64,000 bases of DNA from Patescibacteria group bacterium (GTDB lineage Bacteria > Patescibacteriota > Minisyncoccia > Phycocordibacterales > Phycocordibacteraceae): contig JAGWIS010000001.1 in assembly GCA_028866135.1 (NCBI GenBank), positions 13,357-77,356 on the forward strand. Reading direction: 5' to 3'. Below, one piece after another: positions 1 to 64,000 of this stretch. The translations under genes were made by a program, and so were the position numbers. A model generated the notes under the pieces. That model saw only the letters and a program-made list of their open reading frames with translations. It had not been told where the DNA came from and made no database searches. Positions within the stretch are counted from its first letter, which is position 1. Each line of letters opens with the position of its first letter.

Positions 1-9178: not shown

Positions 9179-9550
9179 TCACGCGAGGTAGAACAGCGAT
9201 AAACCGACGGCAATCGCGACGATGCCGAAGTAGCTCACCGATTCGAGAACTTTCTTGCTGGCCATCTTGTGAAGCGTCTCGGGCACGAAGATGTACGCCA
9301 GCCCCTTGAGGAGGACGAGCCAGGTGAAGACCGTAACGACCGTGCGCCATGAGCCGTCCCAGATATTGTGCTCGATGAGCAGAAGCGTCGACAGGAAGAT
9401 CAGTATCACGCCGGTCAGATACACAATAGCGGGGTGGCCGAAGAAATCCTTGAGCAGGTGCGGAATCGTCTTCCCGCGGAAGAGAAGGAAGAATCCGCTT
9501 ATGATGAGATAGATTCCGAGCACCTTCGCAGCGACCAAAGAAGTGTCCAT
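9179..9550 (-). CDS. Small integral membrane protein (3 TM), function unknown.
   Basis: It has hydrophobic helices. It is preferred over the overlapping Arg-rich alternative frame at 9168-9569. Confidence 0.4.
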   Translation of the reverse strand: MDTSLVAAKVLGIYLIISGFFLLFRGKTIPHLLKDFFGHPAIVYLTGVILIFLSTLLLIEHNIWDGSWRTVVTVFTWLVLLKGLAYIFVPETLHKMASKKVLESVSYFGIVAIAVGLSLFYLA

Positions 9551-9565
9551 GGCGAAAGTATAGCA

Positions 9566-9829
9566 TCACTTATGCTCTAGCGTTTCATTTAAAACACGAG
9601 TGTATTCTTCCTCCGCACGTCGAATATTCTTCTCTTTTTGTAGCTGACGCAACGAGCGTGCCGATGCTATTTTCCACTCATGGTTTTTAAGAAGGTCGAG
9701 TGAGAATTTATAAAACTTCCTTCTCACTTCAGGATTTTTTAGATCAAGATGCAACTCCTCTGCTATTCGCTGTCGTTTATCGAAAAAATCTTCCCTACCG
9801 AGATTGATGCTGACAAAGATGTTCATCAC
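9566..9829 (-). CDS. Hypothetical small protein.
   Basis: 87-aa charged ORF with a 4-nt overlap with the downstream gene. No motif was recognised. Confidence 0.3.
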   Translation of the reverse strand: MMNIFVSINLGREDFFDKRQRIAEELHLDLKNPEVRRKFYKFSLDLLKNHEWKIASARSLRQLQKEKNIRRAEEEYTRVLNETLEHK

Positions 9830-10341
9830 TCCACCTCCACAATTTGATAGTTTCGTTTGTTTCCGCCGACATCAATCTCTATCTCATCTCCCATTTTCAA
9901 ACCGACCAGCCGCTTGCCGATCGGAGAGTCCGGCGTGATGACCATTAATTCTGTACTGCCTGAAACAACCTGAATCCCTCCTCCTGTGGGAGACAAAACA
10001 TGCCGACGCCTTGTCCCATCGTTCGCTTCAAGGGCGATGACGGCTCCTACGCGAATCGTATCGGTCGGCTTGAACACCGAAGGACGGTCGAGTACGGCCT
10101 GTACTTGTGCCAGAGAAGCTCGCAGCTCGGCCATACGCACCTCATGCGCCGCTACCATCATCTGTGCTTCTTCTTTGAAGGTATCGTACCGAGATTGCAT
10201 GCGGCCCTTGTGCTGATTCGCCTCGTGTTGAGACTCGTTCCTTTGTCTCTCGGTGTTAGCGAGAGTCTTTTCCAACTCTGTTTTGATTTGTTTGAAGATG
10301 TCGTGCTTGTTCATAACTTGCCTCCTTCTCAAGGTTTTCAA
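9826..10341 (-). CDS. greA: GreA/GreB-family transcription elongation factor.
   Basis: It has an N-terminal coiled-coil-like region and a C-terminal ITPDSPIGKRLVGLKMGDEIEI stretch matching the GreA C-terminal domain. The start may be the internal MNKHD at 10314. Confidence 0.6.
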   Translation of the reverse strand: MKTLRRRQVMNKHDIFKQIKTELEKTLANTERQRNESQHEANQHKGRMQSRYDTFKEEAQMMVAAHEVRMAELRASLAQVQAVLDRPSVFKPTDTIRVGAVIALEANDGTRRRHVLSPTGGGIQVVSGSTELMVITPDSPIGKRLVGLKMGDEIEIDVGGNKRNYQIVEVE

Positions 10342-10509
10342 CGAACCTCTGCTTGCTAATCCGAATTGATATTACTTAATATTACTCGATGGGTCAAGTA
10401 TTTGTCGTATTCGACTAATTGAGAGGTCTTTACCGAACCAGTAGATATCTTCGATAAAGTTTTATTTCGTCGCGCATAAATATACGGGCGAATTTCCAAT
10501 TGGGGAGCG

Positions 10510-11160
10510 GTGCGCTACAATCGCCGCATGTGTTTTTCCGCAACGGCAAGCCTCGTAGCAGGCGGAGCGCTCACGGCAACGGGCGCCCTCACTATGTCGC
10601 AAGCAAAGACGAAAAAGGAACTTCCGCTTGCGAGCATTCCGCTTATCTTCGGCATCCAGCAGCTCACCGATGGTGTCGTCTGGCTTTCCTTCGGCGTGGA
10701 GCCGATTCACACAATCGCCGTATACGCGTATTCAATCTTTTCCCAAGCACTGTGGCCGATGTTTGTTCCCTGGGCACTCCTCCTTATAGAAACAGACCCC
10801 GCTCGAAAGAAAGCTTTGCGTCTTTTCTCCCTCTTTGGTCTTCTGGTGGGACTGTTTTTCCTTTTCTATATCGTTACCGGGCCCAACGTGGCAGAAATAG
10901 TGAACCACTGCGTCGCATACTACACCCCGCACCCGCACGTACTCACCACGCTCGCACTCTACCTCCTCGTAACGTGCGGATCCTGTCTCGTATCAAGCCA
11001 TAAACTGCTGAACATCTTCGGCATCGCGCTCTTCTTTTCGTTCATCATCTCGGGGTGGTTCTACATCGAGACGTTCTCCTCCGTCTGGTGCTTCTTCGCG
11101 GCGATCCTGAGCTTCATCATCTACTGGCATTTCCGCAGCCGCTCCGCGGCTGCGGCTTGA
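10510..11160 (+). CDS. Multi-pass membrane protein, function unknown.
   Basis: It has about 6 predicted TM helices. The true start is possibly MSQAKTKKE at about 10594. Confidence 0.4.
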   Translation: MRYNRRMCFSATASLVAGGALTATGALTMSQAKTKKELPLASIPLIFGIQQLTDGVVWLSFGVEPIHTIAVYAYSIFSQALWPMFVPWALLLIETDPARKKALRLFSLFGLLVGLFFLFYIVTGPNVAEIVNHCVAYYTPHPHVLTTLALYLLVTCGSCLVSSHKLLNIFGIALFFSFIISGWFYIETFSSVWCFFAAILSFIIYWHFRSRSAAAA

Positions 11161-11175
11161 GAGGCGTTCGTACTT

Positions 11176-11598
11176 TTACTCAAATACTTTCCGCCAAATG
11201 AAGCCGGGCTCCCCGCTAGGAGCCGCTGCCGGGCCGACTCTCTCAAAACCTGTGTGCTTATAAAATCCCCAAGACTTCCGATGGGCTTCGCTGCTATAGA
11301 GAACCGCCTCCGTGTAATGGCGGCTTTTCATTTCACTCAGCACTGCTTCCGCGAGCGCCTTCCCGATTCCGCAGCCCGGATTTTTCACGGCAAGGATGTA
11401 AAGTTCCGCCGGATTTCCGGTACTGGCAAAGGTGCGGATGTATGCGGGCGCTTTCCTCAAGATCGCCACTCCAACGACTTCTCCATTCTCCTCCGCAACG
11501 AAATATCCAAATTCCTGCTTTACTGATTCCGAAGCGTGGTTTACAAAATCAGCCAGTTTCTTTGAAAGCTTTTCTCTAAAGTCGCCCTCCCAATACAA
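11176..11598 (-). CDS. GNAT-family N-acetyltransferase.
   Basis: It has the acetyl-CoA-binding block AVKNPGCGIGKALAEA (Q/RxxGxG/A-like), and is 140 aa. Confidence 0.6.
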   Translation of the reverse strand: MYWEGDFREKLSKKLADFVNHASESVKQEFGYFVAEENGEVVGVAILRKAPAYIRTFASTGNPAELYILAVKNPGCGIGKALAEAVLSEMKSRHYTEAVLYSSEAHRKSWGFYKHTGFERVGPAAAPSGEPGFIWRKVFE

Positions 11599-11779
11599 AT
11601 CGTAGATACGCTCGACGGCTTCCGCATCCTCTCTTGGTGTTGGATGAGAATTCCAACGCGTCTCGAGCGCGATAACCTAGCACGACTTGGCTGCGGGATT
11701 GCGACTCGAACGCGTCCTGAGCGCGGGGAACCGCGCCCGAGACCCTTGACGAACTCGTGCGCACGTGTTGTGCTCGACT

Positions 11780-11853
11780 TGGCTGCCAGACTTGGATTCG
11801 AACCAAGATGACGACTTTCAGAGAGTCGCATCCTACCATTAGATGATCTGGCA
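11780..11853 (-). tRNA. tRNA-Gln (anticodon CUG), with CCA encoded.
   Basis: Hand fold: acceptor TGCCAGA/TCTGGCA, D arm ATCT-AATGGTA-GGAT, anticodon arm CGACT-CTCTGAA-AGTCG, T arm CTTGG-TTCGAAT-CCAAG, discriminator G plus CCA. Confidence 0.8.
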
Positions 11854-11947
11854 ATGGCACGACAACGTCGTGATTCTTAGAAGATACGGCATCGGGAGGG
11901 TTTATTCAACATGAAGCGCCGCGCCGCGGCTGGTATATAATGGCCCT

Positions 11948-13507
11948 TTGCACAAAGAATATTTCATGCCGCCCTCCCCCGCACACCTCTCCGATACAGA
12001 ACACAAAAACATCATGATCATCATGGGCGCGCTCATGCTCGTGCTCATGCTCGCGGCGCTCGACCAGACCATCGTCTCGACTGCGCTGCCGCGCATCGCG
12101 AGCGATTTCAATGCGCTCTCAGAGCTGTCTTGGGTGGTGACGGCGTATCTGCTCATGACCGCCGTCTCGACGCCGCTCTACGGCAAACTAAGCGACCTCT
12201 ACGGCCGCAAACGCGTGCTCTCCTTCGCCGTCGTGATATTTCTCATCGGATCGGCGCTCGCTGGCGCGGCGCAAACCATGCTTCAGTTGATCCTTTTCCG
12301 CGGGGTGCAGGGGCTCGGCGCCGGCGGACTGATGTCGCTCGTGCTCGCGGCCATCGGAGACGTCGTTCCCCCAAGGCAGCGCGGACGCTACCAGGGCTAC
12401 TTCGGCGCGACGTTTGGAATCGCAAGCGTGCTCGGACCGCTTCTCGGAGGACTCTTCACCGACCATCTCTCGTGGAGATGGATTTTCTACATCAACATCC
12501 CGCTCGGCCTGCTTGCGCTCGCCGCCATCTACGCGCGGCTTCCAAAACACAAGCACCATCGGGAGCATACGATCGACTACGGAGGCGCCTTGCTCCTTTC
12601 CGCGACTATCATCTCCCTGCTCCTGGTCGCGATGTGGGGCGGAACCGTCTATCCGTGGAACTCGCTCACGATACTTTCTCTCGGCGCGCTCGGCCTTTTC
12701 TCGGGAAGGCTCTTCGTGTGGTGGGAATCAGAAAGGTCGGAGGCGCTCATTCCTTTTTCTCTTTTTAGAAATTCGATTTTCCGCGTCTCCGCCCTGCTTT
12801 CGCTCGTTTCGGGCGTGGCGATGTTCTCGGCTATCGTCTTCTTGCCCGAGTATCAGCAGGTGGTGCGCGGATACTCGGCGACGACCTCCGGCCTCCTCAT
12901 GCTCCCGCTCATCTTCGGCCTCCTTACCGCCTCCATTGGATCGGGACGGATCATCTCCCACACGGGCCAGTATCGCATCTTCCCCATCGTGGGCGGACTG
13001 CTCACGATGTACGGCCTCTGGCTCCTCACTCATGCGGACGTCTCCACGTCGCAGTGGATCCTGTCGGTCTGGATGTTCGTCACCGGGCTCGGCATCGGCT
13101 CATCGCTCCAGGTGATGACGATCGCCGTGCAGAACGCCGTGCATCCGAAAGATCTCGGCGCGGCCACCTCCACCATCATGTTCTTCCGCAACATCGGCAG
13201 CACGATCGGCACGAGCATCCTCGGCGCGGTGCTCATCGCACGCTTCAGCGCGCACCTCGCCGAGCGCGTGCCGGAGGGGATCCAGGGATTCTCCATAACG
13301 CTCGGCATGAGCGTCGCGCAGATACAGAATCTTCCGCCCGCGGCTGCTGCAAATATTCTCGAAGCATTCGCGGCTGGCTTCCGCGACGTTTTTTGGTGGA
13401 CGATCCCATTTGCCGCCCTCGCGTTCGTCATCGCACTTTTCCTCAAGGAACAGCCGCTCCGCGAGGACGCTCATGAGCTCGCCGAAGGCGAAGTATTCGG
13501 CCTTTGA
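11948..13507 (+). CDS. MFS transporter, DHA2 (EmrB/QacA) family, 14 TM.
   Basis: 519 aa with typical MFS motifs ([12 protein letters not shown], multiple TM helices). Confidence 0.75.
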
Positions 13508-13589
13508 CGTTTCTCGCGCAAATGAACCACAGTCTCCTGACAAAATTAGCATCCGGCGCAAACGTCCAGAGAAGCTGTAGAATAACTCC

Positions 13590-15728
13590 ATGACCCGTTA
13601 CGTCTGCCCGATGCATGGCGAAGTCCTCCGCGATGTGCCGGGCAAATGCCCCGCCTGCGGCATGGACCTGGTCCCCTACCGCGAGGAGCATGCCAGCCAC
13701 GACACGGGGCACGCAAGCCACCACGACCACGAAGCCGCGATGACCGATCCGCAAATGGCGGAGCGGATGGAGGCAGACATGCGCAGGCGCTTTTTCATTT
13801 CGCTCGCGCTCACCATCCCCATCGTCCTCTACTCAAGCATGGGCGAGATGCTGTTTGGCGCCTCCCTCCCCTCATTCATTCCAAAAAATATACTGCTGTT
13901 TCTTCTGACGACGCCGATTGTCTTTTGGACGGGGTCGATTTTCATCACCGGCACGTACTACTCGCTCAAAGCCCGCAAGCTCAACATGATGGTGCTGATT
14001 GCGACCGGCGTGCTCGCGGCGTATCTCGGCAGCATCGCGCTCGCTTTCACCGGCAGCGGAGAGGCGTTTTACGAAGCGGCGGCGATGCTCGTCACCTTCG
14101 TCCTCTTCGGGCATTGGATGGAGATGAAGTCGCGGCGCGGGACTTCCGACGCGCTCCGCGCGCTCTTCGATCTCGTGCCGCCCCAGGCGCACGTCATCCG
14201 AGCCGGAAAAGAAGAAATCATACCGAGTTCGGAAATCGTGAAAGGCGACATCCTTGCGCTACGCCCGGGAGACAAAGTACCCGTTGATGGCGAGGTCGTC
14301 GAAGGCGAGAGTTCGGTAGACGAATCGCTCGTGACCGGCGAATCCGTCCCCGTCTCCAAAACCCCAGGCAGCGGCCTGGTCGGAGGATCGGTAAATCTCA
14401 CCGGAGCCGTCAGATTCAAAGCGACGAAAGTCGGCTCGGAGACCGTGCTTGCGCAGATCATCAAAATGGTCGAGACCGCGCAGAACTCGAAGGCGCCGGG
14501 ACAGCGCATCGCGGATACAGCCGCGGCATGGCTTGTCGTGCTCGCTATCGGCTCGGGCATCCTCGCCTTTCTCGGGTGGTATGTGCTTGCCGGAGCGACA
14601 TTCGTCACCGCGCTTACCTTCGCCATTTCAGCGATCGTCATCGCTTGCCCGGACGCGCTCGGGCTCGCGACCCCGACGGCGGTCGCCGTTGGCACCGGGC
14701 TCGGCGCGAAGCACAACATTCTCATAAAAGATGCAGCGACCTTGGAGAACACATCGCGCCTCACCGCCATCGTGCTCGACAAGACGGGCACGCTCACCGA
14801 GGGAAAACCGAAAGTGACAAAAATAGTTTCCGCCGCTCCCTACAGCGACCTCGAGGCGCTCAGCTTCGCAGCGGCGGTGGAGCAGCACTCGAATCATCCG
14901 CTCAGTCTCGCTATCATCGAGGAAGCGCGGAAAAGAAAGGTGCCGATTGAGAATGCGGAACGATTCGAATCGGTAAGCGGATACGGCGTGCGTGCCGCGG
15001 TTCGCGGCAAAGCGGTCATCGCGGGTACCGAGCGTTTGATGACGCAACACCATATCGATCTGTCGCCGCTCAAAAAAGAAATTGATTCCTTGCGCGCCGA
15101 GGGAAACACGCTCAGCATCGTCGCGATTGACGGAAAGGCTGCCGGAGTGATCGGCGCGGCCGACGTCGTGCGCGATTCCGCGAAGAAAGCCGTGGCGAAA
15201 CTGAAAGAGATGGGTCTTGAGGTGCTCATGATTACCGGCGACCATGAGCAGGTCGCGCACGCCGTGGCGAAGGAGCTCGGCATCGAACGCTATTTCGCCC
15301 AGGTGCTGCCCCAGGACAAAGCGACATACGTAAAGAAGCTTCAGGACGAAGGGAAAAGCGTCGCCATGGTCGGCGACGGCATAAACGACGCTCCGGCGCT
15401 CGCGCAAGCGGATATCGGCATCGCCATCGGCGCGGGGACAGACGTGGCGATAGAGACCGGCAGCATCGTGCTCATGAAATCCGATCCGTATGACATCGTG
15501 GCTGCGCTGCGCCTCAGCAGGGCGACGGTCGTGAAGATGAAACAGAACCTCTTTTGGGCGGCGATCTACAACGTGCTCGCTATCCCCGTGGCCGCCGGGG
15601 TCTTCTACTCTTCGCTCGGGTGGTCGCTGCGGCCGGAAATCTCCGCGCTTCTTATGTCCGCCTCCTCAATCATCGTCGCGACGAATGCCGTGCTTCTGAA
15701 GCGGGTCGAGCCGCGCCTTAGCGCATAG
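13590..15728 (+). CDS. P1B-type heavy-metal-translocating P-type ATPase (CopA-like).
   Basis: It has DKTGTLT, TGD and GDGINDAPAL motifs. The N-terminal Cys motif is CPMHGE...GKCPACGM. The TM6 motif reads IACPDALGLATP, that is CPD where copper pumps usually have CPC. Confidence 0.8.
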   Translation: MTRYVCPMHGEVLRDVPGKCPACGMDLVPYREEHASHDTGHASHHDHEAAMTDPQMAERMEADMRRRFFISLALTIPIVLYSSMGEMLFGASLPSFIPKNILLFLLTTPIVFWTGSIFITGTYYSLKARKLNMMVLIATGVLAAYLGSIALAFTGSGEAFYEAAAMLVTFVLFGHWMEMKSRRGTSDALRALFDLVPPQAHVIRAGKEEIIPSSEIVKGDILALRPGDKVPVDGEVVEGESSVDESLVTGESVPVSKTPGSGLVGGSVNLTGAVRFKATKVGSETVLAQIIKMVETAQNSKAPGQRIADTAAAWLVVLAIGSGILAFLGWYVLAGATFVTALTFAISAIVIACPDALGLATPTAVAVGTGLGAKHNILIKDAATLENTSRLTAIVLDKTGTLTEGKPKVTKIVSAAPYSDLEALSFAAAVEQHSNHPLSLAIIEEARKRKVPIENAERFESVSGYGVRAAVRGKAVIAGTERLMTQHHIDLSPLKKEIDSLRAEGNTLSIVAIDGKAAGVIGAADVVRDSAKKAVAKLKEMGLEVLMITGDHEQVAHAVAKELGIERYFAQVLPQDKATYVKKLQDEGKSVAMVGDGINDAPALAQADIGIAIGAGTDVAIETGSIVLMKSDPYDIVAALRLSRATVVKMKQNLFWAAIYNVLAIPVAAGVFYSSLGWSLRPEISALLMSASSIIVATNAVLLKRVEPRLSA

Positions 15729-15780
15729 CTTGTGCTCTTTGCGAAAGCGATTCGCCTCGAAAACGCGTTAGAATACACGC

Positions 15781-16530
15781 ATGATCGGAAGCGTCGTCCA
15801 CCCGAGAACAAGCGCCTCGCACCGTTCCCATGCGCGGCGCAACAAGCGGGCGTGGGCGCTCATGGGAATCCTCGTCGGCGTCTCTCTGTTGTTGGTAGCG
15901 TACGGGTACTTCAAAGCGGTCGAGTGGCCGATGCTTGCGGACGCCGTGCTCCACACCACGCTGCGCCTCGCGCTCGCCTACGGCATCGCGCTCGTCATCG
16001 GCGTTTCGATCGCGCTTCTCGTCGGCTGGAGCCCGTTTGCCGATGTGTTCTTCCCTCTTTTCGATATCCTGCAGAATCTCCCTTCCTTCGCGCTCATACC
16101 GCTCTTCATCTACTTTTTCGGATACACGAGCAAGATGATCGTCATCTTCGCCGTGAGTTCCATCGTGTGGCCCATCCTCTTCGCCGTCCTGACTGCGATT
16201 AAAAGCGCTCACAAAGATTTGAGCGATGCCGCGACCATCTTCGGCGCACGCGGGCTCCGGCGCATCCCCTACTTCCTGGCCCCGCTCTCCTTCCCGGCGA
16301 TGCTCACCGGCTCGATCGTCGGCATCGCCATCGGATGGGAGTCGGTCATCGGCGCCGAGATCATCACGAACGTCGCCGGCTTCGGCGATTTCATCAAGGG
16401 CGCGAGCGCCTCGGGCGTCACGGAGGATATGCTCGCCGGAACCTTCGCCATCCTCGTCATCGTCTTTGCGGTAAACCGCCTCATCTGGGCGCCGCTCCTC
16501 TCCGAAAGCAGCAAACGCTACGCCGAATAA
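15781..16530 (+). CDS. ABC importer permease of the NitT/TauT (SsuC/TauC-like) family.
   Basis: It has the BPD-transporter inner-membrane signature region and 6 TM helices. Confidence 0.6.
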   Translation: MIGSVVHPRTSASHRSHARRNKRAWALMGILVGVSLLLVAYGYFKAVEWPMLADAVLHTTLRLALAYGIALVIGVSIALLVGWSPFADVFFPLFDILQNLPSFALIPLFIYFFGYTSKMIVIFAVSSIVWPILFAVLTAIKSAHKDLSDAATIFGARGLRRIPYFLAPLSFPAMLTGSIVGIAIGWESVIGAEIITNVAGFGDFIKGASASGVTEDMLAGTFAILVIVFAVNRLIWAPLLSESSKRYAE

Positions 16531-16533
16531 CCT

Positions 16534-17280
16534 ATGCCCGCAACACACGACATGCTCCTCGTCCTCTCGCGCGTATCGGCGCGCTTCGCCGACGAAGGGG
16601 AAAAAGGCACGCTCGCGCTGAAGGACATTTCCCTTTCCGTTCCCGCCGGCTCGTTCGTATCGATCATCGGCCCCTCGGGCGCCGGCAAGTCCACCCTGAT
16701 GCGCGTCATCCTCGGCTTCATGCCGCAGACAAGCGGCGAGATCGTGCGCAATTTTTCGCGCCCGGCGATGGTGTTCCAGAATTACGCGCTCTTCCCGTGG
16801 CTCTCCGCGCTCGACAACGTGGCGTTCGGCTTGCGCATGAGCGGTGTCCCGCGCAAAGAGCGCGAGCGCATCGCGCGAGAGAAGTTGAAAGAAGTCGGCC
16901 TCGCGCATCTTGAAAACCACTACCCCGCCGCTCTCTCGGGCGGCCAGCGCCAGAGGGTCGGCCTCGCGCGCGCGCTTGCGCTCTCTCCCGACCTCCTCAT
17001 CATGGACGAACCATTTTCAAATCTCGACACCATCACCTCCGAATCCCTCAAGGCGGACCTGCTGAAGATTTGGAGAACCTACGGCATGACCATCCTCATG
17101 GTGAATCACCTCATCCCCGACGCGATCGAGCTCTCCGACCACATCATCGTCATGAGCGGGCACCCCGGGCGCATAGAAAAGACCTTCTCTATTGACCTGC
17201 CACGCCCCCGCGACACGCGCAGCGCGCATTTCTTCAGGCACGTGGATCTCCTGACCGAAGACATCCGCGCCATTTCCTAG
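16534..17280 (+). CDS. ABC transporter ATP-binding protein (SsuB/TauB-like).
   Basis: It has Walker A GPSGAGKST, signature LSGGQRQRV and Walker B LIMDEP. Confidence 0.8.
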   Translation: MPATHDMLLVLSRVSARFADEGEKGTLALKDISLSVPAGSFVSIIGPSGAGKSTLMRVILGFMPQTSGEIVRNFSRPAMVFQNYALFPWLSALDNVAFGLRMSGVPRKERERIAREKLKEVGLAHLENHYPAALSGGQRQRVGLARALALSPDLLIMDEPFSNLDTITSESLKADLLKIWRTYGMTILMVNHLIPDAIELSDHIIVMSGHPGRIEKTFSIDLPRPRDTRSAHFFRHVDLLTEDIRAIS

Positions 17281-18023
17281 ACCTCCATCTTCGAGAAGAA
17301 ATGCGAGCCGAGCGCGAGGAAGAGCGCGCTCACGCCGACGAGGACGCCGATATCAAGCGCAAGCGGGAAGGTCCCCGTGCCGATGAGGAGGTACCGCAGC
17401 GCGTCGACGCCGTAGGAGAGCGGATCGAAACGCGCGACCCAGAGGAGTGCGGGCGGCACGTTCGCAAGCGGAAAGAGGGCGCCGGAGAGGAAGAAGAGCG
17501 GCATCACGAGGAAGTTCATGATGAGCTGGAAGCCCTGCATGTCTTTGAGCTTCGAGGCGACCGCGATGCCAAGCGCGCTGAAAAGCAGTGCGATGAGGAG
17601 CATGATGAGGAGCGCCGGAAGGATGCCGAACCATGAGACGGGACGGAAGCCGGCGACGATCGCAATCGCGAGCACGAGCAGCCCCTGGATGCTCGCAACG
17701 CTTGCGCCGCCGAGCGTGCGGCCAAACATGATCGAGAGGCGGGAGACCGGCGCGACCATCGTCTCTTTCAGGAATCCGAACTGGCGATCCCAGATCACCT
17801 GCATGCCGTTGAAGATCGCGGTAAAAATAATCGACATGCCGATGATGCCCGGCGCGATGAACTCGAGATAATTCCCCTGCCCCGCTTTCTCGAAGACGGG
17901 GCCGAGTCCGTAGCCGAGCGCGATGAGAAATAGGACCGGCTGGCCCAAAGAGCCCATGATGCGGCTCTTTGAGCGGATGAACCGCTTCACTTCCCGCAGC
18001 CACATGATGTAGACGGCTTTCAT
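17277..18023 (-). CDS. ABC-2 type exporter permease.
   Basis: It has a hydrophobic 6-TM core. The start is set at MKAVYIMW (ATG 18023), 5 nt downstream of the ATPase stop. The listed N-terminal 88 aa are Arg/Ser-rich and probably not coding. Confidence 0.65.
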   Translation of the reverse strand: MKAVYIMWLREVKRFIRSKSRIMGSLGQPVLFLIALGYGLGPVFEKAGQGNYLEFIAPGIIGMSIIFTAIFNGMQVIWDRQFGFLKETMVAPVSRLSIMFGRTLGGASVASIQGLLVLAIAIVAGFRPVSWFGILPALLIMLLIALLFSALGIAVASKLKDMQGFQLIMNFLVMPLFFLSGALFPLANVPPALLWVARFDPLSYGVDALRYLLIGTGTFPLALDIGVLVGVSALFLALGSHFFSKMEV

Positions 18024-18027
18024 ATAA

Positions 18028-18831
18028 CTAACGGCGGCTGCCGCTCCACACCTGATGATGCGAGCGCATCGTCTCGAGACGAGATCCGCCCTCGTCGCGG
18101 ATGCTGCTTCCCGTGAGCGCGAGGAACGCTTCCTCAAGCGTCGCCGTGCCCGTCTGCTTTCGGAGCGCTTCGCCGGTGCCTTGCGCGACAATGACGCCGT
18201 TGTCGATGATGGCGATGTGCCTCGCGATGCGCTCGGCCTCCTCCATGTAATGGGTAGTGAGAAAGACCGTGATGCCTTCGTTCGCATTCAGTTTTTGCAC
18301 GTAGCTCCAGAGGTGGTTGCGCGTCTGCGGATCGAGACCGAGAGTCGGCTCGTCGAGGAAAATAATTTTCGGATGATGGAGAAGACCGCGCGCAATCTCG
18401 AGGCGACGCTTCATGCCGCCAGAAAAATCGCGGACGAAGTCATTGCGTCTGTCGGAGAGCTCGACGAGCGCGAGCAGTTCCTCGATGCGTGTCGCAAGCG
18501 TCGCTCTCGGCACGTTATACAGAACGCCATGGAGCTCGAGATTCTCGACCGCGGTCAGATCTTCGTCGAGCGAAGGGTCCTGAAAAACGATACCGAAAGA
18601 GTGGCGCACGAGATCCGGATCCATAACTGGATCGCGACCGGCGATGCGCATCGTGCCCGAAGAAGGCCGGAGCAGGGTCGTGAGCATCTTGATCGTGGTG
18701 GACTTTCCCGCGCCGTTCGGGCCGAGAAATGCAAAGATGCCGCCCTCCTCCACCGAAAACGAGACGTCCTTCACCGCAGCGATGTCACCGAACGTCTTGG
18801 TGAGGTTCCGTACTTCTATGATATTTGCCAT
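18028..18831 (-). CDS. ABC transporter ATP-binding protein (DrrA-like).
   Basis: It has Walker A GPNGAGKST, signature FSGGMKRRL and Walker B FLDEPT. Confidence 0.8.
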   Translation of the reverse strand: MANIIEVRNLTKTFGDIAAVKDVSFSVEEGGIFAFLGPNGAGKSTTIKMLTTLLRPSSGTMRIAGRDPVMDPDLVRHSFGIVFQDPSLDEDLTAVENLELHGVLYNVPRATLATRIEELLALVELSDRRNDFVRDFSGGMKRRLEIARGLLHHPKIIFLDEPTLGLDPQTRNHLWSYVQKLNANEGITVFLTTHYMEEAERIARHIAIIDNGVIVAQGTGEALRKQTGTATLEEAFLALTGSSIRDEGGSRLETMRSHHQVWSGSRR

Positions 18832-18863
18832 GCGTCAGCCCGACTATAGCACGGGCCGAGAAA

Positions 18864-20570
18864 TCATTTCCTCCTCTTGCGGGAGAGGGCGGCGCGGAGG
18901 AATTCGGTGAAAAGCGGGTGCGGGGAGAGCGGGCGGGCGTTGAATTCGGGATGGAACTGCGTGCCGAGCATGAAGGGATGCCGCTCGCGTGGGAGCTCGG
19001 CTATTTCCATGAGGACGCCGTCGGGGCTCGTGCCCGAGAAGACGAGACCTCCGTCCTCGAGCTGCTTCACGTATTTCGAATTGATCTCATAGCGATGGCG
19101 GTGGCGCTCCTCGACGAGCTCTTTCTTATACGCAGCGCGGGCGAGCGTGCCTTTTTTCAGGTACGCGGGGTAGACGCCGAGGCGCATCGTGCCGCCGTAT
19201 TTATTGTCGGAAAGATGCTTCTTCTGCTCGAGCATCACGTCGACGACCGGGTGCTCAGCGGCCTTCTTGATCTCAGTCGTGTTCGCACCCGCGAGCCCGA
19301 GCACGTGGCGCGCGTATTCGATCACCATGAGCTGCATGCCGTAGCAGAGGCCGAAGTACGGGATCTTCTTCTCGCGCGCGAATCGTATCGCCTTGATCTT
19401 CCCCTCGATACCGCTTTCGCCGAACCCGCCGGGTACGATGATGCCGTCGTATTTCGCAAGCATATCAACGGACTCCCCCCTAGACCGGCCGCTACGGCCG
19501 GTCGGGCGAACATCGCTTCGCGATGTTTTAGCCTTCTCGAGGTCTTTCGAGTTCACCCAGGTGATCTTCGCGCGGCGACCGAGCTTTGCCGCTGAAAACT
19601 TAATCGCCTCGATGACCGAGAGGTACGCGTCGGAAAGCACGAAACTGCCCGTATCGAAATATTTCCCGACGATGGCGATCGAAACCTCCGGCGCCTTGGC
19701 ATTCATCGCCGCAAGCGCGAACTTCTTCCACGCGGCAAGCGACGCCCGCTTCTTCTCCGGCAGCCGGAGCGCGTCGAGCACCGCGTCGCCGAGCTTGTCC
19801 TTCTCGAAATTGAGCGGGGCTTCGTAGATGCTCGTGATGTCGGGAGCGGCGATGATGCGGTCCTTGCGTACATTGCACCAGATCGCGAGCTTCTCCTTGC
19901 GCTTCTCGTCGACCGGCTCTTTCGACCGCGCAACGATAAAGTCCGGCTGCACGCCGTAGGAATTCAAATCGCGTACGGCCATCTGAGTCGGTTTCGTCTT
20001 CATCTCGCCGAGGGTCCCGGGCGTCGGCAAGTACGAGACCATGACGAAAAGCACGTCCTCCGGATGCTGCATCTTCAAGACACGCGCCGCCTCGATGAAA
20101 AGCGCATTCTGAAAATCGCCGATGGTGCCGCCAATTTCGATGACGGAGATGCGGCTGCCGTTATAGGAGGACGCGGCTTCGATGCGTGCGAGGATCTCGT
20201 CGCGCACGTGCGGGACGGCCTCAACGCACTTGCCGCCGTAGCCGAGCGCGCGTTCGCGCTCGATGACCGACTGATAGACCATGCCGCTCGTCATGTAATC
20301 CTCGTTTGTGAGATCCCGACCGAGGAACCGCTCGTAATTCCCCATGTCCTGGTCGGTCTCGAGTCCGCTCCGAAGCACGAACACCTCGCCGTGCTCGGTC
20401 GGATTCATCGTCCCCGCATCGACGTTCAGATAGGGATCAATCTTCACCAGATTCACCGGATACCCTTTTTGCTGGAGAAGGAGGCCGAGCGAGCTCGCGA
20501 CGACGCCCTTGCCGACGCCGCTCATGACCCCGCCGAGAACGAATATGTATTTGTGTCCCTCTTTCGCCAT
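18864..20570 (-). CDS. pyrG: CTP synthase.
   Basis: 568 aa with an N-terminal synthetase domain (VLGGVMSGVGKG) and a C-terminal glutamine amidotransferase domain (GLCYGMQ). Confidence 0.9.
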   Translation of the reverse strand: MAKEGHKYIFVLGGVMSGVGKGVVASSLGLLLQQKGYPVNLVKIDPYLNVDAGTMNPTEHGEVFVLRSGLETDQDMGNYERFLGRDLTNEDYMTSGMVYQSVIERERALGYGGKCVEAVPHVRDEILARIEAASSYNGSRISVIEIGGTIGDFQNALFIEAARVLKMQHPEDVLFVMVSYLPTPGTLGEMKTKPTQMAVRDLNSYGVQPDFIVARSKEPVDEKRKEKLAIWCNVRKDRIIAAPDITSIYEAPLNFEKDKLGDAVLDALRLPEKKRASLAAWKKFALAAMNAKAPEVSIAIVGKYFDTGSFVLSDAYLSVIEAIKFSAAKLGRRAKITWVNSKDLEKAKTSRSDVRPTGRSGRSRGESVDMLAKYDGIIVPGGFGESGIEGKIKAIRFAREKKIPYFGLCYGMQLMVIEYARHVLGLAGANTTEIKKAAEHPVVDVMLEQKKHLSDNKYGGTMRLGVYPAYLKKGTLARAAYKKELVEERHRHRYEINSKYVKQLEDGGLVFSGTSPDGVLMEIAELPRERHPFMLGTQFHPEFNARPLSPHPLFTEFLRAALSRKRRK

Positions 20571-20701
20571 ATCCTGTAGTGAAAAATGGCATCGCTAACG
20601 CGACGCGCATCCATTATTTTTAATAAACGCTCCGACGGCAAGTACGTCGCTTTGAGAAGGCGCTTTGGTATTCCAATGCCATTTTCTACTACGGGACATA
20701 C

Positions 20702-21628
20702 CTAGATCTTCAGATATTTGCGGATAGCGAGCACCGAGGCGACCGCGCCGAGCACGATGCCCGAAAGCGTGAGTATGGAAAAGACGAGCGCGAAGTGGTC
20801 GGCATAGTAGCTTGCGATGCTGAATCCGCCGAACCACCCCTCCGTCTTCGTCCCCGCATACCAAGCCGCGGGCCACAGGAGAATGAGGACCGCGGCGGCC
20901 GCGATGACGCCCGTGATGACGCCGGTCACCACGAAGGGCCCCTGGATGTAGATGTTGCTCGCGCCCACGAGCCGCATAACCGAGATCTCCTCCTTGGCGG
21001 TGTAGATGGCGAGGCGGACGGTCGCGAACGCGATGAGGATCGAGGCGATGGCGAAAAGCGCGATGACCGCGAAGCCAATGGAGCGCGTCGCTTGTATCGC
21101 GAGCGCGAGGCGGTCGATGATCTCCTTGTTCTGCGCGTAGTTGACGCGATCGACGATGGACGTGCCGTCTGAGGAAAGCGCCGGAGACGCTTCGAGGAAG
21201 CTCACGATGCTCTCGTACTGGGTCGGGTCTTTCGCCTGCACCTCAAGCGACGCGTCGAGCGGATTGCCGCCGAGCTCGTTCAGCGCCTGGAGCGTGAGCT
21301 GGTCGTTTGCGTGCCGCGCGCGGAAGGCCGTGAGCGCGTCGGCAGCCGAGGTGTAGGAAACGGTTGCCACCTGCGGCAGCTTCTCGAGCTGATCCTTCAC
21401 CGCGAGGATGTCGGATTCGCTCGCGCTTGTGACGAAGTACACGGACACGTCGACTTTCTGCGTGATCGTCGTGAGCGTGTAGGACAGGAGCGCCGAGAGG
21501 AAAATAAGGGAGGCGATGATCCCGAGCGTGACGGTCATGATGAGCACGGTCGCCGCGGAGACCGCGCCGCCGCGGGCGAAATTCTTTCCGCCGGCGACGA
21601 GCATGCGCTTCGTGACCATCCAGTTCAT
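20702..21628 (-). CDS. ftsX: Cell-division ABC permease FtsX.
   Basis: It lies downstream of ftsE. It has a periplasmic loop and 4 TM helices in FtsX topology. The start is chosen at MNWMV; the ORF track extends to 21694. Confidence 0.75.
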   Translation of the reverse strand: MNWMVTKRMLVAGGKNFARGGAVSAATVLIMTVTLGIIASLIFLSALLSYTLTTITQKVDVSVYFVTSASESDILAVKDQLEKLPQVATVSYTSAADALTAFRARHANDQLTLQALNELGGNPLDASLEVQAKDPTQYESIVSFLEASPALSSDGTSIVDRVNYAQNKEIIDRLALAIQATRSIGFAVIALFAIASILIAFATVRLAIYTAKEEISVMRLVGASNIYIQGPFVVTGVITGVIAAAAVLILLWPAAWYAGTKTEGWFGGFSIASYYADHFALVFSILTLSGIVLGAVASVLAIRKYLKI

Positions 21629-21665
21629 AATGGGTTCAGTATACCAGCCGCGCTCCGGAGCGTTC

Positions 21666-22343
21666 TCATAGCGAGTACTTCCCTCCCGCGTCATCCCGGA
21701 CCACCTTTCCGCGGTCGACGGTGATCACGCGCTTGCCGATGGCGTCGACGACGCCCTTGTTGTGCGTCGTGATGATGATGGTCGTGCCGAGCTCGTTGAT
21801 TTTTTTCAAGATTTCGACGACTTCGTACGTATTGATAGGGTCGAGATTCCCCGTCGGCTCGTCGGCGACGATGAGATCCGGCTGATTGATGATCGCGCGG
21901 CCGATGGCAATGCGCTGTTTCTCGCCGCCCGAGAGCTGGTCAGGAAAATGGGCCGCTTTGTCGGAAAGGTTTACGAGCTCGAGGATGTAGGGCACGTCGG
22001 TCGCAATCTCTTCGTCGGAGCGGCCCGCCGCTTCCATCGCGAACGCGATGTTTTCATACGCGGTTTTGTTTGGAATGAGCCGGAAATCCTGGAACACCAT
22101 ACCGATCTTGCGGCGGTAGTGGTGGAGCGCGGAGCTCGGCAGATCGTTCACGTCGATCGATTCGAAAAAGACGTTCCCGTCGGTCGGCCGTTCTTCGGCA
22201 AGGAGGAGTTTGAGGAGCGTCGTCTTTCCGGCGCCCGAGTGGCCGACGATGGAGACGAATTCTTTGGGGGCGACGGAGATGGTGACCCCTTCGAGCGCCG
22301 CCGTATCCCCGTATCGTTTCGTCACCTTGTCGAAATAAATCAT
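21666..22343 (-). CDS. ftsE: Cell-division ATP-binding protein FtsE.
   Basis: It has Walker A GHSGAGKTT, signature LSGGEKQRI and Walker [11 protein letters not shown], and is paired with ftsX. Confidence 0.85.
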   Translation of the reverse strand: MIYFDKVTKRYGDTAALEGVTISVAPKEFVSIVGHSGAGKTTLLKLLLAEERPTDGNVFFESIDVNDLPSSALHHYRRKIGMVFQDFRLIPNKTAYENIAFAMEAAGRSDEEIATDVPYILELVNLSDKAAHFPDQLSGGEKQRIAIGRAIINQPDLIVADEPTGNLDPINTYEVVEILKKINELGTTIIITTHNKGVVDAIGKRVITVDRGKVVRDDAGGKYSL

Positions 22344-22353
22344 GCGTCGGTTT

Positions 22354-23265
22354 CTATTTTATCCTACCTTCAGCGGCTTGCCCAGCACCAACATTCTGAT
22401 TTTGGTGCTGGGCGTCTATGAACTCGTCGAGGTCGCCTTCAAGGACGCGGTCGGGATTTGAGGATTCATGGCCCGTGCGGTGATCTTTGACCATTTTGTA
22501 CGGGTGGAGGACGTAGGAGCGGATCTGGCTCCCCCACTCGTTTGCGGTCGTGGCGGCGATGGAGCGGCCTTTCGCTGCGGCCTCGCGCTCAGCTTCTTCT
22601 TTAGCGAAAATCTTTGCCTTGAGGAGCTCAAGCGCCTTCTCGCGATTGGCGAGCTGGCTGCGCTCGCTTGAGATATGCACGGAAAGATTCGTCGGTTTGT
22701 GGAGGATGCGCACGGCCGTCTCGCGCTTGTTGACGTTTTGCCCGCCCGCGCCTCCGGCGCGGGCGAATTGTATCTCAAGATCCTCCGGCTTGAGCTCGAC
22801 CTTGTCGGCCGCGACCAGGACCGGGAGCACCTCGACGAGCGCGAAGCTCGTCTGCCGCTTCGCATTCGCATTAAAGGGCGATTGGCGCACAAGCCGGTGC
22901 ACCCCGGCTTCGTGCTTGAGGCGCCCGTAGGCACCCGCGCCGATTATTTCAAGCATGAGATTTCGGTAGCCGCCATGATCGTTCTCATTCGCGTGGAGCT
23001 CGCGCACGCCCCAGCCTTTTACGGCGGCATAGCCCTCATACATGCGCCGGAGCATGCGTGCAAAATCTTCCGCGTCGTCCCCGCCCGCGCCCGCGAGAAT
23101 CGCAAGAGTCGCGTTCCCTCTATCGTGCGGATCGCCCCCGCCGCCATCCTTGAGCGCCTGGTATTCCGCAACGAGTTGCTGCGCCTGACCTTTGTCGAGC
23201 CAGAAATCAGGCGATGCCATCATCGCCTCAAGTTCTTCCAAACGTTTCTTCCCTTTCTCGTCCAT
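22354..23265 (-). CDS. prfB: Peptide chain release factor 2.
   Basis: It has the GGQ motif ([10 protein letters not shown]) and the RF2-specific SPF tripeptide (RQSPFNA). The ORF is uninterrupted, so there is no programmed frameshift. Confidence 0.85.
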
Positions 23266-23282
23266 ACGGGCGAGTATAGCAA

Positions 23283-23310
23283 AGCGCGCGGCCCTCTCGG
23301 ATCGCGCGCT
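23283..23310 (-). terminator. GC-rich hairpin with a weak U-tract between tRNA-Thr and prfB (possible terminator or processing site).
   Basis: The stem AGCGCGCG/CGCGCGCT has a 12-nt loop. On the minus strand it is followed by UUUGCUAU. Confidence 0.25.
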
Positions 23311-23316
23311 ACTTTG

Positions 23317-23389
23317 AGCCGCCCCGGAGGATCGAACTCCGGACCTTCGCGTTACGAATGCGATGCTCTACCAACTGAGCTAGGGCGGC
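23317..23389 (-). tRNA. tRNA-Thr (anticodon CGU), no CCA encoded.
   Basis: Fold: acceptor GCCGCCC/GGGCGGC, D arm GCTC-AGTTGGTA-GAGC, anticodon loop TTCGTAA, T arm CGGAG-TTCGATC-CTCCG, discriminator U. There is one A-C mismatch at 31:39. Confidence 0.75.
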
Positions 23390-23436
23390 AGACCGTGGAA
23401 ATATAGCACAATTTTATTTTTTACGGATTGAGCCGT

Positions 23437-23874
23437 TCATTGCAGCTTTCGAGCTGTGGTTACCCTCTTGCTCACCGCCCTGCCCTTTCTTCCCCTACCT
23501 CTATTGAGTCCTGCATACGTCGGCCCGAGCGCATCGCAATTCGGACAAACAAGACGAAGATTTTCTTCGCGGTTATTCTGCCAATTGCCGTCGATGTGAT
23601 CCGCCACGAGCGGCACCTTGCCGGTTTTCGGGTTCACCTTTGACCATCCGCACAAGCAGCATTTGTTGTCATATTTTTCACGCAAATATCTCTTTACGGA
23701 ATCCGCCACCAAACCGATCGAATTAAGTCCTTTTATGTCTCCCCGTTTCCAGCGCTCGATATAGATCCGGTATTGAAATTCATGCTGGCACGCATTGCTA
23801 CAGTATTTATAAAATGAGCGTGCAGGCTCTTTGCCACACACGGGACAGGGCACGCGCGGTTTCTTCGGATTCAT
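23437..23874 (-). CDS. HNH endonuclease with an N-terminal zinc ribbon.
   Basis: It has CPVCG...C..C followed by LVADHIDGNWQNNREENLRLVCPNCD, the HNH/His-Me finger. The start is taken at MNPKK. Confidence 0.7.
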   Translation of the reverse strand: MNPKKPRVPCPVCGKEPARSFYKYCSNACQHEFQYRIYIERWKRGDIKGLNSIGLVADSVKRYLREKYDNKCCLCGWSKVNPKTGKVPLVADHIDGNWQNNREENLRLVCPNCDALGPTYAGLNRGRGRKGRAVSKRVTTARKLQ

Positions 23875-24018
23875 GCGCCTATCGTAACGCAAATGTAGAC
23901 CAATCAAAAATCCTGTCTTGGTCGTTTTGTTGAAAAACTCTGGAGCCGAGAGTCGGGATTGAATCCCAGTAGGAAACCATCGGAATGGTGCCTACGGGAC
24001 AGGCCGACGAACCTTTTG

Positions 24019-24090
24019 AGCCGGAGGTGGGAATCGGACCCACGATCTTCGCCTTACCATGGCGACGTTCTACCACTGAACTACTCCGGC
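24019..24090 (-). tRNA. tRNA-Thr (anticodon GGU), no CCA encoded.
   Basis: Fold: acceptor GCCGGAG/CTCCGGC, D arm GTTC-AGTGGTA-GAAC, anticodon arm TCGCC-ATGGTAA-GGCGA, T arm GTGGG-TCCGATT-CCCAC (unusual TCC rather than TTC), discriminator U. Confidence 0.7.
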
Positions 24091-24103
24091 CATGGACGTA
24101 CTC

Positions 24104-24195
24104 TACTGCCAAGCGAGCCGAATCAAAAAGGAATGCAGTTCCATTTTGTGAGGCAAGCGACGGCAGAAAGCTTTGCTTACTGCCAAGCGAGCCGA
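24104..24195. repeat. 18-nt perfect direct repeat tactgccaagcgagccga in two copies (24104-24121 and 24178-24195).
   Basis: Seen directly in the sequence, 74 nt apart, between tRNA-Thr(GGU) and a tRNA-like 5' fragment. Its reverse complement contains TCGGC, which could pair with the GCCGA acceptor strand of the fragment. Confidence 0.6.
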
Positions 24196-24244
24196 GCGAC
24201 ATGCGGATGTCCTCATACGCATGTCCGAGGCAAGCGCGGGCAGG

Positions 24245-24283
24245 AAGCGTGCAAGAAACGCTTACCAACTGAGCTATCTCGGC
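24245..24283 (-). pseudogene. tRNA-like 5' fragment (acceptor strand and D arm only).
   Basis: The minus strand reads GCCGAGA-TA-GCTCAGTTGGTAAGC, a canonical tRNA 5' end. No T arm or standard anticodon arm follows, only an 8-bp hairpin GACATGCG...CGCATGTC. Confidence 0.35.
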
Positions 24284-24352
24284 TTCGCGCACCTGTGCAT
24301 ACTAACGGAGTTCTTTCATTCTTTCAATTTCCGTGATGTTTCCGGATGCCCT

Positions 24353-24646
24353 TCAGTACAGCAGGATGCCTACAACGATGACGATGTCGAAGAGTGCGAT
24401 GAATGCGTTCGCGAAGAAAAGCTGCTTGTCTTTGTGCACGGCGCCGTAAAACGCCCAGAGCATGTTGAAAACTGTAAGAAGAGTCCAGGTGAGGAGCGAA
24501 ACGCCCGCTCCGCTTTTCGTGCCGTAGATCTGGAGTATCTGTGGCACAAGCGCGACGGGCGCAAGGATGCCGACGCCGTACATGAGGTAATCGAGAAAAC
24601 GCTTCCACGCGCCCTCAGCAGGAAACGGTTCGAGGCCTTGCGTCAT
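24353..24646 (-). CDS. SemiSWEET (bacterial PQ-loop / MtN3-like 3-TM sugar transporter).
   Basis: 97 aa with 3 TM helices and the PQ motif (LVPQILQIY) followed by a conserved S...W. Confidence 0.55.
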   Translation of the reverse strand: MTQGLEPFPAEGAWKRFLDYLMYGVGILAPVALVPQILQIYGTKSGAGVSLLTWTLLTVFNMLWAFYGAVHKDKQLFFANAFIALFDIVIVVGILLY

Positions 24647-24728
24647 GAGCGCGCGCTTTCGCAGGTGATGGAAGCCGTGCATAGCGCGTATGATAGCCCG
24701 CGCACGCGCGCTATACTAGGCGCATCGT

Positions 24729-25085
24729 ATGGAAAACCTCGCGCACTACGCGAAAGAAGAGCGTCCGTGGGGCAACTTCGAGCGCTTCACGCTGAACGAA
24801 AAGACGACGGTGAAGATCATCGCCGTGAATGCCGGCGAGAGCATCAGCCTGCAGACGCACGAACATCGCGACGAATTCTGGCGCGTCATCAAAGGCTCGG
24901 GCACGATTCGCATCGCCGACAAAGAACATTCGGCGCGCGAAGGAGATCAGTTCTTCAGCCCGCGTCACGCGGAGCACCGCATCACGGGCGGACCCGAAGG
25001 GCTCGTCTGCCTTGAAATAGCCTTCGGCGACTTCGACGAAGGCGACATCAAGCGCCTCGAAGACCGCTACGGCCGCGCGTCATGA
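24729..25085 (+). CDS. Cupin-domain protein (type II phosphomannose isomerase C-terminal-like).
   Basis: It has the cupin motifs ISLQTHEHRDEFWRV...G and H in a second block, and is 118 aa. Confidence 0.5.
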   Translation: MENLAHYAKEERPWGNFERFTLNEKTTVKIIAVNAGESISLQTHEHRDEFWRVIKGSGTIRIADKEHSAREGDQFFSPRHAEHRITGGPEGLVCLEIAFGDFDEGDIKRLEDRYGRAS

Positions 25086-25843
25086 GCGAGGACGACGGGA
25101 ACGACGAGAGCCTTTCCCGCTCCCTCAACGATCCCGCGCTCCGCGCCGCCTACGCGAAGCCCTTCGACGGGCACCGCTGCGTGTTCATCGCCCGGCTTCT
25201 CGGATCGCTTCTCATCCATTCAGGGACGTTCGTTTACGGCCGCAAGCCTTCGTACGCGAAACTGAAAGCGATCGAAGTCATCGCCCGCATCCCCTACCAG
25301 TCGTGGGAGGTCGCGGCGTATACCATCCTCACCGCCCTGTACTCGGACGAACGCCGGGCGATCGAGCTCGCCAAGCTGAATGCCTTCAGTCGCGTGGCGC
25401 AGGACAACGAGACGATGCACGTCGTGGTCATCTCGCAGATCGTAGAGCGCCTCGGCTGCCAGGGATTCTTCCGCCACACGTTCATTCCGTTTCTCTTCTC
25501 GTTCTTCTATTTCTGGATGCTCTACTTTCTCTTTATCCTCTCTCCGCGTTCCGCGCTCGATCTCAACTACCTCTTCGAATCGCACGCATGCGCGCAATAC
25601 CAGGAATTTCTCGATACGGAAGGCGACCGCCTGCGGAAGACCCCGATCGCGTCGGCATTCCTCTCCTTCTACGGGAGGAACGTCAGGAACGAATACGAAT
25701 TATTCGAACTCATCCGGAACGACGAACTCATCCACCGGAACCGATCGGTGAGCGTGCTGAAATCGACTCGGAAACAAGAACGAACGGGGCGAGATGGAGT
25801 TCCTGGCGCTCAATTCCCCTCCGGGGTCGAGGAAGCCGCTTGA
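25082..25843 (+). CDS. Alternative-oxidase-like di-iron carboxylate protein (AOX/PTOX family).
   Basis: Four helix motifs resemble AOX iron ligands: IPYQSWE, DNETMH, LFESHA and IRNDELIHRN, compared with LET, NERMHL, LEEEA and RADEAHHR. Confidence 0.5.
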   Translation: MSEDDGNDESLSRSLNDPALRAAYAKPFDGHRCVFIARLLGSLLIHSGTFVYGRKPSYAKLKAIEVIARIPYQSWEVAAYTILTALYSDERRAIELAKLNAFSRVAQDNETMHVVVISQIVERLGCQGFFRHTFIPFLFSFFYFWMLYFLFILSPRSALDLNYLFESHACAQYQEFLDTEGDRLRKTPIASAFLSFYGRNVRNEYELFELIRNDELIHRNRSVSVLKSTRKQERTGRDGVPGAQFPSGVEEAA

Positions 25844-26469
25844 TCGCCGGAACTTGATTCGTGCATGGACGCGGAAGAGCTCGCTGAAGTCTCCGTGCTA
25901 CCCGCGCCGCCGCCCTCGCATTCCACTTCCATCTCGTTATCCATCTCCGAGCGCGTGCGTGGGCCCACAATGCCAAATCCGGTCGTTTCCGGAGTACCCG
26001 TAGACACGACGTTGTGAGCCGCTTGCCAACGCCGAACGGCTTCCTCGGTCATGGAGCCGAAATACCCCGTAACGGCCCCTTCGGGATAAATATTTCTGTC
26101 CTTCCCGAGGAAGGCTTGCAGCCGCGATACGTCGTCGCCCGTGGAGCCAGCCTGGAGATTCCCGGCCGAGAGTACGGGACATCCGCTGCCGTTCGCGGAT
26201 TGCGCCGATTCTCCAACAGAACTCGACAATCCGCTCGAGACTTGCGTCGAGGTCGCCGAAGCCGTGGTGCCCTCGAGCGCGACCTGCACGTTCGCAATCG
26301 TCGCCGGATCGGCGCCAAAAGCTTGTAAGAGATTGGTGACCGCGTCTATCTGAGCGGCAGTGAGGGAAGCCGCCATGACAGGCGGCGCCGCAGCAAAAAG
26401 GGACGCGGCGAGGGCGGCGCCGATTGTTACGGAAACAAAACGAGAATTTGCGTATGTATTCATATCCAT
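25810..26469 (-). CDS. Secreted protein with a peptidoglycan-binding (PG_binding_1) domain.
   Basis: It has a signal peptide and DVSRLQAFLGKDRNIYPEGAVTGYFGSMTEEAVRRWQ. Ser/Thr-rich linkers flank the domain. Confidence 0.55.
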   Translation of the reverse strand: MDMNTYANSRFVSVTIGAALAASLFAAAPPVMAASLTAAQIDAVTNLLQAFGADPATIANVQVALEGTTASATSTQVSSGLSSSVGESAQSANGSGCPVLSAGNLQAGSTGDDVSRLQAFLGKDRNIYPEGAVTGYFGSMTEEAVRRWQAAHNVVSTGTPETTGFGIVGPRTRSEMDNEMEVECEGGGAGSTETSASSSASMHESSSGDQAASSTPEGN

Positions 26470-26786
26470 AAAACGCCGGGGGAGTGGGTATTAGATAGTA
26501 ACTCGCGTACAGGGCAATGCTAGCACGAGCCAGAACCACAGAATTCACCGTGAGGAGGCTGTGTGGATAAAACGGAAAGACGATTCGTCTTTTTCATTAT
26601 GATGCACGTGGTGCGCGAGAGACGGGACTCTTTCCCTCGACTCTCGCTTCGCCGCCGCTCAGCTCGGTCTGGGCACAGCCTCGCGGCGATCACTGCCGTC
26701 CGCACATCGCTCCGGCATTCAACTCGCAAAGCTTCGCTTCGCGCTCTCGCGCAAAACACAAAGCCCCTTGCGGGGCATGTGTTTTG

Positions 26787-27071
26787 CGCGAGAGACGGGA
26801 CTTGAACCCGCAACCTCCGCCGTGCACGTTTCCACTGCTTTCGAAGTGGCGTGGACTATATCTTCACCATGGGTATTCCGTTAGGTGTTCCGGTATCTAG
26901 TCTCTACGGCGCCCCGCCACACTTTTGCGGTGTGGCGGGTTCCCTCGGTATTCGCATATTCGCCTACGGCGAACGTAGCCTCCACCGATATCCCAGAAAG
27001 TTTCAATCCCGATTTCTCGAGAAAGCTGCACGTCTACAGGGCGGCGCTCTAACCAGTTGAGCTACTCCCGC
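26787..27071 (-). tRNA. tRNA-Asp (anticodon GUC) interrupted by a group I intron, 285 nt in total.
   Basis: 5' exon 27071-27036 is GCGGGAG-TA-GCTC-AACTGGTTA-GAGC-G-CCGCC-CUGU. 3' exon 26824-26787 is CAC-GGCGG-AGGTT-GCGGG-TTCAAGT-CCCGT-CTCTCGC-G. The joined anticodon loop CUGUCAC and the T arm match E. coli tRNA-Asp, and the discriminator is G. Confidence 0.7.
26825..27035 (-). ncRNA. Group I intron (Azoarcus-like, subgroup IC3 type) in the anticodon loop of tRNA-Asp.
   Basis: The minus strand contains GUAGAGACUAGAUACCGG (P7 region; compare Azoarcus GUAGAGACUAGACGGCACC) and GAAGAUAUAGUCC. The intron ends with G. P1 can form between exon CUGU and intron GCAG with a U-G pair at the splice site. 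Confidence 0.7.
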
Positions 27072-27473
27072 ATTCCTAAATCCCGGATCGCATCTTTAAG
27101 CTTGATTCGCTTGCGCGGCAGATGCAACCTCGGAATTTTACCAGTATGATACATAATTCGATGAAGCGCAACGCTGTCGGTATGACTGAAGACCAGCTCA
27201 AAACCCCGAGTCTTTTTCTTTAACGAACCTCCGCGAATACCGCACCTTGTGTGCCCTGCTCTGCCGTTTTCGTTTCTGAATCTTATGCGTGGAGCCAACG
27301 GCGTTTCGGATCATTTCCAGAACGATACGGTCTGTAATGGTGAATTCGATGAAGTGCCCGTCGCGCTTATTGCGAATCATGGAACCATCTGCCGCGAAGA
27401 AACCGAGCACGTATGCCATTTCGGGCGACCATGTCTTGAAGAAATCATGATTCAGGTCTCGGTGCACCGGCAT
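27062..27473 (-). pseudogene. LAGLIDADG homing endonuclease, frameshifted into two ORFs (27198-27473 and 27062-27298).
   Basis: The upstream ORF has the LAGLIDADG motif AYVLGFFAADGSM. Its basic C-terminus breaks into a second frame. Together the two pieces are about 165 aa, typical for single-motif enzymes. Confidence 0.5.
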
Positions 27474-27551
27474 AGGTAAATACTATGATAGGGCATGACT
27501 ACAAGACTCGCGAAGTTGTACGGAAAGAAAATCGAATATTTCTTGTAGATC

Positions 27552-28397
27552 TTGTGGCGATTGTTCCATGGGATTGCCGCATATCCTGCTATCATGACTG
27601 CAATGCGCAATCGCTTCTTCGGTATTCCGATATTGCTTGTCGTTTCCGGCATGTTCGTCCTCGGACTCGCAGGATTCCTGCTCTTTACGACCGGGAACGA
27701 GCGCATCTACTCCGGAGTCTCCGCAGCCACCTCGACCCCGGCTTCTCCAAACACCGCTTCATCATCGCCAACGCGCGCCGGCAAGACCATATACCTCACG
27801 TTCGACATGGATATGAACGAGTTCATGTACAAGAAGACGGTCACGACGGGCGAGAAATGGTACGACCCTGCCGTATTCGCATACCTGGAGCAGAACCATA
27901 CCCCCGCATCGTTCTTCGTATCGGGGCTCTTCGCCGTCGCCTACCCCGACCTCATGAAGAGCCTCGCGTCGACGAGCGAGTTCTCTTTCGAGAACCACAG
28001 CTACGACGAAGCGTCCTTCACCCCGCACTGCTATTGGCTCACTGCCCTCGGGAACGATTCGGCCAAGGCCGCCCAGATTGAAGCGACCGAACGAATCATC
28101 CAGTCGCTCACCGGACAGACACCCAAGTATTTCCGTTTCCCGGGCATCTGTCACGACAAAGCAAGCGACGCACTCGTGGAAAGCTTAGGCTACGTCATCA
28201 ACGACGGGACGGTCGTGCCGAGCGACCCGTTCAACACCGATACCAAGAGAATGGTCCGGACGGTCATGAGCAAGGCGAGGGATGGCGCGACCATCATCAT
28301 GCACGTCGGAGGACATAACGCGCCAGAGAGCCTCTTCTTGCTCGAACAGATCGTGCCCGGCCTCAAGGCCGAAGGATACGCGTTCGAAAAGCTGTGA
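27552..28397 (+). CDS. Polysaccharide deacetylase (NodB / CE4 family), membrane-anchored.
   Basis: It has an N-terminal TM helix, then NodB-like blocks (IYLTFDMDM, HSYDE) and the C-terminal HVGGH. Confidence 0.55.
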   Translation: MWRLFHGIAAYPAIMTAMRNRFFGIPILLVVSGMFVLGLAGFLLFTTGNERIYSGVSAATSTPASPNTASSSPTRAGKTIYLTFDMDMNEFMYKKTVTTGEKWYDPAVFAYLEQNHTPASFFVSGLFAVAYPDLMKSLASTSEFSFENHSYDEASFTPHCYWLTALGNDSAKAAQIEATERIIQSLTGQTPKYFRFPGICHDKASDALVESLGYVINDGTVVPSDPFNTDTKRMVRTVMSKARDGATIIMHVGGHNAPESLFLLEQIVPGLKAEGYAFEKL

Positions 28398-28494
28398 TAT
28401 GACATAACGAACACGATTGCCCTGTTATGGACAACCGTGTTCCGCTGCCGCAATAGTTCGCATCATGCGCGCATGCGGAGTGCGCACAGAGATG

Positions 28495-28848
28495 TTATTT
28501 GCCCGTCGTACCGCTCTCTGGTGCATCCGGCGTGGCGTCCTGATGGTCACCCGTCTGATTCACCTGATCGTTCGGGCCTCCGGCCGGATCGTTCGCAGAT
28601 GTCTGCTCACCGGTTGACGCTTCTGCCGTTGCGTCCTGCACATCCGAACCCTGCGCACCGGACTGGATATTGTCCGTATCAGGACCGCTCGCGTGCTCGC
28701 TATCTGAAGTCTGTACGGTCGTGGAGGAACCGGTGACGACTGGCGTCGTGCTGCCGCTGCTCGCGTGCGCGTACATGCCGATCGTCGCCGCGCTGCCGAT
28801 AAGGAGTACCGGAACCATGAGCGCCGCTTTCTTGAAGAGATTTTTCAT
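28495..28848 (-). CDS. Secreted low-complexity Ser/Thr/Asp-rich protein.
   Basis: It has a signal peptide MKNLFKKAALMVPVLLIGSAA followed by low-complexity sequence. Confidence 0.35.
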   Translation of the reverse strand: MKNLFKKAALMVPVLLIGSAATIGMYAHASSGSTTPVVTGSSTTVQTSDSEHASGPDTDNIQSGAQGSDVQDATAEASTGEQTSANDPAGGPNDQVNQTGDHQDATPDAPESGTTGK

Positions 28849-28955
28849 AATTCGAATCGTTAGTTATGCGGGTAAATGTTCGATTACTATGGCTCAGGCG
28901 ATGCGCTGAGCCTGCGGGCAAGTATGCGCTCGCATGCGTCAAGCGCGTGTAAAGG

Positions 28956-29984
28956 CTAGGCGAGCGGCAAGCGCACCTCGACTCGCGTACCGGAGCCAAG
29001 AACGCTTTCTATCCCTACCGAACCGCCCGAGCGCCCGACAAGTTCTTTCACGAGCGCGAGCCCGAGCCCGCTCCCGGCGCTTTTCTCTCCCTTATAGAAG
29101 GGCTCGAACACGCGCGATAGCGCATCGGGCGCGATGCCGACGCCCGTATCCTTTATCTCGATGAGCGCATAAGCGCCTTGCGGGCGTGCCGTTACCTGCA
29201 CCGTCCCTCCCTTGGAGGTATGCGCGAATGAGTTCTGGATGAGGTTACGCACCGCACTGCCGATATCCGGTACCGCGCGAATCATAAGCTCAGGATCTCC
29301 TTCGTATGAGAGCTTGAGGCCCTGCTCGCGTGCGAGCTTCGTAAACGGCTCGAGCTCTTCGCGAACAAGCGAGTCGAGGTTGAGCGGGCGAGGATTCCCC
29401 ATCCCGCCCTCGAGCCGCACGAGCGCGAGCAGGGTTCCGATGATGCGTTCCATGCGTGAAAGTTCCTCAAGGTTACTGAGAGCAACTTCTCTGGCATCCT
29501 CCGGCCGCCGGTACGCGCTTCGCGCTAGTCGCTCGGTATCGCTACGCATGATGGCGAGCGGCGTGCGCAGTTCATGGGAAGCGTTCGTCGCGAACGCGCG
29601 CTGGGCGCGATTCGCGCGTTCGATAGGACGCAGAAGAAGCCCTGATGCGTAGTAGCTCGCGGCAGTAACGCATAGGAGCAGTGCGATATCGGCATATGCG
29701 AGCGAATTCAGGACGCTTGAGGTCGTGCCGCTCACGAACTGCTGGACGTTGTCCTGCTGCTGCACGTTGTCCGTATCGGCAGGTATGCCGCCCGATTTCG
29801 TGACTTGGCTGCCGATATCGGTCACGTCGGACGTGACGTTCAGGTATACGTACGCGCTGAACGCACCGGCTACCGCGAGTGCCACTGCAAACGACAGCAG
29901 CGTAAATCGGATTCGCGCTCGTACGAAGAGCTTAGAATCGGAGCCGATAGCCGATTCCCCGGATGGTTTCGATTGATACGTCAT
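28956..29984 (-). CDS. Sensor histidine kinase.
   Basis: It has the H box ASHELRTPL, N box, G boxes IKDTGVGI and GSGLGLAL, and two N-terminal TM helices. Confidence 0.8.
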   Translation of the reverse strand: MTYQSKPSGESAIGSDSKLFVRARIRFTLLSFAVALAVAGAFSAYVYLNVTSDVTDIGSQVTKSGGIPADTDNVQQQDNVQQFVSGTTSSVLNSLAYADIALLLCVTAASYYASGLLLRPIERANRAQRAFATNASHELRTPLAIMRSDTERLARSAYRRPEDAREVALSNLEELSRMERIIGTLLALVRLEGGMGNPRPLNLDSLVREELEPFTKLAREQGLKLSYEGDPELMIRAVPDIGSAVRNLIQNSFAHTSKGGTVQVTARPQGAYALIEIKDTGVGIAPDALSRVFEPFYKGEKSAGSGLGLALVKELVGRSGGSVGIESVLGSGTRVEVRLPLA

Positions 29985-30606
29985 CGCAATGCTTTATCAG
30001 TTTAGCGCGCAGGTTGTTCACATGCACGTCCACGACGCGGCTCAACTGATTCGCCGCGAAGTCCCAGAGATGGTCGAAGAGATCCTGGCGGGAGACAACT
30101 TCATGAGGTCGTCCCATGAAATACTCGAGAAGACGGAATTCTTTCAAGGTGAGCGGGAGCGTGTGACCATCGCATCGCGCCTCCTGCGTTGCCGGATCGA
30201 GAGCGAGCGAGCCGACGCGCAAGACCGGCGCATGCGCCGCACGCGGACGCCTCCCGAGCGCTCTGATGCGGGAGAGCAGCTCCGCGAAAGCGAACGGCTT
30301 CACGAGGTAGTCGTCCGCGCCGCAGTCGAGCCCAAGCACCCGGTCCTCAACCGCGTCACGGGCCGTGAGCATGAGAACGGGTGTCACGATGCCGCGCTCC
30401 CGGGCATCCCTGCACAATGCGATGCCGTCCTTGCCCGGCAAAAGAAGATCGAGGATGACGAGGTCGTAATCGCCATGATGGACCGAAAGCCGCCGATCCG
30501 CTGCCAGACCGTCTTTCTCGACGTCGACCGCGTAGCCTTCCTCTTCAAGCGCGCGGGCGATCGATCTCGCGAGCTTCGGTTCGTCTTCAACGAGCAGGAT
30601 GCGCAT
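29932..30606 (-). CDS. OmpR-family response regulator.
   Basis: It has a receiver domain (MRILLVEDE...DLVILDLLLPGKDG) and a winged-helix output domain (...GYRLRF). Confidence 0.8.
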   Translation of the reverse strand: MRILLVEDEPKLARSIARALEEEGYAVDVEKDGLAADRRLSVHHGDYDLVILDLLLPGKDGIALCRDARERGIVTPVLMLTARDAVEDRVLGLDCGADDYLVKPFAFAELLSRIRALGRRPRAAHAPVLRVGSLALDPATQEARCDGHTLPLTLKEFRLLEYFMGRPHEVVSRQDLFDHLWDFAANQLSRVVDVHVNNLRAKLIKHCDDVSIETIRGIGYRLRF

Positions 30607-30615
30607 ATGCGGAGC

Positions 30616-31239
30616 TTACTGTCCGACGACTTCGGCACCGCCCGGAGCCTTGGTCGCCGTTGCATATACCGGTGCGTATCCGGGCGTGCTTACCTCGACC
30701 TTGAACGTGAGCTTATCCGTAGCGGTGCCGTATATGCCGTGCATATTGACTCCATAGTGTCCCGGGCCGGATGCGCCGTCAAAGTTGACGGTACCTGACC
30801 CCTGTGGCGGAAGCGAGAAACCCGTAAGCTGTTTGTAATAGCCCTCTTGCTTGCCGTTTGCAGCATCGACGACGGTATAGTACGCCTCGAAATTCGAGAG
30901 CGTCTTGTTGGTCAAGTTCTTGAGCGTGAACTGCAGGTGGTCGCTCACCGGGTTCCCCGCCGCGTCCACGTTGTTCTCGGTCATGATTGACGAGACGGCA
31001 AAGCCTTTTGCGGTCGCGGCGTTTTTGATCGGATTCGGATACAGGCCGGGAACGATGTCCTCGGCGCCTTGGGCCGACGCGGTACTGGTCGTCGCCTGCA
31101 CTGGAGACGTGTGCGCTGGAACCGCTTGCATAGGAACCGAAGGATGGTTCTGTGTCGTTGTGCGCCCGCCGGAGAGCAAGACAAACGCTCCGACCGCGAC
31201 GACCGCGACGGCGATACCGATAATGACGTTTTTGTTCAT
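30616..31239 (-). CDS. Membrane-anchored extracytoplasmic protein, function unknown.
   Basis: It has an N-terminal TM anchor (VIIGIAVAVVAVGAFVLL) and a Thr/Ser-rich linker. It lies between the response regulator and the ABC permeases. Confidence 0.4.
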   Translation of the reverse strand: MNKNVIIGIAVAVVAVGAFVLLSGGRTTTQNHPSVPMQAVPAHTSPVQATTSTASAQGAEDIVPGLYPNPIKNAATAKGFAVSSIMTENNVDAAGNPVSDHLQFTLKNLTNKTLSNFEAYYTVVDAANGKQEGYYKQLTGFSLPPQGSGTVNFDGASGPGHYGVNMHGIYGTATDKLTFKVEVSTPGYAPVYATATKAPGGAEVVGQ

Positions 31240-31268
31240 ACGAGTATGATTATGTTTCGTAATGCTAT

Positions 31269-32252
31269 TCATGGCGAAGCTGCCATGATGCGTGAGGGAC
31301 GCGCGCTCAGGTACGCGAGTACGATGCTTCCCATAAGGAACACAAGAAGCACGAGCAGGTCAGGCCACTTGTCATGCATGATGAATCCGAGCGACTTGTC
31401 GTTATACGTGGTCTTGATTCCGAGTGTCGCGAACGTGAGACGCTCGTAATGCTTCTCTACTGAGCTCACTTCGAGCGCATTTCTGAAGTTCTCGTACCGC
31501 CTGAACTGGTTTATCACGGCGGTTTGCCCGTCCTGGGTCATATGCAGGTGCGCGAAGAAACCGCCTGGTACCTGGTTGTCAGGATCCATCGTGTCGCCAA
31601 TCTGCGGGATGATGAGCACGAACACGAGCCAGAGCGAGAACGCGAGCATGAGCGCGCGGGGCAGGTTCGGCACGAGGAGCGCGAGCGCCGCTGAGAAACA
31701 GAAGAAGAACAAGAGATACCCGTAGGTATACATGAGCACAAGGCCGAGCTTCATGAGTTCGCTCGCCGAAAACGCGACGTGCCCGACGAATGTGACCGCG
31801 GCGACAGAGAAAACGCCTATACCGAGGACGAGCGCGATAAGAATGATACTCGCACCGAGCAGCTTCCCACCGACAAAACTGCCGCGCGTCACCGGACGGA
31901 CGAGAAGGAGACGCGAGGCGTTGCTCCCTTTCTCCTTTGCGATCGCCAGATAGCCGAGCACGAGCGCAATAATCGCGCCGATGACCTCAAGATACTCGAT
32001 GGTGCCGCGCAGCATTTGGAGCGGATAATATGCGGGCGCAGTAAGCACGATGGACTTCAGCTGGTCCGGCGATAGCTGAGAGAGTGCCGCGTGGTACTGT
32101 GCCACCTGCGACTGGAATGCGAACGAGGCTACAAGGATCGAAACGCCGACGAGGAGAAGCAGGAAAAACGCGAGCGTGGCAAAAAGCGAGTTGCGCAGGG
32201 CATCCGTGACCTCCTTTTTCGCGATGATACCGATTATGCGAAGTCTCTTCAT
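31269..32252 (-). CDS. ABC-2 family exporter permease (second of two).
   Basis: The start MKRLRIIG (ATG 32252) forms an ATGA overlap with the stop of the upstream permease. It has 6 TM helices. The listed N-terminal extension is Arg-rich, probably non-coding. Confidence 0.65.
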   Translation of the reverse strand: MKRLRIIGIIAKKEVTDALRNSLFATLAFFLLLLVGVSILVASFAFQSQVAQYHAALSQLSPDQLKSIVLTAPAYYPLQMLRGTIEYLEVIGAIIALVLGYLAIAKEKGSNASRLLLVRPVTRGSFVGGKLLGASIILIALVLGIGVFSVAAVTFVGHVAFSASELMKLGLVLMYTYGYLLFFFCFSAALALLVPNLPRALMLAFSLWLVFVLIIPQIGDTMDPDNQVPGGFFAHLHMTQDGQTAVINQFRRYENFRNALEVSSVEKHYERLTFATLGIKTTYNDKSLGFIMHDKWPDLLVLLVFLMGSIVLAYLSARPSRIMAASP

Positions 32253-33184
32253 AGGTAGAGATCGCGCGTGACGGCATATCGGCGGAGTGCGAACGCGCTC
32301 GCGCCGATCGCGACACCGACGTAGGCGAGGAGCGCGAACAATGAAGCGATACTGTTGCCGATCCCTCCCCCGAGCATGCCGAGCGCACTTCGCGTGTACA
32401 ACTGACCAACGGAGAACGGGCTCAGGAGGCGATGTGCGGCCGTAAAGAACAACCCTTGGTCCGGGATCGCGCCCGTGAGCGTCACCGGATTCAGGAGGGC
32501 GACCGGGTTCTGCCCAGTCGTCAGTTCCGGCAAGATAAAGACAGCAGCCACCCACACGAGTATCGGCATAAAGAGCGCGGTGGATTCATTTTTCATAATG
32601 ACCGAGAAAAACAGCCCGGCCGCCGCGAAGAATGCGAGGTAGACGAGCGAGACCGCATAAAAGCCAAGGAGCGCCGCGTAACCACCCGCAGGCAAGCGGA
32701 GCGCGGGAATGAAGGCCGCGGAGAACGCGCTCACCGCATACGTTGCAAAGACAATACCCGTAAGCGCGAGCAGTATGCCAAGAAGTTTCGCGCCGATGTA
32801 CCGTGCGCGCGAGATAGGACGCACGAAGACGAGCGGTAAAACACCCGCGGCGCGCTCGCGGATGAATGAGCGGTGGCCGATAACGATGGCGAGCAAGGCA
32901 CCTATGAGAAGCAGGTAGACGAGCATGTTGTCGAACACGAGAAGCGGCGAGACGCCAGTGAGCGGATCCGCCACGATGCTCGTGACGCCCTGTGCTGCAA
33001 GATATGCGACAGACGCGTGGTAGATGGCCTCGGTCGTCGTGCGCGTAGACCACCCGATGTAGACCGAGAAGAACGTCATGGCCATAAAGATGGCGAGGAG
33101 AAGCAGGAACGTCTTCTCGCGCGCGAGCGTCGTGAGCTCATGGCGCACGACGCTCGCGAATACCGATGGCGCACGCGCACTCAT
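32249..33184 (-). CDS. ABC-2 family exporter permease (first of two).
   Basis: It has 6 TM helices and is translationally coupled to the ATPase (4-nt overlap) and to the second permease. Confidence 0.65.
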   Translation of the reverse strand: MSARAPSVFASVVRHELTTLAREKTFLLLLAIFMAMTFFSVYIGWSTRTTTEAIYHASVAYLAAQGVTSIVADPLTGVSPLLVFDNMLVYLLLIGALLAIVIGHRSFIRERAAGVLPLVFVRPISRARYIGAKLLGILLALTGIVFATYAVSAFSAAFIPALRLPAGGYAALLGFYAVSLVYLAFFAAAGLFFSVIMKNESTALFMPILVWVAAVFILPELTTGQNPVALLNPVTLTGAIPDQGLFFTAAHRLLSPFSVGQLYTRSALGMLGGGIGNSIASLFALLAYVGVAIGASAFALRRYAVTRDLYL

Positions 33185-33960
33185 ACGAGCTCTTCCATCT
33201 GCACGTAGATTGCCTCGAGCGACACCTCGTCCGGAAAATCCGCGAGCGTCTTCTCGAGCGACTCGTTGTAGATGAGGCGTCCGCGATTCAACACGCCGAT
33301 AGAGGTGCAGGTCTTCGACACTTCCGAGAGCAGGTGCGTATTCATGAAGATGGTCATGCCTTTTTCTTGATTGAGCCGCAGGATGACGTCACGCAGATTC
33401 TTAATGCCAACCGGGTCGAGGCCGGTCGTCGGCTCATCCAAGAAGACAACCTCGGGTTCGTGAAGTATTGCTTGCGCGAGCCCGATCCGTTGGCGCATGC
33501 CTTTCGAGAAGGTCTTGAGCTTCCTGTGCTCGATGCCGCGAAAATCAAGAAACCCGAGCGCTTCGTCGATACGTTCGTCAACGTTCTTCACACCCGAGAG
33601 ACGCGCGAAATACGCCAGATTCTCATAAGCGGTGAGGTCATTGTAGAACGTGATATTCTCCGGCAGGTACCCAATACGACGACGTACCTCGTCCGCTTCG
33701 GAGACGGTATCGAACCCAGCAATACGCGCTGCACCCGCGGTTTGGCGCAAAAGCGTCGTAAGAATGCTGATGGTCGTCGTCTTGCCCGCCCCGTTATGCC
33801 CAAGGAAGCCGAATATCTCGCCACGAGGGATGGCGAGATTCAAATCATGGAGAACCGTTTCTCCGCCATAAGAGTGCGTCAAACCATCAAGTTCGATGAC
33901 AGGGGCATCTTTCTTTATGTTCGGCTCGACGACTGCATGGGACGGTAATTTCATGTGCAT
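33181..33960 (-). CDS. ABC transporter ATP-binding protein (BcrA-like).
   Basis: It has Walker A GHNGAGKTT, signature FSKGMRQRIGLA and Walker B FLDEPTTGLD. The start is taken at MHMKLP. Confidence 0.8.
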   Translation of the reverse strand: MHMKLPSHAVVEPNIKKDAPVIELDGLTHSYGGETVLHDLNLAIPRGEIFGFLGHNGAGKTTTISILTTLLRQTAGAARIAGFDTVSEADEVRRRIGYLPENITFYNDLTAYENLAYFARLSGVKNVDERIDEALGFLDFRGIEHRKLKTFSKGMRQRIGLAQAILHEPEVVFLDEPTTGLDPVGIKNLRDVILRLNQEKGMTIFMNTHLLSEVSKTCTSIGVLNRGRLIYNESLEKTLADFPDEVSLEAIYVQMEELV

Positions 33961-34034
33961 ACTATATGCACGGGTATGTAAAGAAACTGTAAAGGTCGCT
34001 GCACCCACGAAATGCGAGTGTCTCGTGGTATAAG

Positions 34035-34508
34035 ATGATAATGAATTTGTTTTTCATTCTCGCGGCGAAATATTTATACCTCGTCCCTGTTGCGATACTC
34101 GGCGTGTATTTCCTTCTACAAGAGCGTGGGGCTTGGAAGCGCATGGCTTTCTTCGCCATTCCTGCTGGCCTGTTCGCACTTGCGCTCGGCACGCTTGCCA
34201 ATCACCTGTATTTCGACCCGCGCCCGTTCGTCGCCCTGCACTTCACGCCGCTCGTCCCGCACGCGCCTGATAACGGCTTTCCGTCCGATCACACGCTCCT
34301 CGTTTCTGCCGTCGCGATGATTGGCACGCTCTGGAATCGCCGTCTCGGCATCGTACTCTGGGCACTCGCGCTCCTCGTCGCGATCGGTCGCGTATATGTC
34401 GGCCTGCACCATGTGCTTGATGTGGCGGGCAGTGTCGTCATCTCCTTCGTGGCGGTACTATTGACCTATGCCGCCTACACATACCTCTGGCATAAGGAGA
34501 TTGCTTAG
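34035..34508 (+). CDS. PAP2-family phosphatase (undecaprenyl-diphosphatase, BcrC-like).
   Basis: It has the PAP2 motifs FPSDHT and GRVYVGLHHVLDV on a small membrane protein. Confidence 0.65.
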   Translation: MIMNLFFILAAKYLYLVPVAILGVYFLLQERGAWKRMAFFAIPAGLFALALGTLANHLYFDPRPFVALHFTPLVPHAPDNGFPSDHTLLVSAVAMIGTLWNRRLGIVLWALALLVAIGRVYVGLHHVLDVAGSVVISFVAVLLTYAAYTYLWHKEIA

Positions 34509-34998
34509 CGAGAAGAACATCCATCTCGTCTTCGACGTAAGCCTCTGGCTGAAGGCTGTCTTCGCGTTTGGAGAGATTCTATCGGGTATCGCGACGTATT
34601 TCGTCTCAAAGGAGCTTCTCGTACAAATAATCTTTCTCGTCACGAAGGCAGAGTTTGCCGAGGATCCGCACGACCGGCTCGCGAACTACCTGCTCCACGC
34701 CGCACAGAATCTCTCAATCGGAGCGCGCGATTTCGCCGCGATATACCTCATCGCCCACGGCATCGTGAAGCTCTGGATCATCGCGGGCCTTCTGCGCAAG
34801 AAGCTTTGGTATTACCCGACCGCCATGATTGTTTTCGGTCTCTTCATCGTCTACCAGCTCTACCGGTTCGCCTTTACGCATTCCGTTCTTCTTATCCTCA
34901 TCACTATCCTCGATCTCATCGTCATCGGACTCACGTGGCATGAGTGGCGGTACCTGAGTCGCGTCCTGAAAAAAAGTGCGGCATCGTCCGGACAGTAG
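34468..34998 (+). CDS. DUF2127-like membrane protein.
   Basis: It has 4 TM helices. The start is likely the TTG at 34501, immediately after the PAP2 stop, rather than the listed overlapping ATG. Confidence 0.4.
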
Positions 34999-35560
34999 CG
35001 CGAGAAAATGGACAATACCTGCGCGCCGGTCGTGGATCCCATCCGCGCGAGCACGATGAAGCAGATGTTCGAGAAGGTCGGCAACGAGCGGTGGAGAACC
35101 GGCCGAAGCACAGGTTCCAGGATTTCATCTTCACCAAGCTCATGCTCTGCGGGGAGTGCGGCTCGGGTATCACAGCCCAGGAGAAGCAGAAGGGCCTTGC
35201 GAGCGGCGGCCTGGCCTTCTATGTCTACTACTCCTGCCGCAGGTCCAAAGACCGCGCATGCAAGAATCCGTACATACGCGAGGACCGGCTGATCGAACAA
35301 CTGCTCGCGCTCCTCGGCGAGGTATCGATAGACGAGATAGGGGCGCGGCACCTTATCGAGAAGGAAGTATCCCGATACAACAAGCTGCGGACGGCGATGC
35401 GCGACGGGAGCGAGAAAGTGAAAGCGGACGAGATGGACACGTACGGCGATACGCGAAGTACTTGCTTGAGAACGGCACATTGCCCGAGAAGCGGGAACTC
35501 CTGAGCCATCTCAAGGAAAGGATCGTGCTGAAAGAGCGGAAGATCGCACTCGAGAACTGA
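34944..35560 (+). pseudogene. Large serine recombinase remnant. The N-terminal catalytic domain is missing and the rest is spread over three frames.
   Basis: One frame has the recombinase zinc-ribbon region [19 protein letters not shown]...[33 protein letters not shown] second frame has a recombinase-domain-like segment [14 protein letters not shown] third has the C-terminal coiled-coil tail [36 protein letters not shown]. Confidence 0.55.
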
Positions 35561-35663
35561 CGCAAAAGACGCGATTATGATCGCGTCTTTTGCGGCAAAT
35601 ACCCCTGACGGTACCGCACCAAATTCGAGGCCAGACGGTCTCAAATAGGGATGCTGACTGCTG

Positions 35664-35735
35664 TGCCGATGAGTGGAATCGAACCACTGTCTAGGGCTTA
35701 TGAGTCCCTCGTTCTAACCATTGAACTACATCGGC
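35664..35735 (-). tRNA. tRNA-Met (anticodon CAU, elongator type or Ile2), no CCA encoded.
   Basis: Fold: acceptor GCCGATG/CATCGGC, D arm GTTC-AATGGTTA-GAAC, anticodon loop CTCATAA, T arm AGTGG-TTCGATT-CCACT, discriminator A. Confidence 0.7.
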
Positions 35736-35942
35736 AAAGTGAGGAACAATATGACTGTCCTCAGTTATATTTTCCGAACGCAGCCGATGCAAGCCTTCTT
35801 ACATCGGCGAGCGAGAGCATACGGAAATGTATGTCCCCATACATTTCCGTATGCCTCGAGCGAGCCGGATGAAAGCGTGCAAGCAACGCTTACAGCGGCA
35901 ATTCATCGGTTCGTTACTGAAACACTACCAAAGGCTTCCTGT

Positions 35943-36683
35943 TCAGACAATGTAAGAAGAGAAGTCGCTCGTCATCGTTGCAGTGCCGCGAGCATCGATT
36001 GCGTAACCCTCAAAACCAGGAAGGTTTTCGATGAATGCGATGCCTGCCTTCCCCATCGCGAATGCTGCCGTCGCGAAGCGATCGGCCTCAAGCACGTCCG
36101 GACCGATGACCGTGATGCTCACGATTTCCTTGAGCTCTTGCTTAGGCGTGCGAGGATTATAGATATGTGCGCCGCGGATATAGGAGCCCGAGGTCGCGAC
36201 CCCCTTCCCTCGCGGATAGATGACCTTCACCACTTCATTTATAGAGAAAGGACTTCTGATGCCGACGCTCCAATCTTTACCCTCGGCATTCACGCCTCCC
36301 ATGGCGATGTCGCCGCCAGCGTTCACGAAATAATTTTCATGCCCTGCGCGCCGTATGAGTGCGGCCGTATTTAGTATTGCCCACCCTTTCACGATGCCGG
36401 AGGGGTCGAGGAATCCGTCCGGACGGCGCATGTCGAAGTACCCGTTTGTCTCTTTCTTCGTCTTTTCCGCGAGCGCAAACACTTCTCGCATCTCCGGACT
36501 CATCGCAGACTCCTTGATTTCTCCGCGATTGATGCGCGAAATCTCGCTGCTCTCTTTGTAGGTACTGAAGCGTTCGTCGACGGCGACCAGGTACGCAAAT
36601 GCCGCCTCAAGTGCCTCGCGGGCATGGGGGTCGACGATTTCTATCTCTATCGGCATACCCATGATGATCCGTGTCTCCTTCAT
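35943..36683 (-). CDS. apbE: FAD:protein FMN transferase (ApbE family).
   Basis: It has ApbE-like blocks (GGIVKGWAI, NAGGDIAMGG, VATSGSY). The start is taken at MKETRI. Confidence 0.65.
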   Translation of the reverse strand: MKETRIIMGMPIEIEIVDPHAREALEAAFAYLVAVDERFSTYKESSEISRINRGEIKESAMSPEMREVFALAEKTKKETNGYFDMRRPDGFLDPSGIVKGWAILNTAALIRRAGHENYFVNAGGDIAMGGVNAEGKDWSVGIRSPFSINEVVKVIYPRGKGVATSGSYIRGAHIYNPRTPKQELKEIVSITVIGPDVLEADRFATAAFAMGKAGIAFIENLPGFEGYAIDARGTATMTSDFSSYIV

Positions 36684-36745
36684 ACGCCTATGATACGCCC
36701 CGCATGAGGCTTTCATTTCATTTCCGCTTCCTCTAGAATGGGCGC

Positions 36746-37747
36746 ATGATTCACTACTTTTCGGGAGAGCCGTGGGAGGAGGACTACGTGCGCGGGAAAT
36801 TCGCCGGAGAGGAAATCAGCTTTCATCAAGGAACCCTCGCCGCTTCTCCGGATCTTGCCGACCCAAACGCGCAAGTGCTCTGCACGTTCATCGACTCGCC
36901 GATAGGCAAAGCGGAGCTTGACCGCTTCCCCGCTCTAAAGCTCATCGCGACGCGCTCGACCGGCTTCGATCACATCGACCTTGCGGAAACGAGGAAGCGC
37001 GGCATCGTTGTGGCAAACGTGCCCTTCTATGGTGAGAATACCGTCGCTGAATTCGCCTTCGCGCTCCTTCTCGCGCTCTCGCGACGCATCATCGACGCCG
37101 ACGAGCGCGTGCGCGAAGCAGGCACCTTCTCCCCCATCGGGCTGCGCGGCTTCGATCTCGCCGGAAAGACGCTCGGCGTCGTCGGCACCGGGCACATCGG
37201 CGCGCACGTGATCCGCATGGCGAAAGGCTTCGGCATGAAAGTCATCTGCTTCGACGCATATCCGAATGCGGACCTCTCCCACACGCTCGATTTCCCGTAC
37301 GTTTCGCTCCAAGAATTGCTCGCGACTTCCGACATCATTACCCTCCACGTCCCCTACAACAAAGAGACGCACCATCTCATCAGCCGGGAGAATCTCGCGC
37401 AGGTGAAAAAAGGCGCGTACCTTATCAACACCGCCCGCGGCGCGGTCGTCGAAACGGCGGCGCTCGTCGAAGCGCTTCAAAGCGGAGCAGTCGCAGGCGC
37501 CGCGCTCGACGTCCTCGAAGAAGAAGGCGCGCTCTCCGACGAGGCGGCATTTCTCACGTCTGATCACCCAAGCGAAGAGCGGATGAAGACCGCGCTCGCC
37601 GATCACTACCTCATCAATCATCCCCGCGTCATCGTGACGCCCCATCTCGCCTTTAATACGATTGAAGCGGTACGACGCATCCTCGATACGTCCATCGAGA
37701 ACATCCAGAACTTCATCAAGGGTTCGCCTACGAACGTCGTCTCTTGA
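36746..37747 (+). CDS. D-isomer-specific 2-hydroxyacid dehydrogenase.
   Basis: It has the NAD-binding GVVGTGHIGAHVIRMAKGFGMKVI and the catalytic R/E/H pattern (TARGAVV...HLAF). Confidence 0.75.
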   Translation: MIHYFSGEPWEEDYVRGKFAGEEISFHQGTLAASPDLADPNAQVLCTFIDSPIGKAELDRFPALKLIATRSTGFDHIDLAETRKRGIVVANVPFYGENTVAEFAFALLLALSRRIIDADERVREAGTFSPIGLRGFDLAGKTLGVVGTGHIGAHVIRMAKGFGMKVICFDAYPNADLSHTLDFPYVSLQELLATSDIITLHVPYNKETHHLISRENLAQVKKGAYLINTARGAVVETAALVEALQSGAVAGAALDVLEEEGALSDEAAFLTSDHPSEERMKTALADHYLINHPRVIVTPHLAFNTIEAVRRILDTSIENIQNFIKGSPTNVVS

Positions 37748-37782
37748 AAAACGCCCGTTTCAGGGCGCTATACTGAAGCGGC

Positions 37783-38343
37783 ATGAATGAAAAGCTCTCG
37801 CAGAAGACCGACGAGGAGCTTGCTGCTTTGGTGCAAGGAAAGAATGAGGAGGCGTTCGGTGTACTTATGGATAGGTACCAGAAGAAACTTCTTCGCTACG
37901 GGAGAAGATTCCTTCTTGAGCTGGCGCCCATCGAAGATGTCGTTCAAGAGGTATTCATTAAAGCGTATGAAAACATCAGGAGCTTCGACACCACGAGACC
38001 CTTTTCGCCCTGGATATACCGTATCGCCCATAACATGTTTATAAATACGTTGAGGAAGAATAGCCGTACGCCGTTTATCACGATCGACCTTGATACGATC
38101 TCGGCGCACGCCGCCTATGAGATCGATCCGGCGGAAGACGAGGAGCAAGCGCATACGCGCGCGCTCATCGATCGCGGATTGGAAAAACTCCCTCCTATCT
38201 ACCGCGAAGTGATCATTCTCTATTATCTTGAGCAGCTCTCTTATCAGGAAATCGCGGAGGTGCTTCGCGTGCCTCTTGGAACCGTCGGCATCCGCCTCTC
38301 TCGAGCGCGGGAGGCGCTTCGAACCTATGTTGAAGGAGAATGA
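37783..38343 (+). CDS. ECF-subfamily RNA polymerase sigma factor.
   Basis: It has region 2 (YRIAHNMFINTLR) and region 4 (LSYQEIAEVLRVPLGTVGIRLSRARE). Confidence 0.8.
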   Translation: MNEKLSQKTDEELAALVQGKNEEAFGVLMDRYQKKLLRYGRRFLLELAPIEDVVQEVFIKAYENIRSFDTTRPFSPWIYRIAHNMFINTLRKNSRTPFITIDLDTISAHAAYEIDPAEDEEQAHTRALIDRGLEKLPPIYREVIILYYLEQLSYQEIAEVLRVPLGTVGIRLSRAREALRTYVEGE

Positions 38344-39037
38344 CATTCGGAAAAGCGTGCTCGAGAAGATCCGCTCGGGTGAGGTCCCCATGCGCTCCCG
38401 GGCGTATTTCGCGCTGCGCACCGTCCTTGTCGTTGTTATGTCTCTGCTCATGCTTGCCGCCGCCCTCTTCGCGCTCAGCTTCATGTCCTTCAGCGTGCAC
38501 GAGAGCGGGGTGCGGTTCCTGCTCGAGTTCGGCGAGCACGGACTCGTAGCGTTCGTCGCGCTCTTTCCGTGGCATCTCCTCCTCATTTCCCTGCTCATTC
38601 TCGTCATCCTCGAATTCCTGCTCAACCGCTTCACCCCCGCATACCGGTTCCCGTTCCTGCGCACCTTCCTGTGGATACTCGTCGCCCTCATCGCCGGCAG
38701 CACGCTCGTAGGATTCACGCCGCTGCATTCCTTCCTCCTCTCGGAGGCAGATAGAAACGAGCTTCCGGTCCTCGGCCCCTTCTACGAACAGGTCCACGAC
38801 TCGCATCAGGAACAGGGCGTCTACCGCGGAAGCGTTTCCTCCGTCGACGCATCGGGGTTCATCATTGCGCATGACGACAGCGACAAAGATTCGGACGAAG
38901 GGTCATGGCACATCGTCCCACCTCCAGGATTCGATCTCGGCACGCTCTCGGTCGGCGAGAAAGTCTACGTCGGAGGACGCCTGCAAAGCGGAGTCGTATA
39001 CGCATACGGCGTCCACTCCCTTTCGGGTGAGGAGTAA
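38327..39037 (+). CDS. Putative anti-sigma factor / membrane protein.
   Basis: It overlaps the sigma factor stop by 17 nt. It has several TM helices, and the start is taken at MLKENDIRKS. Confidence 0.45.
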   Translation: MLKENDIRKSVLEKIRSGEVPMRSRAYFALRTVLVVVMSLLMLAAALFALSFMSFSVHESGVRFLLEFGEHGLVAFVALFPWHLLLISLLILVILEFLLNRFTPAYRFPFLRTFLWILVALIAGSTLVGFTPLHSFLLSEADRNELPVLGPFYEQVHDSHQEQGVYRGSVSSVDASGFIIAHDDSDKDSDEGSWHIVPPPGFDLGTLSVGEKVYVGGRLQSGVVYAYGVHSLSGEE

Positions 39038-39075
39038 TGTGAAATACCCGGTCGTATCCGCGCGTATCTACAGTA

Positions 39076-39705
39076 TTGCCTATGAACGCGCCAGAAAGAG
39101 CTTCCGCCGTCCGGACGATAGCGCGGCCTCCCCTTACGAAAAGCAAGCGCTCGCTTTCTTTGGGATTCCTGTTCGTCTCCGCCGCATACGTCGTGTGGCA
39201 GTACTTCGGCGGCCCGCAAGCCGCGGCGATAGACTCCGTCGCATCGAGCCAGACGACGCCCGCTCCCCTCACTCCTGGCCAGTCCTACAAGGCCGCAAGC
39301 GAGGCGCTTTTGCAGACCCTCTCCGCCTTACCCGCAGCTTCCCCCGCTTCCAACCCTCCGCAAGCAAAAACTCCCGCTCCGGCGATGCAACCTCCTCCCG
39401 CTCCGCGGCAGATCGGGGGACTCTACGCCGACGGTTCCTACGCCGGCAGCCCGGCGGACGCATACTACGGCACCGTGCAGGTGAAGGCGGTCGTGCAAAA
39501 CGGACGGATCGCCGATGTGCAATTCCTCCAGTACCCGAGCGATCGCAGCACTTCCCGTTACATCAACGGCCAGGCGATGCCGCTCCTGACCCAGGAAGCC
39601 ATTCGGGCGCAGAGCGCGCAGGTCGACGGCGTCTCCGGCGCGACCTTCACGAGCCAGGCGTTCGCGGAATCGCTCGCCGCGGCGCTCGCGCAGGCGAAAA
39701 AATGA
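39076..39705 (+). CDS. Secreted FMN-binding domain protein, an ApbE flavinylation substrate.
   Basis: It has a signal/TM anchor and a Pro/Ala-rich linker. The FMN_bind domain carries the flavinylation motif DGVSGATFTS. Confidence 0.6.
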   Translation: MPMNAPERASAVRTIARPPLTKSKRSLSLGFLFVSAAYVVWQYFGGPQAAAIDSVASSQTTPAPLTPGQSYKAASEALLQTLSALPAASPASNPPQAKTPAPAMQPPPAPRQIGGLYADGSYAGSPADAYYGTVQVKAVVQNGRIADVQFLQYPSDRSTSRYINGQAMPLLTQEAIRAQSAQVDGVSGATFTSQAFAESLAAALAQAKK

Positions 39706-39706
39706 G

Positions 39707-41221
39707 ATGACCTTCGTCGACGACATCCTCGATCGGATCACGATGTACCGCCTCGTGCTTTACTACCTCGCGGCGCTCCTCGTCGCGGGGGCTTTCTTCG
39801 CGTTCTTCGGCGCGCTCTCCTTCAATCCCGCGAATCTCGCGTTCTCGACGCTCATCATCCTCGGGACATGCTGGGTCACGAACGCCGTATTCGCGAAAGG
39901 ATTCGGCGCGGCGCCAAACGTCGAGTCGATCTACATCACGGGCTTCATCCTGGCGCTCATCATCACGCCCGTCTCCTCTACCGACTACGCCGGCGTCGGC
40001 TTCCTCGTCTTCGCATCGGCATGGGCGATGGCATCGAAATACCTGATAGCCGCCGGCAACAAGCACCTGTTCAACCCGGCGGCCTTCGGCGTCGCGCTCT
40101 CGGCGCTTGTAATCAACCACTCGGCGACTTGGTGGGTCGGCGGCAATCTCCCGCTCCTCCCCTTCGTATTCTTCGGAGGACTGCTCATCGTCCGGAAAAT
40201 CCGTCGATTCGATCTCGTCGCGTCATTTTCAATCGCGGCACTTCTCACTATCGTCCTTACCTCCGGCAGCAGCGATTATCTGGCTCCCGTGGCGCAGACA
40301 TTCCTCCATTCGTCATTCTTCTTTTTCGCTTTCGTCATGCTCACCGAGCCCTTGACCATGCCGCCCAATCGGCTGCTGCGGATTCTCTATGGAGCCATCG
40401 TCGGATTTTTCTTCGCCCCCGCCATCCACCTCGGCTCCTTCTACTTCACGCCTGAGCTCGCGCTTCTCATCGGCAATCTCTTCGCGTATGCCGTGAGTCC
40501 GAAAGGGCGCTTTCTACTGACGCTCATTGAAAGAAATAACCTCGGCACGGGCGCCTATGAATTCGTATTTGCGCCGGATCGAGCGTTCACGTTCCGACCG
40601 GGACAATACATGGAATGGACACTCGGGCACCGTTTCCCCGACGATCGCGGCAATCGCCGCTACTTCACCATCGCCTCTTCTCCGACTGAAGATACGGTGC
40701 GGCTCGGGGTGAAGTTTTACGCGCCGGAAAGCAGCTACAAGCGCGCGCTGTGGAATATGCAGCTCGGCGACACCGTATCCGCCTCCCATCTCGCTGGAGA
40801 TTTCATCCTGCCAAAAGACACTGCGAAGAAGCTGGTATTCATCGCCGGAGGCATCGGCGTGACGCCGTTCCGCAGCATGGTGCAGTACCTCATGGATATG
40901 AAAGAAAAACGCTCCGTCGTGCTGCTCTACGCGAACAAGACGGCAGCTGAAATCGCATATAAGGGCGTCTTCGATACGGCGGGACGCGCAATCGGCATGA
41001 AAACTGTGTACGCTCTTTCGAACGAACCGAATCCGGTGCCTGGCATCTATGCCGGCATGATTGACGGAGCGCTCATCAAGCGGGAAATTCCCGACTACAA
41101 AGAGCGCACTTTTTATATTTCCGGCCCCCACGGCATGATCACCGCGTTTCAGAAGGTGCTTCGGGAGATGGGCGTCTCGCCGCTGCGCATCAGGACGGAT
41201 TACTTCCCCGGCTTTGCCTGA
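39707..41221 (+). CDS. Membrane oxidoreductase: an N-terminal multi-TM domain fused to an FNR-like FAD/NAD(P)H-binding domain.
   Basis: It has the C-terminal RRYFTIASSP (FAD RxYS motif) and FIAGGIGVTPF (NAD-binding). The N-terminal approximately 270 aa are hydrophobic. Confidence 0.6.
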   Translation: MTFVDDILDRITMYRLVLYYLAALLVAGAFFAFFGALSFNPANLAFSTLIILGTCWVTNAVFAKGFGAAPNVESIYITGFILALIITPVSSTDYAGVGFLVFASAWAMASKYLIAAGNKHLFNPAAFGVALSALVINHSATWWVGGNLPLLPFVFFGGLLIVRKIRRFDLVASFSIAALLTIVLTSGSSDYLAPVAQTFLHSSFFFFAFVMLTEPLTMPPNRLLRILYGAIVGFFFAPAIHLGSFYFTPELALLIGNLFAYAVSPKGRFLLTLIERNNLGTGAYEFVFAPDRAFTFRPGQYMEWTLGHRFPDDRGNRRYFTIASSPTEDTVRLGVKFYAPESSYKRALWNMQLGDTVSASHLAGDFILPKDTAKKLVFIAGGIGVTPFRSMVQYLMDMKEKRSVVLLYANKTAAEIAYKGVFDTAGRAIGMKTVYALSNEPNPVPGIYAGMIDGALIKREIPDYKERTFYISGPHGMITAFQKVLREMGVSPLRIRTDYFPGFA

Positions 41222-42129
41222 TGGGCGCCCGCGCCGCTATACTTCTTCGCATGCTTCCCCGGCTCCGCACGCTCGCCCTCCTTGTCGTCTTGTGCGCCGC
41301 GGTCTCGGCAGGCGTGTTCCTGGTTGCGCATGACCTCCTCGGCACGTACCGTCTCGCTCTGCATGTCTTTTCGCAAAACGAAGCGGCGTATGCCGAATTC
41401 GGCACCGTTTCGGCGGAAGTCGCCGCGGGAAGCGCCGCCTCCGCCCGGAGCGTGTACGTGCCGATCCTCGTCTATCACATCGTCCGCCCGAGCTATCCGA
41501 GCGACAGCGCCGCCGTGCGCCGGCTCGCGCTCACGCCGGAAACCTTCGACGCCGAACTGTCGCATCTGTCCGAAGCCGGGTATCGCGTCGTTTCTTTTGG
41601 CGACCTCGAAGCGTATTTCGCGAGCGGCACGCCGCTTCCGGCAAAGCCGATACTGCTATCGTTCGACGACGGCTGGCAAAATCAGTTCACCTACGCGTTT
41701 CCAATCCTCAAGAAGCACGGATTTTCGGCGACGTTTTTCGTATTCACGAATGCGATCGGCCGGCGCGGATTCATGACGTGGGACGAGCTTAAGCGGATGC
41801 GGGAGGCGGGGATGACGATCGGCGCCCACAGCCGCTCCCACCCATACCTCACGAAAATCGCCGACCCGGCCGCGCTATGGGACGAGATAGCCGGCAGCAA
41901 GGCAGTGCTCGAACAGCGTCTCGGCGTGCCCGTCACCGTATTCGCGTATCCCTTCGGGCAATACGATCCATCCGTCGTGGCGGACGTGGCCCGGGCCGGC
42001 TACCGCCTCGCGCGCGGGGATTTCTACGCGGGAGGTATGGTCTCGGCAGAGCGCCCCTATGAGCTCGGCGCGATGAACGCGCCGACGACCACGGAGCTCT
42101 TTGCGAAGAAATTCCCGGCCGCCCGCTAG
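41221..42129 (+). CDS. Polysaccharide deacetylase (NodB / CE4 family).
   Basis: It has the motifs LSFDDGWQNQ, HSRSHP and FAYPFG, plus an N-terminal TM/signal segment. Confidence 0.65.
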   Translation: MGARAAILLRMLPRLRTLALLVVLCAAVSAGVFLVAHDLLGTYRLALHVFSQNEAAYAEFGTVSAEVAAGSAASARSVYVPILVYHIVRPSYPSDSAAVRRLALTPETFDAELSHLSEAGYRVVSFGDLEAYFASGTPLPAKPILLSFDDGWQNQFTYAFPILKKHGFSATFFVFTNAIGRRGFMTWDELKRMREAGMTIGAHSRSHPYLTKIADPAALWDEIAGSKAVLEQRLGVPVTVFAYPFGQYDPSVVADVARAGYRLARGDFYAGGMVSAERPYELGAMNAPTTTELFAKKFPAAR

Positions 42130-42130
42130 C

Positions 42131-42697
42131 ATGGAAAAGCCCGATGAGGAGCTGGTTGTCGAGCATCTCGCAGGAAATGAAGAAGCATTCACGCTCCTTG
42201 TGAAGCGCCACCTGAAGGGGATCTACTCCTTCGTCGCGCGCCTGGCCGCAGAGGAGGCGGACGACATCGTGCAGGATACGTTCCTGAAAGCATGGAAGGG
42301 CTTGCGCTCCTACGACTCGCGAAGCGCGGCATTCAAGACGTGGCTTACGAGGATCGCGCGCAACGCCGCCATCGATCATCTGCGAAAAAAGAAGCCGCTC
42401 GTCTTTTCCGACTTCGGAGACGGAACCGAGGACGGCTTCCCGGACCCGGAAGATTCAGAACCACTGCCGGATGAGGCGTTCGCGCGAGCGGAAGACGCAC
42501 AAGCTCTTGAGGAGGCTCTCAAAAGCCTGCAGCCTCTCTATCGGGAGGTGATCCTTCTCCGCGATATGAGCCAATTGACGTTCGAAGAGATGGGCGCCGT
42601 CCTCGGCGCGCCTGTCAACACCGTGCGGAGCCGCTACCGCCGAGGGCTTGCCCGGATGAAGCGCCTTCTCGAGAGTGTGCACCAAAAAGGGATGTGA
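42131..42697 (+). CDS. ECF-subfamily RNA polymerase sigma factor.
   Basis: It has region 2 (TWLTRIARNAAIDHLR) and region 4 (LTFEEMGAVLGAPVNTVRSRYRRGL). The start is taken at MEKPDEE. Confidence 0.8.
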   Translation: MEKPDEELVVEHLAGNEEAFTLLVKRHLKGIYSFVARLAAEEADDIVQDTFLKAWKGLRSYDSRSAAFKTWLTRIARNAAIDHLRKKKPLVFSDFGDGTEDGFPDPEDSEPLPDEAFARAEDAQALEEALKSLQPLYREVILLRDMSQLTFEEMGAVLGAPVNTVRSRYRRGLARMKRLLESVHQKGM

Positions 42698-42715
42698 CTT
42701 CGTATACATGGGTAC

Positions 42716-43114
42716 ATGGCTGGAAATCCAGGAACCCTCTTCAGGGAGATCGATCCGCCGCACGGACTCCTTCCCTCAGTCCTGGCGCGGATCGCGGTCG
42801 CGCGCCGCCGGGCCGCCCGTCTCCGGTTCGCGGCGTCCGGCACGCTTGCGCTCGTCTCCGTGCTCATTCTCGTCCCTGCCGTGCAGTATGCCGCAAGCGA
42901 ATTCTACGCCTCCGGATTCTCCGACTACGCCTCGCTCTTCTTCGATAGTCTTTCGGGAGGATTCTCCCGCGAGCTTCTCTACTCCCTCTTGGATTCCCTG
43001 CCCTCGCTTGCGCTCCTGATCCTTGCCTCCGCCGCCGGCGCGCTTCTATGGTCGCTCAAGCGTACGAATCGCGACGCGCGGATCGCTTTCGCTCCCCTCT
43101 CGTTACCGGCCTAG
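42716..43114 (+). CDS. Putative anti-sigma factor (single TM).
   Basis: It immediately follows the ECF sigma factor and has one central TM helix. Confidence 0.4.
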   Translation: MAGNPGTLFREIDPPHGLLPSVLARIAVARRRAARLRFAASGTLALVSVLILVPAVQYAASEFYASGFSDYASLFFDSLSGGFSRELLYSLLDSLPSLALLILASAAGALLWSLKRTNRDARIAFAPLSLPA

Positions 43115-43123
43115 CTCAGAACC

Positions 43124-43573
43124 ATGGGTACTCTTGAAACTATCCTGTCCTCGAAAAAAGTACGCCTCGCCGCGGGCGTGGTCGGGGCTCTCATCCTTGC
43201 GCTCCTCATTTTCCACGCGGGCGTCGTGGTCGGAGCGCATCGCGGATCATCTTTTCGCCGCGACGCAGACGGCGGATTCAGGCATCCGTTTTTCCCGGGC
43301 GGCTTCATGCTGCCGCACGGATTCATCCCGAACGCTCATGGCGCCGTCGGGACCGTCTCTGCCGTGTCGCTGCCGACATTCACCATCGAGACGCGTTATG
43401 GGACGAGCCAGACCATCCTCGTCGGCACGTCCACGATTCTTCGCGCCGCGGGAGACGCCTCTGCCACACGCATCTCTACGGGAGACAACGTCATCGTGCT
43501 TGGCGAGCCGGACGGCCAGGGTCGCATTACAGCGACCTTCATCCGCATCTTCTCCTCAGCGCAGAAACCATGA
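43124..43573 (+). CDS. Small membrane-anchored periplasmic protein, a paralog of 47489-47881.
   Basis: It has an N-terminal TM anchor and a beta-rich C-terminal domain. It is similar to the protein after the MacB-like permease (shared I.TR.G.S...L...T.IL, G..V.V.G motifs). Confidence 0.4.
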   Translation: MGTLETILSSKKVRLAAGVVGALILALLIFHAGVVVGAHRGSSFRRDADGGFRHPFFPGGFMLPHGFIPNAHGAVGTVSAVSLPTFTIETRYGTSQTILVGTSTILRAAGDASATRISTGDNVIVLGEPDGQGRITATFIRIFSSAQKP

Positions 43574-45348
43574 CGATGAAAAAGATTCCGTCCTGGTTCT
43601 TTTTTGTAAAAGAGTACGCGGTCGCGCACAAGACGGTCGCCGCGATAGGGGCGCTCGTCGTGCTCTACGCCGGCTACCATGCCTACAGCATCATTACCGC
43701 CCCTTCGACCGCGCCCCGCTACGTTACGACGACGGTCTCGACCAGCACCGTCGTCGCCTTCATCGACGAGACCGGGCAGGTTTCCGCAAGTTCGAATATC
43801 GACGTGCAATCGAAGTCCTCCGGCGAAATACTGTCAATGCCCGTGACGGCGGGGCAGCATGTGGACGCCGGAGCGGCACTCGCCTATCTCGATCCCACGA
43901 CGGCCGAACAGAACGTATCAAGCGCCCGACAGGCGCTTGAGTTAGCGCAGATAGCGCTCGCCAAGCTCCAGGAACCGGCGACGGACTCCGCGCTCACAGC
44001 CGCGGAGAACGCGGTCGCGGCGGCACAGGCGAATCTCGTGAATGCGCATGAGACCGGCTACAACGACGTTTCCTCCTCGTTCCTCGATCTGCCAAACGCG
44101 ATCACCAGCCTCAACAGCGTCCTCCATGGCAACACCGTTCCGGGGCGCACGAATCAGCAGAACGAGAGCGCCTATAGCGACATGATCGTCTCGTACGACA
44201 GCGGCGTCGTGCAGTATGAGACCATCGCGGAGAACGCGTATCAGGCCGCCTACGCCGCGTACACACAGACGCTCTCCGATTTCAAGTCGACGCCGCGCGA
44301 TGCGGACGATGCGAAAATGGAAGCGCTGATCACCGAGTCGTATCAGACGGCCGCACTCATCTCCGACGCGCTCAAAGCCTCGACCAATTTCCTCAACTTC
44401 GTGAACACGACCCTTTCGAATCACCAGCTCACGCTCCCCTCCACGCTCGCCGCACACATAAGCTCCCTTACCGGCTACACGACGACGACCAATGGCCACG
44501 TCGCGGCGCTCTCGAGCGACGCGGCGAGCGTGACGAGCTCCGAGCGCTCGCTCGCGGCGGCGAAAGCGTCGCTTGCGGAACTTCAGGCTGGTGCCGATCC
44601 GCTCGACATCCAGTCAAGCCAGCTTTCAGTCCAGATGAAGCAGGATGCGCTTTCGGTGGCCGAACAGGATCTTGCGGACACGGTTGTCCGGGCGCCTTTT
44701 AGCGGCACCGTCGCGAAGCTCGACGTGCAGCAGTACCAGACGATCGGCAGCGGCACCGCGATCGCCACGATGGTGAGCGACAACCAGAGCGTAGCCGTGT
44801 CGGTAAACGAAGTGGACGCGGCAAAGCTCAAGGTCGGACAGAAAGCGACTCTTGCGTTCGACGCGCTGCCGGGCATTTCGATCGCCGGAACCGTCTCCTC
44901 GGTGAACACGATCGGGACGGTCTCCTCCGGCGTCGTCTCCTACGGAGCCGTCATCACGTTCGACACGCCGAACCCAAGCGTGAAGCCCGGCATGAGCGCG
45001 ACCGCGAACATCGTCATCGGCACCGAAACAGGCCTTCTCGTGCCGCAAAGCGCGGTGAAGACGTCCGGCGGCCAGAAATACGTCGAGGTGTTTAATCCCC
45101 CGCTTGCCGGGAGTACCTCGAGCGCGGGGGCCGTCTCGGGAACGGCGCCGGAGCGAATAACTGTTGTCACCGGCCTTTCCGACGACACGAACATCGTCAT
45201 CGAAAACGGCCTCGCTGCCGGCGCCCAGGTCGTCGAGAGGACGATCGCGGGAGCGGCCGCGGCGCCGACAAGCGCCGCCCAGAGCACGTCGATCTTCGGC
45301 GCGGGACGCGGCGGCATCGGCGGCGGAGCGCGGGTTCTCACGCCATGA
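43570..45348 (+). CDS. Efflux membrane-fusion protein (HlyD/MacA family) with a long coiled coil.
   Basis: It has an N-terminal TM anchor, an extended Ala/Gln-rich coiled coil, and C-terminal beta-barrel/lipoyl-like segments ([13 protein letters not shown]). Confidence 0.65.
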
Positions 45349-46082
45349 TCGAGTTCAGGAACATCACCAAAACGTACGGCGCCGGCCCCGAGGCGTACGC
45401 CGCTCTTCGCGGCGTTTCTTTTTCCATCGACGAGGGAGAGTTTGTCGCGATCATGGGCCCCTCGGGAAGCGGCAAGTCCACGCTGATGCACATCCTCGGA
45501 TGCCTCGACACGCCGACCTCGGGCATCTATGAGCTCGACGGGAAAGATGTCTCGACGATGAGCGACGACGAGCTCGCCTTGATTCGCAAAGACAAGATCG
45601 GTTTCGTTTTCCAGTCCTTCAACCTCCTCCCCCGCACGACGGTCCTCCGGAACGTCGTGCTGCCGCTCGTCTACGCCGGCATCCCGCCCGAGGAGCGCGA
45701 TACGCGGGCCGCGGCGGCGCTTACCGCCGCCGGGCTCACCGAAGAGCACTTTCTCCATCTCTCGAACCAGCTCTCGGGCGGGCAGGTTCAACGGGTGGCC
45801 ATCGCTCGCGCGCTCGTGAACGACCCCGCGCTCATCCTTGCCGACGAACCGACCGGGAATCTCGACAGCCGGACGAGCCTGGTCGTGCTCGGCACCCTGC
45901 AGGAGCTCAACAGGAAACACGGACGTACGATCATCCTCATCACGCACGAGCCGGACATCGCCGAGCACGCCGATCGCATCATCCGCCTTCGGGACGGCCT
46001 CATCGTCTCCGACGAGAAGAACGCCGCGCCGCGCGACGCGGCGCGGGAGACGAAACTGTACGACGAACCCGCCCGCGTATGA
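45345..46082 (+). CDS. ABC transporter ATP-binding protein (MacB/LolD-like).
   Basis: It has Walker [10 protein letters not shown], signature [15 protein letters not shown] and Walker [11 protein letters not shown]. Confidence 0.85.
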
Positions 46083-46193
46083 CCCGACACACTGAAAAGG
46101 CGTTGTCCGACACTTTGCGGCAAAGTGTCGGACGCTGTGCTGTACCTCGCGATATGGAAAGAACGCCGTGCGTGGTTCTGCCAGTAACAGCAT

Positions 46194-47462
46194 ATGGGGC
46201 ATGCGACGCCTTTTAGTGTGACGGGTATGAGAACCCGCGACATCCTGCAGGAAACGTACGCTGCCCTGTCCGCAAATAAAGTGCGGTCGGGCCTCACCGT
46301 GCTCGGCATCGTCATCGGCATCGCATCGGTCATCGCGCTCACCGCGATCGGCCAGGGCGCGCAGAGTTCGGTACAGGCATCGATCGAATCGATCGGCTCG
46401 AATCTCATCGAGGTGCTCCCGGGGGTGGCGCGGCAGATCGGTTTCGGCGCGTCAGGCGGGCGCGGCACGGCCCGTTCGCTCACGCCCGCGGATGAAGACG
46501 CGATCGCGCTCGTCGCGAATGTCGCCGCCGTCTCGGGCGAATATTCAGGCCGTTATCAGATCGCGGCGGCGGGCGCCAACACGAACACCTCGGTCGTCGG
46601 CGTGAATGCCGCGTATGCCACGATACGCAATCTGGTCATGGACCAGGGCTCCTTCATCACCGACAGCCAATCGACGTCGCTCGCGAAAGTCGCCGTCGTG
46701 GGGCCGACCGTCGTCACCGACCTCTTCGGCGCGACGGCCGCCGCGAGCGACGCGCTCGGAGAGCACATCCGCCTCAACAACCTTCTGTTCACGATCGTCG
46801 GCGTCACCAAGACGAAAGGAAGCTCCGGTTTCGGCAATCAGGACGACACCGTCTACGTCCCGCTCGGGACGGCGCTCCAGTATTTCGCCGGAACCGGCAA
46901 CGACTACCTCTCGACGATCGATATCCAGGCGGCGAGCCAGGCGAGCATGACGCAAGTGCAGAACGATGTCACGGCGCTCCTCATGACGCGGCATAATATA
47001 AGCGATCCGACGAAAGCCGATTTCAGCATCCTCAACCAGGCGGATATCGTTTCCGCCGCGTCGAGCGTAACGCAGACCTTCACCATCCTCCTTGCGGCGG
47101 TCGCGGGCATCTCGCTTCTCGTCGGCGGCATCGGCATCATGAACATGATGCTCACGACCGTGACCGAACGCATGCGGGAGATCGGCCTCCGGAAAGCGAT
47201 CGGGGCGACGAAGTCGGATATCAACCGCCAGTTCCTCGCGGAAGCGGTCGCGCTCACGTTCGTCGGCGGCGCGATAGGCATCGCGCTCGGCTGGAGCATC
47301 TCCTCCGTCATCACGCTCCTCGGTCTCGTGGCGGCGCAGGTGACGCTCTCCTCGATCCTGCTCGCCTTCGGCGTCTCGGCGGCTATCGGCATCGTCTTCG
47401 GCTGGTACCCCGCTCGCAGGGCGTCAAATCTTAATCCCATCGATGCCCTGCGCTATGAGTAG
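46194..47462 (+). CDS. ABC transporter permease (MacB-like, FtsX fold with periplasmic domain).
   Basis: It has an N-terminal TM helix, a large periplasmic domain and a C-terminal FtsX-like 3-TM domain. The start is likely MRTRDIL at 46227. Confidence 0.75.
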   Translation: MGHATPFSVTGMRTRDILQETYAALSANKVRSGLTVLGIVIGIASVIALTAIGQGAQSSVQASIESIGSNLIEVLPGVARQIGFGASGGRGTARSLTPADEDAIALVANVAAVSGEYSGRYQIAAAGANTNTSVVGVNAAYATIRNLVMDQGSFITDSQSTSLAKVAVVGPTVVTDLFGATAAASDALGEHIRLNNLLFTIVGVTKTKGSSGFGNQDDTVYVPLGTALQYFAGTGNDYLSTIDIQAASQASMTQVQNDVTALLMTRHNISDPTKADFSILNQADIVSAASSVTQTFTILLAAVAGISLLVGGIGIMNMMLTTVTERMREIGLRKAIGATKSDINRQFLAEAVALTFVGGAIGIALGWSISSVITLLGLVAAQVTLSSILLAFGVSAAIGIVFGWYPARRASNLNPIDALRYE

Positions 47463-47488
47463 GGCTTATCGTAAAAATAATTGAACCT

Positions 47489-47881
47489 ATGAACAAGAAT
47501 CCCATCCTTATAGGAATCGTCTCGCTCCTCATCGGCATCGGCATCGGGTACGGCGGCGCAAATGCGCTTCATCCGGCGACCCCCGCGCCAAACGCTCGCG
47601 GAACCTTCGCGGGCGGCATGCGCGGCGGCGCGGGCGGTTTCCTTTCCGGCACGGTCGCGGCGAAAGATTCCGAGAGCATCACCCTCGATACGCGCGACGG
47701 CAGCTCGCACGTCGTCTTGCTCACCCCGGCCACCAGCGTCTTGAAGAGCGTGAGCGGAACCGAGAACGATATCTCGATCGGCTCGACTGTCATCGTCTCC
47801 GGCACGACTAACGGCGACGGCAGCGTATCGGCAAATCTGATCCAGCTGCGCCCTGCGACCCCTCCGGCCCCGGGGCAATAG
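47489..47881 (+). CDS. Small secreted or membrane-anchored protein, a paralog of 43124-43573.
   Basis: It has a signal/anchor MNKNPILIGIVSLLIGIGIGYGG and a Gly-rich region followed by a beta-rich domain. Confidence 0.4.
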   Translation: MNKNPILIGIVSLLIGIGIGYGGANALHPATPAPNARGTFAGGMRGGAGGFLSGTVAAKDSESITLDTRDGSSHVVLLTPATSVLKSVSGTENDISIGSTVIVSGTTNGDGSVSANLIQLRPATPPAPGQ

Positions 47882-47922
47882 CGCTCCCCCGATAGCAAAG
47901 CGCGGCGAGACGCCGCGCTTTG

Positions 47923-48327
47923 CTATCGGTCTTCCTTGGGACGGTTCGTGCCCCCGTCCTCGCGCGAGCGCACCGCGTCCTCGTCCATGCCGAAGTAATG
48001 CGCGTACTCGTGCCAAATAGTCTCGGCGACGATCGTCCGCATCTCTTCCAGACTTCCATTTGCCGCTTCCTCTATCGGCAGTTGAAATAGCGTGATGGTA
48101 TCGGGGAGCGTCGGTCCGACGCCGTAGGAGTCCCCGCGAGCGGTGGCTGGGATGCCTTGGTAGAGCCCAAGAAGCGTCTCATCCTCTGAAAGTCCTTCCT
48201 TCTGCCTCACTTCCTCTGATGGCTCGTCCTCGACGAGAAGCGCGACGTTGCGTATCCGCTCCCGAAATTTCTCCGGAATGAGGAGGAATCCTTCGTGCAC
48301 CAGCTTCTCGAATGCTTCGCGTTCCAT
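47923..48327 (-). CDS. Zincin-like metallopeptidase-family protein (DUF1025-like).
   Basis: It has the HExxH motif in TIWHEYAHYFG, and is 134 aa. Confidence 0.5.
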   Translation of the reverse strand: MEREAFEKLVHEGFLLIPEKFRERIRNVALLVEDEPSEEVRQKEGLSEDETLLGLYQGIPATARGDSYGVGPTLPDTITLFQLPIEEAANGSLEEMRTIVAETIWHEYAHYFGMDEDAVRSREDGGTNRPKEDR

Positions 48328-48373
48328 AGGTATGGAAAGTCTAGCAGCTTTCTTCTCCGCAGCGGCGCAAGCG

Positions 48374-48847
48374 CTACGCCTCGGCCCCCTCGTCTTTGAT
48401 ACGCTTGAGCGCGGTGGCGAATGCGGAAAATTCCTTCTTCGAGAGCGGAGAGAACATCCCGCCCAAAAGCCGCAGGGCGCGCGCGGCGGCCGTCCTGAGC
48501 TCAGTCTTCCCTTTTGCGGTCAGCACGAGCCGCGAGGTGCGGCGATCCTGCCGACCCGTGAAGCCCCTCACGAGCCCGCTCCGTATGAGTCCGCCGATAA
48601 GCGCGGTCGCCGAGGGCGCGGTGATGGAGAGATAGTCCGCGACGTCTTTCATCCTGGGCTCGTTCTGGTCCGCGATGAACTTCAGCGTTTCAATCCGCAG
48701 CCACGTCGACGGATCGAGCTTCTTCCCTTTCGCGAATCGCACGCGCATGATCCGGCGCACCGAAGAGAAGAGCGACAAAGCGAGCGCGACGTCGCCCGGA
48801 GCATGAGTGTGTTTTGGAGAGGAGTATTTTTTCATAAGCTCTGTCAT
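48374..48847 (-). CDS. MarR-family transcriptional regulator.
   Basis: It has a winged HTH (DVADYLSITAPSATALIGGLIRSGLV...DRRTSRLVLTAKG). Confidence 0.75.
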   Translation of the reverse strand: MTELMKKYSSPKHTHAPGDVALALSLFSSVRRIMRVRFAKGKKLDPSTWLRIETLKFIADQNEPRMKDVADYLSITAPSATALIGGLIRSGLVRGFTGRQDRRTSRLVLTAKGKTELRTAAARALRLLGGMFSPLSKKEFSAFATALKRIKDEGAEA

Positions 48848-50370
48848 CCGCCTGCTGCCGCTTCGGCGAGCGCTTCCGGCGGGAGCGCCTCCTTGCTCTC
48901 GGTTGTCCGCAGGAGAAAGAGCGCCGTCAGAGCGCCGACAATCATGGAAAAAGCCGCGTACCCGAAGATCGTTCCGTAGGAAAGAAGCTCGGCCTTCATG
49001 ATGATGAGCTGTGCAGCTTCGGAAAGTATCGTCGGCGCGCTCCCGAGGATGTGCGAATTCTGCGCGACCATGAGCACGTTTGCATTCGTGAGGCTGGTGA
49101 GGATCGTGCCGAAGATGGCGATGCCGAAAGCTCCGCCGATGTTGCGGGTGAGGTTCAGAAGGCCGGAGGACATGCCCACTTCGTGAAGCGGCACGGCCGT
49201 CGTGGCGGCATTGGTGAGGGGCGCCATGCCGAGCCCGAGCCCGACGCCGAAGAGGGCGAGGGGCAGGATGAAGTCCGCGGCGGTCATGGTCGGATCCAGA
49301 TGGATGAGCTGGTACAGCCCGAGCGCGCTCACGAGCATGCCGAGCGAAACCGTGTACCGCGGGTGGATAGCGCTTGAGAGCCGGGCGCCGATCGGCGCGG
49401 AGACGAGAAGCGCGACCGCGAGCGGTATGAAGATGTACCCGCTTTGCGTCGCCGTGTAGTGGAGGAACGCCTGCGTGAATACCGGCAGGAGGAACATCGC
49501 ACCCATCATTCCTCCGAAGGAAATGAAGGAGACAACGAGTACCGAGACGATGGTCGGATTGCTGAAAAGCTTAAAGTCTATGATGGGATGCGCGTGGCGC
49601 GTCTCCCACGCATACACGAGCGCGCCAAACAAAACGGTGCCGGCGTAGCAGAGCAGGCTCGAAAGAGAGAGCCAGCCCCAGTCTTGCCCGCGATCGACCA
49701 CGAGCACCAGGCTCGAGATGGCTCCGGAAAGGAGCACTGCCCCGAACCAGTCGAATGCGCCGCGCTCTTCCGGCCGGTCATGCGGAAGGAAGAGAAGCGT
49801 CATGGCGAGGCCGGCGATCCCGATCGGCAGATTGATGAAGAAGACCCAGCGCCACGAAAAATTATCGACGAGATACCCGCCAAGCAGCGGGCCGATGACG
49901 GCGGAGACCGCGAAAGAGGACGACCAGATGCCGAGGGCCAGGGCGCGCGCCTTCGTGTCGACAAACGATTTCGCGATGAGCGACATGGCCGTCGGGTAGA
50001 CGGCCGCGCCGACCAATCCCTGGATCAGGCGGAAAAAGAGGAGCGAGGCGAAATTCCAGGAAAGGCCCGCGAGGACGGAAACGGCGATGAATCCGATGAA
50101 GCTCCAGAGGTAGATGATGCGGTCGCCGAAGAGGTCGCCGAGCTTGCCGAACACCGGCACGAAAATGGCGTTGCTGATGATGTAGGCGGTCGCGATCCAC
50201 GCGGCGGTCGCGACCGTGATGCCGAAATCGCTCATGATGTTCGGCACGGCGAGATTCACGACCGTGCGGTCGAGGCCGATGAGGAGCGTGCCCACCATCA
50301 CGGTCGAGAGAACGAGCCACGGATGCCCGGCGAGCCGGTGAGTTTTTTCGCGTTCAACGATACCCGCCAT
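48844..50370 (-). CDS. MFS drug efflux transporter (EmrB/DHA2 family, 14 TM).
   Basis: 508 aa with the MFS motif GKLGDLFGDR and 14 hydrophobic helices. There is a 4-nt overlap with marR. Confidence 0.8.
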   Translation of the reverse strand: MAGIVEREKTHRLAGHPWLVLSTVMVGTLLIGLDRTVVNLAVPNIMSDFGITVATAAWIATAYIISNAIFVPVFGKLGDLFGDRIIYLWSFIGFIAVSVLAGLSWNFASLLFFRLIQGLVGAAVYPTAMSLIAKSFVDTKARALALGIWSSSFAVSAVIGPLLGGYLVDNFSWRWVFFINLPIGIAGLAMTLLFLPHDRPEERGAFDWFGAVLLSGAISSLVLVVDRGQDWGWLSLSSLLCYAGTVLFGALVYAWETRHAHPIIDFKLFSNPTIVSVLVVSFISFGGMMGAMFLLPVFTQAFLHYTATQSGYIFIPLAVALLVSAPIGARLSSAIHPRYTVSLGMLVSALGLYQLIHLDPTMTAADFILPLALFGVGLGLGMAPLTNAATTAVPLHEVGMSSGLLNLTRNIGGAFGIAIFGTILTSLTNANVLMVAQNSHILGSAPTILSEAAQLIIMKAELLSYGTIFGYAAFSMIVGALTALFLLRTTESKEALPPEALAEAAAGG

Positions 50371-50376
50371 ACGCGG

Positions 50377-51036
50377 CTATCTCGTGTAGATCCACATCCG
50401 GGCGGACATACCGTTTCGGAGCTCCGGGTACGCGCTCGTATCGAAGCGCGCCTTCACGTCGAACTGCTGGGTCTGGCGCTGATCGGAAATGTTGAAGACG
50501 ATGCCGGACTGGTTCGAGGTCGGCGCGATCTCGTCGATGACGCCGGAGAATGTCCTGCTGCCGAACGCGTCGACCGTAAAGGTGATGGGGTCGCCGATGC
50601 GTATCTGCGCAAGGCCTTTCGTCTCGTCGATCCTCCCTACGACGCGCAGCTGCGTCGGATCGATCATTTCCACGATTGTCTGGCCCGGCGCGACCTGCGC
50701 CCCGATGGTGTCATTGGCCTGCACGATGAGCCCGGGAGCTTTCGTCTTCAGCACTTCCGTCCCGACGAGCGCGACGGGAGCATTCGCGGGAAGCCGGTCC
50801 CCTTCGTTTACATAGACCGCATTCAAGCGCCCGGGAGCCGTCGAGGAGAGATTGATGAGCGGAGCCGAGACGGAAGCGGTGTCGATGGCGACTTGCCCGC
50901 TTGAAAGGATGAGATACGAAGCGACTCCCGCAGCGGCGAGGATGAGGATCGCTCCGCCGCCGAAGATCATGAGGCGACGGCGCAGATCCTTCAAGAGTTC
51001 CGGAGCGGTTTCCGTGTTGTTCGTGTTCATACTCAT
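50377..51036 (-). CDS. Short HlyD-family membrane-fusion protein (EmrA-like, lacking the coiled coil).
   Basis: It has an N-terminal TM helix and HlyD beta-barrel-like segments. There is a 4-nt overlap with the upstream adaptor. Confidence 0.55.
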   Translation of the reverse strand: MSMNTNNTETAPELLKDLRRRLMIFGGGAILILAAAGVASYLILSSGQVAIDTASVSAPLINLSSTAPGRLNAVYVNEGDRLPANAPVALVGTEVLKTKAPGLIVQANDTIGAQVAPGQTIVEMIDPTQLRVVGRIDETKGLAQIRIGDPITFTVDAFGSRTFSGVIDEIAPTSNQSGIVFNISDQRQTQQFDVKARFDTSAYPELRNGMSARMWIYTR

Positions 51037-52544
51037 ATAGAGAGCACTTCGTCTCCGGCGGAGAGGCCGCTTATGACCTCGGTCATGCCGGCGGCGCTCT
51101 CGATGCCGGTGGTGATAGGCGTTCGCAGCGTGCCGGAGGGCGTTTTCACGTAGACGAATTTCTGATTCCCGTCGGTGATGATGGCGCTCGTCGGTACGAG
51201 AAGCGTAGACGGTTTCGTCGCCGTGATGATGCGGAGGTTCGCGGGAAGCCCGGGCAGCAGACGCGGATCGTTCTCGAGGAACGTAACGGTGACGCCGTAG
51301 GAAGCGATTCCCCCGCCTGTCGACGCGGCCGGATTGACCGTCGTCACGGCCGCCGCGAAAGTCACGCCCGGGTACGCGGCGAAGGTCGCTTCGACGGTAT
51401 CGTTTATTTTCACTTTCGCGATATCGGCTTCCGAAATCTGCGCATCGGCCTGGTATTTCCCGTCCGCGATCATCGAGACGAGGGGCACGCCGGGGACGAC
51501 CGTTTCGCCGAGGTTCGCGTTCTGGGCGGTAATGGTTCCCGCGACGGGGGCGGCGATGACCGTCTGCTCCGCCGCCGCTTCTGCGGCAGCGACCGATGCT
51601 TGTGCGGCATCAACAGCAGCTTTCTGCGCCGCAATGTCGTTTGCGGTCGCTCCTGCCTGCGCGAGCGTGAGCGCGCCAGTCGCGGCTTTGTATGCCGTGT
51701 CGGCCGACGTGAGTCCGGAGAGGGCCGTAAGCACGTTGAGGCGCCCGGTGTTCACGCTCGTCTGGTAGCCGGCGAGGGTGGTTGCAGAAATTGAACTCGG
51801 CTGCGCCTCCGCGAGCGCCACCGTGAGATCATCGAGAAACGCGGTTACGGTTTTCAGATTCGCTTCGGAAGACACGACGGCCTGTTCCGGATTGTCGGCG
51901 GTAGAAGCGAGCGCCGCATTCCAGGTAGAGAACATTGATTCGAGCACGATGCGCTCGGCCTGAATTTGGTTGACCATTCTCGCGTCGGGCACGAGGATGG
52001 CCAGCTGCGGATTCGAGCTTTTTGGATTGGCGAACGCCTGGTCGGCCTTCGCGTGCACGGCATCGTCGGCATTCGTATACGCGGTCGCGAGCGCGGTTGC
52101 GAGGGCATTTTGCGCTTGCGCGACGGCTGTCTGGTCTATCGCGAGCTGCTCGGGACGCGTGCCGGCGGTGAGCGCGGCGAGCTTCGCCTGCTCTGCTTCG
52201 AGATCCGCCTTTGCGAGCGCCACGGCGGCGCTCTGGCTCGAGCCATCGAGCGCGACGAGCGTCTGCCCCACGCTCACGTGATCGCCCACGCTCACCCGTA
52301 TCAGGGCGACGCGTCCGGAGGTCTGGAATGCGAGGTCCGTGCTGTGCGCGGCCTTCACCGTGCCGGAGACGTCCACCTCTTCGGTAATCGGTCCGTTTTC
52401 GACGGCCGCATACTTACCCGCCGGGGAGACCGAGATGGTGTGCCACGCAAGCCCGACGGCGCCAGCGCCGATGAGGAGCGCGCCGCCGAGCGCGACCGCG
52501 GGTTTCGAAATGAAGTGCAGGAAAGGCAGGAATCGTTCGCGCAT
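51033..52544 (-). CDS. Efflux membrane-fusion protein (HlyD family) with a long coiled coil.
   Basis: It has an N-terminal anchor, an extended Ala-rich coiled coil and C-terminal lipoyl/beta-barrel segments. Its architecture resembles 43570-45348. Confidence 0.6.
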   Translation of the reverse strand: MRERFLPFLHFISKPAVALGGALLIGAGAVGLAWHTISVSPAGKYAAVENGPITEEVDVSGTVKAAHSTDLAFQTSGRVALIRVSVGDHVSVGQTLVALDGSSQSAAVALAKADLEAEQAKLAALTAGTRPEQLAIDQTAVAQAQNALATALATAYTNADDAVHAKADQAFANPKSSNPQLAILVPDARMVNQIQAERIVLESMFSTWNAALASTADNPEQAVVSSEANLKTVTAFLDDLTVALAEAQPSSISATTLAGYQTSVNTGRLNVLTALSGLTSADTAYKAATGALTLAQAGATANDIAAQKAAVDAAQASVAAAEAAAEQTVIAAPVAGTITAQNANLGETVVPGVPLVSMIADGKYQADAQISEADIAKVKINDTVEATFAAYPGVTFAAAVTTVNPAASTGGGIASYGVTVTFLENDPRLLPGLPANLRIITATKPSTLLVPTSAIITDGNQKFVYVKTPSGTLRTPITTGIESAAGMTEVISGLSAGDEVLSI

Positions 52545-52616
52545 GAGGATTGCTAATTACTTAGGTACTCGAAGTATATCAGGAGACCGCGCATCGGCAA
52601 CCCCCCGCGGCTTTCT

Positions 52617-54986
52617 TCAGGCAGTTCCGCCCGCCCGAACGGGACTCCGTCCGGCTTCCGCGCTCGCCCGTACCGACTTCATCCCCTCGCCCACCTGCAT
52701 CCAGAAGAACGCCCAGACCCAGACGAACGCCGCGAGCGGGAGAGGAATGGCCGCGACGAACAGGCCGGAGACCGCGAGTGCGGTCGCCGCGAGCTGGGTG
52801 AGCGATGTCGCCCAGATGACGCTTCGCGCGGGCAGGAACCTCCACCAGCGTTCTTTGGTGTGCGCGACGTAGATCAGCATGTGGCCCGAGACCGTGAGCT
52901 TCAAGAAGAAGGCGGTCTGGATGAGCGCGAGCGGCAGACGGACGACACTGGCGAGCAGGAAGTAGAGACAGAGGCTGTTTGCGACGCCGACGAGCCCGAA
53001 GAGCGTGCCGAGGACGAAGCGGTCGCGGGGCGCGAGATCCGCCGGACGGTCGGCGCGCTTCACCCGGTCGAACGCGAGCGAGATGATGGGGATGTCGTTC
53101 AGGAACGCGAGCAGTATGATCTGCACCGGCGTGAGCGGGAACCCTTTGATGATGAGGCCGAGCACGAGCGCGGTCACGATGAGCCGGAAGCTCTCGGAGA
53201 TGCGGTAGACGGAATAATTGTAGAGCCGGAAGAATATCTTTCGGGCTTCGATGAGCGCGGTTTGCATGACGCCGATGCCGGAATCCAGGAGCACGATGTC
53301 CGCCGTCCCCTTCAGGGCATCGACCGCGTTTGCGACCGCGATGCCGACATCGGCTTTGCGCACGGCGGGAAGGTCGTTCACGCCGTCGCCGGTCGCGGCG
53401 ACCACGTACCGCTCCTGCGCCCGGACGACGAGCGCAAGCTTATCCTCCGGCAAGACTTCGGCGAAGGCGGCGGTCGTGGTGAAGACGTCGGCGGAGAGAT
53501 GCGCGAGGTCGATATCCTTCGTCCGCATGATCCGGCCCGCGAGACCGAGCGCGGCGGCGACATGCGCGGCCGTCTCCTTCGTGTCTCCCGTGACCATGAC
53601 GGCGCTCACTCCCTCGTTCTTGAGGAAACGGAGCGTCTCTTCCGCGTCGGCGCGGAGCGGATCGGCAAGCACGAGCATGCCGATGAAGGTCATGTCGCGT
53701 TCGTCCCCGATACCGAGAGGGTCCTTCTTGAAGGCGACAGCGATGGCGCGCGAGCCGTCTTTCGCGGCGTCCTCCGTATCGCGGCGCACCGACTCGGCGA
53801 GCCCGTCGAGCGGAGCGCATATGCTCTCGATAACGGGCGGCATGCCGATGGATACCAGATAGCGGACACCGTCGCGTTCGAGCAGGGCCGTGGTGCGCTT
53901 GCGCGTCGAATCCGCGGGAATCGTCTCGAGTATGCGATGCGGCGAGACACCCGGCGTTCCCGCAGCGACGATCGCGTAATCGATGGCGGTGCCGCCCGGC
54001 TCCGCGGCCAGCGAAGCGTAGGCGCGGACATCGTCTTCAGAAAAAGGCGCGTACGCATGGACGCGCTCGACGAATATCTTGTTTTCGGTCAGCGTGCCGG
54101 TCTTGTCGGTAAGGAGGAGCGTGACGTTCGCCAGATCCTCGAGCGCGGAGAGGCGCCGTACCAGCGCTTTCTTCGCGGCGACGGCAAGCGCCCCGATCGA
54201 AATGATGAGCGTCATCACGGTGGGAAGCGACACGGGTATGCCCGCGACGAGGAGCGAGAGATCGAGAATGACGATGCCGGCAAGCGGCTGTCCGTCGAGG
54301 ATGAAAACAGCGGTGAGAACAGCCACGGCGATCAGGCTCGCGATGATGAGGTACCGCGAGATGGCCAGGATGTCGCGCTCCATGCTCGATGCGCGCCTCC
54401 CCTCATTTCCGGAGGCAGCGATTTTGCCGAAGAAGGCATTGTTTCCGGTCGCGGTAACCGTCCCGGTGAAGTTGCCGGACACGACCACCGAGCCGGAATA
54501 CGCCGTATCGCCGATTTTTTTCTCTTTCGGCAACGATTCGCCGGTCAATACCGCCTCGTTGATTTCAAGATTCACCGTCCGGTCGATGCGCGCATCGGCG
54601 GCAACCAGCGCTCCGACGCCGCATTCGATAACGTCTCCCGGCACGAGTTCTCGCGACGGCACGCTCCGCCACGTCCCGTCGCGCATGACCTTCGCTTCGA
54701 CGGAAAGCTGCGAACGCAACATCTCGAGCGCATTGTCGGCCTTCCTCGCGTGCCAGAGCGTCATTCCCACGTTGAGCGCGAGGAGCGCGAGTATGAAAAA
54801 TCCGTCGAATCGCTGCCCGATGTAGAACGAGAGCGCCGATGCGACGACGAGCATGAGCGACGCCGGGGAGGCGAGCGCCTCGAGGAGCTTTCCGAACCCG
54901 CCCGGCCGCTTTTCGCGGATCTCGTTTGGGCCGTACCGCGCCAGCAATCGCGCGGCGGCGGCGGCCGTCAATCCTTGAGGATCCAT
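52617..54986 (-). CDS. Cation-transporting P-type ATPase (type II/III, MgtA- or Ca2+/H+-ATPase-like).
   Basis: It has DKTGTLTEN, MVTGDTKETA and ATGDGVNDLPA motifs and about 10 TM helices. The start is taken at MDPQGL. Confidence 0.8.
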   Translation of the reverse strand: MDPQGLTAAAAARLLARYGPNEIREKRPGGFGKLLEALASPASLMLVVASALSFYIGQRFDGFFILALLALNVGMTLWHARKADNALEMLRSQLSVEAKVMRDGTWRSVPSRELVPGDVIECGVGALVAADARIDRTVNLEINEAVLTGESLPKEKKIGDTAYSGSVVVSGNFTGTVTATGNNAFFGKIAASGNEGRRASSMERDILAISRYLIIASLIAVAVLTAVFILDGQPLAGIVILDLSLLVAGIPVSLPTVMTLIISIGALAVAAKKALVRRLSALEDLANVTLLLTDKTGTLTENKIFVERVHAYAPFSEDDVRAYASLAAEPGGTAIDYAIVAAGTPGVSPHRILETIPADSTRKRTTALLERDGVRYLVSIGMPPVIESICAPLDGLAESVRRDTEDAAKDGSRAIAVAFKKDPLGIGDERDMTFIGMLVLADPLRADAEETLRFLKNEGVSAVMVTGDTKETAAHVAAALGLAGRIMRTKDIDLAHLSADVFTTTAAFAEVLPEDKLALVVRAQERYVVAATGDGVNDLPAVRKADVGIAVANAVDALKGTADIVLLDSGIGVMQTALIEARKIFFRLYNYSVYRISESFRLIVTALVLGLIIKGFPLTPVQIILLAFLNDIPIISLAFDRVKRADRPADLAPRDRFVLGTLFGLVGVANSLCLYFLLASVVRLPLALIQTAFFLKLTVSGHMLIYVAHTKERWWRFLPARSVIWATSLTQLAATALAVSGLFVAAIPLPLAAFVWVWAFFWMQVGEGMKSVRASAEAGRSPVRAGGTA

Positions 54987-55046
54987 GCTTCCACAGTACA
55001 CCTGCGACCCTTATTTTTCAGCACGCCTATGCGATAGTGTAGGGTA

Positions 55047-55394
55047 ATGATCCGGATCAAGCGCGCGTACGAAAAAGCGGAGAGGGCCGACGGCACCCGC
55101 ATCCTGGTGGATCGCCTGTGGCCGCGCGGCGTCTCGAAAGCAACTATAAAGATTGATGGGTGGGAAAAAGAAATCGCGCCATCGACGGCCCTGCGGAAAT
55201 GGTTCGGGCACGACCCGAAGCGTTGGAGCGAATTCAAGAAGCGCTATAAAGCAGAGCTGCGGACGCACAAAGCCGAGCTCGCGGCGCTCAAGGCGCGGGA
55301 GCGAGGCAAGGCTCTCACGCTCGTCTACGGCGCCAAGGATCCGAAACACAATCATGCGCTCGTGCTCAAGGAAACACTGGAACACCTGGCATGA
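55047..55394 (+). CDS. DUF488 (YeaO-like) protein.
   Basis: It has the RILVDRLWPRG N-terminal signature of DUF488. Confidence 0.55.
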   Translation: MIRIKRAYEKAERADGTRILVDRLWPRGVSKATIKIDGWEKEIAPSTALRKWFGHDPKRWSEFKKRYKAELRTHKAELAALKARERGKALTLVYGAKDPKHNHALVLKETLEHLA

Positions 55395-55424
55395 GGAGCG
55401 GAGAACGTAAGATTTCCGCGAATC

Positions 55425-56225
55425 TTAGAACGGAATTAGGTAACTTGTCGTAGAGGTCGACTCTGATGAAAGAGTGACGGGAAATTTTTGATAGCCGTAA
55501 GATTGTCCTTGATTGAGATCGTTTCCATATTGCCAGACGTTGCCTTCGCTGATTTGGTAACTCTTTTGTCCTTTCCCGCTGAAATTAATTATTCGTGGCG
55601 TGTTTCCCAGAGTTAAATTATATGGGTATTCGTTTCCACAAGCATCTCTCACGTCCACCGTTGCATAAATGATTCCATTGAGATTGGTTGCGCCGATCTT
55701 AATCGGGATTGGCCCCGTTGTACCTATGTCGGAACATAGCAGGCTCCCATTTTGTAGTATCCCTCTGCTTATACAGGAATCACTGAGAGAAATCGTTGGA
55801 ATGGGTGTCATATCGCACGATTGAAAATCACTCGTACTTTTTAGCGGGGAAGCCTCCGTTATTTGTTGGTTTGTCTGCGTAATCGATACTGGAGTTACTT
55901 GTTCAACAGTTTGGTGGTTGGTTTGTGGCGGCATCTGCACTGCTGACGTATCGGCAGTAAACGAGGTCAGGAGATTGACGAAGGAGCTCGCGGATACGCT
56001 AGGAGCAGCCTGGACGACGCCGATAAGACTTTCGGCTTGAGCAACTGTGATATTAGAGAAAGCCGTGATGAGGTTGGTGAACACACTGGCAGGAGTGCCC
56101 GGCGACGACTGCACGACATTTATAAGACTTTCTGCCTGTGCTTGTGTAAGCGGCGCAGCAAAGGAAATGGACGGGGCAAGGAGGAGTAGGGCGGAGATAA
56201 ATGCCATCTTTCTCATGACTACCAT
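55425..56225 (-). CDS. Secreted protein with tandem 30-aa repeats and a Ser/Thr-rich C-terminus.
   Basis: It has a signal peptide MRKMAFISALLLLAPSISFA. Repeats of AQAESLI.VVQ..P...AS.F.NL.T.F occur at least twice. The C-terminus is beta-rich. Confidence 0.5.
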   Translation of the reverse strand: MVVMRKMAFISALLLLAPSISFAAPLTQAQAESLINVVQSSPGTPASVFTNLITAFSNITVAQAESLIGVVQAAPSVSASSFVNLLTSFTADTSAVQMPPQTNHQTVEQVTPVSITQTNQQITEASPLKSTSDFQSCDMTPIPTISLSDSCISRGILQNGSLLCSDIGTTGPIPIKIGATNLNGIIYATVDVRDACGNEYPYNLTLGNTPRIINFSGKGQKSYQISEGNVWQYGNDLNQGQSYGYQKFPVTLSSESTSTTSYLIPF

Positions 56226-56260
56226 AATAGCAAAGTCCGGTAAATTCGAATAATGCAAAA

Positions 56261-56283
56261 GCCGCTCTCTTGAGCGGCTTTTG
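56261..56283 (+). terminator. Rho-independent-terminator-like hairpin, flanked by A-run and T-run (bidirectional).
   Basis: The stem GCCGCTC-tctt-GAGCGGC is preceded by AAAA and followed by TTTTG. It lies between divergent genes, so its role is unclear. Confidence 0.35.
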
Positions 56284-56510
56284 CCTAAGTGATGCTTGAC
56301 GGTGCTGTGCTGACCCCGATGGAGGCCGGTACTGGTTCCTGGCGTCACAACCGTGTTGGGGGGCCAGAATTTGCACTCCCCCACTTTCGTCGCATAGATA
56401 CTAACTCGAATGTAATTCTATACCACGAATAACTCTTGGAATCGCACCATTCCCTTCAATAGAGGGGCGCCGACTTGCAAATGCAATAGTATTGCGTTTA
56501 TAATATCCTC

Positions 56511-56942
56511 ATGCCAAGAAGTAACACGGAAAAATATGCGGACATGCTCCGCAAACAAGGGCTCAAGGTGACACCCCAGCGACTTGAGCTCATTTCTCTA
56601 CTCACCCGACTCAAAGAGCCGATGAGCGCGCATGAGATCAAAGCGAAGTGGAAGCAGGGTGATATAGACACCGTGACGCTCTACCGAGCGCTCGATGCTC
56701 TCGTCGATGCGGGAATCGTGCAAAGAGTTGACCTGCAACATGGGCACACGGACTACGAGCTCCTAGTCCCAGGGGAACACCATCACCATCTCGTGTGTAC
56801 GGATTGTGGCACGATCGAGGACTTTGTCGGTTGCCCGGGAAAGAATATGGAGAAACTGGCTCTCAAGAGCAGTTCCCAGTTCGTATCGCTTCGCGAACAT
56901 TCCCTTGAGTTCTTCGGTACGTGCAAAACATGCGCAGTATAA
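56511..56942 (+). CDS. Fur-family metal-responsive repressor (Zur/Fur).
   Basis: It has a winged helix plus the metal sites HHHHLVCTDCG...C..C. Confidence 0.75.
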   Translation: MPRSNTEKYADMLRKQGLKVTPQRLELISLLTRLKEPMSAHEIKAKWKQGDIDTVTLYRALDALVDAGIVQRVDLQHGHTDYELLVPGEHHHHLVCTDCGTIEDFVGCPGKNMEKLALKSSSQFVSLREHSLEFFGTCKTCAV

Positions 56943-56957
56943 ATTAATTGAAACACT

Positions 56958-57674
56958 ATGATCATCCTCATCACGATCGCGACGTTCTTTTCGACCCTTC
57001 TTGGGGGACTCTTTGCTCTGCATCTGAAAGATAGATTGCATTTGATCCTAGGATTCAGCGCAGGAGCCATTCTCGGTGTCGCATTCTTTGATCTCTTGCC
57101 GGAGGCACTCGATTTTGCCAGCAAGGTATATTCCGCTTCGACCGTTCTAACGGTACTTGTTATAGGTTTTACGACTTATCTCGTTCTTGATCGGTTCGTA
57201 CTTCTGCATGGCCACTCAGATGAAGAACATGGTAACGAACGTCGGGGAAATACGGGTGCCGGTAGCCTCTCATTCCACAGCTTCCTCGACGGCATAGGTA
57301 TCGGCCTCGCTTTTCAAGTCTCCCCCACGGTCGGTGCCATCGTGGCCGCCGCCGTCCTTACGCACGACTTCTCTGACGGAATCAACACGGTCAACTTCAT
57401 ACTCAAAAACAAAGGGGCGCGGGCAAAGGCGTTTCGATGGTTGCTTGTCGATGCTATCGCTCCAGTCCTCGGAGTACTCTCTACCTTGCTCTTTGTCCTA
57501 CCCGAGGACAAGCTTGGCCTCTTGCTCGCACTCTTCTCCGGTTTCTTCCTCTATATCGGCGCGAGCGATCTTATACCAGAGAGCTATCATTCTCACCCTC
57601 AGCGTTGGACTACCATCATGACCATCGTTGGCATTTGTACGTTGTACATCATCATCCACTTGGCGAGTATGTAG
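56958..57674 (+). CDS. ZIP-family divalent metal transporter (ZupT-like).
   Basis: It has 8 TM helices with the HSFLDGIGIG and HDFSDGINT metal-binding motifs. Confidence 0.75.
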   Translation: MIILITIATFFSTLLGGLFALHLKDRLHLILGFSAGAILGVAFFDLLPEALDFASKVYSASTVLTVLVIGFTTYLVLDRFVLLHGHSDEEHGNERRGNTGAGSLSFHSFLDGIGIGLAFQVSPTVGAIVAAAVLTHDFSDGINTVNFILKNKGARAKAFRWLLVDAIAPVLGVLSTLLFVLPEDKLGLLLALFSGFFLYIGASDLIPESYHSHPQRWTTIMTIVGICTLYIIIHLASM

Positions 57675-57680
57675 CCAGAT

Positions 57681-58838
57681 TTAGTGCGCATGAGAATGGG
57701 AATGGCCCTCTGACTTCGTGTCAGAGGGTTTCCCTTTTCGAAGCATCCATACGGAAATGAGCGTCGTGAGCGGAACTGCGAGGATGAGGCCGATGCTCCC
57801 GACCATTGTGCGAACGATCTCAGTGGCGAATAATTCTTGATTGATGGTGGCCGCAATGGACATGTCGGTAAAGTGCAGCAGGAGCAAGAGCGGGAGCGAG
57901 ACACCGACATAGGCAATCGCCAAGGTGTTGACGAGTGCTCCGATGTGCTCACGACCGATGCGGAGCGCACGCCGATACAGCTCCCAGTGCGAATAGTGTG
58001 CTGCTGCTCGTTTCAATTCTTCAACGGCGATCGCCTGGCCAATAGCCGCGTCATAGAGGATGCCGAGCAGACCAATCATGATGCCGCCCAAAAGAAGGCC
58101 GACGAAGTCGATCGTGCCGTTGGTCGCGAAGTGGAGGTAGGTGACTTCTTCGGAGCTGTAGCCGGAGAGCATCGCCGCGTGAACGGACCAGTATGCGAGT
58201 GCACCGGTGACACAAATCGTTGCGATCATGCCGAGTACAGCCGCACTCGTTGTCCGATTGAATCCGTGAGTTATATATGAACCAATGACGATAATAAACG
58301 AAGATATTCCAACCGAGAGGAGCACGGGAGAATATCCTGCGAGTATACCGGGGAGAAGAATGTAGAATATGACTGCTAAGCTCGCGATAAGGGAAACAAG
58401 TCCGCGAATGCCCTGCTTGCCGCCGAAGATGATAATTGTGAGAACAAATAGGACGACAAGCATCTCCAGAGTCGGAAGACGATACGGCTCCTGAACATTC
58501 CACGTGTCATTCACTGCATCCATCCCACCGATAGAGTGATTTGCATAAAATTCGTCACCGACTTTTAGATTGAAACGGTCATTATCTACAGTGACGGTCT
58601 TCCCTTTGTCTGGACCCTCAAGAATCTGTGCCTGAAGTGTCTGCACGGTTTCGCTCGTCTGCGTACCCGGCACGTCTTGAATCGTTTGGGTGAGCACTTG
58701 GAGCACTCTTGCTCGTTCAATGTAACTCACCTCTTGATTCTGGGTTTGGGCAGAAACGGGATACGCTGGAACAAAGAAAGCGAGGAACGTGAGCAAACCA
58801 AATATCATTATTACGATTCTGCGCATATGATCTACCAA
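57681..58838 (-). CDS. YibE/F-family membrane protein.
   Basis: It has an N-terminal signal/anchor, an extracytoplasmic domain and a C-terminal multi-TM bundle. The C-terminus is His-rich. Confidence 0.5.
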   Translation of the reverse strand: MVDHMRRIVIMIFGLLTFLAFFVPAYPVSAQTQNQEVSYIERARVLQVLTQTIQDVPGTQTSETVQTLQAQILEGPDKGKTVTVDNDRFNLKVGDEFYANHSIGGMDAVNDTWNVQEPYRLPTLEMLVVLFVLTIIIFGGKQGIRGLVSLIASLAVIFYILLPGILAGYSPVLLSVGISSFIIVIGSYITHGFNRTTSAAVLGMIATICVTGALAYWSVHAAMLSGYSSEEVTYLHFATNGTIDFVGLLLGGIMIGLLGILYDAAIGQAIAVEELKRAAAHYSHWELYRRALRIGREHIGALVNTLAIAYVGVSLPLLLLLHFTDMSIAATINQELFATEIVRTMVGSIGLILAVPLTTLISVWMLRKGKPSDTKSEGHSHSHAH

Positions 58839-59080
58839 GTGTAGCAGAAACGCCCGTTTTATCGCAGTTCGATTCCGTTACCCATGCTCAAAATCTGATC
58901 TATTTCGTTATGACTACACCACAAAACCACCCGAGTACGTGAGTACCGGAATCGCACTGGATATGTGTTGAAAATGCTGTGTGACCTCGCGCAGATATGC
59001 GCTTTTATCGCTCGACACCCGTGCCGGTCTTGAACCAATTTTGACGCGTAACGGTCTCTGATATGGGTCGCACTAGTCTG

Positions 59081-59398
59081 TTGCGGGGGTGGGACTTGAA
59101 CCCACGTCTGGAGGTTATGCTTGCCACTACAATTTTCATTGCCCTATGGTTTGTGGTCTGGACTATGCCTTCACCCGTCACACTGATTTTAAATCTAGTG
59201 AGGCGGGTGTCTGCCGTCTAGTCTCTACACCTTCTCCGCGATATGGCGAGTCGCCTATCTCACGGAGCTTGGCTCGGTATTGCCTTTCGCTTTTTGCAGG
59301 AAGGGTTCGCCGAATTTGACAGATGATCTTACGCGCAATTACTCGCGCGCACGCCCGAATGACTCAAGCCTCCCGAGGTACCTCTCCTCTACCCCGCT
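59081..59398 (-). tRNA. Initiator-like tRNA-Met (anticodon CAU) interrupted by a group I intron, 318 nt in total.
   Basis: The 5' exon (59398-59367) is AGCGGGG-TA-GAGG-AGAGGTA-CCTC-G-GGAGG-CU. The 3' exon (59119-59081) is CAUAA-CCTCC-AGAC-GTGGG-TTCAAGT-CCCAC-CCCCGCA-A. The joined loop is CUCAUAA. The 3' end CCCCGCAA and the A1-A72 mismatch resemble bacterial tRNA-fMet. Confidence 0.65.
59120..59366 (-). ncRNA. Group I intron (Azoarcus-like IC3 type) in the anticodon loop of the tRNA-CAU gene.
   Basis: The minus strand has GGUGUAGAGACUAGACGGCAGACACC (near-identical to the Azoarcus P7 region) and GGCAUAGUCC. The intron ends with G before the 3' exon, and a P2-like hairpin CGCGC-GAGUAAUU-GCGCG lies near its 5' end. 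Confidence 0.65.
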
Positions 59399-59567
59399 AA
59401 TAATCAGTATACATAGAAAAAATTGCGGAGCAACTTGGATTTGGAAGCGAGAAAATGGTCCGAGATGCGCGACGCGGGAAGCTGGCTTTCGGAGACGTAC
59501 TAGAAGGTACGGCGAAGGAAGTCAGCGGGGCCCGCAACAAAGCAGATGGGATTATTTTCTCGCTTCC

Positions 59568-60146
59568 CTAAAGAGCTTTGAACTCGCGGAAAACATTCGC
59601 ATAGCGCGCGATGGTGCGGCGCGCGAGCGTGTCGGAGAGATTGAAGGCGGAGCCTTCGTGCGCGATCTGATTGCGCACTTTGTGCGCGTCCCACGCGTCT
59701 TGGAGGCTGTTGATGTGCGCGGGATCGACCGACTTCAGCTTCTCGCCCACACCATCGCCCACGTATCCCTGCTGCCCGAGCACGTCGTCGAGCATGATGT
59801 CGGCTTCGATGATCGCCTCGCGCCATTCGCTTGCGGTCGCCCCGCCGGCCAATTTCTCGATGTGCTTCCAGCGCTCATGTATCTCGCCCGCCGCCTCCTG
59901 CGTGAGAATGATCGTCTGGTAAAATTTCCGCTCGCGCTCGCGCAGCTCGAAGAGGCGCACGGTCGCGTAGATGATAACGAAGAGTCCAAAGACCGCGAGG
60001 ATGTAGCCAATAGCGACAATCCAGAGCCAAAGATGCGCGAGCCACGCAGCAAGACCGGATAGTCCGGTCGAGCCGTAGCACGCGCCATAAATGCACTCGT
60101 AGAGAAGACGGAACCAGTATTCGACGTTCGCCTGCATTCCCGCCAT
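59568..60146 (-). CDS. Membrane protein of unknown function.
   Basis: It has 2-3 N-terminal TM helices and a soluble alpha-helical C-terminal domain, and is 192 aa. Confidence 0.4.
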   Translation of the reverse strand: MAGMQANVEYWFRLLYECIYGACYGSTGLSGLAAWLAHLWLWIVAIGYILAVFGLFVIIYATVRLFELRERERKFYQTIILTQEAAGEIHERWKHIEKLAGGATASEWREAIIEADIMLDDVLGQQGYVGDGVGEKLKSVDPAHINSLQDAWDAHKVRNQIAHEGSAFNLSDTLARRTIARYANVFREFKAL

Positions 60147-60280
60147 ATGCTTCTAGTATACCCCGTGAGATACCCAATATCGTGGCGGATTCACATGATA
60201 GAAGAGGAAAAACTTCACACTATGCGGCTCCGCACATTCGCACGAGACTATCTCATGGGGTATACGTGCAAAGGGCGTTC

Positions 60281-61720
60281 CTAAAGAGATTTCTCCACTG
60301 TGTTGCCTACGGTGAAAAGGACGTCTTCCGCCTGATGCGGCGCAGTGAAATGGATGCCGACGGGGAGCTCCTTGCCATCGCGATTGACCGTATTCATTGG
60401 AACGGAGATCGCCGGCATGCCGGTGAGGTTTGCGGTTACCGTAAAAATATCTTCGAGATACATGGAAAGAGGGTCGCTCTTTTCGCCGAACTTGAATGCC
60501 GGCGAAGGCGTCGTGGGGAATGCGATGACGTCGCACGATTCAAATGCTTTGTCGTATTCGCGGCGCAGCACGGCCCGCGCCGCATCCGCCTTGCGGTAGT
60601 ACGCGTCGATATAGCCGGAAGAGAGTACGAACGTGCCGAGGAGGATGCGGCGGCGCGTCTCTTCCCCGAATCCTTCGGTGCGGGATTTGATGTAATCATC
60701 AAGGAGCGTGTCCCCGCGCGCCGCGCGCCCGTAGCGCATGCCGTCGAGGCGCGCGAGATTGGTCGAGACTTCGGCGGGCATGATGATGTAGTACGCCGCA
60801 AGCGCGTGCGCGCTCGCCGGCAGCTCGACATCGACAACTGCGTGGCCGGCTTCTTTCAGTTTCGCAAGCGTCGCTTCGAATGCGACGAGCACGTCCGGGT
60901 CGACGCCCTCGCGAAGAAGGTGGCGCGGGACGCCGATGCGGAGCGTCTTCGGAATTTCGCGCTTCGGGTAGAGTCCGTCCGGGATGGTGGTGGAATCAAG
61001 CTCATCTTTTCCCCGGATCGCTTCGTGGAGGATGCGCGCATCGGCGACCGACTTCGCAAGCGGGCCGATCTGATCGAGCGAGGAGCCCATGGCGATGAGC
61101 CCCGAGCGGGAGACGGCGCCATAGGTGGGCTTCAGACCGACGATGCCGGTAAGCGCTGCGGGCTGGCGGATGGAGCCGCCGGTGTCTGAGCCGAGCGCGG
61201 CGATGGCGAGATGCGCGGCGACCGCTGCAGCGGAGCCGCCGGAGGAGCCGCCGGGTACGCGTTCCGTGTCGATAGGATTCTTCGTCGCGCCGAACGCGGA
61301 GTGCTCGGTCGACGAGCCCATGGCAAATTCGTCCATGTTGGTGCGGCCGATGAAAAGCGCTCCGGCTTCTTTCAGTTTTTTTACAACGCTTGCGTCGTAC
61401 GTCGCGCGATAGTTCTCGAGCATCTTCGAGGACGCGCTCGCGATCTTCCCTTCTATCAAAATATTATCTTTTATCGCGAGCGGGATTCCGCAGAGAAGCG
61501 GAGCTCGCTCGCCTTCCGCATCGATACGCTTCTGCGCTGCAGCTATTGCTTCATCATCTGCAGGGAAAATTTCCAGGTATGCGCGGAGCTCCGGATTGCG
61601 CTTTTGCGCCTCTTCCGCACACGCGTCCCAGAGCTCGCGCACCGAGCATTCCCGCGCGCGAAGGCGACGCGCGGCTTCCTCGATCGTGAGCTCGTTTAGC
61701 TTAGTCATCCCATTAGACAT
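60281..61720 (-). CDS. gatA: Glutamyl-tRNA(Gln)/aspartyl-tRNA(Asn) amidotransferase subunit A.
   Basis: It has the amidase signature GGSSGGSAAAVAA and Ser-cisSer-Lys triad context, at typical GatA size (479 aa). Confidence 0.9.
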   Translation of the reverse strand: MSNGMTKLNELTIEEAARRLRARECSVRELWDACAEEAQKRNPELRAYLEIFPADDEAIAAAQKRIDAEGERAPLLCGIPLAIKDNILIEGKIASASSKMLENYRATYDASVVKKLKEAGALFIGRTNMDEFAMGSSTEHSAFGATKNPIDTERVPGGSSGGSAAAVAAHLAIAALGSDTGGSIRQPAALTGIVGLKPTYGAVSRSGLIAMGSSLDQIGPLAKSVADARILHEAIRGKDELDSTTIPDGLYPKREIPKTLRIGVPRHLLREGVDPDVLVAFEATLAKLKEAGHAVVDVELPASAHALAAYYIIMPAEVSTNLARLDGMRYGRAARGDTLLDDYIKSRTEGFGEETRRRILLGTFVLSSGYIDAYYRKADAARAVLRREYDKAFESCDVIAFPTTPSPAFKFGEKSDPLSMYLEDIFTVTANLTGMPAISVPMNTVNRDGKELPVGIHFTAPHQAEDVLFTVGNTVEKSL

Positions 61721-61806
61721 AATTCATGCTGATTATGGCGAATGGCTGGCTTGGAGCGATCACGCATAGTTCGTTTTACGAGTGCTTGTAACATAGTCTA
61801 ACGGGA

Positions 61807-62109
61807 CTAGTGTGTCAGGATCTGCTTCACCGAAAGCGCGTCGCCTCCGCGCGCGGGGAACTGCGCCGCGAGTTTCTCCGTATACGCACCCGGCGCGTGC
61901 GGAACGCCGTCCTCACGCATCACGTTTCGAAGCGGCTGGCCGCTCCGCAGCGCCTCCCCTTCCGGCATCTCGACCGCAGAAATGGTCTCGACATACGCCA
62001 GTATCGCGTCGAATTCTTTCGTAAATTTCTCGAGCTCGGCATCCGCGAGCCTCACGCGTGCGAGCGTCGCGAGCTTCTTGACCTCTTCTACCGTCGCCAT
62101 TCCCCGCAC
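61807..62109 (-). CDS. gatC: Aspartyl/glutamyl-tRNA amidotransferase subunit C.
   Basis: 100 aa with GatC-like VEEVKKLATLARVRL...E at the N-terminus, lying between ligA and gatA. Confidence 0.7.
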   Translation of the reverse strand: MRGMATVEEVKKLATLARVRLADAELEKFTKEFDAILAYVETISAVEMPEGEALRSGQPLRNVMREDGVPHAPGAYTEKLAAQFPARGGDALSVKQILTH

Positions 62110-62113
62110 TCTA

Positions 62114-64000
<1,887 letters not shown>

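Follow-up and report, generated by a model that had tools for sequence, protein, structure and literature searches.

The minus-strand segment 24327-23941 of the window—i.e. the whole 64-kb stretch of DNA analysed here—is probably a single tRNA transcription unit that grew over the ruins of the tRNA-Thr(GGU) gene which this lineage originally had, with the inner tRNA-Thr(GGU) as the working gene. Judged from their sequence, the outer pieces are the collinear 70-nt remnant of a single dead tRNA-Thr(GGU) gene. Two alleles of this gene have to be told apart: type O, with a GCCGAGA... acceptor, and type I, the type of the inner gene, with a GCCGGAG... acceptor. The features of the locus, and those of a second tRNA gene with tandem leader units, are as follows.

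23316-23389, minus strand: intact tRNA-Thr(CGU), found by ARAGORN and Rfam (62.2 bits); a conserved gene that serves as landmark on the right-hand side of the insertion hot spot
23437-23874, minus strand: predicted free-standing HNH endonuclease gene, 145 aa from its ATG (Pfam, PHROG)
23941-23963, minus strand: outer tRNA-Thr(GGU) nt 54-76, comprising T loop, T-stem 3' strand, acceptor 3' strand, discriminator U, and encoded CCA
23964-24003, minus strand: 40-nt hairpin that separates G53 from T54 in the outer T arm
24004-24015, minus strand: outer tRNA nt 37-40 and about 46-53, AAGG TTC GTCGG, from alignment with L002, L006, L009, and L026
24018-24090, minus strand: inner intact tRNA-Thr(GGU), no encoded CCA (ARAGORN; Rfam tRNA, 69.6 bits)
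24091-24103, minus strand: outer tRNA nt 22-34, GAGTACGTCCATG, comprising D-stem 3' strand, anticodon-stem 5' strand, and start of the anticodon loop
24104-24121, minus strand: 18-mer copy 2, the end of unit 2 plus GGCAG TA, running directly into outer tRNA nt 22-34
24111-24184, minus strand: leader unit 2, with GGCAG-TA, hp1 AGCAAAGCTT, CTGCC, AT-rich hp2, and TCGGCTCGCTT
24178-24195, minus strand: 18-mer copy 1, the end of unit 1 (TCGGC TCGCTT) plus the start of unit 2 (GGCAG TA)
24185-24266, minus strand: leader unit 1, with the hp1a hairpin AGCGTTTCTTGCACGCTT, CTGCC, hp2 with a GAGGAC loop, and TCGGCTCGCTT
24263-24283, minus strand: outer tRNA nt 1-21, comprising acceptor 5' strand, U8A9, D-stem 5' strand, and D loop
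24299-24327, minus strand: putative sigma-70-like promoter, TTGAAA-17 nt-TAGTAT, from a consensus scan
35737-35899, minus strand: two tandem leader units abutting tRNA-Met (35735-35663), with 93.2 and 40.8 bits in covariance model R1 and both in its seed

The promoter-like sequence lies upstream of the 5' end of the outer tRNA, at a distance of 15 nt. Leader unit 1 overlaps the last 4 nt of the first outer piece.

Every feature named in the first-pass annotation is present where it had been placed. The two tRNA-Thr genes, CGU and GGU, are recovered by both ARAGORN and Rfam, and the HNH/zinc-ribbon gene between them, ORF 23874-23437(-), matches Pfam HNH_3 and PHROG 1271. The tRNA 3' sequence GGGATTCAATCCCGACTCTCGGCTCCA lies on the minus strand and ends at 23941, the tRNA 5' end GCCGAGATAGCTCAGTTGGTAAGC lies on the same strand and starts at 24283, and the perfect 18-mer TCGGCTCGCTTGGCAGTA (minus strand) has exactly two copies, with no third in the 64-kb window even at 3 or fewer mismatches (0.06 expected). 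The observation that the tRNAs here do not encode CCA, while tRNA-Gln does, holds for both intact tRNA-Thr genes, but the 3' fragment of the dead gene encodes CCA. Three relationships had been missed: the 5' and 3' fragments are mates with complementary acceptor strands (GCCGAGA and TCTCGGC); two more pieces of the dead gene lie immediately on either side of the inner tRNA; and a second repeat of 22 nt, 86% identical, occurs at 24150-24171 and 24227-24248, with a period of ~75 nt that it shares with the 18-mer.

The outer pieces were identified with L002 as reference, a close relative with an intact tRNA-Thr(GGU). The 5' piece, 24283-24263, is 100% identical over 21 nt to L002:339-359, the start of that gene, and the 3' piece, 23963-23941, is 100% identical to L002:392-414, the match at the gene's end covering 23-25 nt. 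Between them, GAGTACGTCCATG agrees at 12 of 13 positions with GAGCACGTCCATG, the sequence that tRNA-Thr(GGU) has in L006, L009, and L026, and nhmmer aligns 24106-24089 to positions 19-36 of an intron-bearing tRNA-Thr profile. Once reassembled, the 70-nt outer gene is identical to that of L002 at 60 of 67 positions, and likewise to that of L009, with order and orientation of the pieces kept; it lacks 6 nt from the 3' strand of the anticodon stem and the variable region. Three interruptions break this gene, at 21/22, about 35/36, and 53/54. Specifically, the D loop holds a 159-nt insertion, the anticodon loop a complete tRNA-Thr(GGU), and the T loop the 40-nt hairpin, which folds as such and splits a GTCGG-TTCAATC-CCGAC arm that is contiguous in L002. 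Neither this hairpin nor the hp2 of unit 2 has a homologue among the fetched loci. The promoter block AAATTGAAAGAA...TAGTATGC also precedes tRNA-Thr(GGU), or its leader, in L002 and L009.

An interleaved locus of this kind could reflect a chimeric mis-assembly of two co-occurring strains, one with a type O and one with a type I tRNA-Thr(GGU). The source is probably metagenome-assembled, both alleles occur in related populations, and Ga0172379 gave type O contigs (L100) as well as contigs with leader units (L129). We give this explanation almost no credence. The stretch 24153-22861, which holds unit 2, the inner tRNA, the T-loop hairpin, the outer 3' piece, the HNH gene, tRNA-Thr(CGU), and the start of prfB, is not mis-assembled, because the independent Logan assembly L001 (SRR32006850) reproduces it at 99.85% identity. 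Moreover, a chimera joins at one point and would not interleave four collinear pieces with three inserts.

The same pieces could instead be the exons of a living tRNA-Thr(GGU), with the ~270 nt between them forming an unusual intron, e.g. a divergent group I intron, that hosts a second tRNA. The acceptor strands are perfectly complementary, the 343-nt stretch folds with a closing helix (z = -3.76), and L006, L014, L038, L047, L064, and L077 have an intron after the GGT anticodon, near the site of the inner tRNA. Group I introns at position 36/37 of tRNA-Thr(GGU) are known from Patescibacteria, and divergent members escape RF00028 (Nakagawa et al. 2026, PMC13011429), so a missing Rfam match is not decisive alone. 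Living exons are nonetheless very improbable. No single splice restores the outer gene, because it has three separate interruptions and lacks 6 nt of its anticodon stem. The joined pieces give no tRNA in ARAGORN, even with the relaxed -ps90 setting and an intron search—i.e. the fully "spliced" product is rejected—and the fragments therefore do not form the foldable noncanonical, intron-bearing tRNA that the first-pass annotation had named as the result that would overturn its reading. A group I intron of the known kind would be a single insert at 36/37 with the core …GAATCCCGAATAACGGTTAA…GACCGTGGC…GAACGACTGACAAGGG…AAGATACAGTCTA…, and the insert is negative for this core in Rfam (E up to 10), in blastn against the L006 intron, to which it has no similarity, and in the nhmmer profile. 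Made from four tRNA-Thr genes with introns, that profile finds L014 and L047 with E ~1e-56, and in the window it matches exon-like segments alone. The fragments do belong together, though not as a noncanonical tRNA.

A tmRNA at 24283-23941 was also considered and rejected: the ARAGORN tmRNA search is negative, the acceptor pair 3:70 is C:G, and Rfam has no match. Neither ARAGORN nor Rfam (E up to 10) finds a known RNA family across this interval.

The first-pass annotation read the region as the scar of repeated insertions or excisions at tRNA genes, or as tRNA-derived repeats, which was largely right and is supported in part. There is a scar with three insertions, but it lies in a single gene and does not record several events at several genes. 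The locus has no sign of excision and no integrase-type att duplication, because the inner tRNA and the outer pieces differ too much to be copies of one another (45/66 identical, or 68%). It is thus unlikely that the fragments are decayed att-site scars of integrase-mediated islands, in which the 3' or 5' part of a tRNA was duplicated as attL and attR. Such an origin would fit the well-known use of tRNA genes as targets of integration (Reiter et al. 1989, as cited in PMC3218864) and several duplications in this group: L005 has a 46-nt exact repeat of the tRNA-Thr(CGU) 3' half 38 nt downstream, the window's tRNA-Gln has a 78% copy of its 3' end and flank 92 nt downstream, and the final 15 nt of a tRNA recur unchanged 65-220 nt downstream in L010, L026, L029, L045, and others. 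At the Thr locus, however, the outer pieces total one gene copy, and they lie on both sides of the inner tRNA and in mid-gene, which a single crossover cannot give. An integrase-like ORF is also absent between semiSWEET and prfB, none occurs in 22354-24682, and inspection by eye of the variable spacers in nine relatives suggested no integrase or transposase genes.

Partial tRNA genes that integration or rearrangement has left at tRNA loci (Reiter et al. 1989), such as the fragments known from Aeropyrum and Thermosphaera (Chan, Cozen and Lowe 2011, PMC3218864), are similar in that non-functional pieces stand beside an intact tRNA in a variable region. They differ from the present case, where a single collinear gene encloses its apparently functional replacement, duplicated att cores, integrase, and provirus are lacking, and the inserts are of 40-159 nt or a tRNA gene.

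The inner gene, 24090-24018, is a canonical cloverleaf whose 69.6 bits compare with an Rfam RF00005 gathering score of 29. It is the sole tRNA-Thr(GGU) within the window, and a second one may exist elsewhere in the genome, of which these 64 kb were examined. Its sequence is 81-86% identical to tRNA-Thr(GGU) of L112, L138, and L196; aligned with native genes, it agrees at 62 of 72 positions with L196 and at 59 of 72 with L138, vs 55 of 73 with L002. In these sister lineages the matching chromosomal position is occupied by type I as the native gene. For example, the gene order of L138 is cupin-semiSWEET-leader-tRNA-Thr(GGU)-tRNA-Thr(CGU)-prfB, and L112 and L196 have the semiSWEET-leader-tRNA-Thr(GGU) part of this order. 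The closest relatives carry an intact type O gene. The window itself is mixed, with a semiSWEET context like that of type I lineages and a promoter and PrfB like those of type O lineages, and a larger inter-lineage recombination may lie behind this mixture. An exact-sequence look-up of the semiSWEET protein returned no record.

The 159-nt insert in the D loop consists of two tandem leader units, and each 18-mer spans a unit boundary. Both units show the architecture described by R1, a covariance model that was built without the Thr locus. Unit 1 is clear (33.3 bits, E 4e-5, third best R1 match in the window), and unit 2 is weak alone (15.6 bits, E 0.18, fourth best) but stands in tandem and in register with unit 1. 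The repeats are tRNA-associated and partly tRNA-like, which comes close to the tRNA-derived repeats of the first-pass annotation, but they are the boundaries of conserved, structured leader units and not anonymous repeats. The closest known copy of the leader unit, in a related genome (L129), precedes an intron-bearing tRNA-Asn; unit 1 is 84% identical to it over a 51-nt blastn segment and about 70-75% identical over the whole unit.

The complement of the 18-mer had been proposed to pair with the outer acceptor strand. Instead, pairing is within the units, between the CTGCC segment and GGCAG at the unit boundary. This CTGCC, the segment that follows hp1, pairs with GGCAG and not with the inner tRNA's GCCGGAG. 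It is thus not complementary to nt 1-7 of the next tRNA, and the units at the Thr locus are not tuned to the inner gene; they may be inert here. The junction sequence GCTCGCTTGGCAGTA resembles the D-arm sequence GCTCAGTTGGTA.

Two other identities of this region were rejected. An apparent "tRNA-Lys CUU" anticodon arm in AGCGT-TTCTTGC-ACGCT, after the 5' piece, is hp1a, the conserved first hairpin of leader units, which occurs before Met, Thr, and Arg tRNAs with a variable loop (UGCUUGC, UACUUGC, and UGCGUGC). CRISPR-like or MITE-like repeats do not apply either: there are two spacers only, no terminal inverted repeats, and an internal segment that varies with the flank, and therefore a simple transposon with target-site duplication is a misfit.

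Within the window, leader units of this kind also stand before tRNA-Met; in relatives they stand before genes for tRNA-Thr, Met, Arg, and Asn. Each consists of N7-TA, hp1 (AGC…GCTT), a 7-nt segment complementary to the next N7, GCTCGYTCGG, a long hp2, and TCRCTY. The TCRCTY end abuts tRNA +1 or the next unit, and hp2 is a long helix that stops 2-3 nt before tRNA +1. In other loci, R1 matches are found next to tRNA 5' ends only. At its start a normal unit repeats tRNA nt 1-9 exactly or nearly so, and an exact copy of the first 9 nt occurs at most 250 nt upstream of 18 of 136 tRNAs, vs about 0.13 expected. Across 20 normal units, 119 of the 140 positions of the segment after hp1 pair with the first 7 nt of the downstream tRNA. 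We also find covariation among 22 units: 85% of cells are paired vs 77% in shuffles, and 15 pairs are changed on both sides, a number reached by 0 of 500 shuffles. A strict minihelix scan (N7-TA-hairpin-N7', at most 1 wobble pair) gives three clean cases only, because most units contain bulges.

A metagenome scan with the hp1a pattern returned at least 120 matches, mostly chance matches to a near-palindromic 16-mer. Among the matches listed, ~16 are true units, and none is a strain-level relative of the Thr locus or a closer relative with an intermediate state of nesting. The leader family has no match in Rfam 15, and we found no description of a bacterial pre-tRNA leader family of such architecture. 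The family is real, conserved, and structured, and it does not seem to have been described previously.

Given that leader units carry copies of tRNA 5' ends, nothing may have been inserted at all: the region could be a normal multi-unit leader of the inner tRNA, with the 5' piece as an extended copy of nt 1-9 and the 3' piece as an unrelated trailer. The exact 9-nt copies at other tRNAs and the tandem units at tRNA-Met in the window, and in L009 and L196, agree with this, but we regard it as improbable. With 21 nt the 5' piece is longer than a 9-nt copy, and its match is to the type O acceptor, not that of the inner tRNA. Furthermore, type O nt 22-34 and 37-53 abut the inner tRNA, one on either side, and nt 54-76 with CCA come next, in order. 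The outer pieces are missing from sister lineages that carry the type I tRNA; specifically, GAGTACGTCCATG and AAGGTTCGTCGG...TTCAATCCCGACTCTCGGCTCCA are absent as flanks of the type I tRNA-Thr genes in L112, L138, and L196.

A broader interpretation, which we offer tentatively and consider rather doubtful, is that the leader units are a not previously described class of cis-acting pre-tRNA RNA in this Paceibacteria clade. The anti-acceptor segment of a unit would pair with tRNA nt 1-7, prolonging the hairpin to the processing site and timing 5' maturation. Units would spread among tRNA genes as recombination-prone, semi-mobile modules, and a unit landing inside a gene, e.g. in the D loop of the old tRNA-Thr(GGU), would kill it; the loss of tRNA-Thr(GGU) would then be rescued by a nested replacement gene. 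The processing stalks of rRNA and leader-trailer pairing in pre-tRNAs are comparable in that the hp2 helix lies near +1 and the 7-nt complement extends into the mature sequence. The leader units differ from these in that they also carry a 5' copy of tRNA nt 1-9 and may be tandemly repeated.

The ORF between the tRNA-Thr genes is a phage-type, independently mobile gene for a predicted free-standing homing endonuclease. It matches Pfam HNH_3 at 25.7 bits (cut-off 24.8) and PHROGs 1271 (E 3e-17), 14736, and 10822 (range E 3e-17 to 7e-15), and the protein has the beta-beta-alpha-metal HNH nuclease motif and an N-terminal, YacG-like zinc ribbon. A promoter-like block lies upstream of the gene. Homologues occupy the same site in L006, L012, L022, and L062 with 65-74% identity, and in all five carriers, including the window, the gene lies 17-48 nt upstream of tRNA-Thr(CGU). 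Its occurrence is patchy, with about 75 other collinear loci lacking it. Identity to the distant carriers is 65-67% vs 55-61% for PrfB, as expected for a horizontally moving gene. An exact-sequence look-up of the protein gave a near-identical 1.3-kb contig as its sole result.

In phages, free-standing HNH endonucleases of the T4 Mob and Seg type mediate "intronless homing", and collaborative homing takes place beside intron-bearing genes. The gene found here resembles these in its small ORF, its own putative promoter, its patchy distribution, its fixed point by conserved genes, and its higher identity than a housekeeping protein. It differs in being a chromosomal gene of a Patescibacterium with tRNA neighbours, and its link to the tRNA disruption is conjecture. 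It is a matter of speculation whether breaks made by this HNH enzyme, or by an endonuclease homing to the anticodon-loop group I intron site of relatives, started the rearrangements.

In the nested history that we favour, the original tRNA-Thr(GGU) would have been a type O allele that survives as nt 1-21, 22-34, 37-53 (with the 6-nt deletion), and 54-76, and the three insertions would have hit one cloverleaf loop each, i.e. the D, anticodon, and T loops. The similarity of GCTCGCTTGGCAGTA and GCTCAGTTGGTA would let leader units enter the D loop, by homeologous recombination or by template switching from the leader of another tRNA. The inner tRNA would be transcribed from the old promoter within a composite precursor, from which the ordinary 5' and 3' tRNA-processing enzymes would release it.

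Two known kinds of broken tRNA gene come close to this arrangement. The group I system of Nakagawa et al. (2026) shares with it the tRNA species, the clade, and a break in the anticodon loop within 1-2 nt of the same position, and six relatives carry that intron at this very place in the genome. By contrast, at the present locus a tRNA gene does the interrupting, the intron core is missing, there are two more breaks and a deletion, and the host gene is dead. The split, permuted, and multi-intron tRNAs of archaea (Nanoarchaeum, Caldivirga, and Thermoproteales) are likewise broken in D, anticodon, and T regions, and have separate parts with complementary acceptor strands. Those tRNAs, however, are functional and need a bulge-helix-bulge motif and the splicing endonuclease, which bacteria lack, whereas here the anticodon stem is partly deleted and a complete isoacceptor gene is present.

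For the biology of these bacteria, the locus indicates that apparent tRNA "debris" in a reduced genome is open to an exact reading: probably, an essential tRNA gene was destroyed in place and replaced by the allele of a sister lineage within its own anticodon loop. This would be a clear instance of how Patescibacteria replace tRNA genes, next to a mobile endonuclease and at the place where relatives have group I introns. For annotation, it explains the "orphan" halves that tRNA finders leave at this locus, and it cautions that in these genomes annotation systematically overlooks both tRNAs with introns and tRNA-like leader copies. Of the whole finding, the leader family has the most novelty: a conserved, covarying RNA stands before many tRNA genes of the clade, and its pairing with the tRNA 5' acceptor strand offers a testable hypothesis of tRNA maturation.

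At the Thr locus, a dead tRNA-Thr(GGU) gene quite probably surrounds its own replacement along with two clade-specific structured leader units, and the neighbouring HNH gene is probably mobile. Coordinates at the locus are given as minus-strand reads; L numbers denote comparison loci and contigs, and R1 is a covariance model of leader units built without the Thr locus.

Features of the Thr locus
24283 (start), minus: tRNA-like 5' end GCCGAGATAGCTCAGTTGGTAAGC
24266-24185, minus: leader unit 1 (R1, 33.3 bits, E 4e-5)
24184-24111, minus: leader unit 2, in tandem with unit 1 (R1, 15.6 bits, E 0.18)
24103-24091, minus: outer-gene nt 22-34, GAGTACGTCCATG, 12 of 13 nt identical to GAGCACGTCCATG (L006, L009, L026)
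24090-24018, minus: intact tRNA-Thr(GGU), the inner gene (ARAGORN and Rfam)
24015-24004, minus: outer-gene piece AAGG-TTC-GTCGG, anticodon-loop end and T-stem 5' strand
23941 (end), minus: tRNA-like 3' end ...GGGATTCAATCCCGACTCTCGGCTCCA
23874-23437, minus: HNH ORF, 145 aa, between the two tRNA-Thr genes
23389-23316, minus: intact tRNA-Thr(CGU) (ARAGORN and Rfam)
Outer-gene interruption 1: between nt 21 and 22, D loop, 159 nt
Outer-gene interruption 2: about nt 35/36, anticodon loop, the whole inner tRNA and a few nt more
Outer-gene interruption 3: between nt 53 and 54, T loop, a 40-nt hairpin

The first-pass annotation had described a tRNA hot-spot here, and its elements are in place: the two tRNA-Thr genes, both called intact; an HNH/zinc-ribbon gene between them, with matches to Pfam HNH_3 and PHROG 1271; the tRNA-like 3' and 5' ends; and two perfect 18-nt direct repeats, TCGGCTCGCTTGGCAGTA, with no further copy in the 64-kb window at ≤3 mismatches (0.06 expected). 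A second repeat of 22 nt (86% identity) has the same period of ~75 nt. The hot-spot label is fair, given that as little as 6 nt or as much as 2.5 kb of spacer lies between the two Thr genes, with cargo that is unrelated from genome to genome. L001, a public contig from an independent assembly, matches 24153-22861 at 99.85% identity.

GCCGAGA at the start of the 5' fragment and TCTCGGC-U-CCA at the end of the 3' fragment are the two strands of a single acceptor stem; this stem forms the closing helix when the 343-nt stretch is folded. Across 80 loci around prfB fetched from Paceibacteria genomes, the order tRNA-Thr(GGU), variable spacer, tRNA-Thr(CGU), prfB, ftsE is widely conserved. In the relative L002, whose PrfB is 88% identical to that of the window, the intact tRNA-Thr(GGU) (GCCGAGATAGCTCAGTTGGTAGAGCAGCGCCATGGTAAGGCGCAGGTCGTCGGTTCAATCCCGACTCTCGGCTCCA) has a first 21 nt and last 23-25 nt that are 100% identical to the window's 5' and 3' fragments. 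The other two pieces, GAGTACGTCCATG and AAGG-TTC-GTCGG, both touch the inner tRNA. Joined, the four pieces form 70 nt collinear with the relatives' genes (60 of 67 nt identical to L002, and likewise to L009), with a single gap of 6 nt, in the anticodon-stem 3' strand, when aligned to them. ARAGORN calls no tRNA in this joined sequence, relaxed settings included, which points to the outer gene being a dead form of the tRNA-Thr(GGU) original to the clade, here type O. The earlier reading of a scar or of tRNA-derived repeats thus stands in part: the fragments would be one dead gene, while the repeats are junctions of leader units.

The inner gene has a GCCGGAG acceptor, the D arm GTTCAGTGGTAGAAC and a TCCGATT T loop, and is only 75% identical to the tRNA-Thr(GGU) of L002. 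Among the matches listed from a metagenome scan, L112, L138 and L196 carry tRNA-Thr(GGU) genes that are 81-86% identical to it, with no type O pieces around them. In L138 this type I gene is native and stands in the full window order (cupin-semiSWEET-leader-tRNA-Thr(GGU)-tRNA-Thr(CGU)-prfB), and L112 and L196 have the semiSWEET-leader-tRNA-Thr(GGU) part in common with the window. The inner tRNA thus appears to be a sister lineage's allele. The window's promoter block (AAATTGAAAGAA...TAGTATGC) and PrfB are nearest to type O lineages, and their combination with a type I tRNA suggests a mosaic locus, in which a live type I gene lies within the anticodon loop of its dead type O counterpart, downstream of a type O promoter. 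At L009:807-950, the leader of an intact type O tRNA-Thr(GGU) opens with the gene's own nt 1-9, and a 3' fragment (CCAATCCCGATCCTCGGCTC, 1 mismatch to that gene's 3' end) lies ~124 nt downstream; this arrangement looks like a more decayed version of the window's nesting.

An alternative is that the outer gene is a live tRNA split by an intron. In six relatives, the GGT anticodon of tRNA-Thr(GGU) is followed by an intervening 190-235 nt with a common core (L006:2484-2789, L014:2888-3156, L038:2136-2399, L047:2716-2980, L064:2305-2563, and L077:2582-2844), and neither ARAGORN nor Rfam at its gathering threshold finds any of the six genes. Nakagawa et al. (PMC13011429) described these "divergent group I introns" at 36/37 in Patescibacteria; they escape RF00028 and ARAGORN. 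A profile of four such genes, which recovers L014 and L047 at E ~1e-56, matches only exon-like segments in the window (24283-24262 to positions 1-23, 24106-24089 to positions 19-36) and nothing there matches the intron core. Given three interruptions and a deletion, the outer tRNA could not be rebuilt by a single splice, and we reject the intron-split reading. One intron-bearing noncanonical tRNA, raised in the first-pass annotation, is not what the pieces form, as ARAGORN rejects them once joined and they lack an intron core.

Elsewhere in the window, a group I intron (RF00028, 56 bits) at 59375-59127 (minus) lies inside a tRNA missed by ARAGORN (~59070-59400). From its exons, GCGGGGTAGAGGAGAGGTACCTCGGGAGGCT and CATAACCTCCAGACGTGGGTTCAAGTCCCACCCCCGCA, we read this as a putative tRNA(CAU), either Met or Ile2, that has its intron at 33/34, a position reported for Patescibacteria.

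Within the window, the leader family is seen most clearly in a tandem pair at 35899-35736 (minus) that adjoins tRNA-Met (35735-35663). These units have 20 of 21 nt in common with the start of the Thr insert (GTAAGCGTTGCTTGCACGCTT vs GTAAGCGTTTCTTGCACGCTT), and the proximal one opens with an exact copy of tRNA nt 1-9 (GCCGATGTA) and has the exact complement CATCGGC.

Parts of a leader unit, in order
N7-TA: copy or near copy of tRNA nt 1-9
hp1: short hairpin, AGC...GCTT, often AGCGTTGCTTGCACGCTT
N7': 7-nt segment
GCTCGYTCGG
hp2: long hairpin, often with a GAGGAC loop
TCC-TCRCTY: abuts tRNA +1 or the next unit

The same architecture is found upstream of tRNA genes in the closest relatives (L002, L004, L006, L007, L009, and L010) and in ~16 metagenome contigs among the matches listed, where it precedes tRNAs for Met, Thr (GGU, CGU, UGU), Arg(CCU), Asp, and others. 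An exact copy of a tRNA's own first 9 nt occurs ≤250 nt upstream in 18 of 136 tRNAs (~0.13 expected). The structure has good support: across 22 units, paired cells reach 85% (77% in shuffles), and 15 pairs are changed on both sides, a level attained in 0 of 500 shuffles. Pairing in hp2 is 85-95%, and its closing pair covaries (TCGTTCGG...TCACT vs TCGCTCGG...TCGCT). Of 140 positions in N7', 119 pair with nt 1-7 of the tRNA downstream and only 107 with the upstream copy, which in no case pairs better; the combinations seen are ATG/CAT, AGA/TCT, GCG/TGC, and GGG/CCT. R1 gives four hits with E <0.3 in the window, two being the tRNA-Met units in its seed, and its matches in other loci are confined to the close clade and nearly always adjoin a tRNA 5' end. 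A leader family that pairs with the tRNA 5' acceptor strand appears undescribed, and we infer its leader function. A leader-like unit at L100:1137-1215 (minus; R1, 29.8 bits) lies downstream of tRNA-Thr(GGU) with no tRNA after it, and carries the GCTCGCTTGG motif, the same variant as in the window's 18-mer.

At the Thr locus, the 18-mer is a unit junction, joining one unit's end (TCGGC-TCGCTT) to the next one's start (GGCAG-TA), and the CTGCC after each hp1 pairs with the GGCAG of the junction. Among the matches listed, the nearest relative of unit 1 is in L129 (84% identity in a blastn segment of 51 nt, roughly 70-75% for the unit as a whole), which has leader units on both strands (11440-11620, minus; 11000-11170, plus). 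That unit is followed by a pseudo 5' half and an intron-bearing tRNA, by our reading a putative tRNA-Asn(GUU), whose group I intron (75.6 bits) sits at 35/36; the subtype thus occurs at different tRNA genes in related genomes. The junction GCTCGCTTGGCAGTA resembles the D-arm sequence GCTCAGTTGGTA, and the D-loop insert opens right after ...GGTA and closes with ...GGCAGTA, the outer gene resuming at G22. This is the pattern expected of homeologous recombination or template switching between D arm and leader array, by which the units may have entered; it does not fit a transposon with target-site duplication. The outer gene would have died through the D-loop units or through the type I nesting, orders that we leave unranked. 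The units are unmatched to the inner tRNA acceptor and so may be inert passengers.

The HNH ORF is just over threshold for Pfam HNH_3, matches phage HNH families strongly (PHROG 1271, E 3e-17) and carries an N-terminal YacG-like zinc ribbon. Homologues with 65-74% identity are found in L006, L012, L022, and L062, and in every carrier the gene, which has its own conserved upstream block (TTGGTCTRC...), ends 17-48 nt upstream of tRNA-Thr(CGU). It is absent from ~75 collinear loci, and between the window and L022/L062 its identity (65-67%) exceeds that of PrfB (55-61%). Fixed site, patchy presence and higher identity are the signature of a free-standing homing endonuclease gene, and we predict a mobile one here. 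The nearby tRNA-Thr(GGU) is nested or dead in the window, intron-bearing and directly upstream of the HNH homologue in L006, intact with a pseudo 5' half upstream in L022, and not found nearby in L012 and L062; a link between enzyme and tRNA damage is suggestive, five cases being too few.

Fragments of tRNAs are common in these genomes. At L005:3318-3480, for example, 46 nt of tRNA-Thr(CGU), from anticodon loop to CCA, recur as an exact copy beyond a 38-nt spacer, a pattern that fits an att-type duplication whose element is all but gone. In the window, the 3' end of tRNA-Gln (encoded CCA included) plus 8 nt of flank recurs at 78% identity 92 nt downstream (11680-11711 vs 11772-11803). L050, L053, and L081 (L081:377-550) carry pseudo-copies of the downstream tRNA (Thr, Gln) with GC-rich hairpins (e.g. 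CCCGA...TCGGG and CCGCC...GGCGGG) in the D and anticodon loops; these are in tandem and upstream of the live gene, not around it. AT-rich relatives have one or two pseudo 5' ends, GCCNNNNTAGCTGTYTTGGTAGG, upstream of tRNA-Thr genes (L022:2740-2786, L038:2100-2135 and 3025-3113, L033, L049, L055, L057, and L081), in which the first 12 nt are those of the tRNA and GTY replaces CAG, a motif kept across genomes and across CGU and GGU genes. Separately, a 253-aa ORF at 25082-25843 (plus) matches Pfam AOX (alternative oxidase, E 9e-9), a gene one would not expect in a genome of Patescibacteria type.

Homing endonucleases and tRNA-gene scars are both of known kinds, and for the present locus we infer the mechanisms of origin. 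What is unusual as a variant is that the dead gene holds a complete isoacceptor gene, its orthologue, in its anticodon loop.

Follow-up and report, generated by a model that had tools for sequence, protein, structure and literature searches.

Organisation of the tRNA-Asp locus

The window, by which we mean the whole 64-kb stretch of DNA analysed here, carries on its minus strand, at 26787-27071, a tRNA-Asp(GUC) gene whose two exons are separated by an insert. The 5' exon (27071-27036; 36 nt, GCGGGAGTAGCTCAACTGGTTAGAGCGCCGCCCTGT) covers tRNA positions 1-35, that is, the 5' strand of the acceptor stem, the D arm, the 5' strand of the anticodon stem and then C32 U33 G34 U35, and was delimited from the sequence, from ARAGORN run with introns allowed and from an alignment of 13 sequences. 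The 3' exon (26824-26787; 38 nt, CACGGCGGAGGTTGCGGGTTCAAGTCCCGTCTCTCGCG), delimited from the sequence and by ARAGORN, extends from C36 to the discriminator G73; the CCA end is not encoded, the bases after the exon being CAAAAC. When joined, the exons yield a 74-nt cloverleaf, identified by ARAGORN as tRNA-Asp(gtc), with a 7-bp acceptor stem that includes one G·U pair, a D arm GCUC/GAGC, an anticodon stem CCGCC/GGCGG, the anticodon loop CUGUCAC, a T arm GCGGG/UUCAAGU/CCCGU and a discriminator G. An earlier sequence-only reading of this DNA had proposed a tRNA-Asp split by a group I intron at this place, with minus-strand exons of 36 nt and 38 nt that rebuild a complete tRNA, the anticodon loop, T arm and discriminator of tRNA-Asp, and an insert of about 211 nt. 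The exons are borne out by the sequence and the ARAGORN fold, all three tRNA-Asp features hold in the joined product, the insert is exactly 211 nt long and contains both of the intron motifs quoted in that reading, GUAGAGACUAGAUACC and GAAGAUAUAGUCC, and the overall assignment is confirmed by ARAGORN, a family profile and covariation.

Compared with intronless tRNA-Asp genes, the spliced product finds its best match at 68/74 identical positions (locus L127), and the intronless relatives carry an uninterrupted CCTGTCACGG. The rules of tRNA identity that attach weight to G73, C38 and G10, and to G3·U70, are well established; read from the sequence, the first three elements are present and G3·U70 is absent. 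ARAGORN, with introns allowed, finds no other tRNA-Asp within the 64-kb window. A hairpin resembling an intrinsic terminator, GCCCC-GCAA-GGGGC followed by a T-rich tail, lies 10 nt past the 3' end of the tRNA (26776-26763, minus). A 17-bp inverted repeat, CTCTCGCGCAAAACACA / TGTGTTTTGCGCGAGAG (26745-26802, minus), takes in the 3' acceptor strand of the tRNA and encloses the terminator hairpin, and its long helix could conceivably rival acceptor-stem formation in the primary transcript.

Group I identity and fold of the insert

The insert (27035-26825, minus; 211 nt, without an ORF) begins AGACGTGCAG, ends ...AACGTG and separates anticodon positions 35 and 36. Its identity as a group I intron is supported by the Rfam model RF00028, by nhmmer, by covariation and by its fold. 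With introns allowed, ARAGORN reports the gene as tRNA-Asp(gtc) i(37,211), while default ARAGORN misses the tRNA-Asp gene and a whole-window Rfam scan at the gathering threshold misses its intron. In the covariance-model search that the sequence-only reading had called for, a local RF00028 run over 901 nt aligns 27029-26832 with an E-value of 4.7e-6, at a score of 31.6 bits that does not reach the gathering score of 50. The alignment spans P3-P9, and the model places its own P1 onto the true P2. RF00028 is known to be weak on bacterial tRNA introns (Nakagawa et al., PMC13011429; Williams 2020). By contrast with this weak score, an nhmmer profile made from 31 other tRNA-Asp introns, with the window copy left out, matches 27039-26821 over its full length (E=3.1e-54).

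The minimum-free-energy fold of the single sequence (z=-2.98) gives the same helices as the alignment of the window with 12 tRNA-Asp loci called by ARAGORN (13 sequences in all), for which RNAalifold returns the tRNA stems together with P1, P2, P3, P4, P5, P5a, P6, P8 and P9; the P7 pseudoknot and P9.0 were added to this structure before pairs were counted. Across the resulting 17 helices (13 in the intron, 4 in the tRNA exons), 97.4% of the cells are paired and 38/76 pairs show compensatory changes in the 13 sequences. No shuffled control was as good (0/500), and controls in which the structure was slid along the alignment reached about 40% paired cells and 7-16 compensatory pairs. The columns of P7 are invariant partly because the search pattern by which homologues were found selected for P7, which makes this helix uninformative for covariation. 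The conserved core is present, with the P4-P6 and P3-P8 domains and the P3/P7 pseudoknot.

P1 (27039-27026, minus) is formed by exon CUGU and intron A1 (27039-27035) with intron UGCAG (27030-27026), and its five pairs are invariant in 13/13 sequences, including the wobble U35·G7 at the 5' splice site. The P1 of CUGU with GCAG, the U·G pair at the splice site and the terminal intron G proposed in the sequence-only reading are in agreement with the sequence, the covariation and the homologues. P2 (27022-27007, minus) is a hairpin, UCUCGA-GAAA-UCGGGA, closed by a GAAA tetraloop, with compensatory changes in 6/6 pairs. In P3 the 5' strand UUCUGG (26998-26993, minus) pairs with CCGGAA (26893-26888, minus), and pair counts in the 13-sequence alignment show compensation in 5/6 pairs. 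The P4-P5-P5a-P6-P6a domain (26988-26908, minus), which is supported by covariation, consists of P4 (26988-26983/26950-26945), P5 (26979-26978/26955-26954), P5a (26973-26969/26963-26959), P6 (26944-26943/26909-26908) and P6a (from 26939); the first pair of P4 changes from U-A to A-U in 6/13 sequences, and P5, P5a and P6a covary as well. The 5' strand of the guanosine-binding helix P7, GAGACU (26904-26899, minus), is invariant and aligns to the RF00028 core, its partner in the 13-sequence alignment being AGUCC (26857-26853, minus). The same alignment places P8 at 26887-26865 (minus), as a hairpin CACC...GGUG with a variable inner stem, and together with the fold it places P9 at 26849-26832 (minus), as CCACUUC-GAAA-GCAGUGG with one U x C mismatch in the window copy. 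The 3' strand of P9.0 and omegaG211 occupy 26827-26825 (minus), where G209 and U210 pair with A184 and C185 (26852-26851) and omegaG211 lies at 26825. The pair C185-G209 becomes U-A in 3/13 sequences, and this covariation of P9.0 fixes the 3' splice site at omegaG 26825. An extended P7 including the pair G129-C185 was considered and dropped, P6 and P9.0 covarying instead. In J4/5 the window copy has a G for the usual A (GGUGGAGG vs GGUGAAGG), a variant common to L121 and L124. No P10 pairing is evident in the window intron, and, P10 not being apparent, the exons are presumably aligned by the anticodon stem.

Homologues and the published intron class

Genomes were searched with a pattern for the P7 core (GTAGAGACTAGA followed by GAAGRYATAGTCC at a distance of 25-55 nt), which recovered at least 120 genome loci. 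Among the matches listed, ARAGORN with introns allowed finds a tRNA-Asp(gtc) with an intron at the same position in at least 12 loci, and two further loci that were mis-called or truncated (L067 and L002) bring this to at least 14 genome loci. All taxon-named loci with a tRNA-Asp 35/36 intron among these matches belong to Patescibacteria; the same insertion is seen in at least 14 Patescibacteria genome loci and, in addition, in 19 metagenome loci. Over 193 aligned columns the window intron is 79-92% identical to the other tRNA-Asp introns and 65-73% identical to those of L020, which ARAGORN calls Thr(tgt), and L067, which it calls His(gtg). On closer look L067 is another tRNA-Asp 35/36 intron; L020 is probably a tRNA-Asn 35/36 intron, to judge by the way such genes are mis-called in PMC13011429. 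The nearest relatives of the intron, of the LAGLIDADG gene described below and of the gene order all come from Patescibacteria metagenome-assembled genomes (L074 of Paceibacterota, L116 and L057 of Zambryskibacteria, L067 and L087).

Group I introns at 35/36 of tRNA-Asp(GUC) and tRNA-Asn(GUU) have been described in Patescibacteria by Nakagawa et al. (mSystems 2026, PMC13011429; preprint 10.1101/2025.07.03.662931), who report that such tRNA genes escape standard tools or are mistaken by them for Thr or Ala genes. In the same study the tRNA-Asp precursor of GCA_001029755.1 self-splices in vitro, with the junction sequenced and an omegaG-to-C mutant as negative control; in that genome a tRNA-Met(CAU) gene is likewise interrupted, by an intron at 33/34. 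Their survey finds that intron-bearing and intronless copies seldom coexist in one genome (PMC13011429). Williams (bioRxiv 2020) had expanded the intron-bearing tRNA types to 21, and Asp is not named in its running text. The sequence-only reading suggested that an insertion after position 35 of a tRNA-Asp would be an unusual site or host; for tRNA-Asp and tRNA-Asn of Patescibacteria this insertion has been on record since 2025-2026. The window intron itself is not found in the accessible part of the PMC13011429 supplement. The window locus is a further example of a published and experimentally supported kind rather than a discovery, and for that reason offers little novelty.

Splice sites and probable activity of the window copy

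Splicing of the window copy, like its transcription and processing, is inferred and would proceed as follows. The precursor transcript would probably include the upstream LAGLIDADG remnant and end at the hairpin at 26776-26763. The two exons would be held together by the anticodon stem, and P1 would form between exon CUGU, followed by the first intron base, and intron UGCAG, placing U35 in the U·G wobble. An external guanosine bound in P7 would attack after U35, P9.0 (AC/GU) would then move the last intron base, G211, into the same pocket, and the freed 3'-OH of U35 would attack after G211, joining the exons and recreating the GUC anticodon. RNase P and the CCA-adding enzyme would be expected to finish the tRNA. 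What the present analysis shows is the exon structure, the fold, the geometry at the splice sites and the homology to a published family; self-splicing at this same junction is known from a homologue (PMC13011429).

Shifting the boundary by two bases (CU|GUAGAC...AAACG|UGCAC) turns the same gene into a tRNA-Ala(UGC) with an intron at 33/34. Both candidate junctions follow a U and end in G, ARAGORN folds the 33/34 product as tRNA-Ala(tgc), and for some homologues the Ala call is made by ARAGORN and tFind (PMC13011429; also seen here for L164 and L165). In P1, however, U33 pairs with A, and the invariant U·G sits at U35; the covariation of P9.0 sets omegaG two bases further 3' than the Ala reading requires; the tRNA has G73 and C38 but neither G3·U70 nor A73; the intronless homologues show the anticodon region contiguous, as CCTGTCACGG; and sequencing of the product that a homologue yields in vitro puts the junction at 35/36 (PMC13011429). 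On the strength of P1, P9.0, the identity elements and the homologues we reject the Ala reading, to which we assign a negligible probability. One could also speculate that the intron is an inactive relic and this tRNA-Asp copy a pseudogene. The LAGLIDADG gene beside it is clearly degenerate, a state with which such a relic would be in keeping, and the window copy has both the A-to-G change in J4/5 and the mismatch in P9. Against this, all 17 helices are intact and the core positions that are invariant in the family are kept except for that J4/5 change, which also occurs in L121 and L124, whose LAGLIDADG genes are intact; the tRNA exons have a canonical fold according to ARAGORN; the 64-kb window offers no second tRNA-Asp, and intron-bearing and intronless copies are rarely found together in one genome (survey in PMC13011429). 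A relic intron in a tRNA-Asp pseudogene is very improbable, if slightly less so than the Ala reading. The interpretation we favour, with a probability of roughly 0.93, is that the insert is a group I intron splitting tRNA-Asp(GUC) at 35/36 in what would be a functional gene of a Patescibacteria (CPR) bacterium.

A LAGLIDADG gene abutting tRNA-Asp

Directly upstream of the tRNA, at 27473-27065 (minus), lies a decayed free-standing LAGLIDADG endonuclease gene, recognised by a Pfam LAGLIDADG_3 match, tblastn, alignment, and blastn against L121 and L074. The ORF at 27473-27198, which carries the Pfam LAGLIDADG_3 match, encodes the N-terminal 82 aa with the motif LGFFAADGS, and the C-terminal 59 aa follow in another frame, ending 7 nt inside the tRNA. 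Relative to L074 and L121, about 270 nt including motif 2 have been deleted, and because of this loss we consider the window gene a pseudogene. Only motif 1 is found in the window, whereas two LAGLIDADG motifs in one intact frame occur in homologues elsewhere. Intact homologues are about 225 aa long, with the motifs LGFFAADG and YFDGDG (for example L074 2295-3017 and L121 1501-2175), and their commonest stop is a TAG at tRNA positions 8-10. Both catalytic aspartates are invariant in the 75-78 intact homologues, and the closest solved structure to the protein is 2DCH, a putative homing endonuclease.

Among the matches listed, tRNA-Asp is immediately preceded by an intact gene in 10/14 intron-bearing genome loci, the loci without it being L019, L048, L057 and L116. 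A scan of metagenomes with the LAGLIDADG protein gave 80 loci, of which 75 had enough downstream sequence to be judged: 55 have an intronless tRNA-Asp downstream, 19 an intron-bearing one and 1 no tRNA. Intact relatives precede tRNA-Asp, with or without an intron, in about 85 other loci, and the presence of the intron is scattered over the LAGLIDADG tree in at least 10 patches. The LAGLIDADG gene is thus conserved beside split and uninterrupted tRNA-Asp genes alike, and it is not mentioned in PMC13011429.

Could the neighbouring enzyme have mobilised the intron? In such collaborative or hitch-hiking homing, the free-standing endonuclease would cut tRNA-Asp loci lacking its gene, and repair would copy the gene and, with it, the intron lying 36 nt downstream. 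The frequent linkage in genomes (10/14, plus the remnant in the window), the invariant catalytic aspartates, a homing endonuclease as nearest solved structure and the patchy occurrence of the intron on the LAGLIDADG tree would all agree with this, and decay of the endonuclease gene, as in the window, fits a homing cycle. On the other hand, 55/74 of the LAGLIDADG-linked tRNA-Asp genes are intronless, which implies that the site of intron insertion in its own host cannot be what the enzyme targets; the conservation of the gene beside these intronless genes therefore weakens targeting of that site, and with it simple collaborative homing onto it. Moreover, the synteny LAGLIDADG, tRNA-Asp, tRNA-Thr, tRNA-Thr is common to several classes and suggests vertical inheritance, four intron-bearing loci do without the gene, and in a small unbiased sample the gene is present in 1/4 intronless and 11/15 intron-bearing loci, a difference that, with four independent intronless loci, is not significant. 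Mobilisation by the neighbour, through this scheme of cutting and copying, is unlikely in our view. An obligatory role of the protein as a maturase can be rejected, the intron persisting without the gene (L019, L048, L057, L116) or beside a decayed one (the window), and is also contradicted by the protein-free splicing of a homologue (PMC13011429).

As a tentative and rather unlikely extension, the intron might not stand alone as the largely immobile element of the published account, but form a conserved Patescibacteria module with a free-standing double-motif LAGLIDADG gene ending in the first 10 nt of tRNA-Asp. Double-strand breaks made by the enzyme, and the repair tracts that follow, would then spread the intron or keep it in place by hitch-hiking or collaborative homing, and the downstream duplicated tRNA 3' ends would be the scars. 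Under such a reading the window would represent a late stage of the cycle, with the endonuclease gene decayed and the intron intact.

Flanking repeats, gene order and a second split tRNA

The 3' end of tRNA-Asp, from the T loop to the discriminator and one further base, recurs as an exact 18-nt repeat 157 nt downstream of the tRNA (26612-26629 vs 26785-26802, minus), and the sequence preceding this repeat could fold as an acceptor/T-arm minihelix. Comparable 3'-end repeats occur in 4 other intron-bearing loci, namely L048 (three tandem 139-nt units), L113, L134 and L195; the roughly 59 intronless loci examined show no such repeat. The duplicated 3' end could be an integration scar or the relic of a replaced 3' end.

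The order LAGLIDADG, tRNA-Asp, gap, tRNA-Thr(GGU), tRNA-Thr(CGU) is shared by the window (22354-24090, minus) and the distant Patescibacteria loci L067 and L087. In the window the tRNA-Thr genes are followed by a 303-aa RF2-like ORF, possibly prfB with a frameshift, and then by an FtsX homologue. Because the window encodes RF2, FtsX, GatA and LigA, it is part of a cellular chromosome; a phage origin was considered and rejected, a collection of 50,697 phage records having yielded no match to 20000-34000 by megablast or to the locus by blastn. The stretch at 4001-8000 has a GC content of 39-42%, compared with about 58% in the rest of the window, and may be a foreign island.

A second split tRNA, tRNA(CAU), lies at 59398-59081 (minus), with a 5' exon at 59398-59367, an intron at 59366-59120 and a 3' exon at 59119-59081. 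Its intron of 247 nt, inserted at 33/34 (CU|...G|CAUAA), scores 56 bits with RF00028 and so passes the gathering threshold. In the ARAGORN output the gene is wrongly labelled tRNA-Ser(tga); its A1 x A72 mismatch and A11:U24 point to an initiator tRNA. Since the tRNA(CAU) and tRNA-Asp introns are only 51% identical, they represent different lineages; the Met CAU 33/34 type is already known (PMC13011429). The order gatA, a 192-aa protein and the split tRNA (59568-61720) resembles that of gatA, a homologous protein and tRNA-Asp in the Zambryskibacteria loci L116 and L057. A further ARAGORN call, "tRNA-SeC" at 60724-60896, is a false positive within gatA.

Significance

The main finding by itself adds little, being another instance of a recently published intron class. 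Standard tools do miss these genes, as default ARAGORN and the Rfam gathering threshold both did here, and without intron-aware searches tRNA-Asp seems to be missing from such genomes, whose completeness is then underestimated. Of greater interest is the setting of the gene: across many Patescibacteria a LAGLIDADG gene, decayed in the window, is joined end to start with tRNA-Asp, a linkage unreported in PMC13011429. There the tRNA introns are described as being without endonucleases and therefore largely immobile (PMC13011429). A link between enzyme and intron would require this view to be revised; without such a link, what remains is a still unexplained, widely conserved overlap of a gene with a tRNA in genomes that keep very little.

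Comparison with known systems

Free-standing homing endonucleases occur beside introns that have no endonuclease of their own, an arrangement known as collaborative homing and exemplified by F-CphI beside cyanophage psbA, and SegB of phage T4 is a free-standing homing endonuclease in a tRNA gene cluster. The window resembles these systems in that the endonuclease gene lies outside the intron and immediately beside the intron-bearing gene. Unlike them, the LAGLIDADG gene is mostly found beside intronless tRNA-Asp, and in the window it is decayed.

With the intron of Azoarcus pre-tRNA-Ile(CAU) and other introns of IC3 type (Leu UAA, fMet, Arg CCU), the window intron shares the P7 core GUAGAGACUAGA...GAAGAUAUAGUCC, small size, membership of a self-splicing class and a location in the anticodon loop, and our P7 search pattern also recovered Leu, Met, Arg and other host tRNAs. 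Like the Azoarcus-like tRNA introns it has GAAA loops on P2 and P9 and no P7.1/P7.2 helices, and its architecture is IC3-like (no P2.1, P5abc or P7.1/7.2). The IC3-type tRNA introns are inserted at 33/34, 34/35 or 36/37, however, and the window intron at 35/36; over 193 aligned columns its identity to tRNA-Met/Ile(CAU) and tRNA-Leu introns, betaproteobacterial ones included, is only about 56%; and covariance-model classification assigns the tRNA introns of Patescibacteria to subgroup IA, not IC (PMC13011429). The label "Azoarcus-type" given in the sequence-only reading thus holds for the P7 core motif and the compact architecture and no further. It is only loosely right, and the window intron belongs to a tRNA-Asp-specific lineage.

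The closest comparison is with the published 35/36 class, with which the window shares the host tRNA, the insertion site, U(-1), omegaG and the short ORF-less architecture. Its intron is 78% identical to the published intron of GCA_023898525.1 and 66% identical to the in vitro validated one of GCA_001029755.1, and, like the latter genome, the window has in addition a tRNA(CAU) interrupted at 33/34. It differs from the published class in coming from a different genome and in its neighbours, a duplicated tRNA 3' end and the remnant of a LAGLIDADG gene, neither of which is described there.

What the first reader, a model, noticed from the sequence alone, without database searches (positions are those of the whole stretch)
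27062..27473. A decayed LAGLIDADG homing-endonuclease gene immediately 5' of the intron-containing tRNA-Asp.
The ORF at 27198-27473 carries a clear LAGLIDADG motif (AYVLGFFAADGSM). It continues in a second frame (27062-27298) that ends 10 nt inside the tRNA 5' exon. Homing endonucleases normally sit inside group I introns and mobilise them. A frameshifted free-standing copy next to the intron's host gene suggests a past homing event followed by endonuclease decay, or an unusual extra-intronic arrangement.
Basis: partly seen in the sequence, partly recalled or inferred. Interest (0 to 1): 0.6.

Follow-up and report, generated by a model that had tools for sequence, protein, structure and literature searches.

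The report
Broken homing endonuclease beside tRNA-Asp
This is the wreck of a selfish DNA-cutting enzyme gene that, in hundreds of related ultra-small bacteria, sits directly in front of the tRNA-Asp gene, and it looks like the overlooked partner of the self-splicing intron found in that tRNA.

Summary
On the minus strand, 27473..27237 encodes residues 1-79 and 27247..27065 encodes residues ~167-227 of a 227-aa double-motif LAGLIDADG endonuclease. The two pieces are joined by a ~270-nt internal deletion (2 mod 3), not a simple frameshift. The deletion removed the second catalytic motif. The stop codon is U8-A9-G10 of tRNA-Asp(GUC) (27071..26786), which carries a 211-nt group I intron at anticodon position 35/36.

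The position outside the intron is the rule for this family. In 78 of 78 usable species genomes (Patescibacteria/Parcubacteria), the intact gene lies directly 5' of tRNA-Asp; 28 have the intron and 50 do not. In a metagenome sample chosen by tRNA sequence alone, all 8 intron-bearing tRNA-Asp genes had this gene upstream. None of 72 intronless ones had an intact copy.

Many loci also keep a relic of a tRNA-Asp 5' half upstream of the gene. It ends at position 38, 3 nt from the intron site.

Best reading: a free-standing homing endonuclease aimed at the tRNA-Asp anticodon loop, with the ORF-less intron as protector or hitch-hiker ("collaborative homing", known only from phages). The window copy is a recent pseudogene. 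The mechanism is inferred, not shown. The 2026 survey of these introns concluded they lack endonucleases.

The parts
27485..27506 (-). Degenerate 'psi box' TCTTGTAGTCATGCCCTATCAT, a relic of a tRNA-Asp 5' half (positions ~18-38) that precedes the endonuclease gene in this family
   Evidence: It is 16/22 identical to the box of the closest relative L001 (GGTTATAGTAATGTCCTGTCAT) and lies at the same 12-nt distance from the ATG. The family consensus GGTTAGAG-N6-CCTGTCAC is colinear with tRNA-Asp G18-C38. L046 keeps an almost complete 5' half. Against its own tRNA the window copy is only 14/39 identical, so it is identified through its relatives.
27480..27485 (-). -10-like hexamer TAGTAT, 6 nt before the start codon (possible promoter of a leaderless mRNA)
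   Evidence: Relatives have TATACT, TACAAT or TATAAT at the same place. The generic sigma-70 scan finds no full promoter here. This part is inferred.
27237..27473 (-). Endonuclease fragment A: residues 1-79, including the first LAGLIDADG motif (VLGFFAADGS). The ORF then runs out of frame to the stop at 27198.
   Evidence: Pfam PF14528. 59-78% identity to homologues over residues 1-79. 81% DNA identity to L001 and L002.
27237..27243 (-). Deletion junction (CGGTAT microhomology). About 269-272 nt, equal to residues ~80-168, are missing.
   Evidence: DNA alignment offsets against L001 and L002. Both parental sites in relatives carry GTAT or GGTAT. On the predicted structure the loss covers the last strand and helix of domain 1, LAGLIDADG helix 2 (residues 112-126) and strands and a helix of domain 2.
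27062..27247 (-). Endonuclease fragment B: residues ~167-227 in the other frame, with stop TAG at 27064..27062
   Evidence: tblastn 62-76% identity, E down to 6e-26. 76-80% DNA identity. The stop is tRNA U8-A9-G10.
27036..27071 (-). tRNA-Asp(GUC) 5' exon (positions 1-35)
   Evidence: ARAGORN -i
26825..27035 (-). ORF-less group I intron, 211 nt, inserted between anticodon nucleotides 35 and 36 (U before the 5' splice site, G at the intron's end)
   Evidence: ARAGORN -i. Rfam RF00028 at 31.6 bits. It agrees with 97 of 99 columns that are >=90% conserved in 23 homologous introns, and is 89% identical to L001's intron. This intron class self-splices in vitro (PMC13011429).
26786..26824 (-). tRNA-Asp 3' exon
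   Evidence: ARAGORN -i
26744..26794 (-). Terminator-like hairpin directly after the tRNA; its long stem includes the last nucleotides of the tRNA
   Evidence: inverted repeat I1, 17 nt, 100% complementary

Best explanation
Identity. The finding is a recently inactivated copy of a free-standing, monomeric double-motif LAGLIDADG homing endonuclease. Its family lives at one fixed address in Parcubacteria-type Patescibacteria: immediately 5' of the tRNA-Asp(GUC) gene, reading into it. A microhomology-mediated deletion of ~270 nt destroyed the window's copy. The intron-bearing tRNA-Asp next to it is intact.

Proposed mechanism (inferred, not shown). The enzyme recognises the intronless tRNA-Asp gene and cuts in or next to the anticodon loop. 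Repair from an endonuclease-carrying chromosome copies the endonuclease gene, which lies 36 nt from the intron site, together with flanking tRNA sequence. The ORF-less group I intron at position 35/36 splits that target. It therefore shields the resident tRNA gene from its own endonuclease and is carried along by co-conversion. This is 'collaborative' or trans homing. Once the intron is in place the endonuclease is dispensable and decays, which is the state seen in the window.

Shown here: the gene's identity, the deletion, the fixed position, the association with the intron, and the relic tRNA half that ends at position 38.

Inferred: the cleavage site, the protective role of the intron, and present-day mobility.
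For: Identity and fold:
- Pfam LAGLIDADG_3 hit.
- 426 homologues, almost all 208-237 aa, with both catalytic Asp residues invariant.
- AlphaFold model at pLDDT 90.8. Foldseek top hits are I-Tsp061I (E 7e-11), E-DreI, I-SmaMI, I-OnuI and I-AniI.

Deletion.

Fixed address:
- At least 502 species genomes encode the family.
- In all 78 retrieved loci that have downstream sequence, tRNA-Asp(GTC) follows on the same strand. It usually overlaps the ORF's end, and the stop falls at tRNA positions 8-10, 13-15 or 21-23.
- Phage relatives (<=38% identity) are not tRNA-linked: 2 of 80 have any tRNA nearby.

Link to the intron:
- 28 of 78 loci carry a homologous 196-241-nt intron at the same site.
- In a scan blind to the endonuclease, all 8 intron-bearing tRNA-Asp loci have the gene (6 intact ORFs or ORF ends, 1 cut by the contig end, 1 multiply frameshifted). 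By contrast 0 of 72 intronless loci have an intact copy, and 0 of 22 clearly Parcubacteria-like 'empty sites' do. Nominal Fisher p values are 3e-11 and 2e-07.

Selfish life cycle:
- Empty sites have tRNA-Met, a ~45-nt spacer and then tRNA-Asp.
- Pseudogenes occur in the window, L009, L024, L027, L030 and L086.
- 10-35-codon C-terminal relics occur in L176, L154, L113 and L117.

Target clue:
- 38 of 80 loci have GGTTAGAG-N6-CCTGTCAC 12-17 nt before the start codon. It has the same spacing as tRNA-Asp G18-C38. Only 1 of 99 endonuclease-free loci has it.
- L046 retains a whole 5' half (32/40 identical to a real tRNA-Asp) broken right after position 38. Its acceptor strand pairs 7/7 with a relic 3' end downstream and not with the resident tRNA.

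Intron mobility among endonuclease-bearing loci:
- The intron state changes at least 15 times on the endonuclease tree.
- Intron and endonuclease distances correlate only weakly (Mantel r 0.23).
- Intron-bearing loci share more similar exons at every endonuclease distance (0.21 vs 0.30, permutation p 2e-04).

Precedent: F-CphI with the psbA intron, and mobE with I-TevIII (PMC6083498, PMC3984707, PMC2790892).
Against: - No cleavage data exist for any family member.
- 50 of 78 loci have an apparently intact endonuclease with conserved catalytic residues next to an intronless tRNA-Asp. Their exon sequence can be identical over positions 8-65 to that of intron-bearing loci (L010 vs L011). If the enzyme cut that sequence these genomes would cut themselves, so other immunity, altered specificity or a different target must be assumed.
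- A pattern of 'intron only where the endonuclease is' can also arise from nested vertical descent. The loci are not phylogenetically independent, so the Fisher p values are nominal.
- The metagenome sample covers only one D-arm type of tRNA-Asp.
- The psi box is absent from about half of the loci, and it is so degenerate in the window that it is recognised only via relatives.
- Its conservation could reflect promoter function alone.
Confidence: 0.6

Rival explanations
1. The endonuclease is selfish and free-standing, but it targets its own insertion point (the tRNA-Met/tRNA-Asp spacer and the 5' edge of tRNA-Asp) and not the anticodon loop. The intron has no protective role. It merely hitch-hikes because it lies 36 nt away and is co-converted ('intronless homing' with a passenger).
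For: The gene sits in the spacer between two conserved tRNA genes, which could serve as homology arms. Its insertion there would by itself disrupt a junction-spanning site, which explains the 50 intact-endonuclease, intronless loci. Exon similarity among intron-bearing loci fits co-conversion. T4 SegB in a tRNA cluster (PMC2330249) and mobE (PMC2790892) are comparable cases.
Against: Spacers of empty sites are AT-rich and not conserved between species, so a site there would be a poor target. The relic 5' half ends at position 38 and not at the tRNA's 5' edge. This model does not explain why no intron-bearing locus lacks the endonuclease when the reverse is common.
Confidence: 0.2
2. The protein is domesticated and not selfish. 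It could be a maturase that helps the tRNA-Asp intron splice, or a DNA-binding regulator of the tRNA-Asp locus. The window has simply lost it.
For: The intron strictly co-occurs with the gene. The gene is deeply conserved at one locus across many candidate phyla, with a rough match to taxonomy. bI3 maturase and the bifunctional I-AniI are among the structural neighbours. A conserved tRNA-like box at the gene's own promoter could be an operator.
Against: The intron persists, with 97 of 99 conserved positions intact, beside a destroyed gene in the window. It also persists beside the pseudogenes in L009 and L086. This intron class self-splices without protein in vitro (PMC13011429). Two thirds of loci have the protein but no intron. 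Both catalytic Asp residues are invariant, unlike in WhiA-type domesticated proteins, and there is no added HTH domain. Presence/absence polymorphism, pseudogenes and relics fit a selfish element.
Confidence: 0.12
3. The association is only historical. The endonuclease entered an ancestor, the intron entered a descendant, and both are now inherited vertically without any functional interplay or ongoing mobility.
For: A nested distribution (intron within endonuclease-bearing lineages) is what vertical descent predicts. Endonuclease similarity roughly follows the taxonomic labels. Flanking genes of the window and L004 are syntenic.
Against: There are at least 15 intron state changes on the endonuclease tree, including sister pairs that differ. 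The intron and endonuclease trees are poorly congruent. L046 shows replacement of a resident tRNA-Asp by a foreign type together with the endonuclease. Many independent losses of the intron but none of the endonuclease alone would be required.
Confidence: 0.08

Closest known systems
Collaborative homing: free-standing F-CphI next to the intron-containing psbA of cyanophage S-PM2 (Zeng, Bonocora & Shub 2009; described in PMC6083498 and PMC3984707)
   Same: [quoted passage not shown] The proposed logic is the same: the endonuclease cuts the intronless allele at the intron site, and the intron prevents self-cleavage and gains mobility.
   Different: That system is in phages, in a protein-coding gene, and uses an Endo VII-type enzyme with cleavage demonstrated. 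Here it is a cellular bacterium, a tRNA gene and a LAGLIDADG enzyme whose ORF overlaps the tRNA. Hundreds of species carry it, many copies lack the intron, and cleavage is untested.
Phage T4 mobE / I-TevIII trans homing, and SegB in the T4 tRNA cluster (PMC2790892, PMC2330249)
   Same: A free-standing endonuclease mobilises neighbouring DNA by co-conversion, including a defunct intron element. SegB sits among tRNA genes.
   Different: Those are HNH and GIY-YIG enzymes of phages. There is no fixed overlap with one tRNA gene and no relic half-tRNA.
Group I introns at position 35/36 of tRNA-Asp and tRNA-Asn in Patescibacteria (Nakagawa et al. 2026, PMC13011429)
   Same: The window's intron belongs to this class: same host phylum, same tRNA, same site, U before the 5' splice site and G at the intron's end, about 200 nt.
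   Different: That study searched for endonuclease genes only inside introns longer than 500 bp. It concluded that most tRNA introns lack them and that horizontal transfer is limited. It does not mention the adjacent free-standing LAGLIDADG gene.
LAGLIDADG enzymes encoded in rRNA insertions of CPR bacteria (I-ShaI; Tsurumaki et al. 2024, PMC11270868)
   Same: Same superphylum and same enzyme superfamily, and homing to an RNA gene.
   Different: Those enzymes are intron- or insertion-encoded and predominantly single-domain homodimers. This family has two domains, is monomeric and is free-standing.
Archaeal intron-encoded I-Tsp061I / I-DmoI-type monomeric LAGLIDADG enzymes (PDB 2dch, 1mow)
   Same: Best sequence and fold matches: two alpha-beta-beta-alpha-beta-beta-alpha domains of about 200-230 aa.
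   Different: Only about 20% identity, and those enzymes are encoded inside rRNA introns.
Free-standing endonuclease genes in fungal mitochondria that insert into a gene and bring a replacement gene end (e.g. Allomyces atp6; recalled from memory, not checked here)
   Same: An endonuclease cassette leaves a displaced, decaying piece of the target gene on one side and a functional copy on the other, as in L046 and the psi box.
   Different: Those are organellar protein genes with C-terminal duplications. Here a tRNA 5' half is displaced.

Membership tests
LAGLIDADG homing endonuclease (monomeric, two-motif) | Profile match to a LAGLIDADG domain above the curated threshold | tested here: met
   PF14528: 30.1 bits (cut-off 22.5) for the window ORF; 45-57 bits with two stretches for full-length homologues
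LAGLIDADG homing endonuclease (monomeric, two-motif) | Two LAGLIDADG helices, each ending in a catalytic acidic residue | tested here: not met
   The family meets this: D29 and D126 are invariant. The window copy keeps motif 1 (VLGFFAADGS) but has lost motif 2 through the deletion. It is therefore a pseudogene of the family and not a working member.
LAGLIDADG homing endonuclease (monomeric, two-motif) | Double alpha-beta-beta-alpha-beta-beta-alpha fold | tested here: met
   Model of homologue P0002 at pLDDT 90.8 and pTM 0.88. Foldseek probability is 1.00 to I-Tsp061I, E-DreI, I-SmaMI and I-OnuI.
LAGLIDADG homing endonuclease (monomeric, two-motif) | Site-specific double-strand cleavage of a ~20-bp target | not testable with these tools
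   Needs purified protein and substrates.
LAGLIDADG homing endonuclease (monomeric, two-motif) | Optional (present/absent) gene with empty sites and decay stages | tested here: met
   22 Parcubacteria-like empty sites, 6 pseudogenes and 4 short relics
Intron-encoded homing endonuclease | ORF lies inside the intron it mobilises | tested here: not met
   The ORF ends in the 5' exon, upstream of the intron. The 211-nt intron holds no ORF.
Collaborative (trans) homing pair | [quoted passage not shown] | tested here: met
   Adjacent in the window and in 28 genome loci. 8 of 8 intron-bearing loci against 0 of 72 intronless loci in a sample blind to the endonuclease.
Collaborative (trans) homing pair | Endonuclease cuts the intronless allele at or near the intron insertion site | tested here: inconclusive
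   Indirect support only: the relic tRNA-Asp 5' half upstream of the gene ends at position 38, 3 nt from site 35/36. Against this, intact endonuclease genes lie beside intronless tRNAs of identical sequence.
Collaborative (trans) homing pair | Intron-containing allele is resistant to cleavage | not testable with these tools
   Needs a cleavage assay.
LAGLIDADG maturase | Protein is needed for splicing of its partner intron | tested here: not met
   A conserved intron lies beside destroyed genes (window, L009, L086). Self-splicing in vitro is reported for this class (PMC13011429). This is indirect; in vivo dependence was not tested.
WhiA-type domesticated LAGLIDADG protein | Loss of catalytic residues plus a C-terminal HTH domain | tested here: not met
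   The catalytic Asp residues are invariant and no HTH domain is present. The WhiA profile scores only at or below threshold.
Patescibacterial tRNA 35/36 group I intron | Inserted between anticodon nucleotides 35 and 36, U at -1, G at the 3' end, group I core | tested here: met
   cctgt|aga...gtg|cacgg. RF00028 hit at E 6e-06, below the gathering score. 97 of 99 conserved columns retained.

The most novel reading that the evidence does not exclude
The family may be a natural 'cleave-and-rescue' cassette for an essential RNA gene. In this reading the endonuclease breaks the resident tRNA-Asp gene at the anticodon loop. The cassette carries its own replacement tRNA-Asp, made uncuttable in many lineages by a self-splicing intron placed in the target. 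The displaced tRNA half is recycled as the endonuclease's promoter or operator. This would make the intron an antidote to a resident nuclease. It would explain why group I introns persist in tRNA genes of the most reduced bacterial genomes, and it would overturn the published inference that these introns are immobile.
Probability: 0.3. Interest if true: 0.8.

Novelty: new variant of a known kind. Interest (0 to 1): 0.6.

Why it matters
The window's gene itself is only a pseudogene. Tracing it, however, exposes a large family (at least 502 species) of free-standing LAGLIDADG endonucleases locked to the 5' edge of tRNA-Asp in Patescibacteria and tightly associated with the recently described 35/36 tRNA-Asp intron.

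The only systematic study of those introns looked for endonuclease genes inside introns. It concluded that they are mostly absent and that transfer is limited.

If the adjacent gene is the intron's partner, three things follow:
- Collaborative homing, so far known from two phage systems, operates widely in cellular bacteria and on a tRNA gene.
- Intron persistence in minimal genomes gets a selfish-element explanation in place of a regulatory one.
- A new set of compact meganucleases with a predictable 20-odd-bp target (the tRNA-Asp anticodon arm) becomes available for testing.

Tried and rejected
- Simple frameshift. Rejected: about 89 codons are missing.
- Displaced intron ORF. Rejected: the family is free-standing at this spot in every locus.
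- Default ARAGORN and Rfam gathering thresholds miss the tRNA and the intron. The intron mode and E-value mode were needed.
- The 18-nt repeat of the tRNA 3' end downstream (26612-26629) as the right-hand scar of the endonuclease cassette. Rejected as a general feature, because such repeats are equally frequent with (8/73) and without (9/91) the endonuclease. Only in L046 does the repeat match the upstream relic half.
- Phage origin or a phage vector. Viral contigs hold only distant relatives (<=38% identity) with no tRNA linkage.
- Strict co-descent of intron and endonuclease. The correlation is only weak.
- A systematic difference in exon sequence between intron-bearing and intronless endonuclease loci around the intron site that could explain immunity. 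None was found; anticodon arms overlap fully.
- Relaxed selection on endonucleases of intronless loci. Not seen; the motifs are equally conserved.
- Look-up of the window protein's contig. Not on record.
- NCBIfam. No model matches.
- ARAGORN's tRNA-Pro with an 843-nt 'intron' at 45172-46101. This is a false call inside an ABC-transporter gene.
Full report
**1. What is in the window**

All features lie on the minus strand. The ORF 27473..27198 (91 aa) carries the motif AYVLGFFAADGSM. It matches Pfam LAGLIDADG_3 at E 5.8e-07, above the curated cut-off. It is identical to a protein that NCBI annotates in a Patescibacteria MAG.

ARAGORN with introns allowed finds tRNA-Asp(GTC) at 27071..26786. 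A 211-nt intron lies between anticodon nucleotides 35 and 36 (cctgt|aga...gtg|cacgg). The default run and the Rfam gathering threshold both miss it. In E-value mode Rfam Intron_gpI gives 31.6 bits, E 6e-06.

Here GCGGGAG is the acceptor strand of the tRNA and TAG is U8-A9-G10.

**2. The lesion is a deletion, not a frameshift**

The protein search returned 426 relatives. Nearly all are 208-237 aa long and have two LAGLIDADG motifs, VLGFFAADGS and VRGYFDGDGCV.

tblastn of eight of them against the window maps the two fragments as follows:

| Homologue residues | Window coordinates | Frame |
|---|---|---|
| 1-79 | 27473..27237 | -3 |
| ~167-227 | 27247..27065 | -1 |

Nothing in the window corresponds to residues 80-166.

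DNA alignment to the two closest loci gives offsets that differ by 269-272 nt (2 mod 3). Both parental sites in relatives carry GTAT or GGTAT. The window's junction reads CGGTAT (27243..27237), the signature of a microhomology-mediated deletion.

An AlphaFold model of a full-length homologue has pLDDT 90.8. On that model the lost segment covers the last strand and helix of domain 1, the linker, the second LAGLIDADG helix and half of domain 2. The copy cannot be active.

Both remaining fragments are still free of stops and are 76-81% identical in DNA to relatives, so the deletion looks recent. I could not inspect reads. An assembly error is unlikely with only 5-6 nt of microhomology, but it is not excluded.

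**3. The family and its address**

The model's best structural matches are monomeric two-domain LAGLIDADG homing endonucleases: I-Tsp061I at E 7e-11, then E-DreI, I-SmaMI, I-OnuI and I-AniI, along with the bI3 maturase. The best sequence match in the PDB is also I-Tsp061I. Both catalytic aspartates are invariant.

A scan of one genome per species found at least 502 species that encode the family. All 80 retrieved loci are Patescibacteria of the Parcubacteria type, including Kaiser-, Moran-, Nomura-, Wolfe-, Taylor-, Lipton- and Zambryskibacteria.

- Two loci end at the contig edge. In all 78 others the gene is followed on the same strand by tRNA-Asp(GTC).
- The tRNA usually overlaps the ORF's end, so the ORF stops at a TAG inside the tRNA, at positions 8-10, 13-15 or 21-23 depending on frame.
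- 28 of these tRNAs carry a 196-241-nt intron at the same site, and 50 have none.

The position outside the intron is therefore the invariant rule of the family. The link is first of all to tRNA-Asp. Relatives on viral contigs are distant (<=38% identity) and are not next to tRNAs.

**4. The intron goes with the endonuclease**

To avoid selecting on the endonuclease, I scanned metagenome contigs for a tRNA-Asp D-arm/anticodon pattern.

- **Intron-bearing loci.** Eight of the 120 loci returned have the intron. All eight have the endonuclease gene upstream: five complete, two cut by the contig end but with a clear C-terminal part, and one multiply frameshifted.
- **Intronless loci.** Of 72 intronless tRNA-Asp loci with enough upstream sequence, none has an intact copy.
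- **Empty sites.** 22 of the 72 are recognisably Parcubacteria-like 'empty sites', with tRNA-Met, an AT-rich spacer of about 45 nt and then tRNA-Asp.
- **Relics.** A profile search found 10-35-codon relics of the C-terminus directly before the tRNA in four 'empty' loci: L176, L154, L113 and L117.

Together with the pseudogenes in L009, L024, L027, L030, L086 and the window, this gives every stage of the invasion, decay and loss cycle expected of a homing endonuclease gene. The Fisher p values (3e-11 and 2e-07) are nominal because the loci are not independent.

The published baseline is 3 intron-bearing tRNA-Asp genes in 95 complete Patescibacteria genomes.

**5. Signs that the intron moves among endonuclease-bearing loci**

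- The introns form one homologous family; L044's is divergent.
- On a neighbour-joining tree of the endonucleases, the intron state changes at least 15 times, including between sister tips.
- Intron and endonuclease distances correlate only weakly (Mantel r 0.23, p 0.02).
- Intron-bearing loci have more similar tRNA exons (positions 8-65) than intronless loci in every bin of endonuclease divergence (0.21 vs 0.30, permutation p 2e-04). This is what co-conversion of exon flanks would give.
- The window's intron keeps 97 of 99 highly conserved positions and is 89% identical to L001's.
- L004 shares flanking genes with the window at 74-86% identity. It has an intact endonuclease and no intron.

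**6. A clue to the target**

Upstream of the start codon, 38 of 80 loci carry GGTTAGAG-N6-CCTGTCAC with at most 4 mismatches. The box ends 17 nt before the ATG, or 12 nt in the window's clade. A TATAAT-like hexamer follows, and then about 6 nt to the start codon. The two conserved blocks, and their spacing, are those of tRNA-Asp G18 to C38. Only 1 of 99 endonuclease-free loci has such a match.

L046 shows what the box is. It has an almost complete tRNA-Asp 5' half, GCAGCCGTGGTGTAGCCCGGTTAACACAACATCCTGTCAT, which is 32/40 identical to a real tRNA-Asp. This half is fused immediately after position 38 to AGCG-TATAAT-GAAAGC-ATG.

- Its acceptor strand GCAGCCG does not match the resident tRNA (GGGCCGG/CCGGCCC).
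- It does pair 7/7 with a relic 3' end about 110 nt downstream of the resident tRNA (...TCCCGT CGGCTGT G CCA).

In that genome, therefore, a tRNA-Asp was broken at the 3' edge of the anticodon loop. It was replaced by a foreign tRNA-Asp that arrived with the endonuclease gene.

The break lies 3 nt from the intron insertion site. This is where LAGLIDADG enzymes of mobile introns normally cut relative to their intron (established knowledge of the family).

The window retains a degenerate box at 27506..27485. It is 16/22 identical to L001's at the same distance from the ATG, but only 14/39 identical to its own tRNA.

**7. Most likely mechanism**

I conclude that the family is a free-standing homing endonuclease directed at the tRNA-Asp gene, most probably at its anticodon loop. 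The ORF-less intron at 35/36 would be its partner. The intron splits the site, which protects the resident gene, and it is copied along with the endonuclease gene 36 nt away.

This is the 'collaborative homing' logic shown for F-CphI and the psbA intron of cyanophage S-PM2. It is related to mobE/I-TevIII trans homing in T4.

After the intron is fixed, the endonuclease has nothing left to cut and decays. That is the window's state.

The steps divide as follows:
- **Shown:** identity, deletion, fixed address, association with the intron, and the relic half-tRNA.
- **Inferred:** cleavage position, protection by the intron, and current mobility.

**8. What does not fit**

Fifty loci combine an apparently functional endonuclease gene with an intronless tRNA-Asp. 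Their anticodon arms are the same as those flanking introns elsewhere; L010 and L011 are identical over positions 8-65. The catalytic motifs are as conserved in this group as in the intron-bearing one.

Several explanations are possible:
- The target is elsewhere (rival 1).
- Specificity has drifted.
- Expression is tightly repressed, perhaps through the tRNA-like box acting as an operator, as I-TevI does at its own promoter (recalled from memory, not checked here).
- The protein has a host function (rival 2).

The maturase version of rival 2 is weakened by two points. Conserved introns lie beside destroyed genes (window, L009, L086). Self-splicing in vitro has also been reported for this intron class.

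**9. Comparison with the literature**

Nakagawa et al. 2026 described the 35/36 introns of tRNA-Asp and tRNA-Asn in Patescibacteria and demonstrated self-splicing. They looked for endonuclease ORFs only within introns longer than 500 bp. They concluded that most lack them and that horizontal transfer is limited. Their text has no mention of a free-standing or adjacent LAGLIDADG gene.

Tsurumaki et al. 2024 characterised LAGLIDADG enzymes encoded in CPR rRNA insertions. Those are mostly single-domain.

Full-text searches for free-standing LAGLIDADG genes at bacterial tRNA genes returned nothing matching this arrangement. NCBIfam has no model for the family. PHROGs has a generic 'endonuclease' family that matches it.

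**10. Verdict**

The finding is real and correctly read in outline. The window copy is an ordinary pseudogene. The system it belongs to is a new variant of a known kind: collaborative or free-standing homing, here with a LAGLIDADG enzyme, in cellular bacteria, at a tRNA gene, and with a recycled half-tRNA. It bears directly on an open question about why introns persist in minimal genomes. Interest 0.6.

Noticed in passing
window 26612-26629 and 26785-26802: An exact 18-nt direct repeat of the tRNA-Asp 3' end (T-arm 3' strand, acceptor 3' strand and discriminator) lies 173 nt downstream of the tRNA. The same kind of repeat occurs 120-400 nt downstream of tRNA-Asp in about 10% of related loci, whether or not the endonuclease is present (8/73 vs 9/91). 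It is therefore a separate, unexplained feature, possibly an att-like scar of a small integrating element.
   Followed up: partly
window 26744-26794: A 17-nt perfect inverted repeat around a GC-rich terminator hairpin. Its outer stem is formed by the last 8 nt of the tRNA-Asp gene plus trailer, so the terminator and the acceptor stem would compete for the same nucleotides.
   Followed up: no
window 59080-59398 (-): A second intron-containing tRNA. Rfam Intron_gpI scores 56 bits at 59127-59375. ARAGORN calls it tRNA-Ser(tga) with a 247-nt intron. The junction ...GGCU|...G|CAUAACC fits a tRNA with anticodon CAU and an intron at 33/34, a class also reported for Patescibacteria. No LAGLIDADG ORF lies beside it.
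   Followed up: partly
L176, L154, L113, L117 (metagenome loci), just 5' of tRNA-Asp: Loci that look free of the endonuclease keep 10-35-codon relics of its C-terminus (..LKLYNIMYN..MRx*). The relic contains TTGAAA/TTTAAA-N15/16-TATAAT, where ATG TAT AAT are the MYN codons. It may survive because it serves as the tRNA-Asp promoter.
   Followed up: partly
L001-L080, 12-17 nt upstream of the endonuclease start codons; window 27474-27485: A -10-like hexamer ends only about 6 nt before the start codon and no Shine-Dalgarno sequence is visible. This suggests that these genes are expressed from leaderless mRNAs. In some clades (L032, L037, L047) the ATG instead follows tRNA-Met by 2-20 nt, which implies co-transcription with the tRNA operon.
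   Followed up: no
all loci; window 27062-27073: The endonuclease ORF has no stop codon of its own and terminates on a TAG inside the tRNA. RNase P processing of the tRNA 5' end would therefore remove the stop and leave a non-stop mRNA. This may act as a brake on expression of the nuclease.
   Followed up: no
L004, L018, L066, L065 (tRNA-Asp T-arm): These tRNA-Asp genes have an unusual T-arm, GTGGGGTCAGCACCCAT. It lacks the usual TTCRANT T-loop.
   Followed up: no
window 25810-26786: Relative to the syntenic locus L004, the window has about 1 kb of extra DNA between tRNA-Asp and the next shared gene. It includes ORF 26469..25810 (219 aa, Ala/Ser-rich with a signal-like N-terminus).
   Followed up: no
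window 45172-46101 and 60724-60896: ARAGORN in intron mode calls a tRNA-Pro with an 843-nt intron and a tRNA-SeC. The first lies inside an ABC-transporter ATPase ORF (45345-46082, + strand) and is a false positive. The second was not examined.
   Followed up: partly
window 27062-27473: The endonuclease remnant has 50% G+C, against 57.6% for the window and 57-61% for the neighbouring genes. This is consistent with a foreign or AT-biased selfish gene.
   Followed up: no

Follow-up and report, generated by a model that had tools for sequence, protein, structure and literature searches.

The window analysed here, a 64,000-nt stretch of a Patescibacteria group bacterium genome, contains a block of 8160 bp (positions 27502–35661, approximately) located directly behind a tRNA-Met gene. 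This 8.2-kb block is most likely foreign DNA that was inserted by a recombinase, the gene for which has since decayed. It is quite likely that the block represents a degenerate island, inserted at tRNA-Met by a large serine recombinase (LSR), now fixed and carrying the envelope-defence cargo proposed below.

An insertion behind tRNA-Met

The integration target is an intact tRNA-Met(CAT) gene at 35663–35735 on the minus strand (ARAGORN; Rfam RF00005, 71.7 bits). Its discriminator base is at 35664 and its 3' end is therefore directed towards the island. Since the first pair is G1:C72, this CAT tRNA is not an initiator (elongator Met or Ile2). Extent of the island was determined by comparison with relatives in which the site is empty. 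In the Kaiserbacteria-like genomes L006 and L012 34 bp separate the tRNA-Met gene from the homologue of window positions 27501 to 27316. The tRNA-Met at the empty site in L012 and L033 is 93% identical to that of the window, and a LAGLIDADG ORF found next to tRNA-Met in related Kaiserbacteria-like genomes has its window counterpart at 27473. Points that are 34 bp apart in the relatives are thus 8160 bp apart in the window, and the segment 27502–35661 is an insertion, missing from the empty-site relatives as a single piece. The first-pass annotation was correct in proposing an inserted segment but drew it too short, leaving out the genes for a polysaccharide deacetylase, a DUF2127 protein and a small secreted protein. 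The ApbE side of tRNA-Met also differs among the relatives, so the region is plastic in general.

At the left boundary zone (27502–27546, no strand assigned) homology to the empty-site relatives ends at 27501, and the candidate junction reads TCTA-CA-AGAAAT against GGCA-CA-AAGAAAT in attB. Repeat searches at this boundary revealed no far-side att half-site, GGTC motif, or direct or inverted repeat; as the half-site is unrecognisable there, the boundary is probably a deletion scar. The direct repeat of the tRNA-Met 3' end that had been suggested as an attL candidate was likewise not found in the repeat searches, but a serine recombinase should not be expected to leave such a repeat, and the junction lies just outside the tRNA. 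The anticipated deviation in GC content and codon usage did not materialise either: GC is 0.579 in the island and 0.576 in the window, GC3 of the island is inside the host range and its tetranucleotide distance is mid-range.

It is very improbable that the block is ancestral at this position and was deleted in the sampled relatives, with the recombinase relic being an unrelated later arrival. The host-like composition would agree with such a history, as would the tendency of Patescibacteria genomes towards reduction, but tRNA-Met and tRNA-Asp are neighbours (∼50–800 bp apart) in 13 or more relatives belonging to different species, and the transporter and two-component module of the island was found within ±10 kb in none of them; only weak ATPase and histidine kinase paralogue matches (24–33% identity) were retrieved there. 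Moreover, the closest homologues of the module lie in unrelated contexts, beside an ECF sigma factor (L147–149) or beside IS30 and MmeI-type defence genes (L150), and the empty-site junction is exactly at the position used by the same LSR clade at other tRNAs.

Recombinase relic and the conserved element end

The tRNA-proximal edge of the island is occupied by an LSR pseudogene (35011–35560, plus strand). Recombinase remains had previously been placed at 34944–35560; the remains are genuine, but 34944–34998 is the 3' end of the DUF2127 gene and the relic begins at ∼35011. The ORF at 34944–35504 matched the Pfam profile Zn_ribbon_recom (E=6.7e-11) and, weakly, the NCBIfam XisF/CcrB models in the kind of profile search that had been proposed. 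When intact homologues were used as tblastn queries, three pieces in three frames (35011–35106, 35115–35441 and 35429–35560) were recovered, the first corresponding to residues ∼193–220 of a 444-aa LSR, the second to residues 298–405 and the third (over 35429–35554) to residues 402–443. Residues 1–192, comprising the catalytic domain and the alphaE helix, and residues ∼221–297 were unmatched anywhere in the window. The relic therefore lacks ∼190 codons at its 5' end and about 77 internal codons, in agreement with the earlier description of a three-frame tail devoid of a catalytic domain.

The relic is 45–55% identical to the intact LSRs of L152 (444 aa) and L002 (463 aa), both of which contain the Resolvase, Recombinase and Zn_ribbon domains, whereas its closest intact-frame relatives are 77–85% identical. 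With 61 database homologues at E≤1e-5, the match is far above chance. The frameshifts are also present in L001, an independent Logan assembly that is 99.6% identical. The LSR clade of the relic is common in Patescibacteria, and its elements abut tRNA 3' ends.

As claimed before, the relic is located beside the 3' end of tRNA-Met, ending 100 bp from it. Directly 3' of its stop codon the repeat search detected a hairpin (35558–35597, plus strand) with 18-nt arms that are 94% complementary, which probably terminates transcription between the convergently arranged recombinase and tRNA genes; hairpins of different sequence are found at the equivalent spot in L003 and L004. The remaining interval, 35598–35662 (plus strand), is a conserved right element end resembling the P-arm half-site of attR. 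It contains GGCC..ACGGTC (GGTC at 35637–35640) and GCTGAC-N4 and reaches the base immediately past the tRNA discriminator. The same motif, with equal spacing, precedes tRNA-Val (L003), tRNA-Gly in two copies (L004) and both tRNA-His and tRNA-Arg (L002), so that, with the window included, conservation of the element end reaches the tRNA in every copy, beside six different tRNAs. A GACC half-site at +18 to +24 was present in 17 of 21 LSR-linked tRNA flanks, compared to 7 of 88 other tRNA flanks (p=4.7e-11), and the downstream tRNA was convergent in all 22 LSR copies of the clade (9/9, and 13/13 in IMG/VR). The junction is 1–3 nt past the discriminator base and no tRNA sequence is duplicated.

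These features support a history in which an LSR of the Patescibacteria clade inserted the island by conservative site-specific recombination 1–3 nt downstream of the discriminator base. That the tRNA is intact and nothing is duplicated is the expected outcome of the 2-bp crossover made by serine recombinases. Later deletions and frameshifts would have removed the catalytic domain and apparently also the far-side att site, leaving the island unable to excise.

Gene content of the island

All genes that had been listed next to the relic, namely those for a PAP2 protein, an ABC ATPase, two permeases, an anchored protein and a histidine kinase/regulator pair, are present; the family assignments given below are from Pfam and NCBIfam. 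The transporter and regulatory genes are on the minus strand. The ABC ATPase (33181–34008; ABC_tran, E=1.8e-31), the real start of which is probably about 17–26 codons inside the ORF, has the DrrA subfamily as its best NCBIfam model (234 bits against a cut-off of 312). It is followed by two ABC-2 permeases of family PF12679: permease 1 (32249–33184; ABC2_membrane_2, E=1.4e-14) is weakly similar to GldF (E=7.5e-5) and permease 2 (31269–32252; E=2.6e-24), for which 80 metagenome relatives were retrieved, to NosY (7o0y_D, E=1.4e-3). The proposed translational coupling of the three genes is borne out by 4-nt ATGA overlaps, and a third such overlap joins permease 2 to the gene for a 218-aa single-pass membrane protein (30616–31272). 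The latter has 45 homologues and matched no Pfam family. In the AF2 model a disordered linker is followed by a predicted extracytoplasmic Ig-like beta-sandwich, residues 80–210 having mostly pLDDT values of 88–98 (blocks of 10; two dips, 66–78). The fold search returned only generic beta-sandwich matches, the best being a weak one to the carbohydrate-binding domain of the Wzt O-antigen exporter (E=1.1e-4, TM 0.35). A homologue follows permease 2 in 43 of 54 loci, and the transporter cassette has in this protein a fourth conserved component.

Further downstream are genes for an OmpR-family response regulator (29932–30606; NCBIfam RppA, 242 bits, and many OmpR-type models) and a sensor histidine kinase (28956–29984; HisKA, E=2.9e-13; HATPase_c, E=9.8e-24), which overlap by 53 nt. 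As read from the sequence, the kinase lacks a HAMP domain and has two transmembrane segments separated by a ∼48-aa loop. Downstream of it lies the gene for a small, signal-anchored protein of 117 aa rich in Ser, Thr, Gly and Asp (28495–28848).

Divergent from this operon are the genes for a PAP2-family lipid phosphatase (34035–34508, plus strand; Pfam PAP2, E=2.4e-17) and a DUF2127 membrane protein (34468–34998, plus strand; PF09900, E=3.1e-30), overlapping by 41 nt. The earlier assignment of the former as an undecaprenyl-diphosphatase holds at the level of the PAP2 family, but the scores do not reach the specific function: SepP/YbjG-type NCBIfam models scored 62–65 bits, far below cut-offs of 229–250 (64.6 against the equivalog cut-off of 250), and the closest solved structure is LpxE (6ebu, E=2e-3). 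The protein is thus a candidate undecaprenyl-diphosphate phosphatase. The leftmost gene of the insert (27552–28397, plus strand), inside the segment missing from L006 and L012, encodes a polysaccharide deacetylase of the peptidoglycan type (Polysacc_deac_1, E=1.1e-17).

A metagenomic relative with an intact recombinase

In one metagenomic relative, L152, the order is PAP2, ATPase, permease 1, permease 2, 218-aa protein, response regulator, histidine kinase, a 114-aa protein and an intact LSR, followed by tRNA-Ser. These genes share 40–75% identity with their window counterparts: 45% for PAP2, which is immediately upstream of the ATPase, 75% for the ATPase, 57% and 65% for the permeases, 69% for the regulator, 47% for the kinase, with the 53-nt overlap conserved, and 40% between the 114-aa and 117-aa proteins, the former being placed between the kinase and the LSR. 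The L152 island has neither a DUF2127 nor a deacetylase gene. Its LSR comes after the kinase, whereas the relic in the window comes after the PAP2–DUF2127 pair. Together with the empty-site relatives and the conserved tRNA-abutting end, the occurrence of this cargo beside an intact LSR lends strong support to the proposal of a formerly mobile element that lost its integrase and became fixed.

We consider it unlikely that relic and module are unrelated neighbours, the former left by a small, nearly completely deleted LSR element and the latter brought to this variable tRNA hotspot by other routes, for example homologous recombination of flanks or separate insertions, without ever having been LSR cargo. 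Such an origin would fit the 5' truncation of the relic only 12 nt from the DUF2127 stop codon, the undetected attL, the orientation and content of the module, which differ from those in L152, the plasticity on the ApbE side and the wider cassette family, in which an LSR adjoins 0 of 80 loci. It is, however, hard to reconcile with the fact that empty-site relatives lack the 8160-bp block as one piece, the edge of which nearest the tRNA is formed by the relic, and it would be an unlikely coincidence for the same eight families to form an unbroken cluster with an intact LSR of the clade in L152. For the LSR-inserted island, the direct abutment of the truncated relic and DUF2127 means that one or more internal deletions or rearrangements have to be assumed. 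Other LSR elements of the clade carry restriction-modification or reverse-transcriptase genes rather than an ABC/two-component module; this different cargo, the lack of LSR linkage and the rarity of a nearby PAP2 (3 of 80 loci) in the wider family, the gene order unlike that of L152, the missing DUF2127 and deacetylase genes in L152, the absent far-side att and the host-like composition are points against the LSR-island reading.

Possible function of the cargo

The island carries an operon of six to seven genes (ATPase, two NosY/GldF-type permeases, beta-sandwich protein, regulator, kinase and small secreted protein). Regarding substrate, resistance phenotype and regulatory wiring, we infer the following. 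An envelope-active compound may be sensed by the kinase, perhaps jointly with the transporter. The regulator would then switch on the exporter, and the compound would be removed or shielded against. The divergent PAP2–DUF2127 pair and the deacetylase may add to this, PAP2 by C55-PP recycling and the deacetylase by peptidoglycan modification, both hardening the envelope.

It is possible, though somewhat doubtful, that the cassette instead is a regulated exporter or assembly system for an envelope component of the cell itself or for a metal, like GldAFG, NosDFY or Wzm/Wzt, with PAP2 and the deacetylase acting in normal envelope biogenesis. The permease family with its weak GldF and NosY similarities and the Wzt-like fold match point in this direction; the cassette is also widespread in diverse metagenomes without PAP2, and no curated NCBIfam resistance model was reached by the cargo proteins. 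On the other hand, accessory, horizontally moved cassettes linked to two-component systems or ECF sigma factors are typical of stress and defence, and PAP2 was added to the cassette in both Kaiserbacteria-type islands. The short-loop, HAMP-less kinase of the window also bears a resemblance, though no more than that, to kinases that partner detoxification transporters in Bacillota.

Comparison with known systems

The module had been likened to BcrABC. The analogy holds for the architecture, since BcrABC with BacRS of Bacillus licheniformis and the bcrABD-type bacitracin resistance systems likewise group an ABC exporter with a PAP2-type phosphatase and a two-component system on mobile or accessory DNA, but not for membership. 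Bcr systems have one BcrB and no anchored beta-sandwich protein, whereas the window has two different PF12679 permeases and such a protein, conserved and translationally coupled to them; its PAP2 gene runs divergently and is no regular companion of the cassette (nearby in 3 of 80 loci), and the curated Bcr/UppP models were not reached.

The lantibiotic protection systems LanFEG-LanI-LanRK and CprABC-CprRK follow a matching gene logic: an ATPase, two distinct ABC-2 permeases, an anchored extracytoplasmic protein, an OmpR-type regulator and a histidine kinase. With the lantibiotic-protection ATPase model the window ATPase reached 185 of the 310 bits set as cut-off, and the permeases matched PF12730 weakly, but the latter belong mainly to PF12679, no similarity between the 218-aa protein and LanI could be detected, and there are no lantibiotic genes nearby. 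NosDFY and GldAFG share permease family PF12679 and an extracytoplasmic accessory partner with the window cassette; however, their accessory proteins are unrelated (the NosD beta-helix, the large GldG), the window contains no nos or gliding genes, and its cassette is horizontally mobile and probably under two-component control.

The domain order Resolvase-Recombinase-Zn_ribbon-coiled coil of the intact relatives is that of the LSR integrases of phages and islands, such as phiC31, Bxb1, A118, SCCmec (Ccr) and XisF, and long direct repeats are missing from the junctions, in keeping with a 2-bp crossover. The present clade differs in that its hosts are Patescibacteria and it inserts at the very 3' ends of many different tRNA genes rather than at sites inside protein genes; the window copy is, in addition, frameshifted and without a catalytic domain. 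Tyrosine-integrase islands of the Islander/TIGER type (PMC4383910) also carry cargo 3' of a tRNA with a tRNA-proximal integrase and vary in presence, but here the enzyme is a serine recombinase and no direct repeat flanks the island, no tRNA fragment having been displaced or duplicated because integration took place just outside the tRNA. Tycheposons of Prochlorococcus (bioRxiv 10.1101/2020.12.28.424599) are likewise small cargo elements at tRNA hotspots of streamlined genomes; they occur in a different phylum, and here no replication module was seen and an LSR is the rule for the clade.

Island and empty site at tRNA-Met

Patescibacteria genomes are tiny and, to our knowledge, few of their mobile elements have been mapped at base-pair resolution. 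Homologues of the recombinase relic described below and of the flanking gene ApbE place the genome among Patescibacteria of the Kaiserbacteria/Paceibacterota kind. The genes and tRNAs of the window were mapped onto 61 loci around relatives of ApbE, the gene that flanks tRNA-Met(CAT) (35663/35664–35735, minus strand; ARAGORN and Rfam) on the side away from the tRNA 3' end, which faces left. The usual order in the relatives is DH–ApbE–(variable)–tRNA-Met–(LAGLIDADG ORF)–tRNA-Asp–g25082–g24173–tRNA-Thr–tRNA-Thr–g22354, and the distance between tRNA-Met and tRNA-Asp is about 50–800 bp in at least 13 of them, versus 8.6 kb in the window. In two relatives, L006 and L012, DNA alignment revealed an empty site, at which tRNA-Met (93% identity to 35662–35744) is followed by a 34-bp spacer and then by the homologue of 27501→27316. 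Therefore, the insert spans approximately 27502–35661 (8160 bp), and this conserved chromosomal site is occupied in some genomes and empty in others. None of the relatives of the ApbE locus carries the module described below within the ±10 kb examined. Locus L034 was considered as a further occupied case of this tRNA but was rejected, since its tRNA(CAT) beside ApbE is a different tRNA.

Profile matches confirmed the neighbours listed in the first-pass annotation, namely a PAP2 phosphatase, an ABC ATPase, two ABC-2 permeases, a membrane-anchored protein of 218 aa, an OmpR-type response regulator and a histidine kinase. The island is larger than the range first assigned to it, and it also holds a polysaccharide deacetylase (27552–28397; Polysacc_deac_1, E=1.1e-17), a small secreted Ser/Thr-rich protein (28495–28848) and a DUF2127 membrane protein (34468–34998; E=3.1e-30). 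The gene for the latter overlaps that for PAP2 and stops 12 nt before the recombinase relic; an exact-sequence look-up of the protein returned no record. The island has no compositional signal of the kind that had been proposed as a check: its GC content is 0.579 versus 0.576 for the window, the GC3 values of its genes (0.65–0.76) are inside the range of the flanking genes, and its tetranucleotide distance is unremarkable.

The other side of tRNA-Met differs as well. In L006 and L012 (10740–12800), ∼1.8–2 kb with a different ABC ATPase gene lies between ApbE and tRNA-Met and is missing from the window (35736–35942); therefore, both flanks of tRNA-Met are structurally variable.

A large serine recombinase relic

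The remains of a large serine recombinase (LSR), reported beside the 3' end of tRNA-Met in three frames, were recovered by both profile and tblastn searches. They are spread over three forward-frame ORFs (34944–35560), and the frame-A ORF matched Zn_ribbon_recom (PF13408) with E=6.7e-11 (42.8 bits versus the Pfam cut-off of 25.3) and, weakly, the XisF and CcrB recombinases of NCBIfam. Searches with intact homologues as queries located three plus-strand pieces in three different frames, corresponding to residues ∼193–220 (35011–35106), 298–405 (35115–35441) and 402–443 (35429–35554) of a 444-aa LSR. Residues 1–192, comprising the catalytic domain and the alphaE helix, and residues ∼221–297 had no tblastn match in the 64-kb window, and no Pfam match to the Resolvase catalytic domain with its nucleophilic serine (PF00239) was obtained in the relic, in agreement with the first reading that no catalytic domain is present. 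The Recombinase domain (PF07508), likewise without a Pfam match in the relic, is reduced to a ∼30-aa fragment at 35011–35106 and has lost ∼77 residues internally; of the three profiles named for the search, only the zinc ribbon was thus detected. The C-terminal coiled-coil tail is 50–63% identical to that of intact or longer homologues. The same broken frames, with no single uninterrupted LSR reading frame, are present in L001, an independent Logan assembly of the locus (99.6% identity across the relic, tRNA and ApbE). Judging from these sequence features, the locus derives from an LSR gene but is not a functional LSR. The relic ends 100 bp from tRNA-Met.

The first protein search suggested a family of recombinase-like proteins that lack the catalytic domain, as all 61 matches were short and without PF00239; four of them share the start MILGSQAKLENDNKS. 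Such a family is ruled out by the intact LSRs of the same clade, 463 aa in L002 and 444 aa in the metagenomic locus L152. Many of the short homologues come from short or error-prone contigs and are fragmentary or frameshifted gene calls; for the recombinase of L004, the N-terminal part was found in another frame. Splitting of an integrase gene by its own integration, as in SSV1, was also considered and rejected, since the relic is broken at its 5' end, on the side of DUF2127 rather than of the tRNA, and LSR copies are truncated at different points.

The element end

According to the first-pass annotation, attL was to be sought as a directly repeated tRNA-Met 3' end. No second copy was found within three mismatches, and the two ends of the island share neither a direct nor an inverted repeat. 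For LSR integration, a long flanking repeat is not expected and a P' half-site is; as a serine recombinase is involved here, the tRNA-end repeat was dropped as a criterion. The end of the element in the window reads GGCCAGACGGTC...GCTGACTGCT, followed across the junction by G and tRNA-Met, and this non-coding end is conserved right up to the tRNA. Near-identical layouts precede tRNA-Val in L003, two tRNA-Gly genes in L004, and tRNA-His and tRNA-Arg in L002, making six different tRNAs together with tRNA-Met. Read in the tRNA sense, every junction consists of the discriminator A, then CA (CCA at tRNA-Arg) and then element sequence, and the empty site in L012 reads ...GGCA-CA-AAGAAAT. In addition, a GACC motif is present 18–24 nt from the tRNA end in 17 of 21 LSR-linked flanks versus 7 of 88 other tRNA flanks (Fisher p=4.7e-11). 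The conserved end and the motif fit a putative serine-recombinase att half-site with the crossover 1–3 nt beyond the tRNA, a position that would explain why no tRNA sequence is repeated. A GGTC half-site was sought at the left edge (27500–27620) and not found. This edge (27502–27546) is probably a deletion scar, so that the island would be fixed twice over.

Association of the module with the recombinase

The relationship between the module and the relic was assessed by comparison with L152/L153, a metagenomic relative in which PAP2, ATPase, permease 1, permease 2, the 218-aa protein, response regulator, kinase and a 114-aa protein are followed by an intact LSR and a convergent tRNA-Ser. The proteins are 40–75% identical to their window counterparts. 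L152 belongs to a 54-kb contig, ERZ27237050 k141_254563. That module and relic are unrelated neighbours could be argued from the 80 metagenome loci with permease 2 relatives, none of which has an LSR beside the cassette, and from close module homologues whose surroundings are unrelated, with an ECF sigma factor ahead of them (L147–L149) or with IS30 and an MmeI-type defence system next to them (L150). Searches of the LSR loci from IMG/VR likewise returned no matches to the module. However, eight module-associated gene families are contiguous with an intact LSR of the same clade in L152/L153, and we consider a chance juxtaposition in the window unlikely. Our main reason to regard the module as cargo of the element, the likelier reading, is that these eight shared families occur beside the same LSR clade in two genomes and at two different tRNAs. 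The order relative to the recombinase differs between the window and L152, and DUF2127 and the deacetylase are absent from L152, so that rearrangement and internal deletion have to be invoked. The original proposal of an integrative element that lost its integrase is supported by the empty site, the conserved end and L152, with its att expectation and boundaries corrected. The locus constitutes a cleanly delimited case of gene gain, for which the site is available both empty and occupied and the element has an intact relative.

Module architecture and likeness to resistance systems

The genes for ATPase, permease 1, permease 2 and the 218-aa protein are joined by ATGA overlaps at all three junctions, consistent with the translational coupling noted previously for the transporter genes. 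These four also form the conserved core in the 80 metagenome loci: the ATPase gene is upstream in 37 of 38 loci, the anchored protein is downstream in 43 of 54, a response regulator is found near the cassette in 20 of 42, and PAP2 in 3 of 80. Since the core is widespread and uncharacterised, any role established for it at this locus would extend to many genomes.

The ATPase is a generic DrrA-like ABC-2 ATPase. Both permeases belong to PF12679 (NosY/GldF type), with weak matches to NosY (7o0y, E=1.4e-3) and to GldF, the latter being the sole NCBIfam family at E≤0.01. The 218-aa protein, for which no family was found, begins with a helix and continues through a disordered linker into a beta-sandwich at residues 80–210 (pLDDT mostly 88–98, in blocks of 10) that matches only generic Ig-like folds (Wzt carbohydrate-binding domain, ApaG, Kir C-terminal domain; TM 0.3–0.4). 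The kinase lacks a HAMP domain and has two transmembrane segments with a loop of ∼48 aa, and its gene overlaps that of the regulator by 53 nt, an overlap kept in L152. The PAP2 domain is clear (E=2.4e-17) and its nearest solved structure is LpxE, whereas undecaprenyl-diphosphatase equivalogs of NCBIfam score 62–65 bits against cut-offs of 229–250.

The architecture of the module resembles both BcrABC/BacRS and LanFEG–LanI–LanRK, and the proposed 'BcrABC-like' resistance is an analogy only. In BcrABC a single BcrB-type permease partners BcrA; the window encodes two different permeases (best Pfam match PF12679, weak matches to PF12730 and PF13346). Phosphatase and transporter, partners in BcrABC, stand side by side both here and in L152/L153, yet PAP2 is rare among the cassette loci. 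As in Lan systems, an OmpR/kinase pair is grouped with an ATPase, two different ABC-2 permeases and a membrane-anchored extracytoplasmic protein, in a gene order conserved in L152 and many metagenome loci, but this too is a likeness of architecture only. The ATPase scores 185 bits on TIGR03740 against a cut-off of 310, the permeases match PF12730 under its gathering score (E=1.7e-4 to 4.7e-3), and the 218-aa protein, the counterpart of LanI in this comparison, has no family beyond the generic fold matches. A role in envelope defence is predicted from the combination of a regulated ABC-2 exporter with a candidate phosphatase of the C55-PP type and a deacetylase of the peptidoglycan type. Alternatively, it is possible, if somewhat doubtful, that the cassette exports one of the cell's own envelope components. 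A predicted envelope-directed sensing and export package bears on the biology of episymbionts, which are exposed to antimicrobials of hosts and competitors.

The recombinase clade and its cargo

LSRs of the relic's clade adjoin tRNAs of at least 13 amino-acid specificities. The downstream tRNA is convergent in all nine copies of the first set that have a tRNA in the DNA retrieved, and in 13 of 13 copies among 33 IMG/VR loci. In other elements of the clade the cargo comprises restriction-modification genes of types I and III, methyltransferases and reverse transcriptases; thus, the clade moves variable accessory or defence genes. On balance, we favour the view that this clade, common in Patescibacteria and IMG/VR contigs, inserts small cargo islands right behind the discriminator of many tRNAs, with the generic 3' end of the tRNA apparently serving as one att half-site and no tRNA duplication, the cargo being restriction-modification genes, reverse transcriptases or diversity-generating retroelements, or an envelope module. 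If so, a tRNA-generic serine-integrase system would be a main way for these reduced genomes to acquire accessory defence genes, and the intact members would be candidate integrases with a universal, conserved and non-disruptive landing site. The searchable literature yielded no description of LSR/tRNA islands in Patescibacteria or of an LSR clade at many tRNA 3' ends. The closest precedents located were tyrosine-integrase islands, to which tRNA 3' ends are usually credited (PMC4383910), and the LSR-bearing minority of tycheposons (bioRxiv 10.1101/2020.12.28.424599). The occurrence of the clade at many tRNA 3' ends is a more interesting by-product of the analysis than the single decayed locus.

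Truncated copies of the clade are located 1–3 kb from a reverse transcriptase gene (RVT_1) in L002 (7215–9626) and L003 (6757–9261), and L003 also has a bAvd gene, a signature of diversity-generating retroelements. Retroelements of this kind may therefore be a further cargo of the tRNA-end elements. In L004, a near-identical element end and recombinase occur at tRNA-Gly CCC and TCC on one contig (5620–7119 and 12687–14192), suggesting that one recombinase is able to use more than one tRNA target. The L004 contig is riddled with frameshifts and is therefore probably a long-read assembly.

tRNA introns and other features of the window

The tRNA-Asp(GTC) gene (26760–27072, minus strand) was missed by ARAGORN because it is split into two exons (27072–27036 and 26824–26760) by a group I intron of ∼211 nt that interrupts the anticodon loop (Rfam Intron_gpI, 26832–27029, E=5.7e-6, under the gathering score). 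Joining 27036 to 26824 restores a 75-nt tRNA-Asp. The intron matches the position-35/36 class of tRNA introns reported for Patescibacteria (PMC13011429). A LAGLIDADG_3 homing-endonuclease-like ORF (27198–27473, minus strand; E=5.8e-7) lies between tRNA-Met and this tRNA-Asp and is kept at the same position in several relatives without the island; it is ∼270 bp shorter than its L012/L006 counterpart and thus probably decaying. A second group I intron in a tRNA gene (59127–59375, minus strand; Rfam 56 bits, above the gathering score) is situated in a lower-GC stretch at 55–59 kb (∼50% GC) with Fur, ZIP and YibE/F genes. Its exons are at about 59376–59412 and 59073–59126, and the tRNA is Met, Cys or Leu depending on the exact splice junction. 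Finally, positions 4000–7000 have a GC content of 37–41%, versus ∼58% for the window, and encode a CYTH-domain protein, a GDSL lipase and a 476-aa protein with a weak class-I tRNA-synthetase match; this is possibly another acquired segment.
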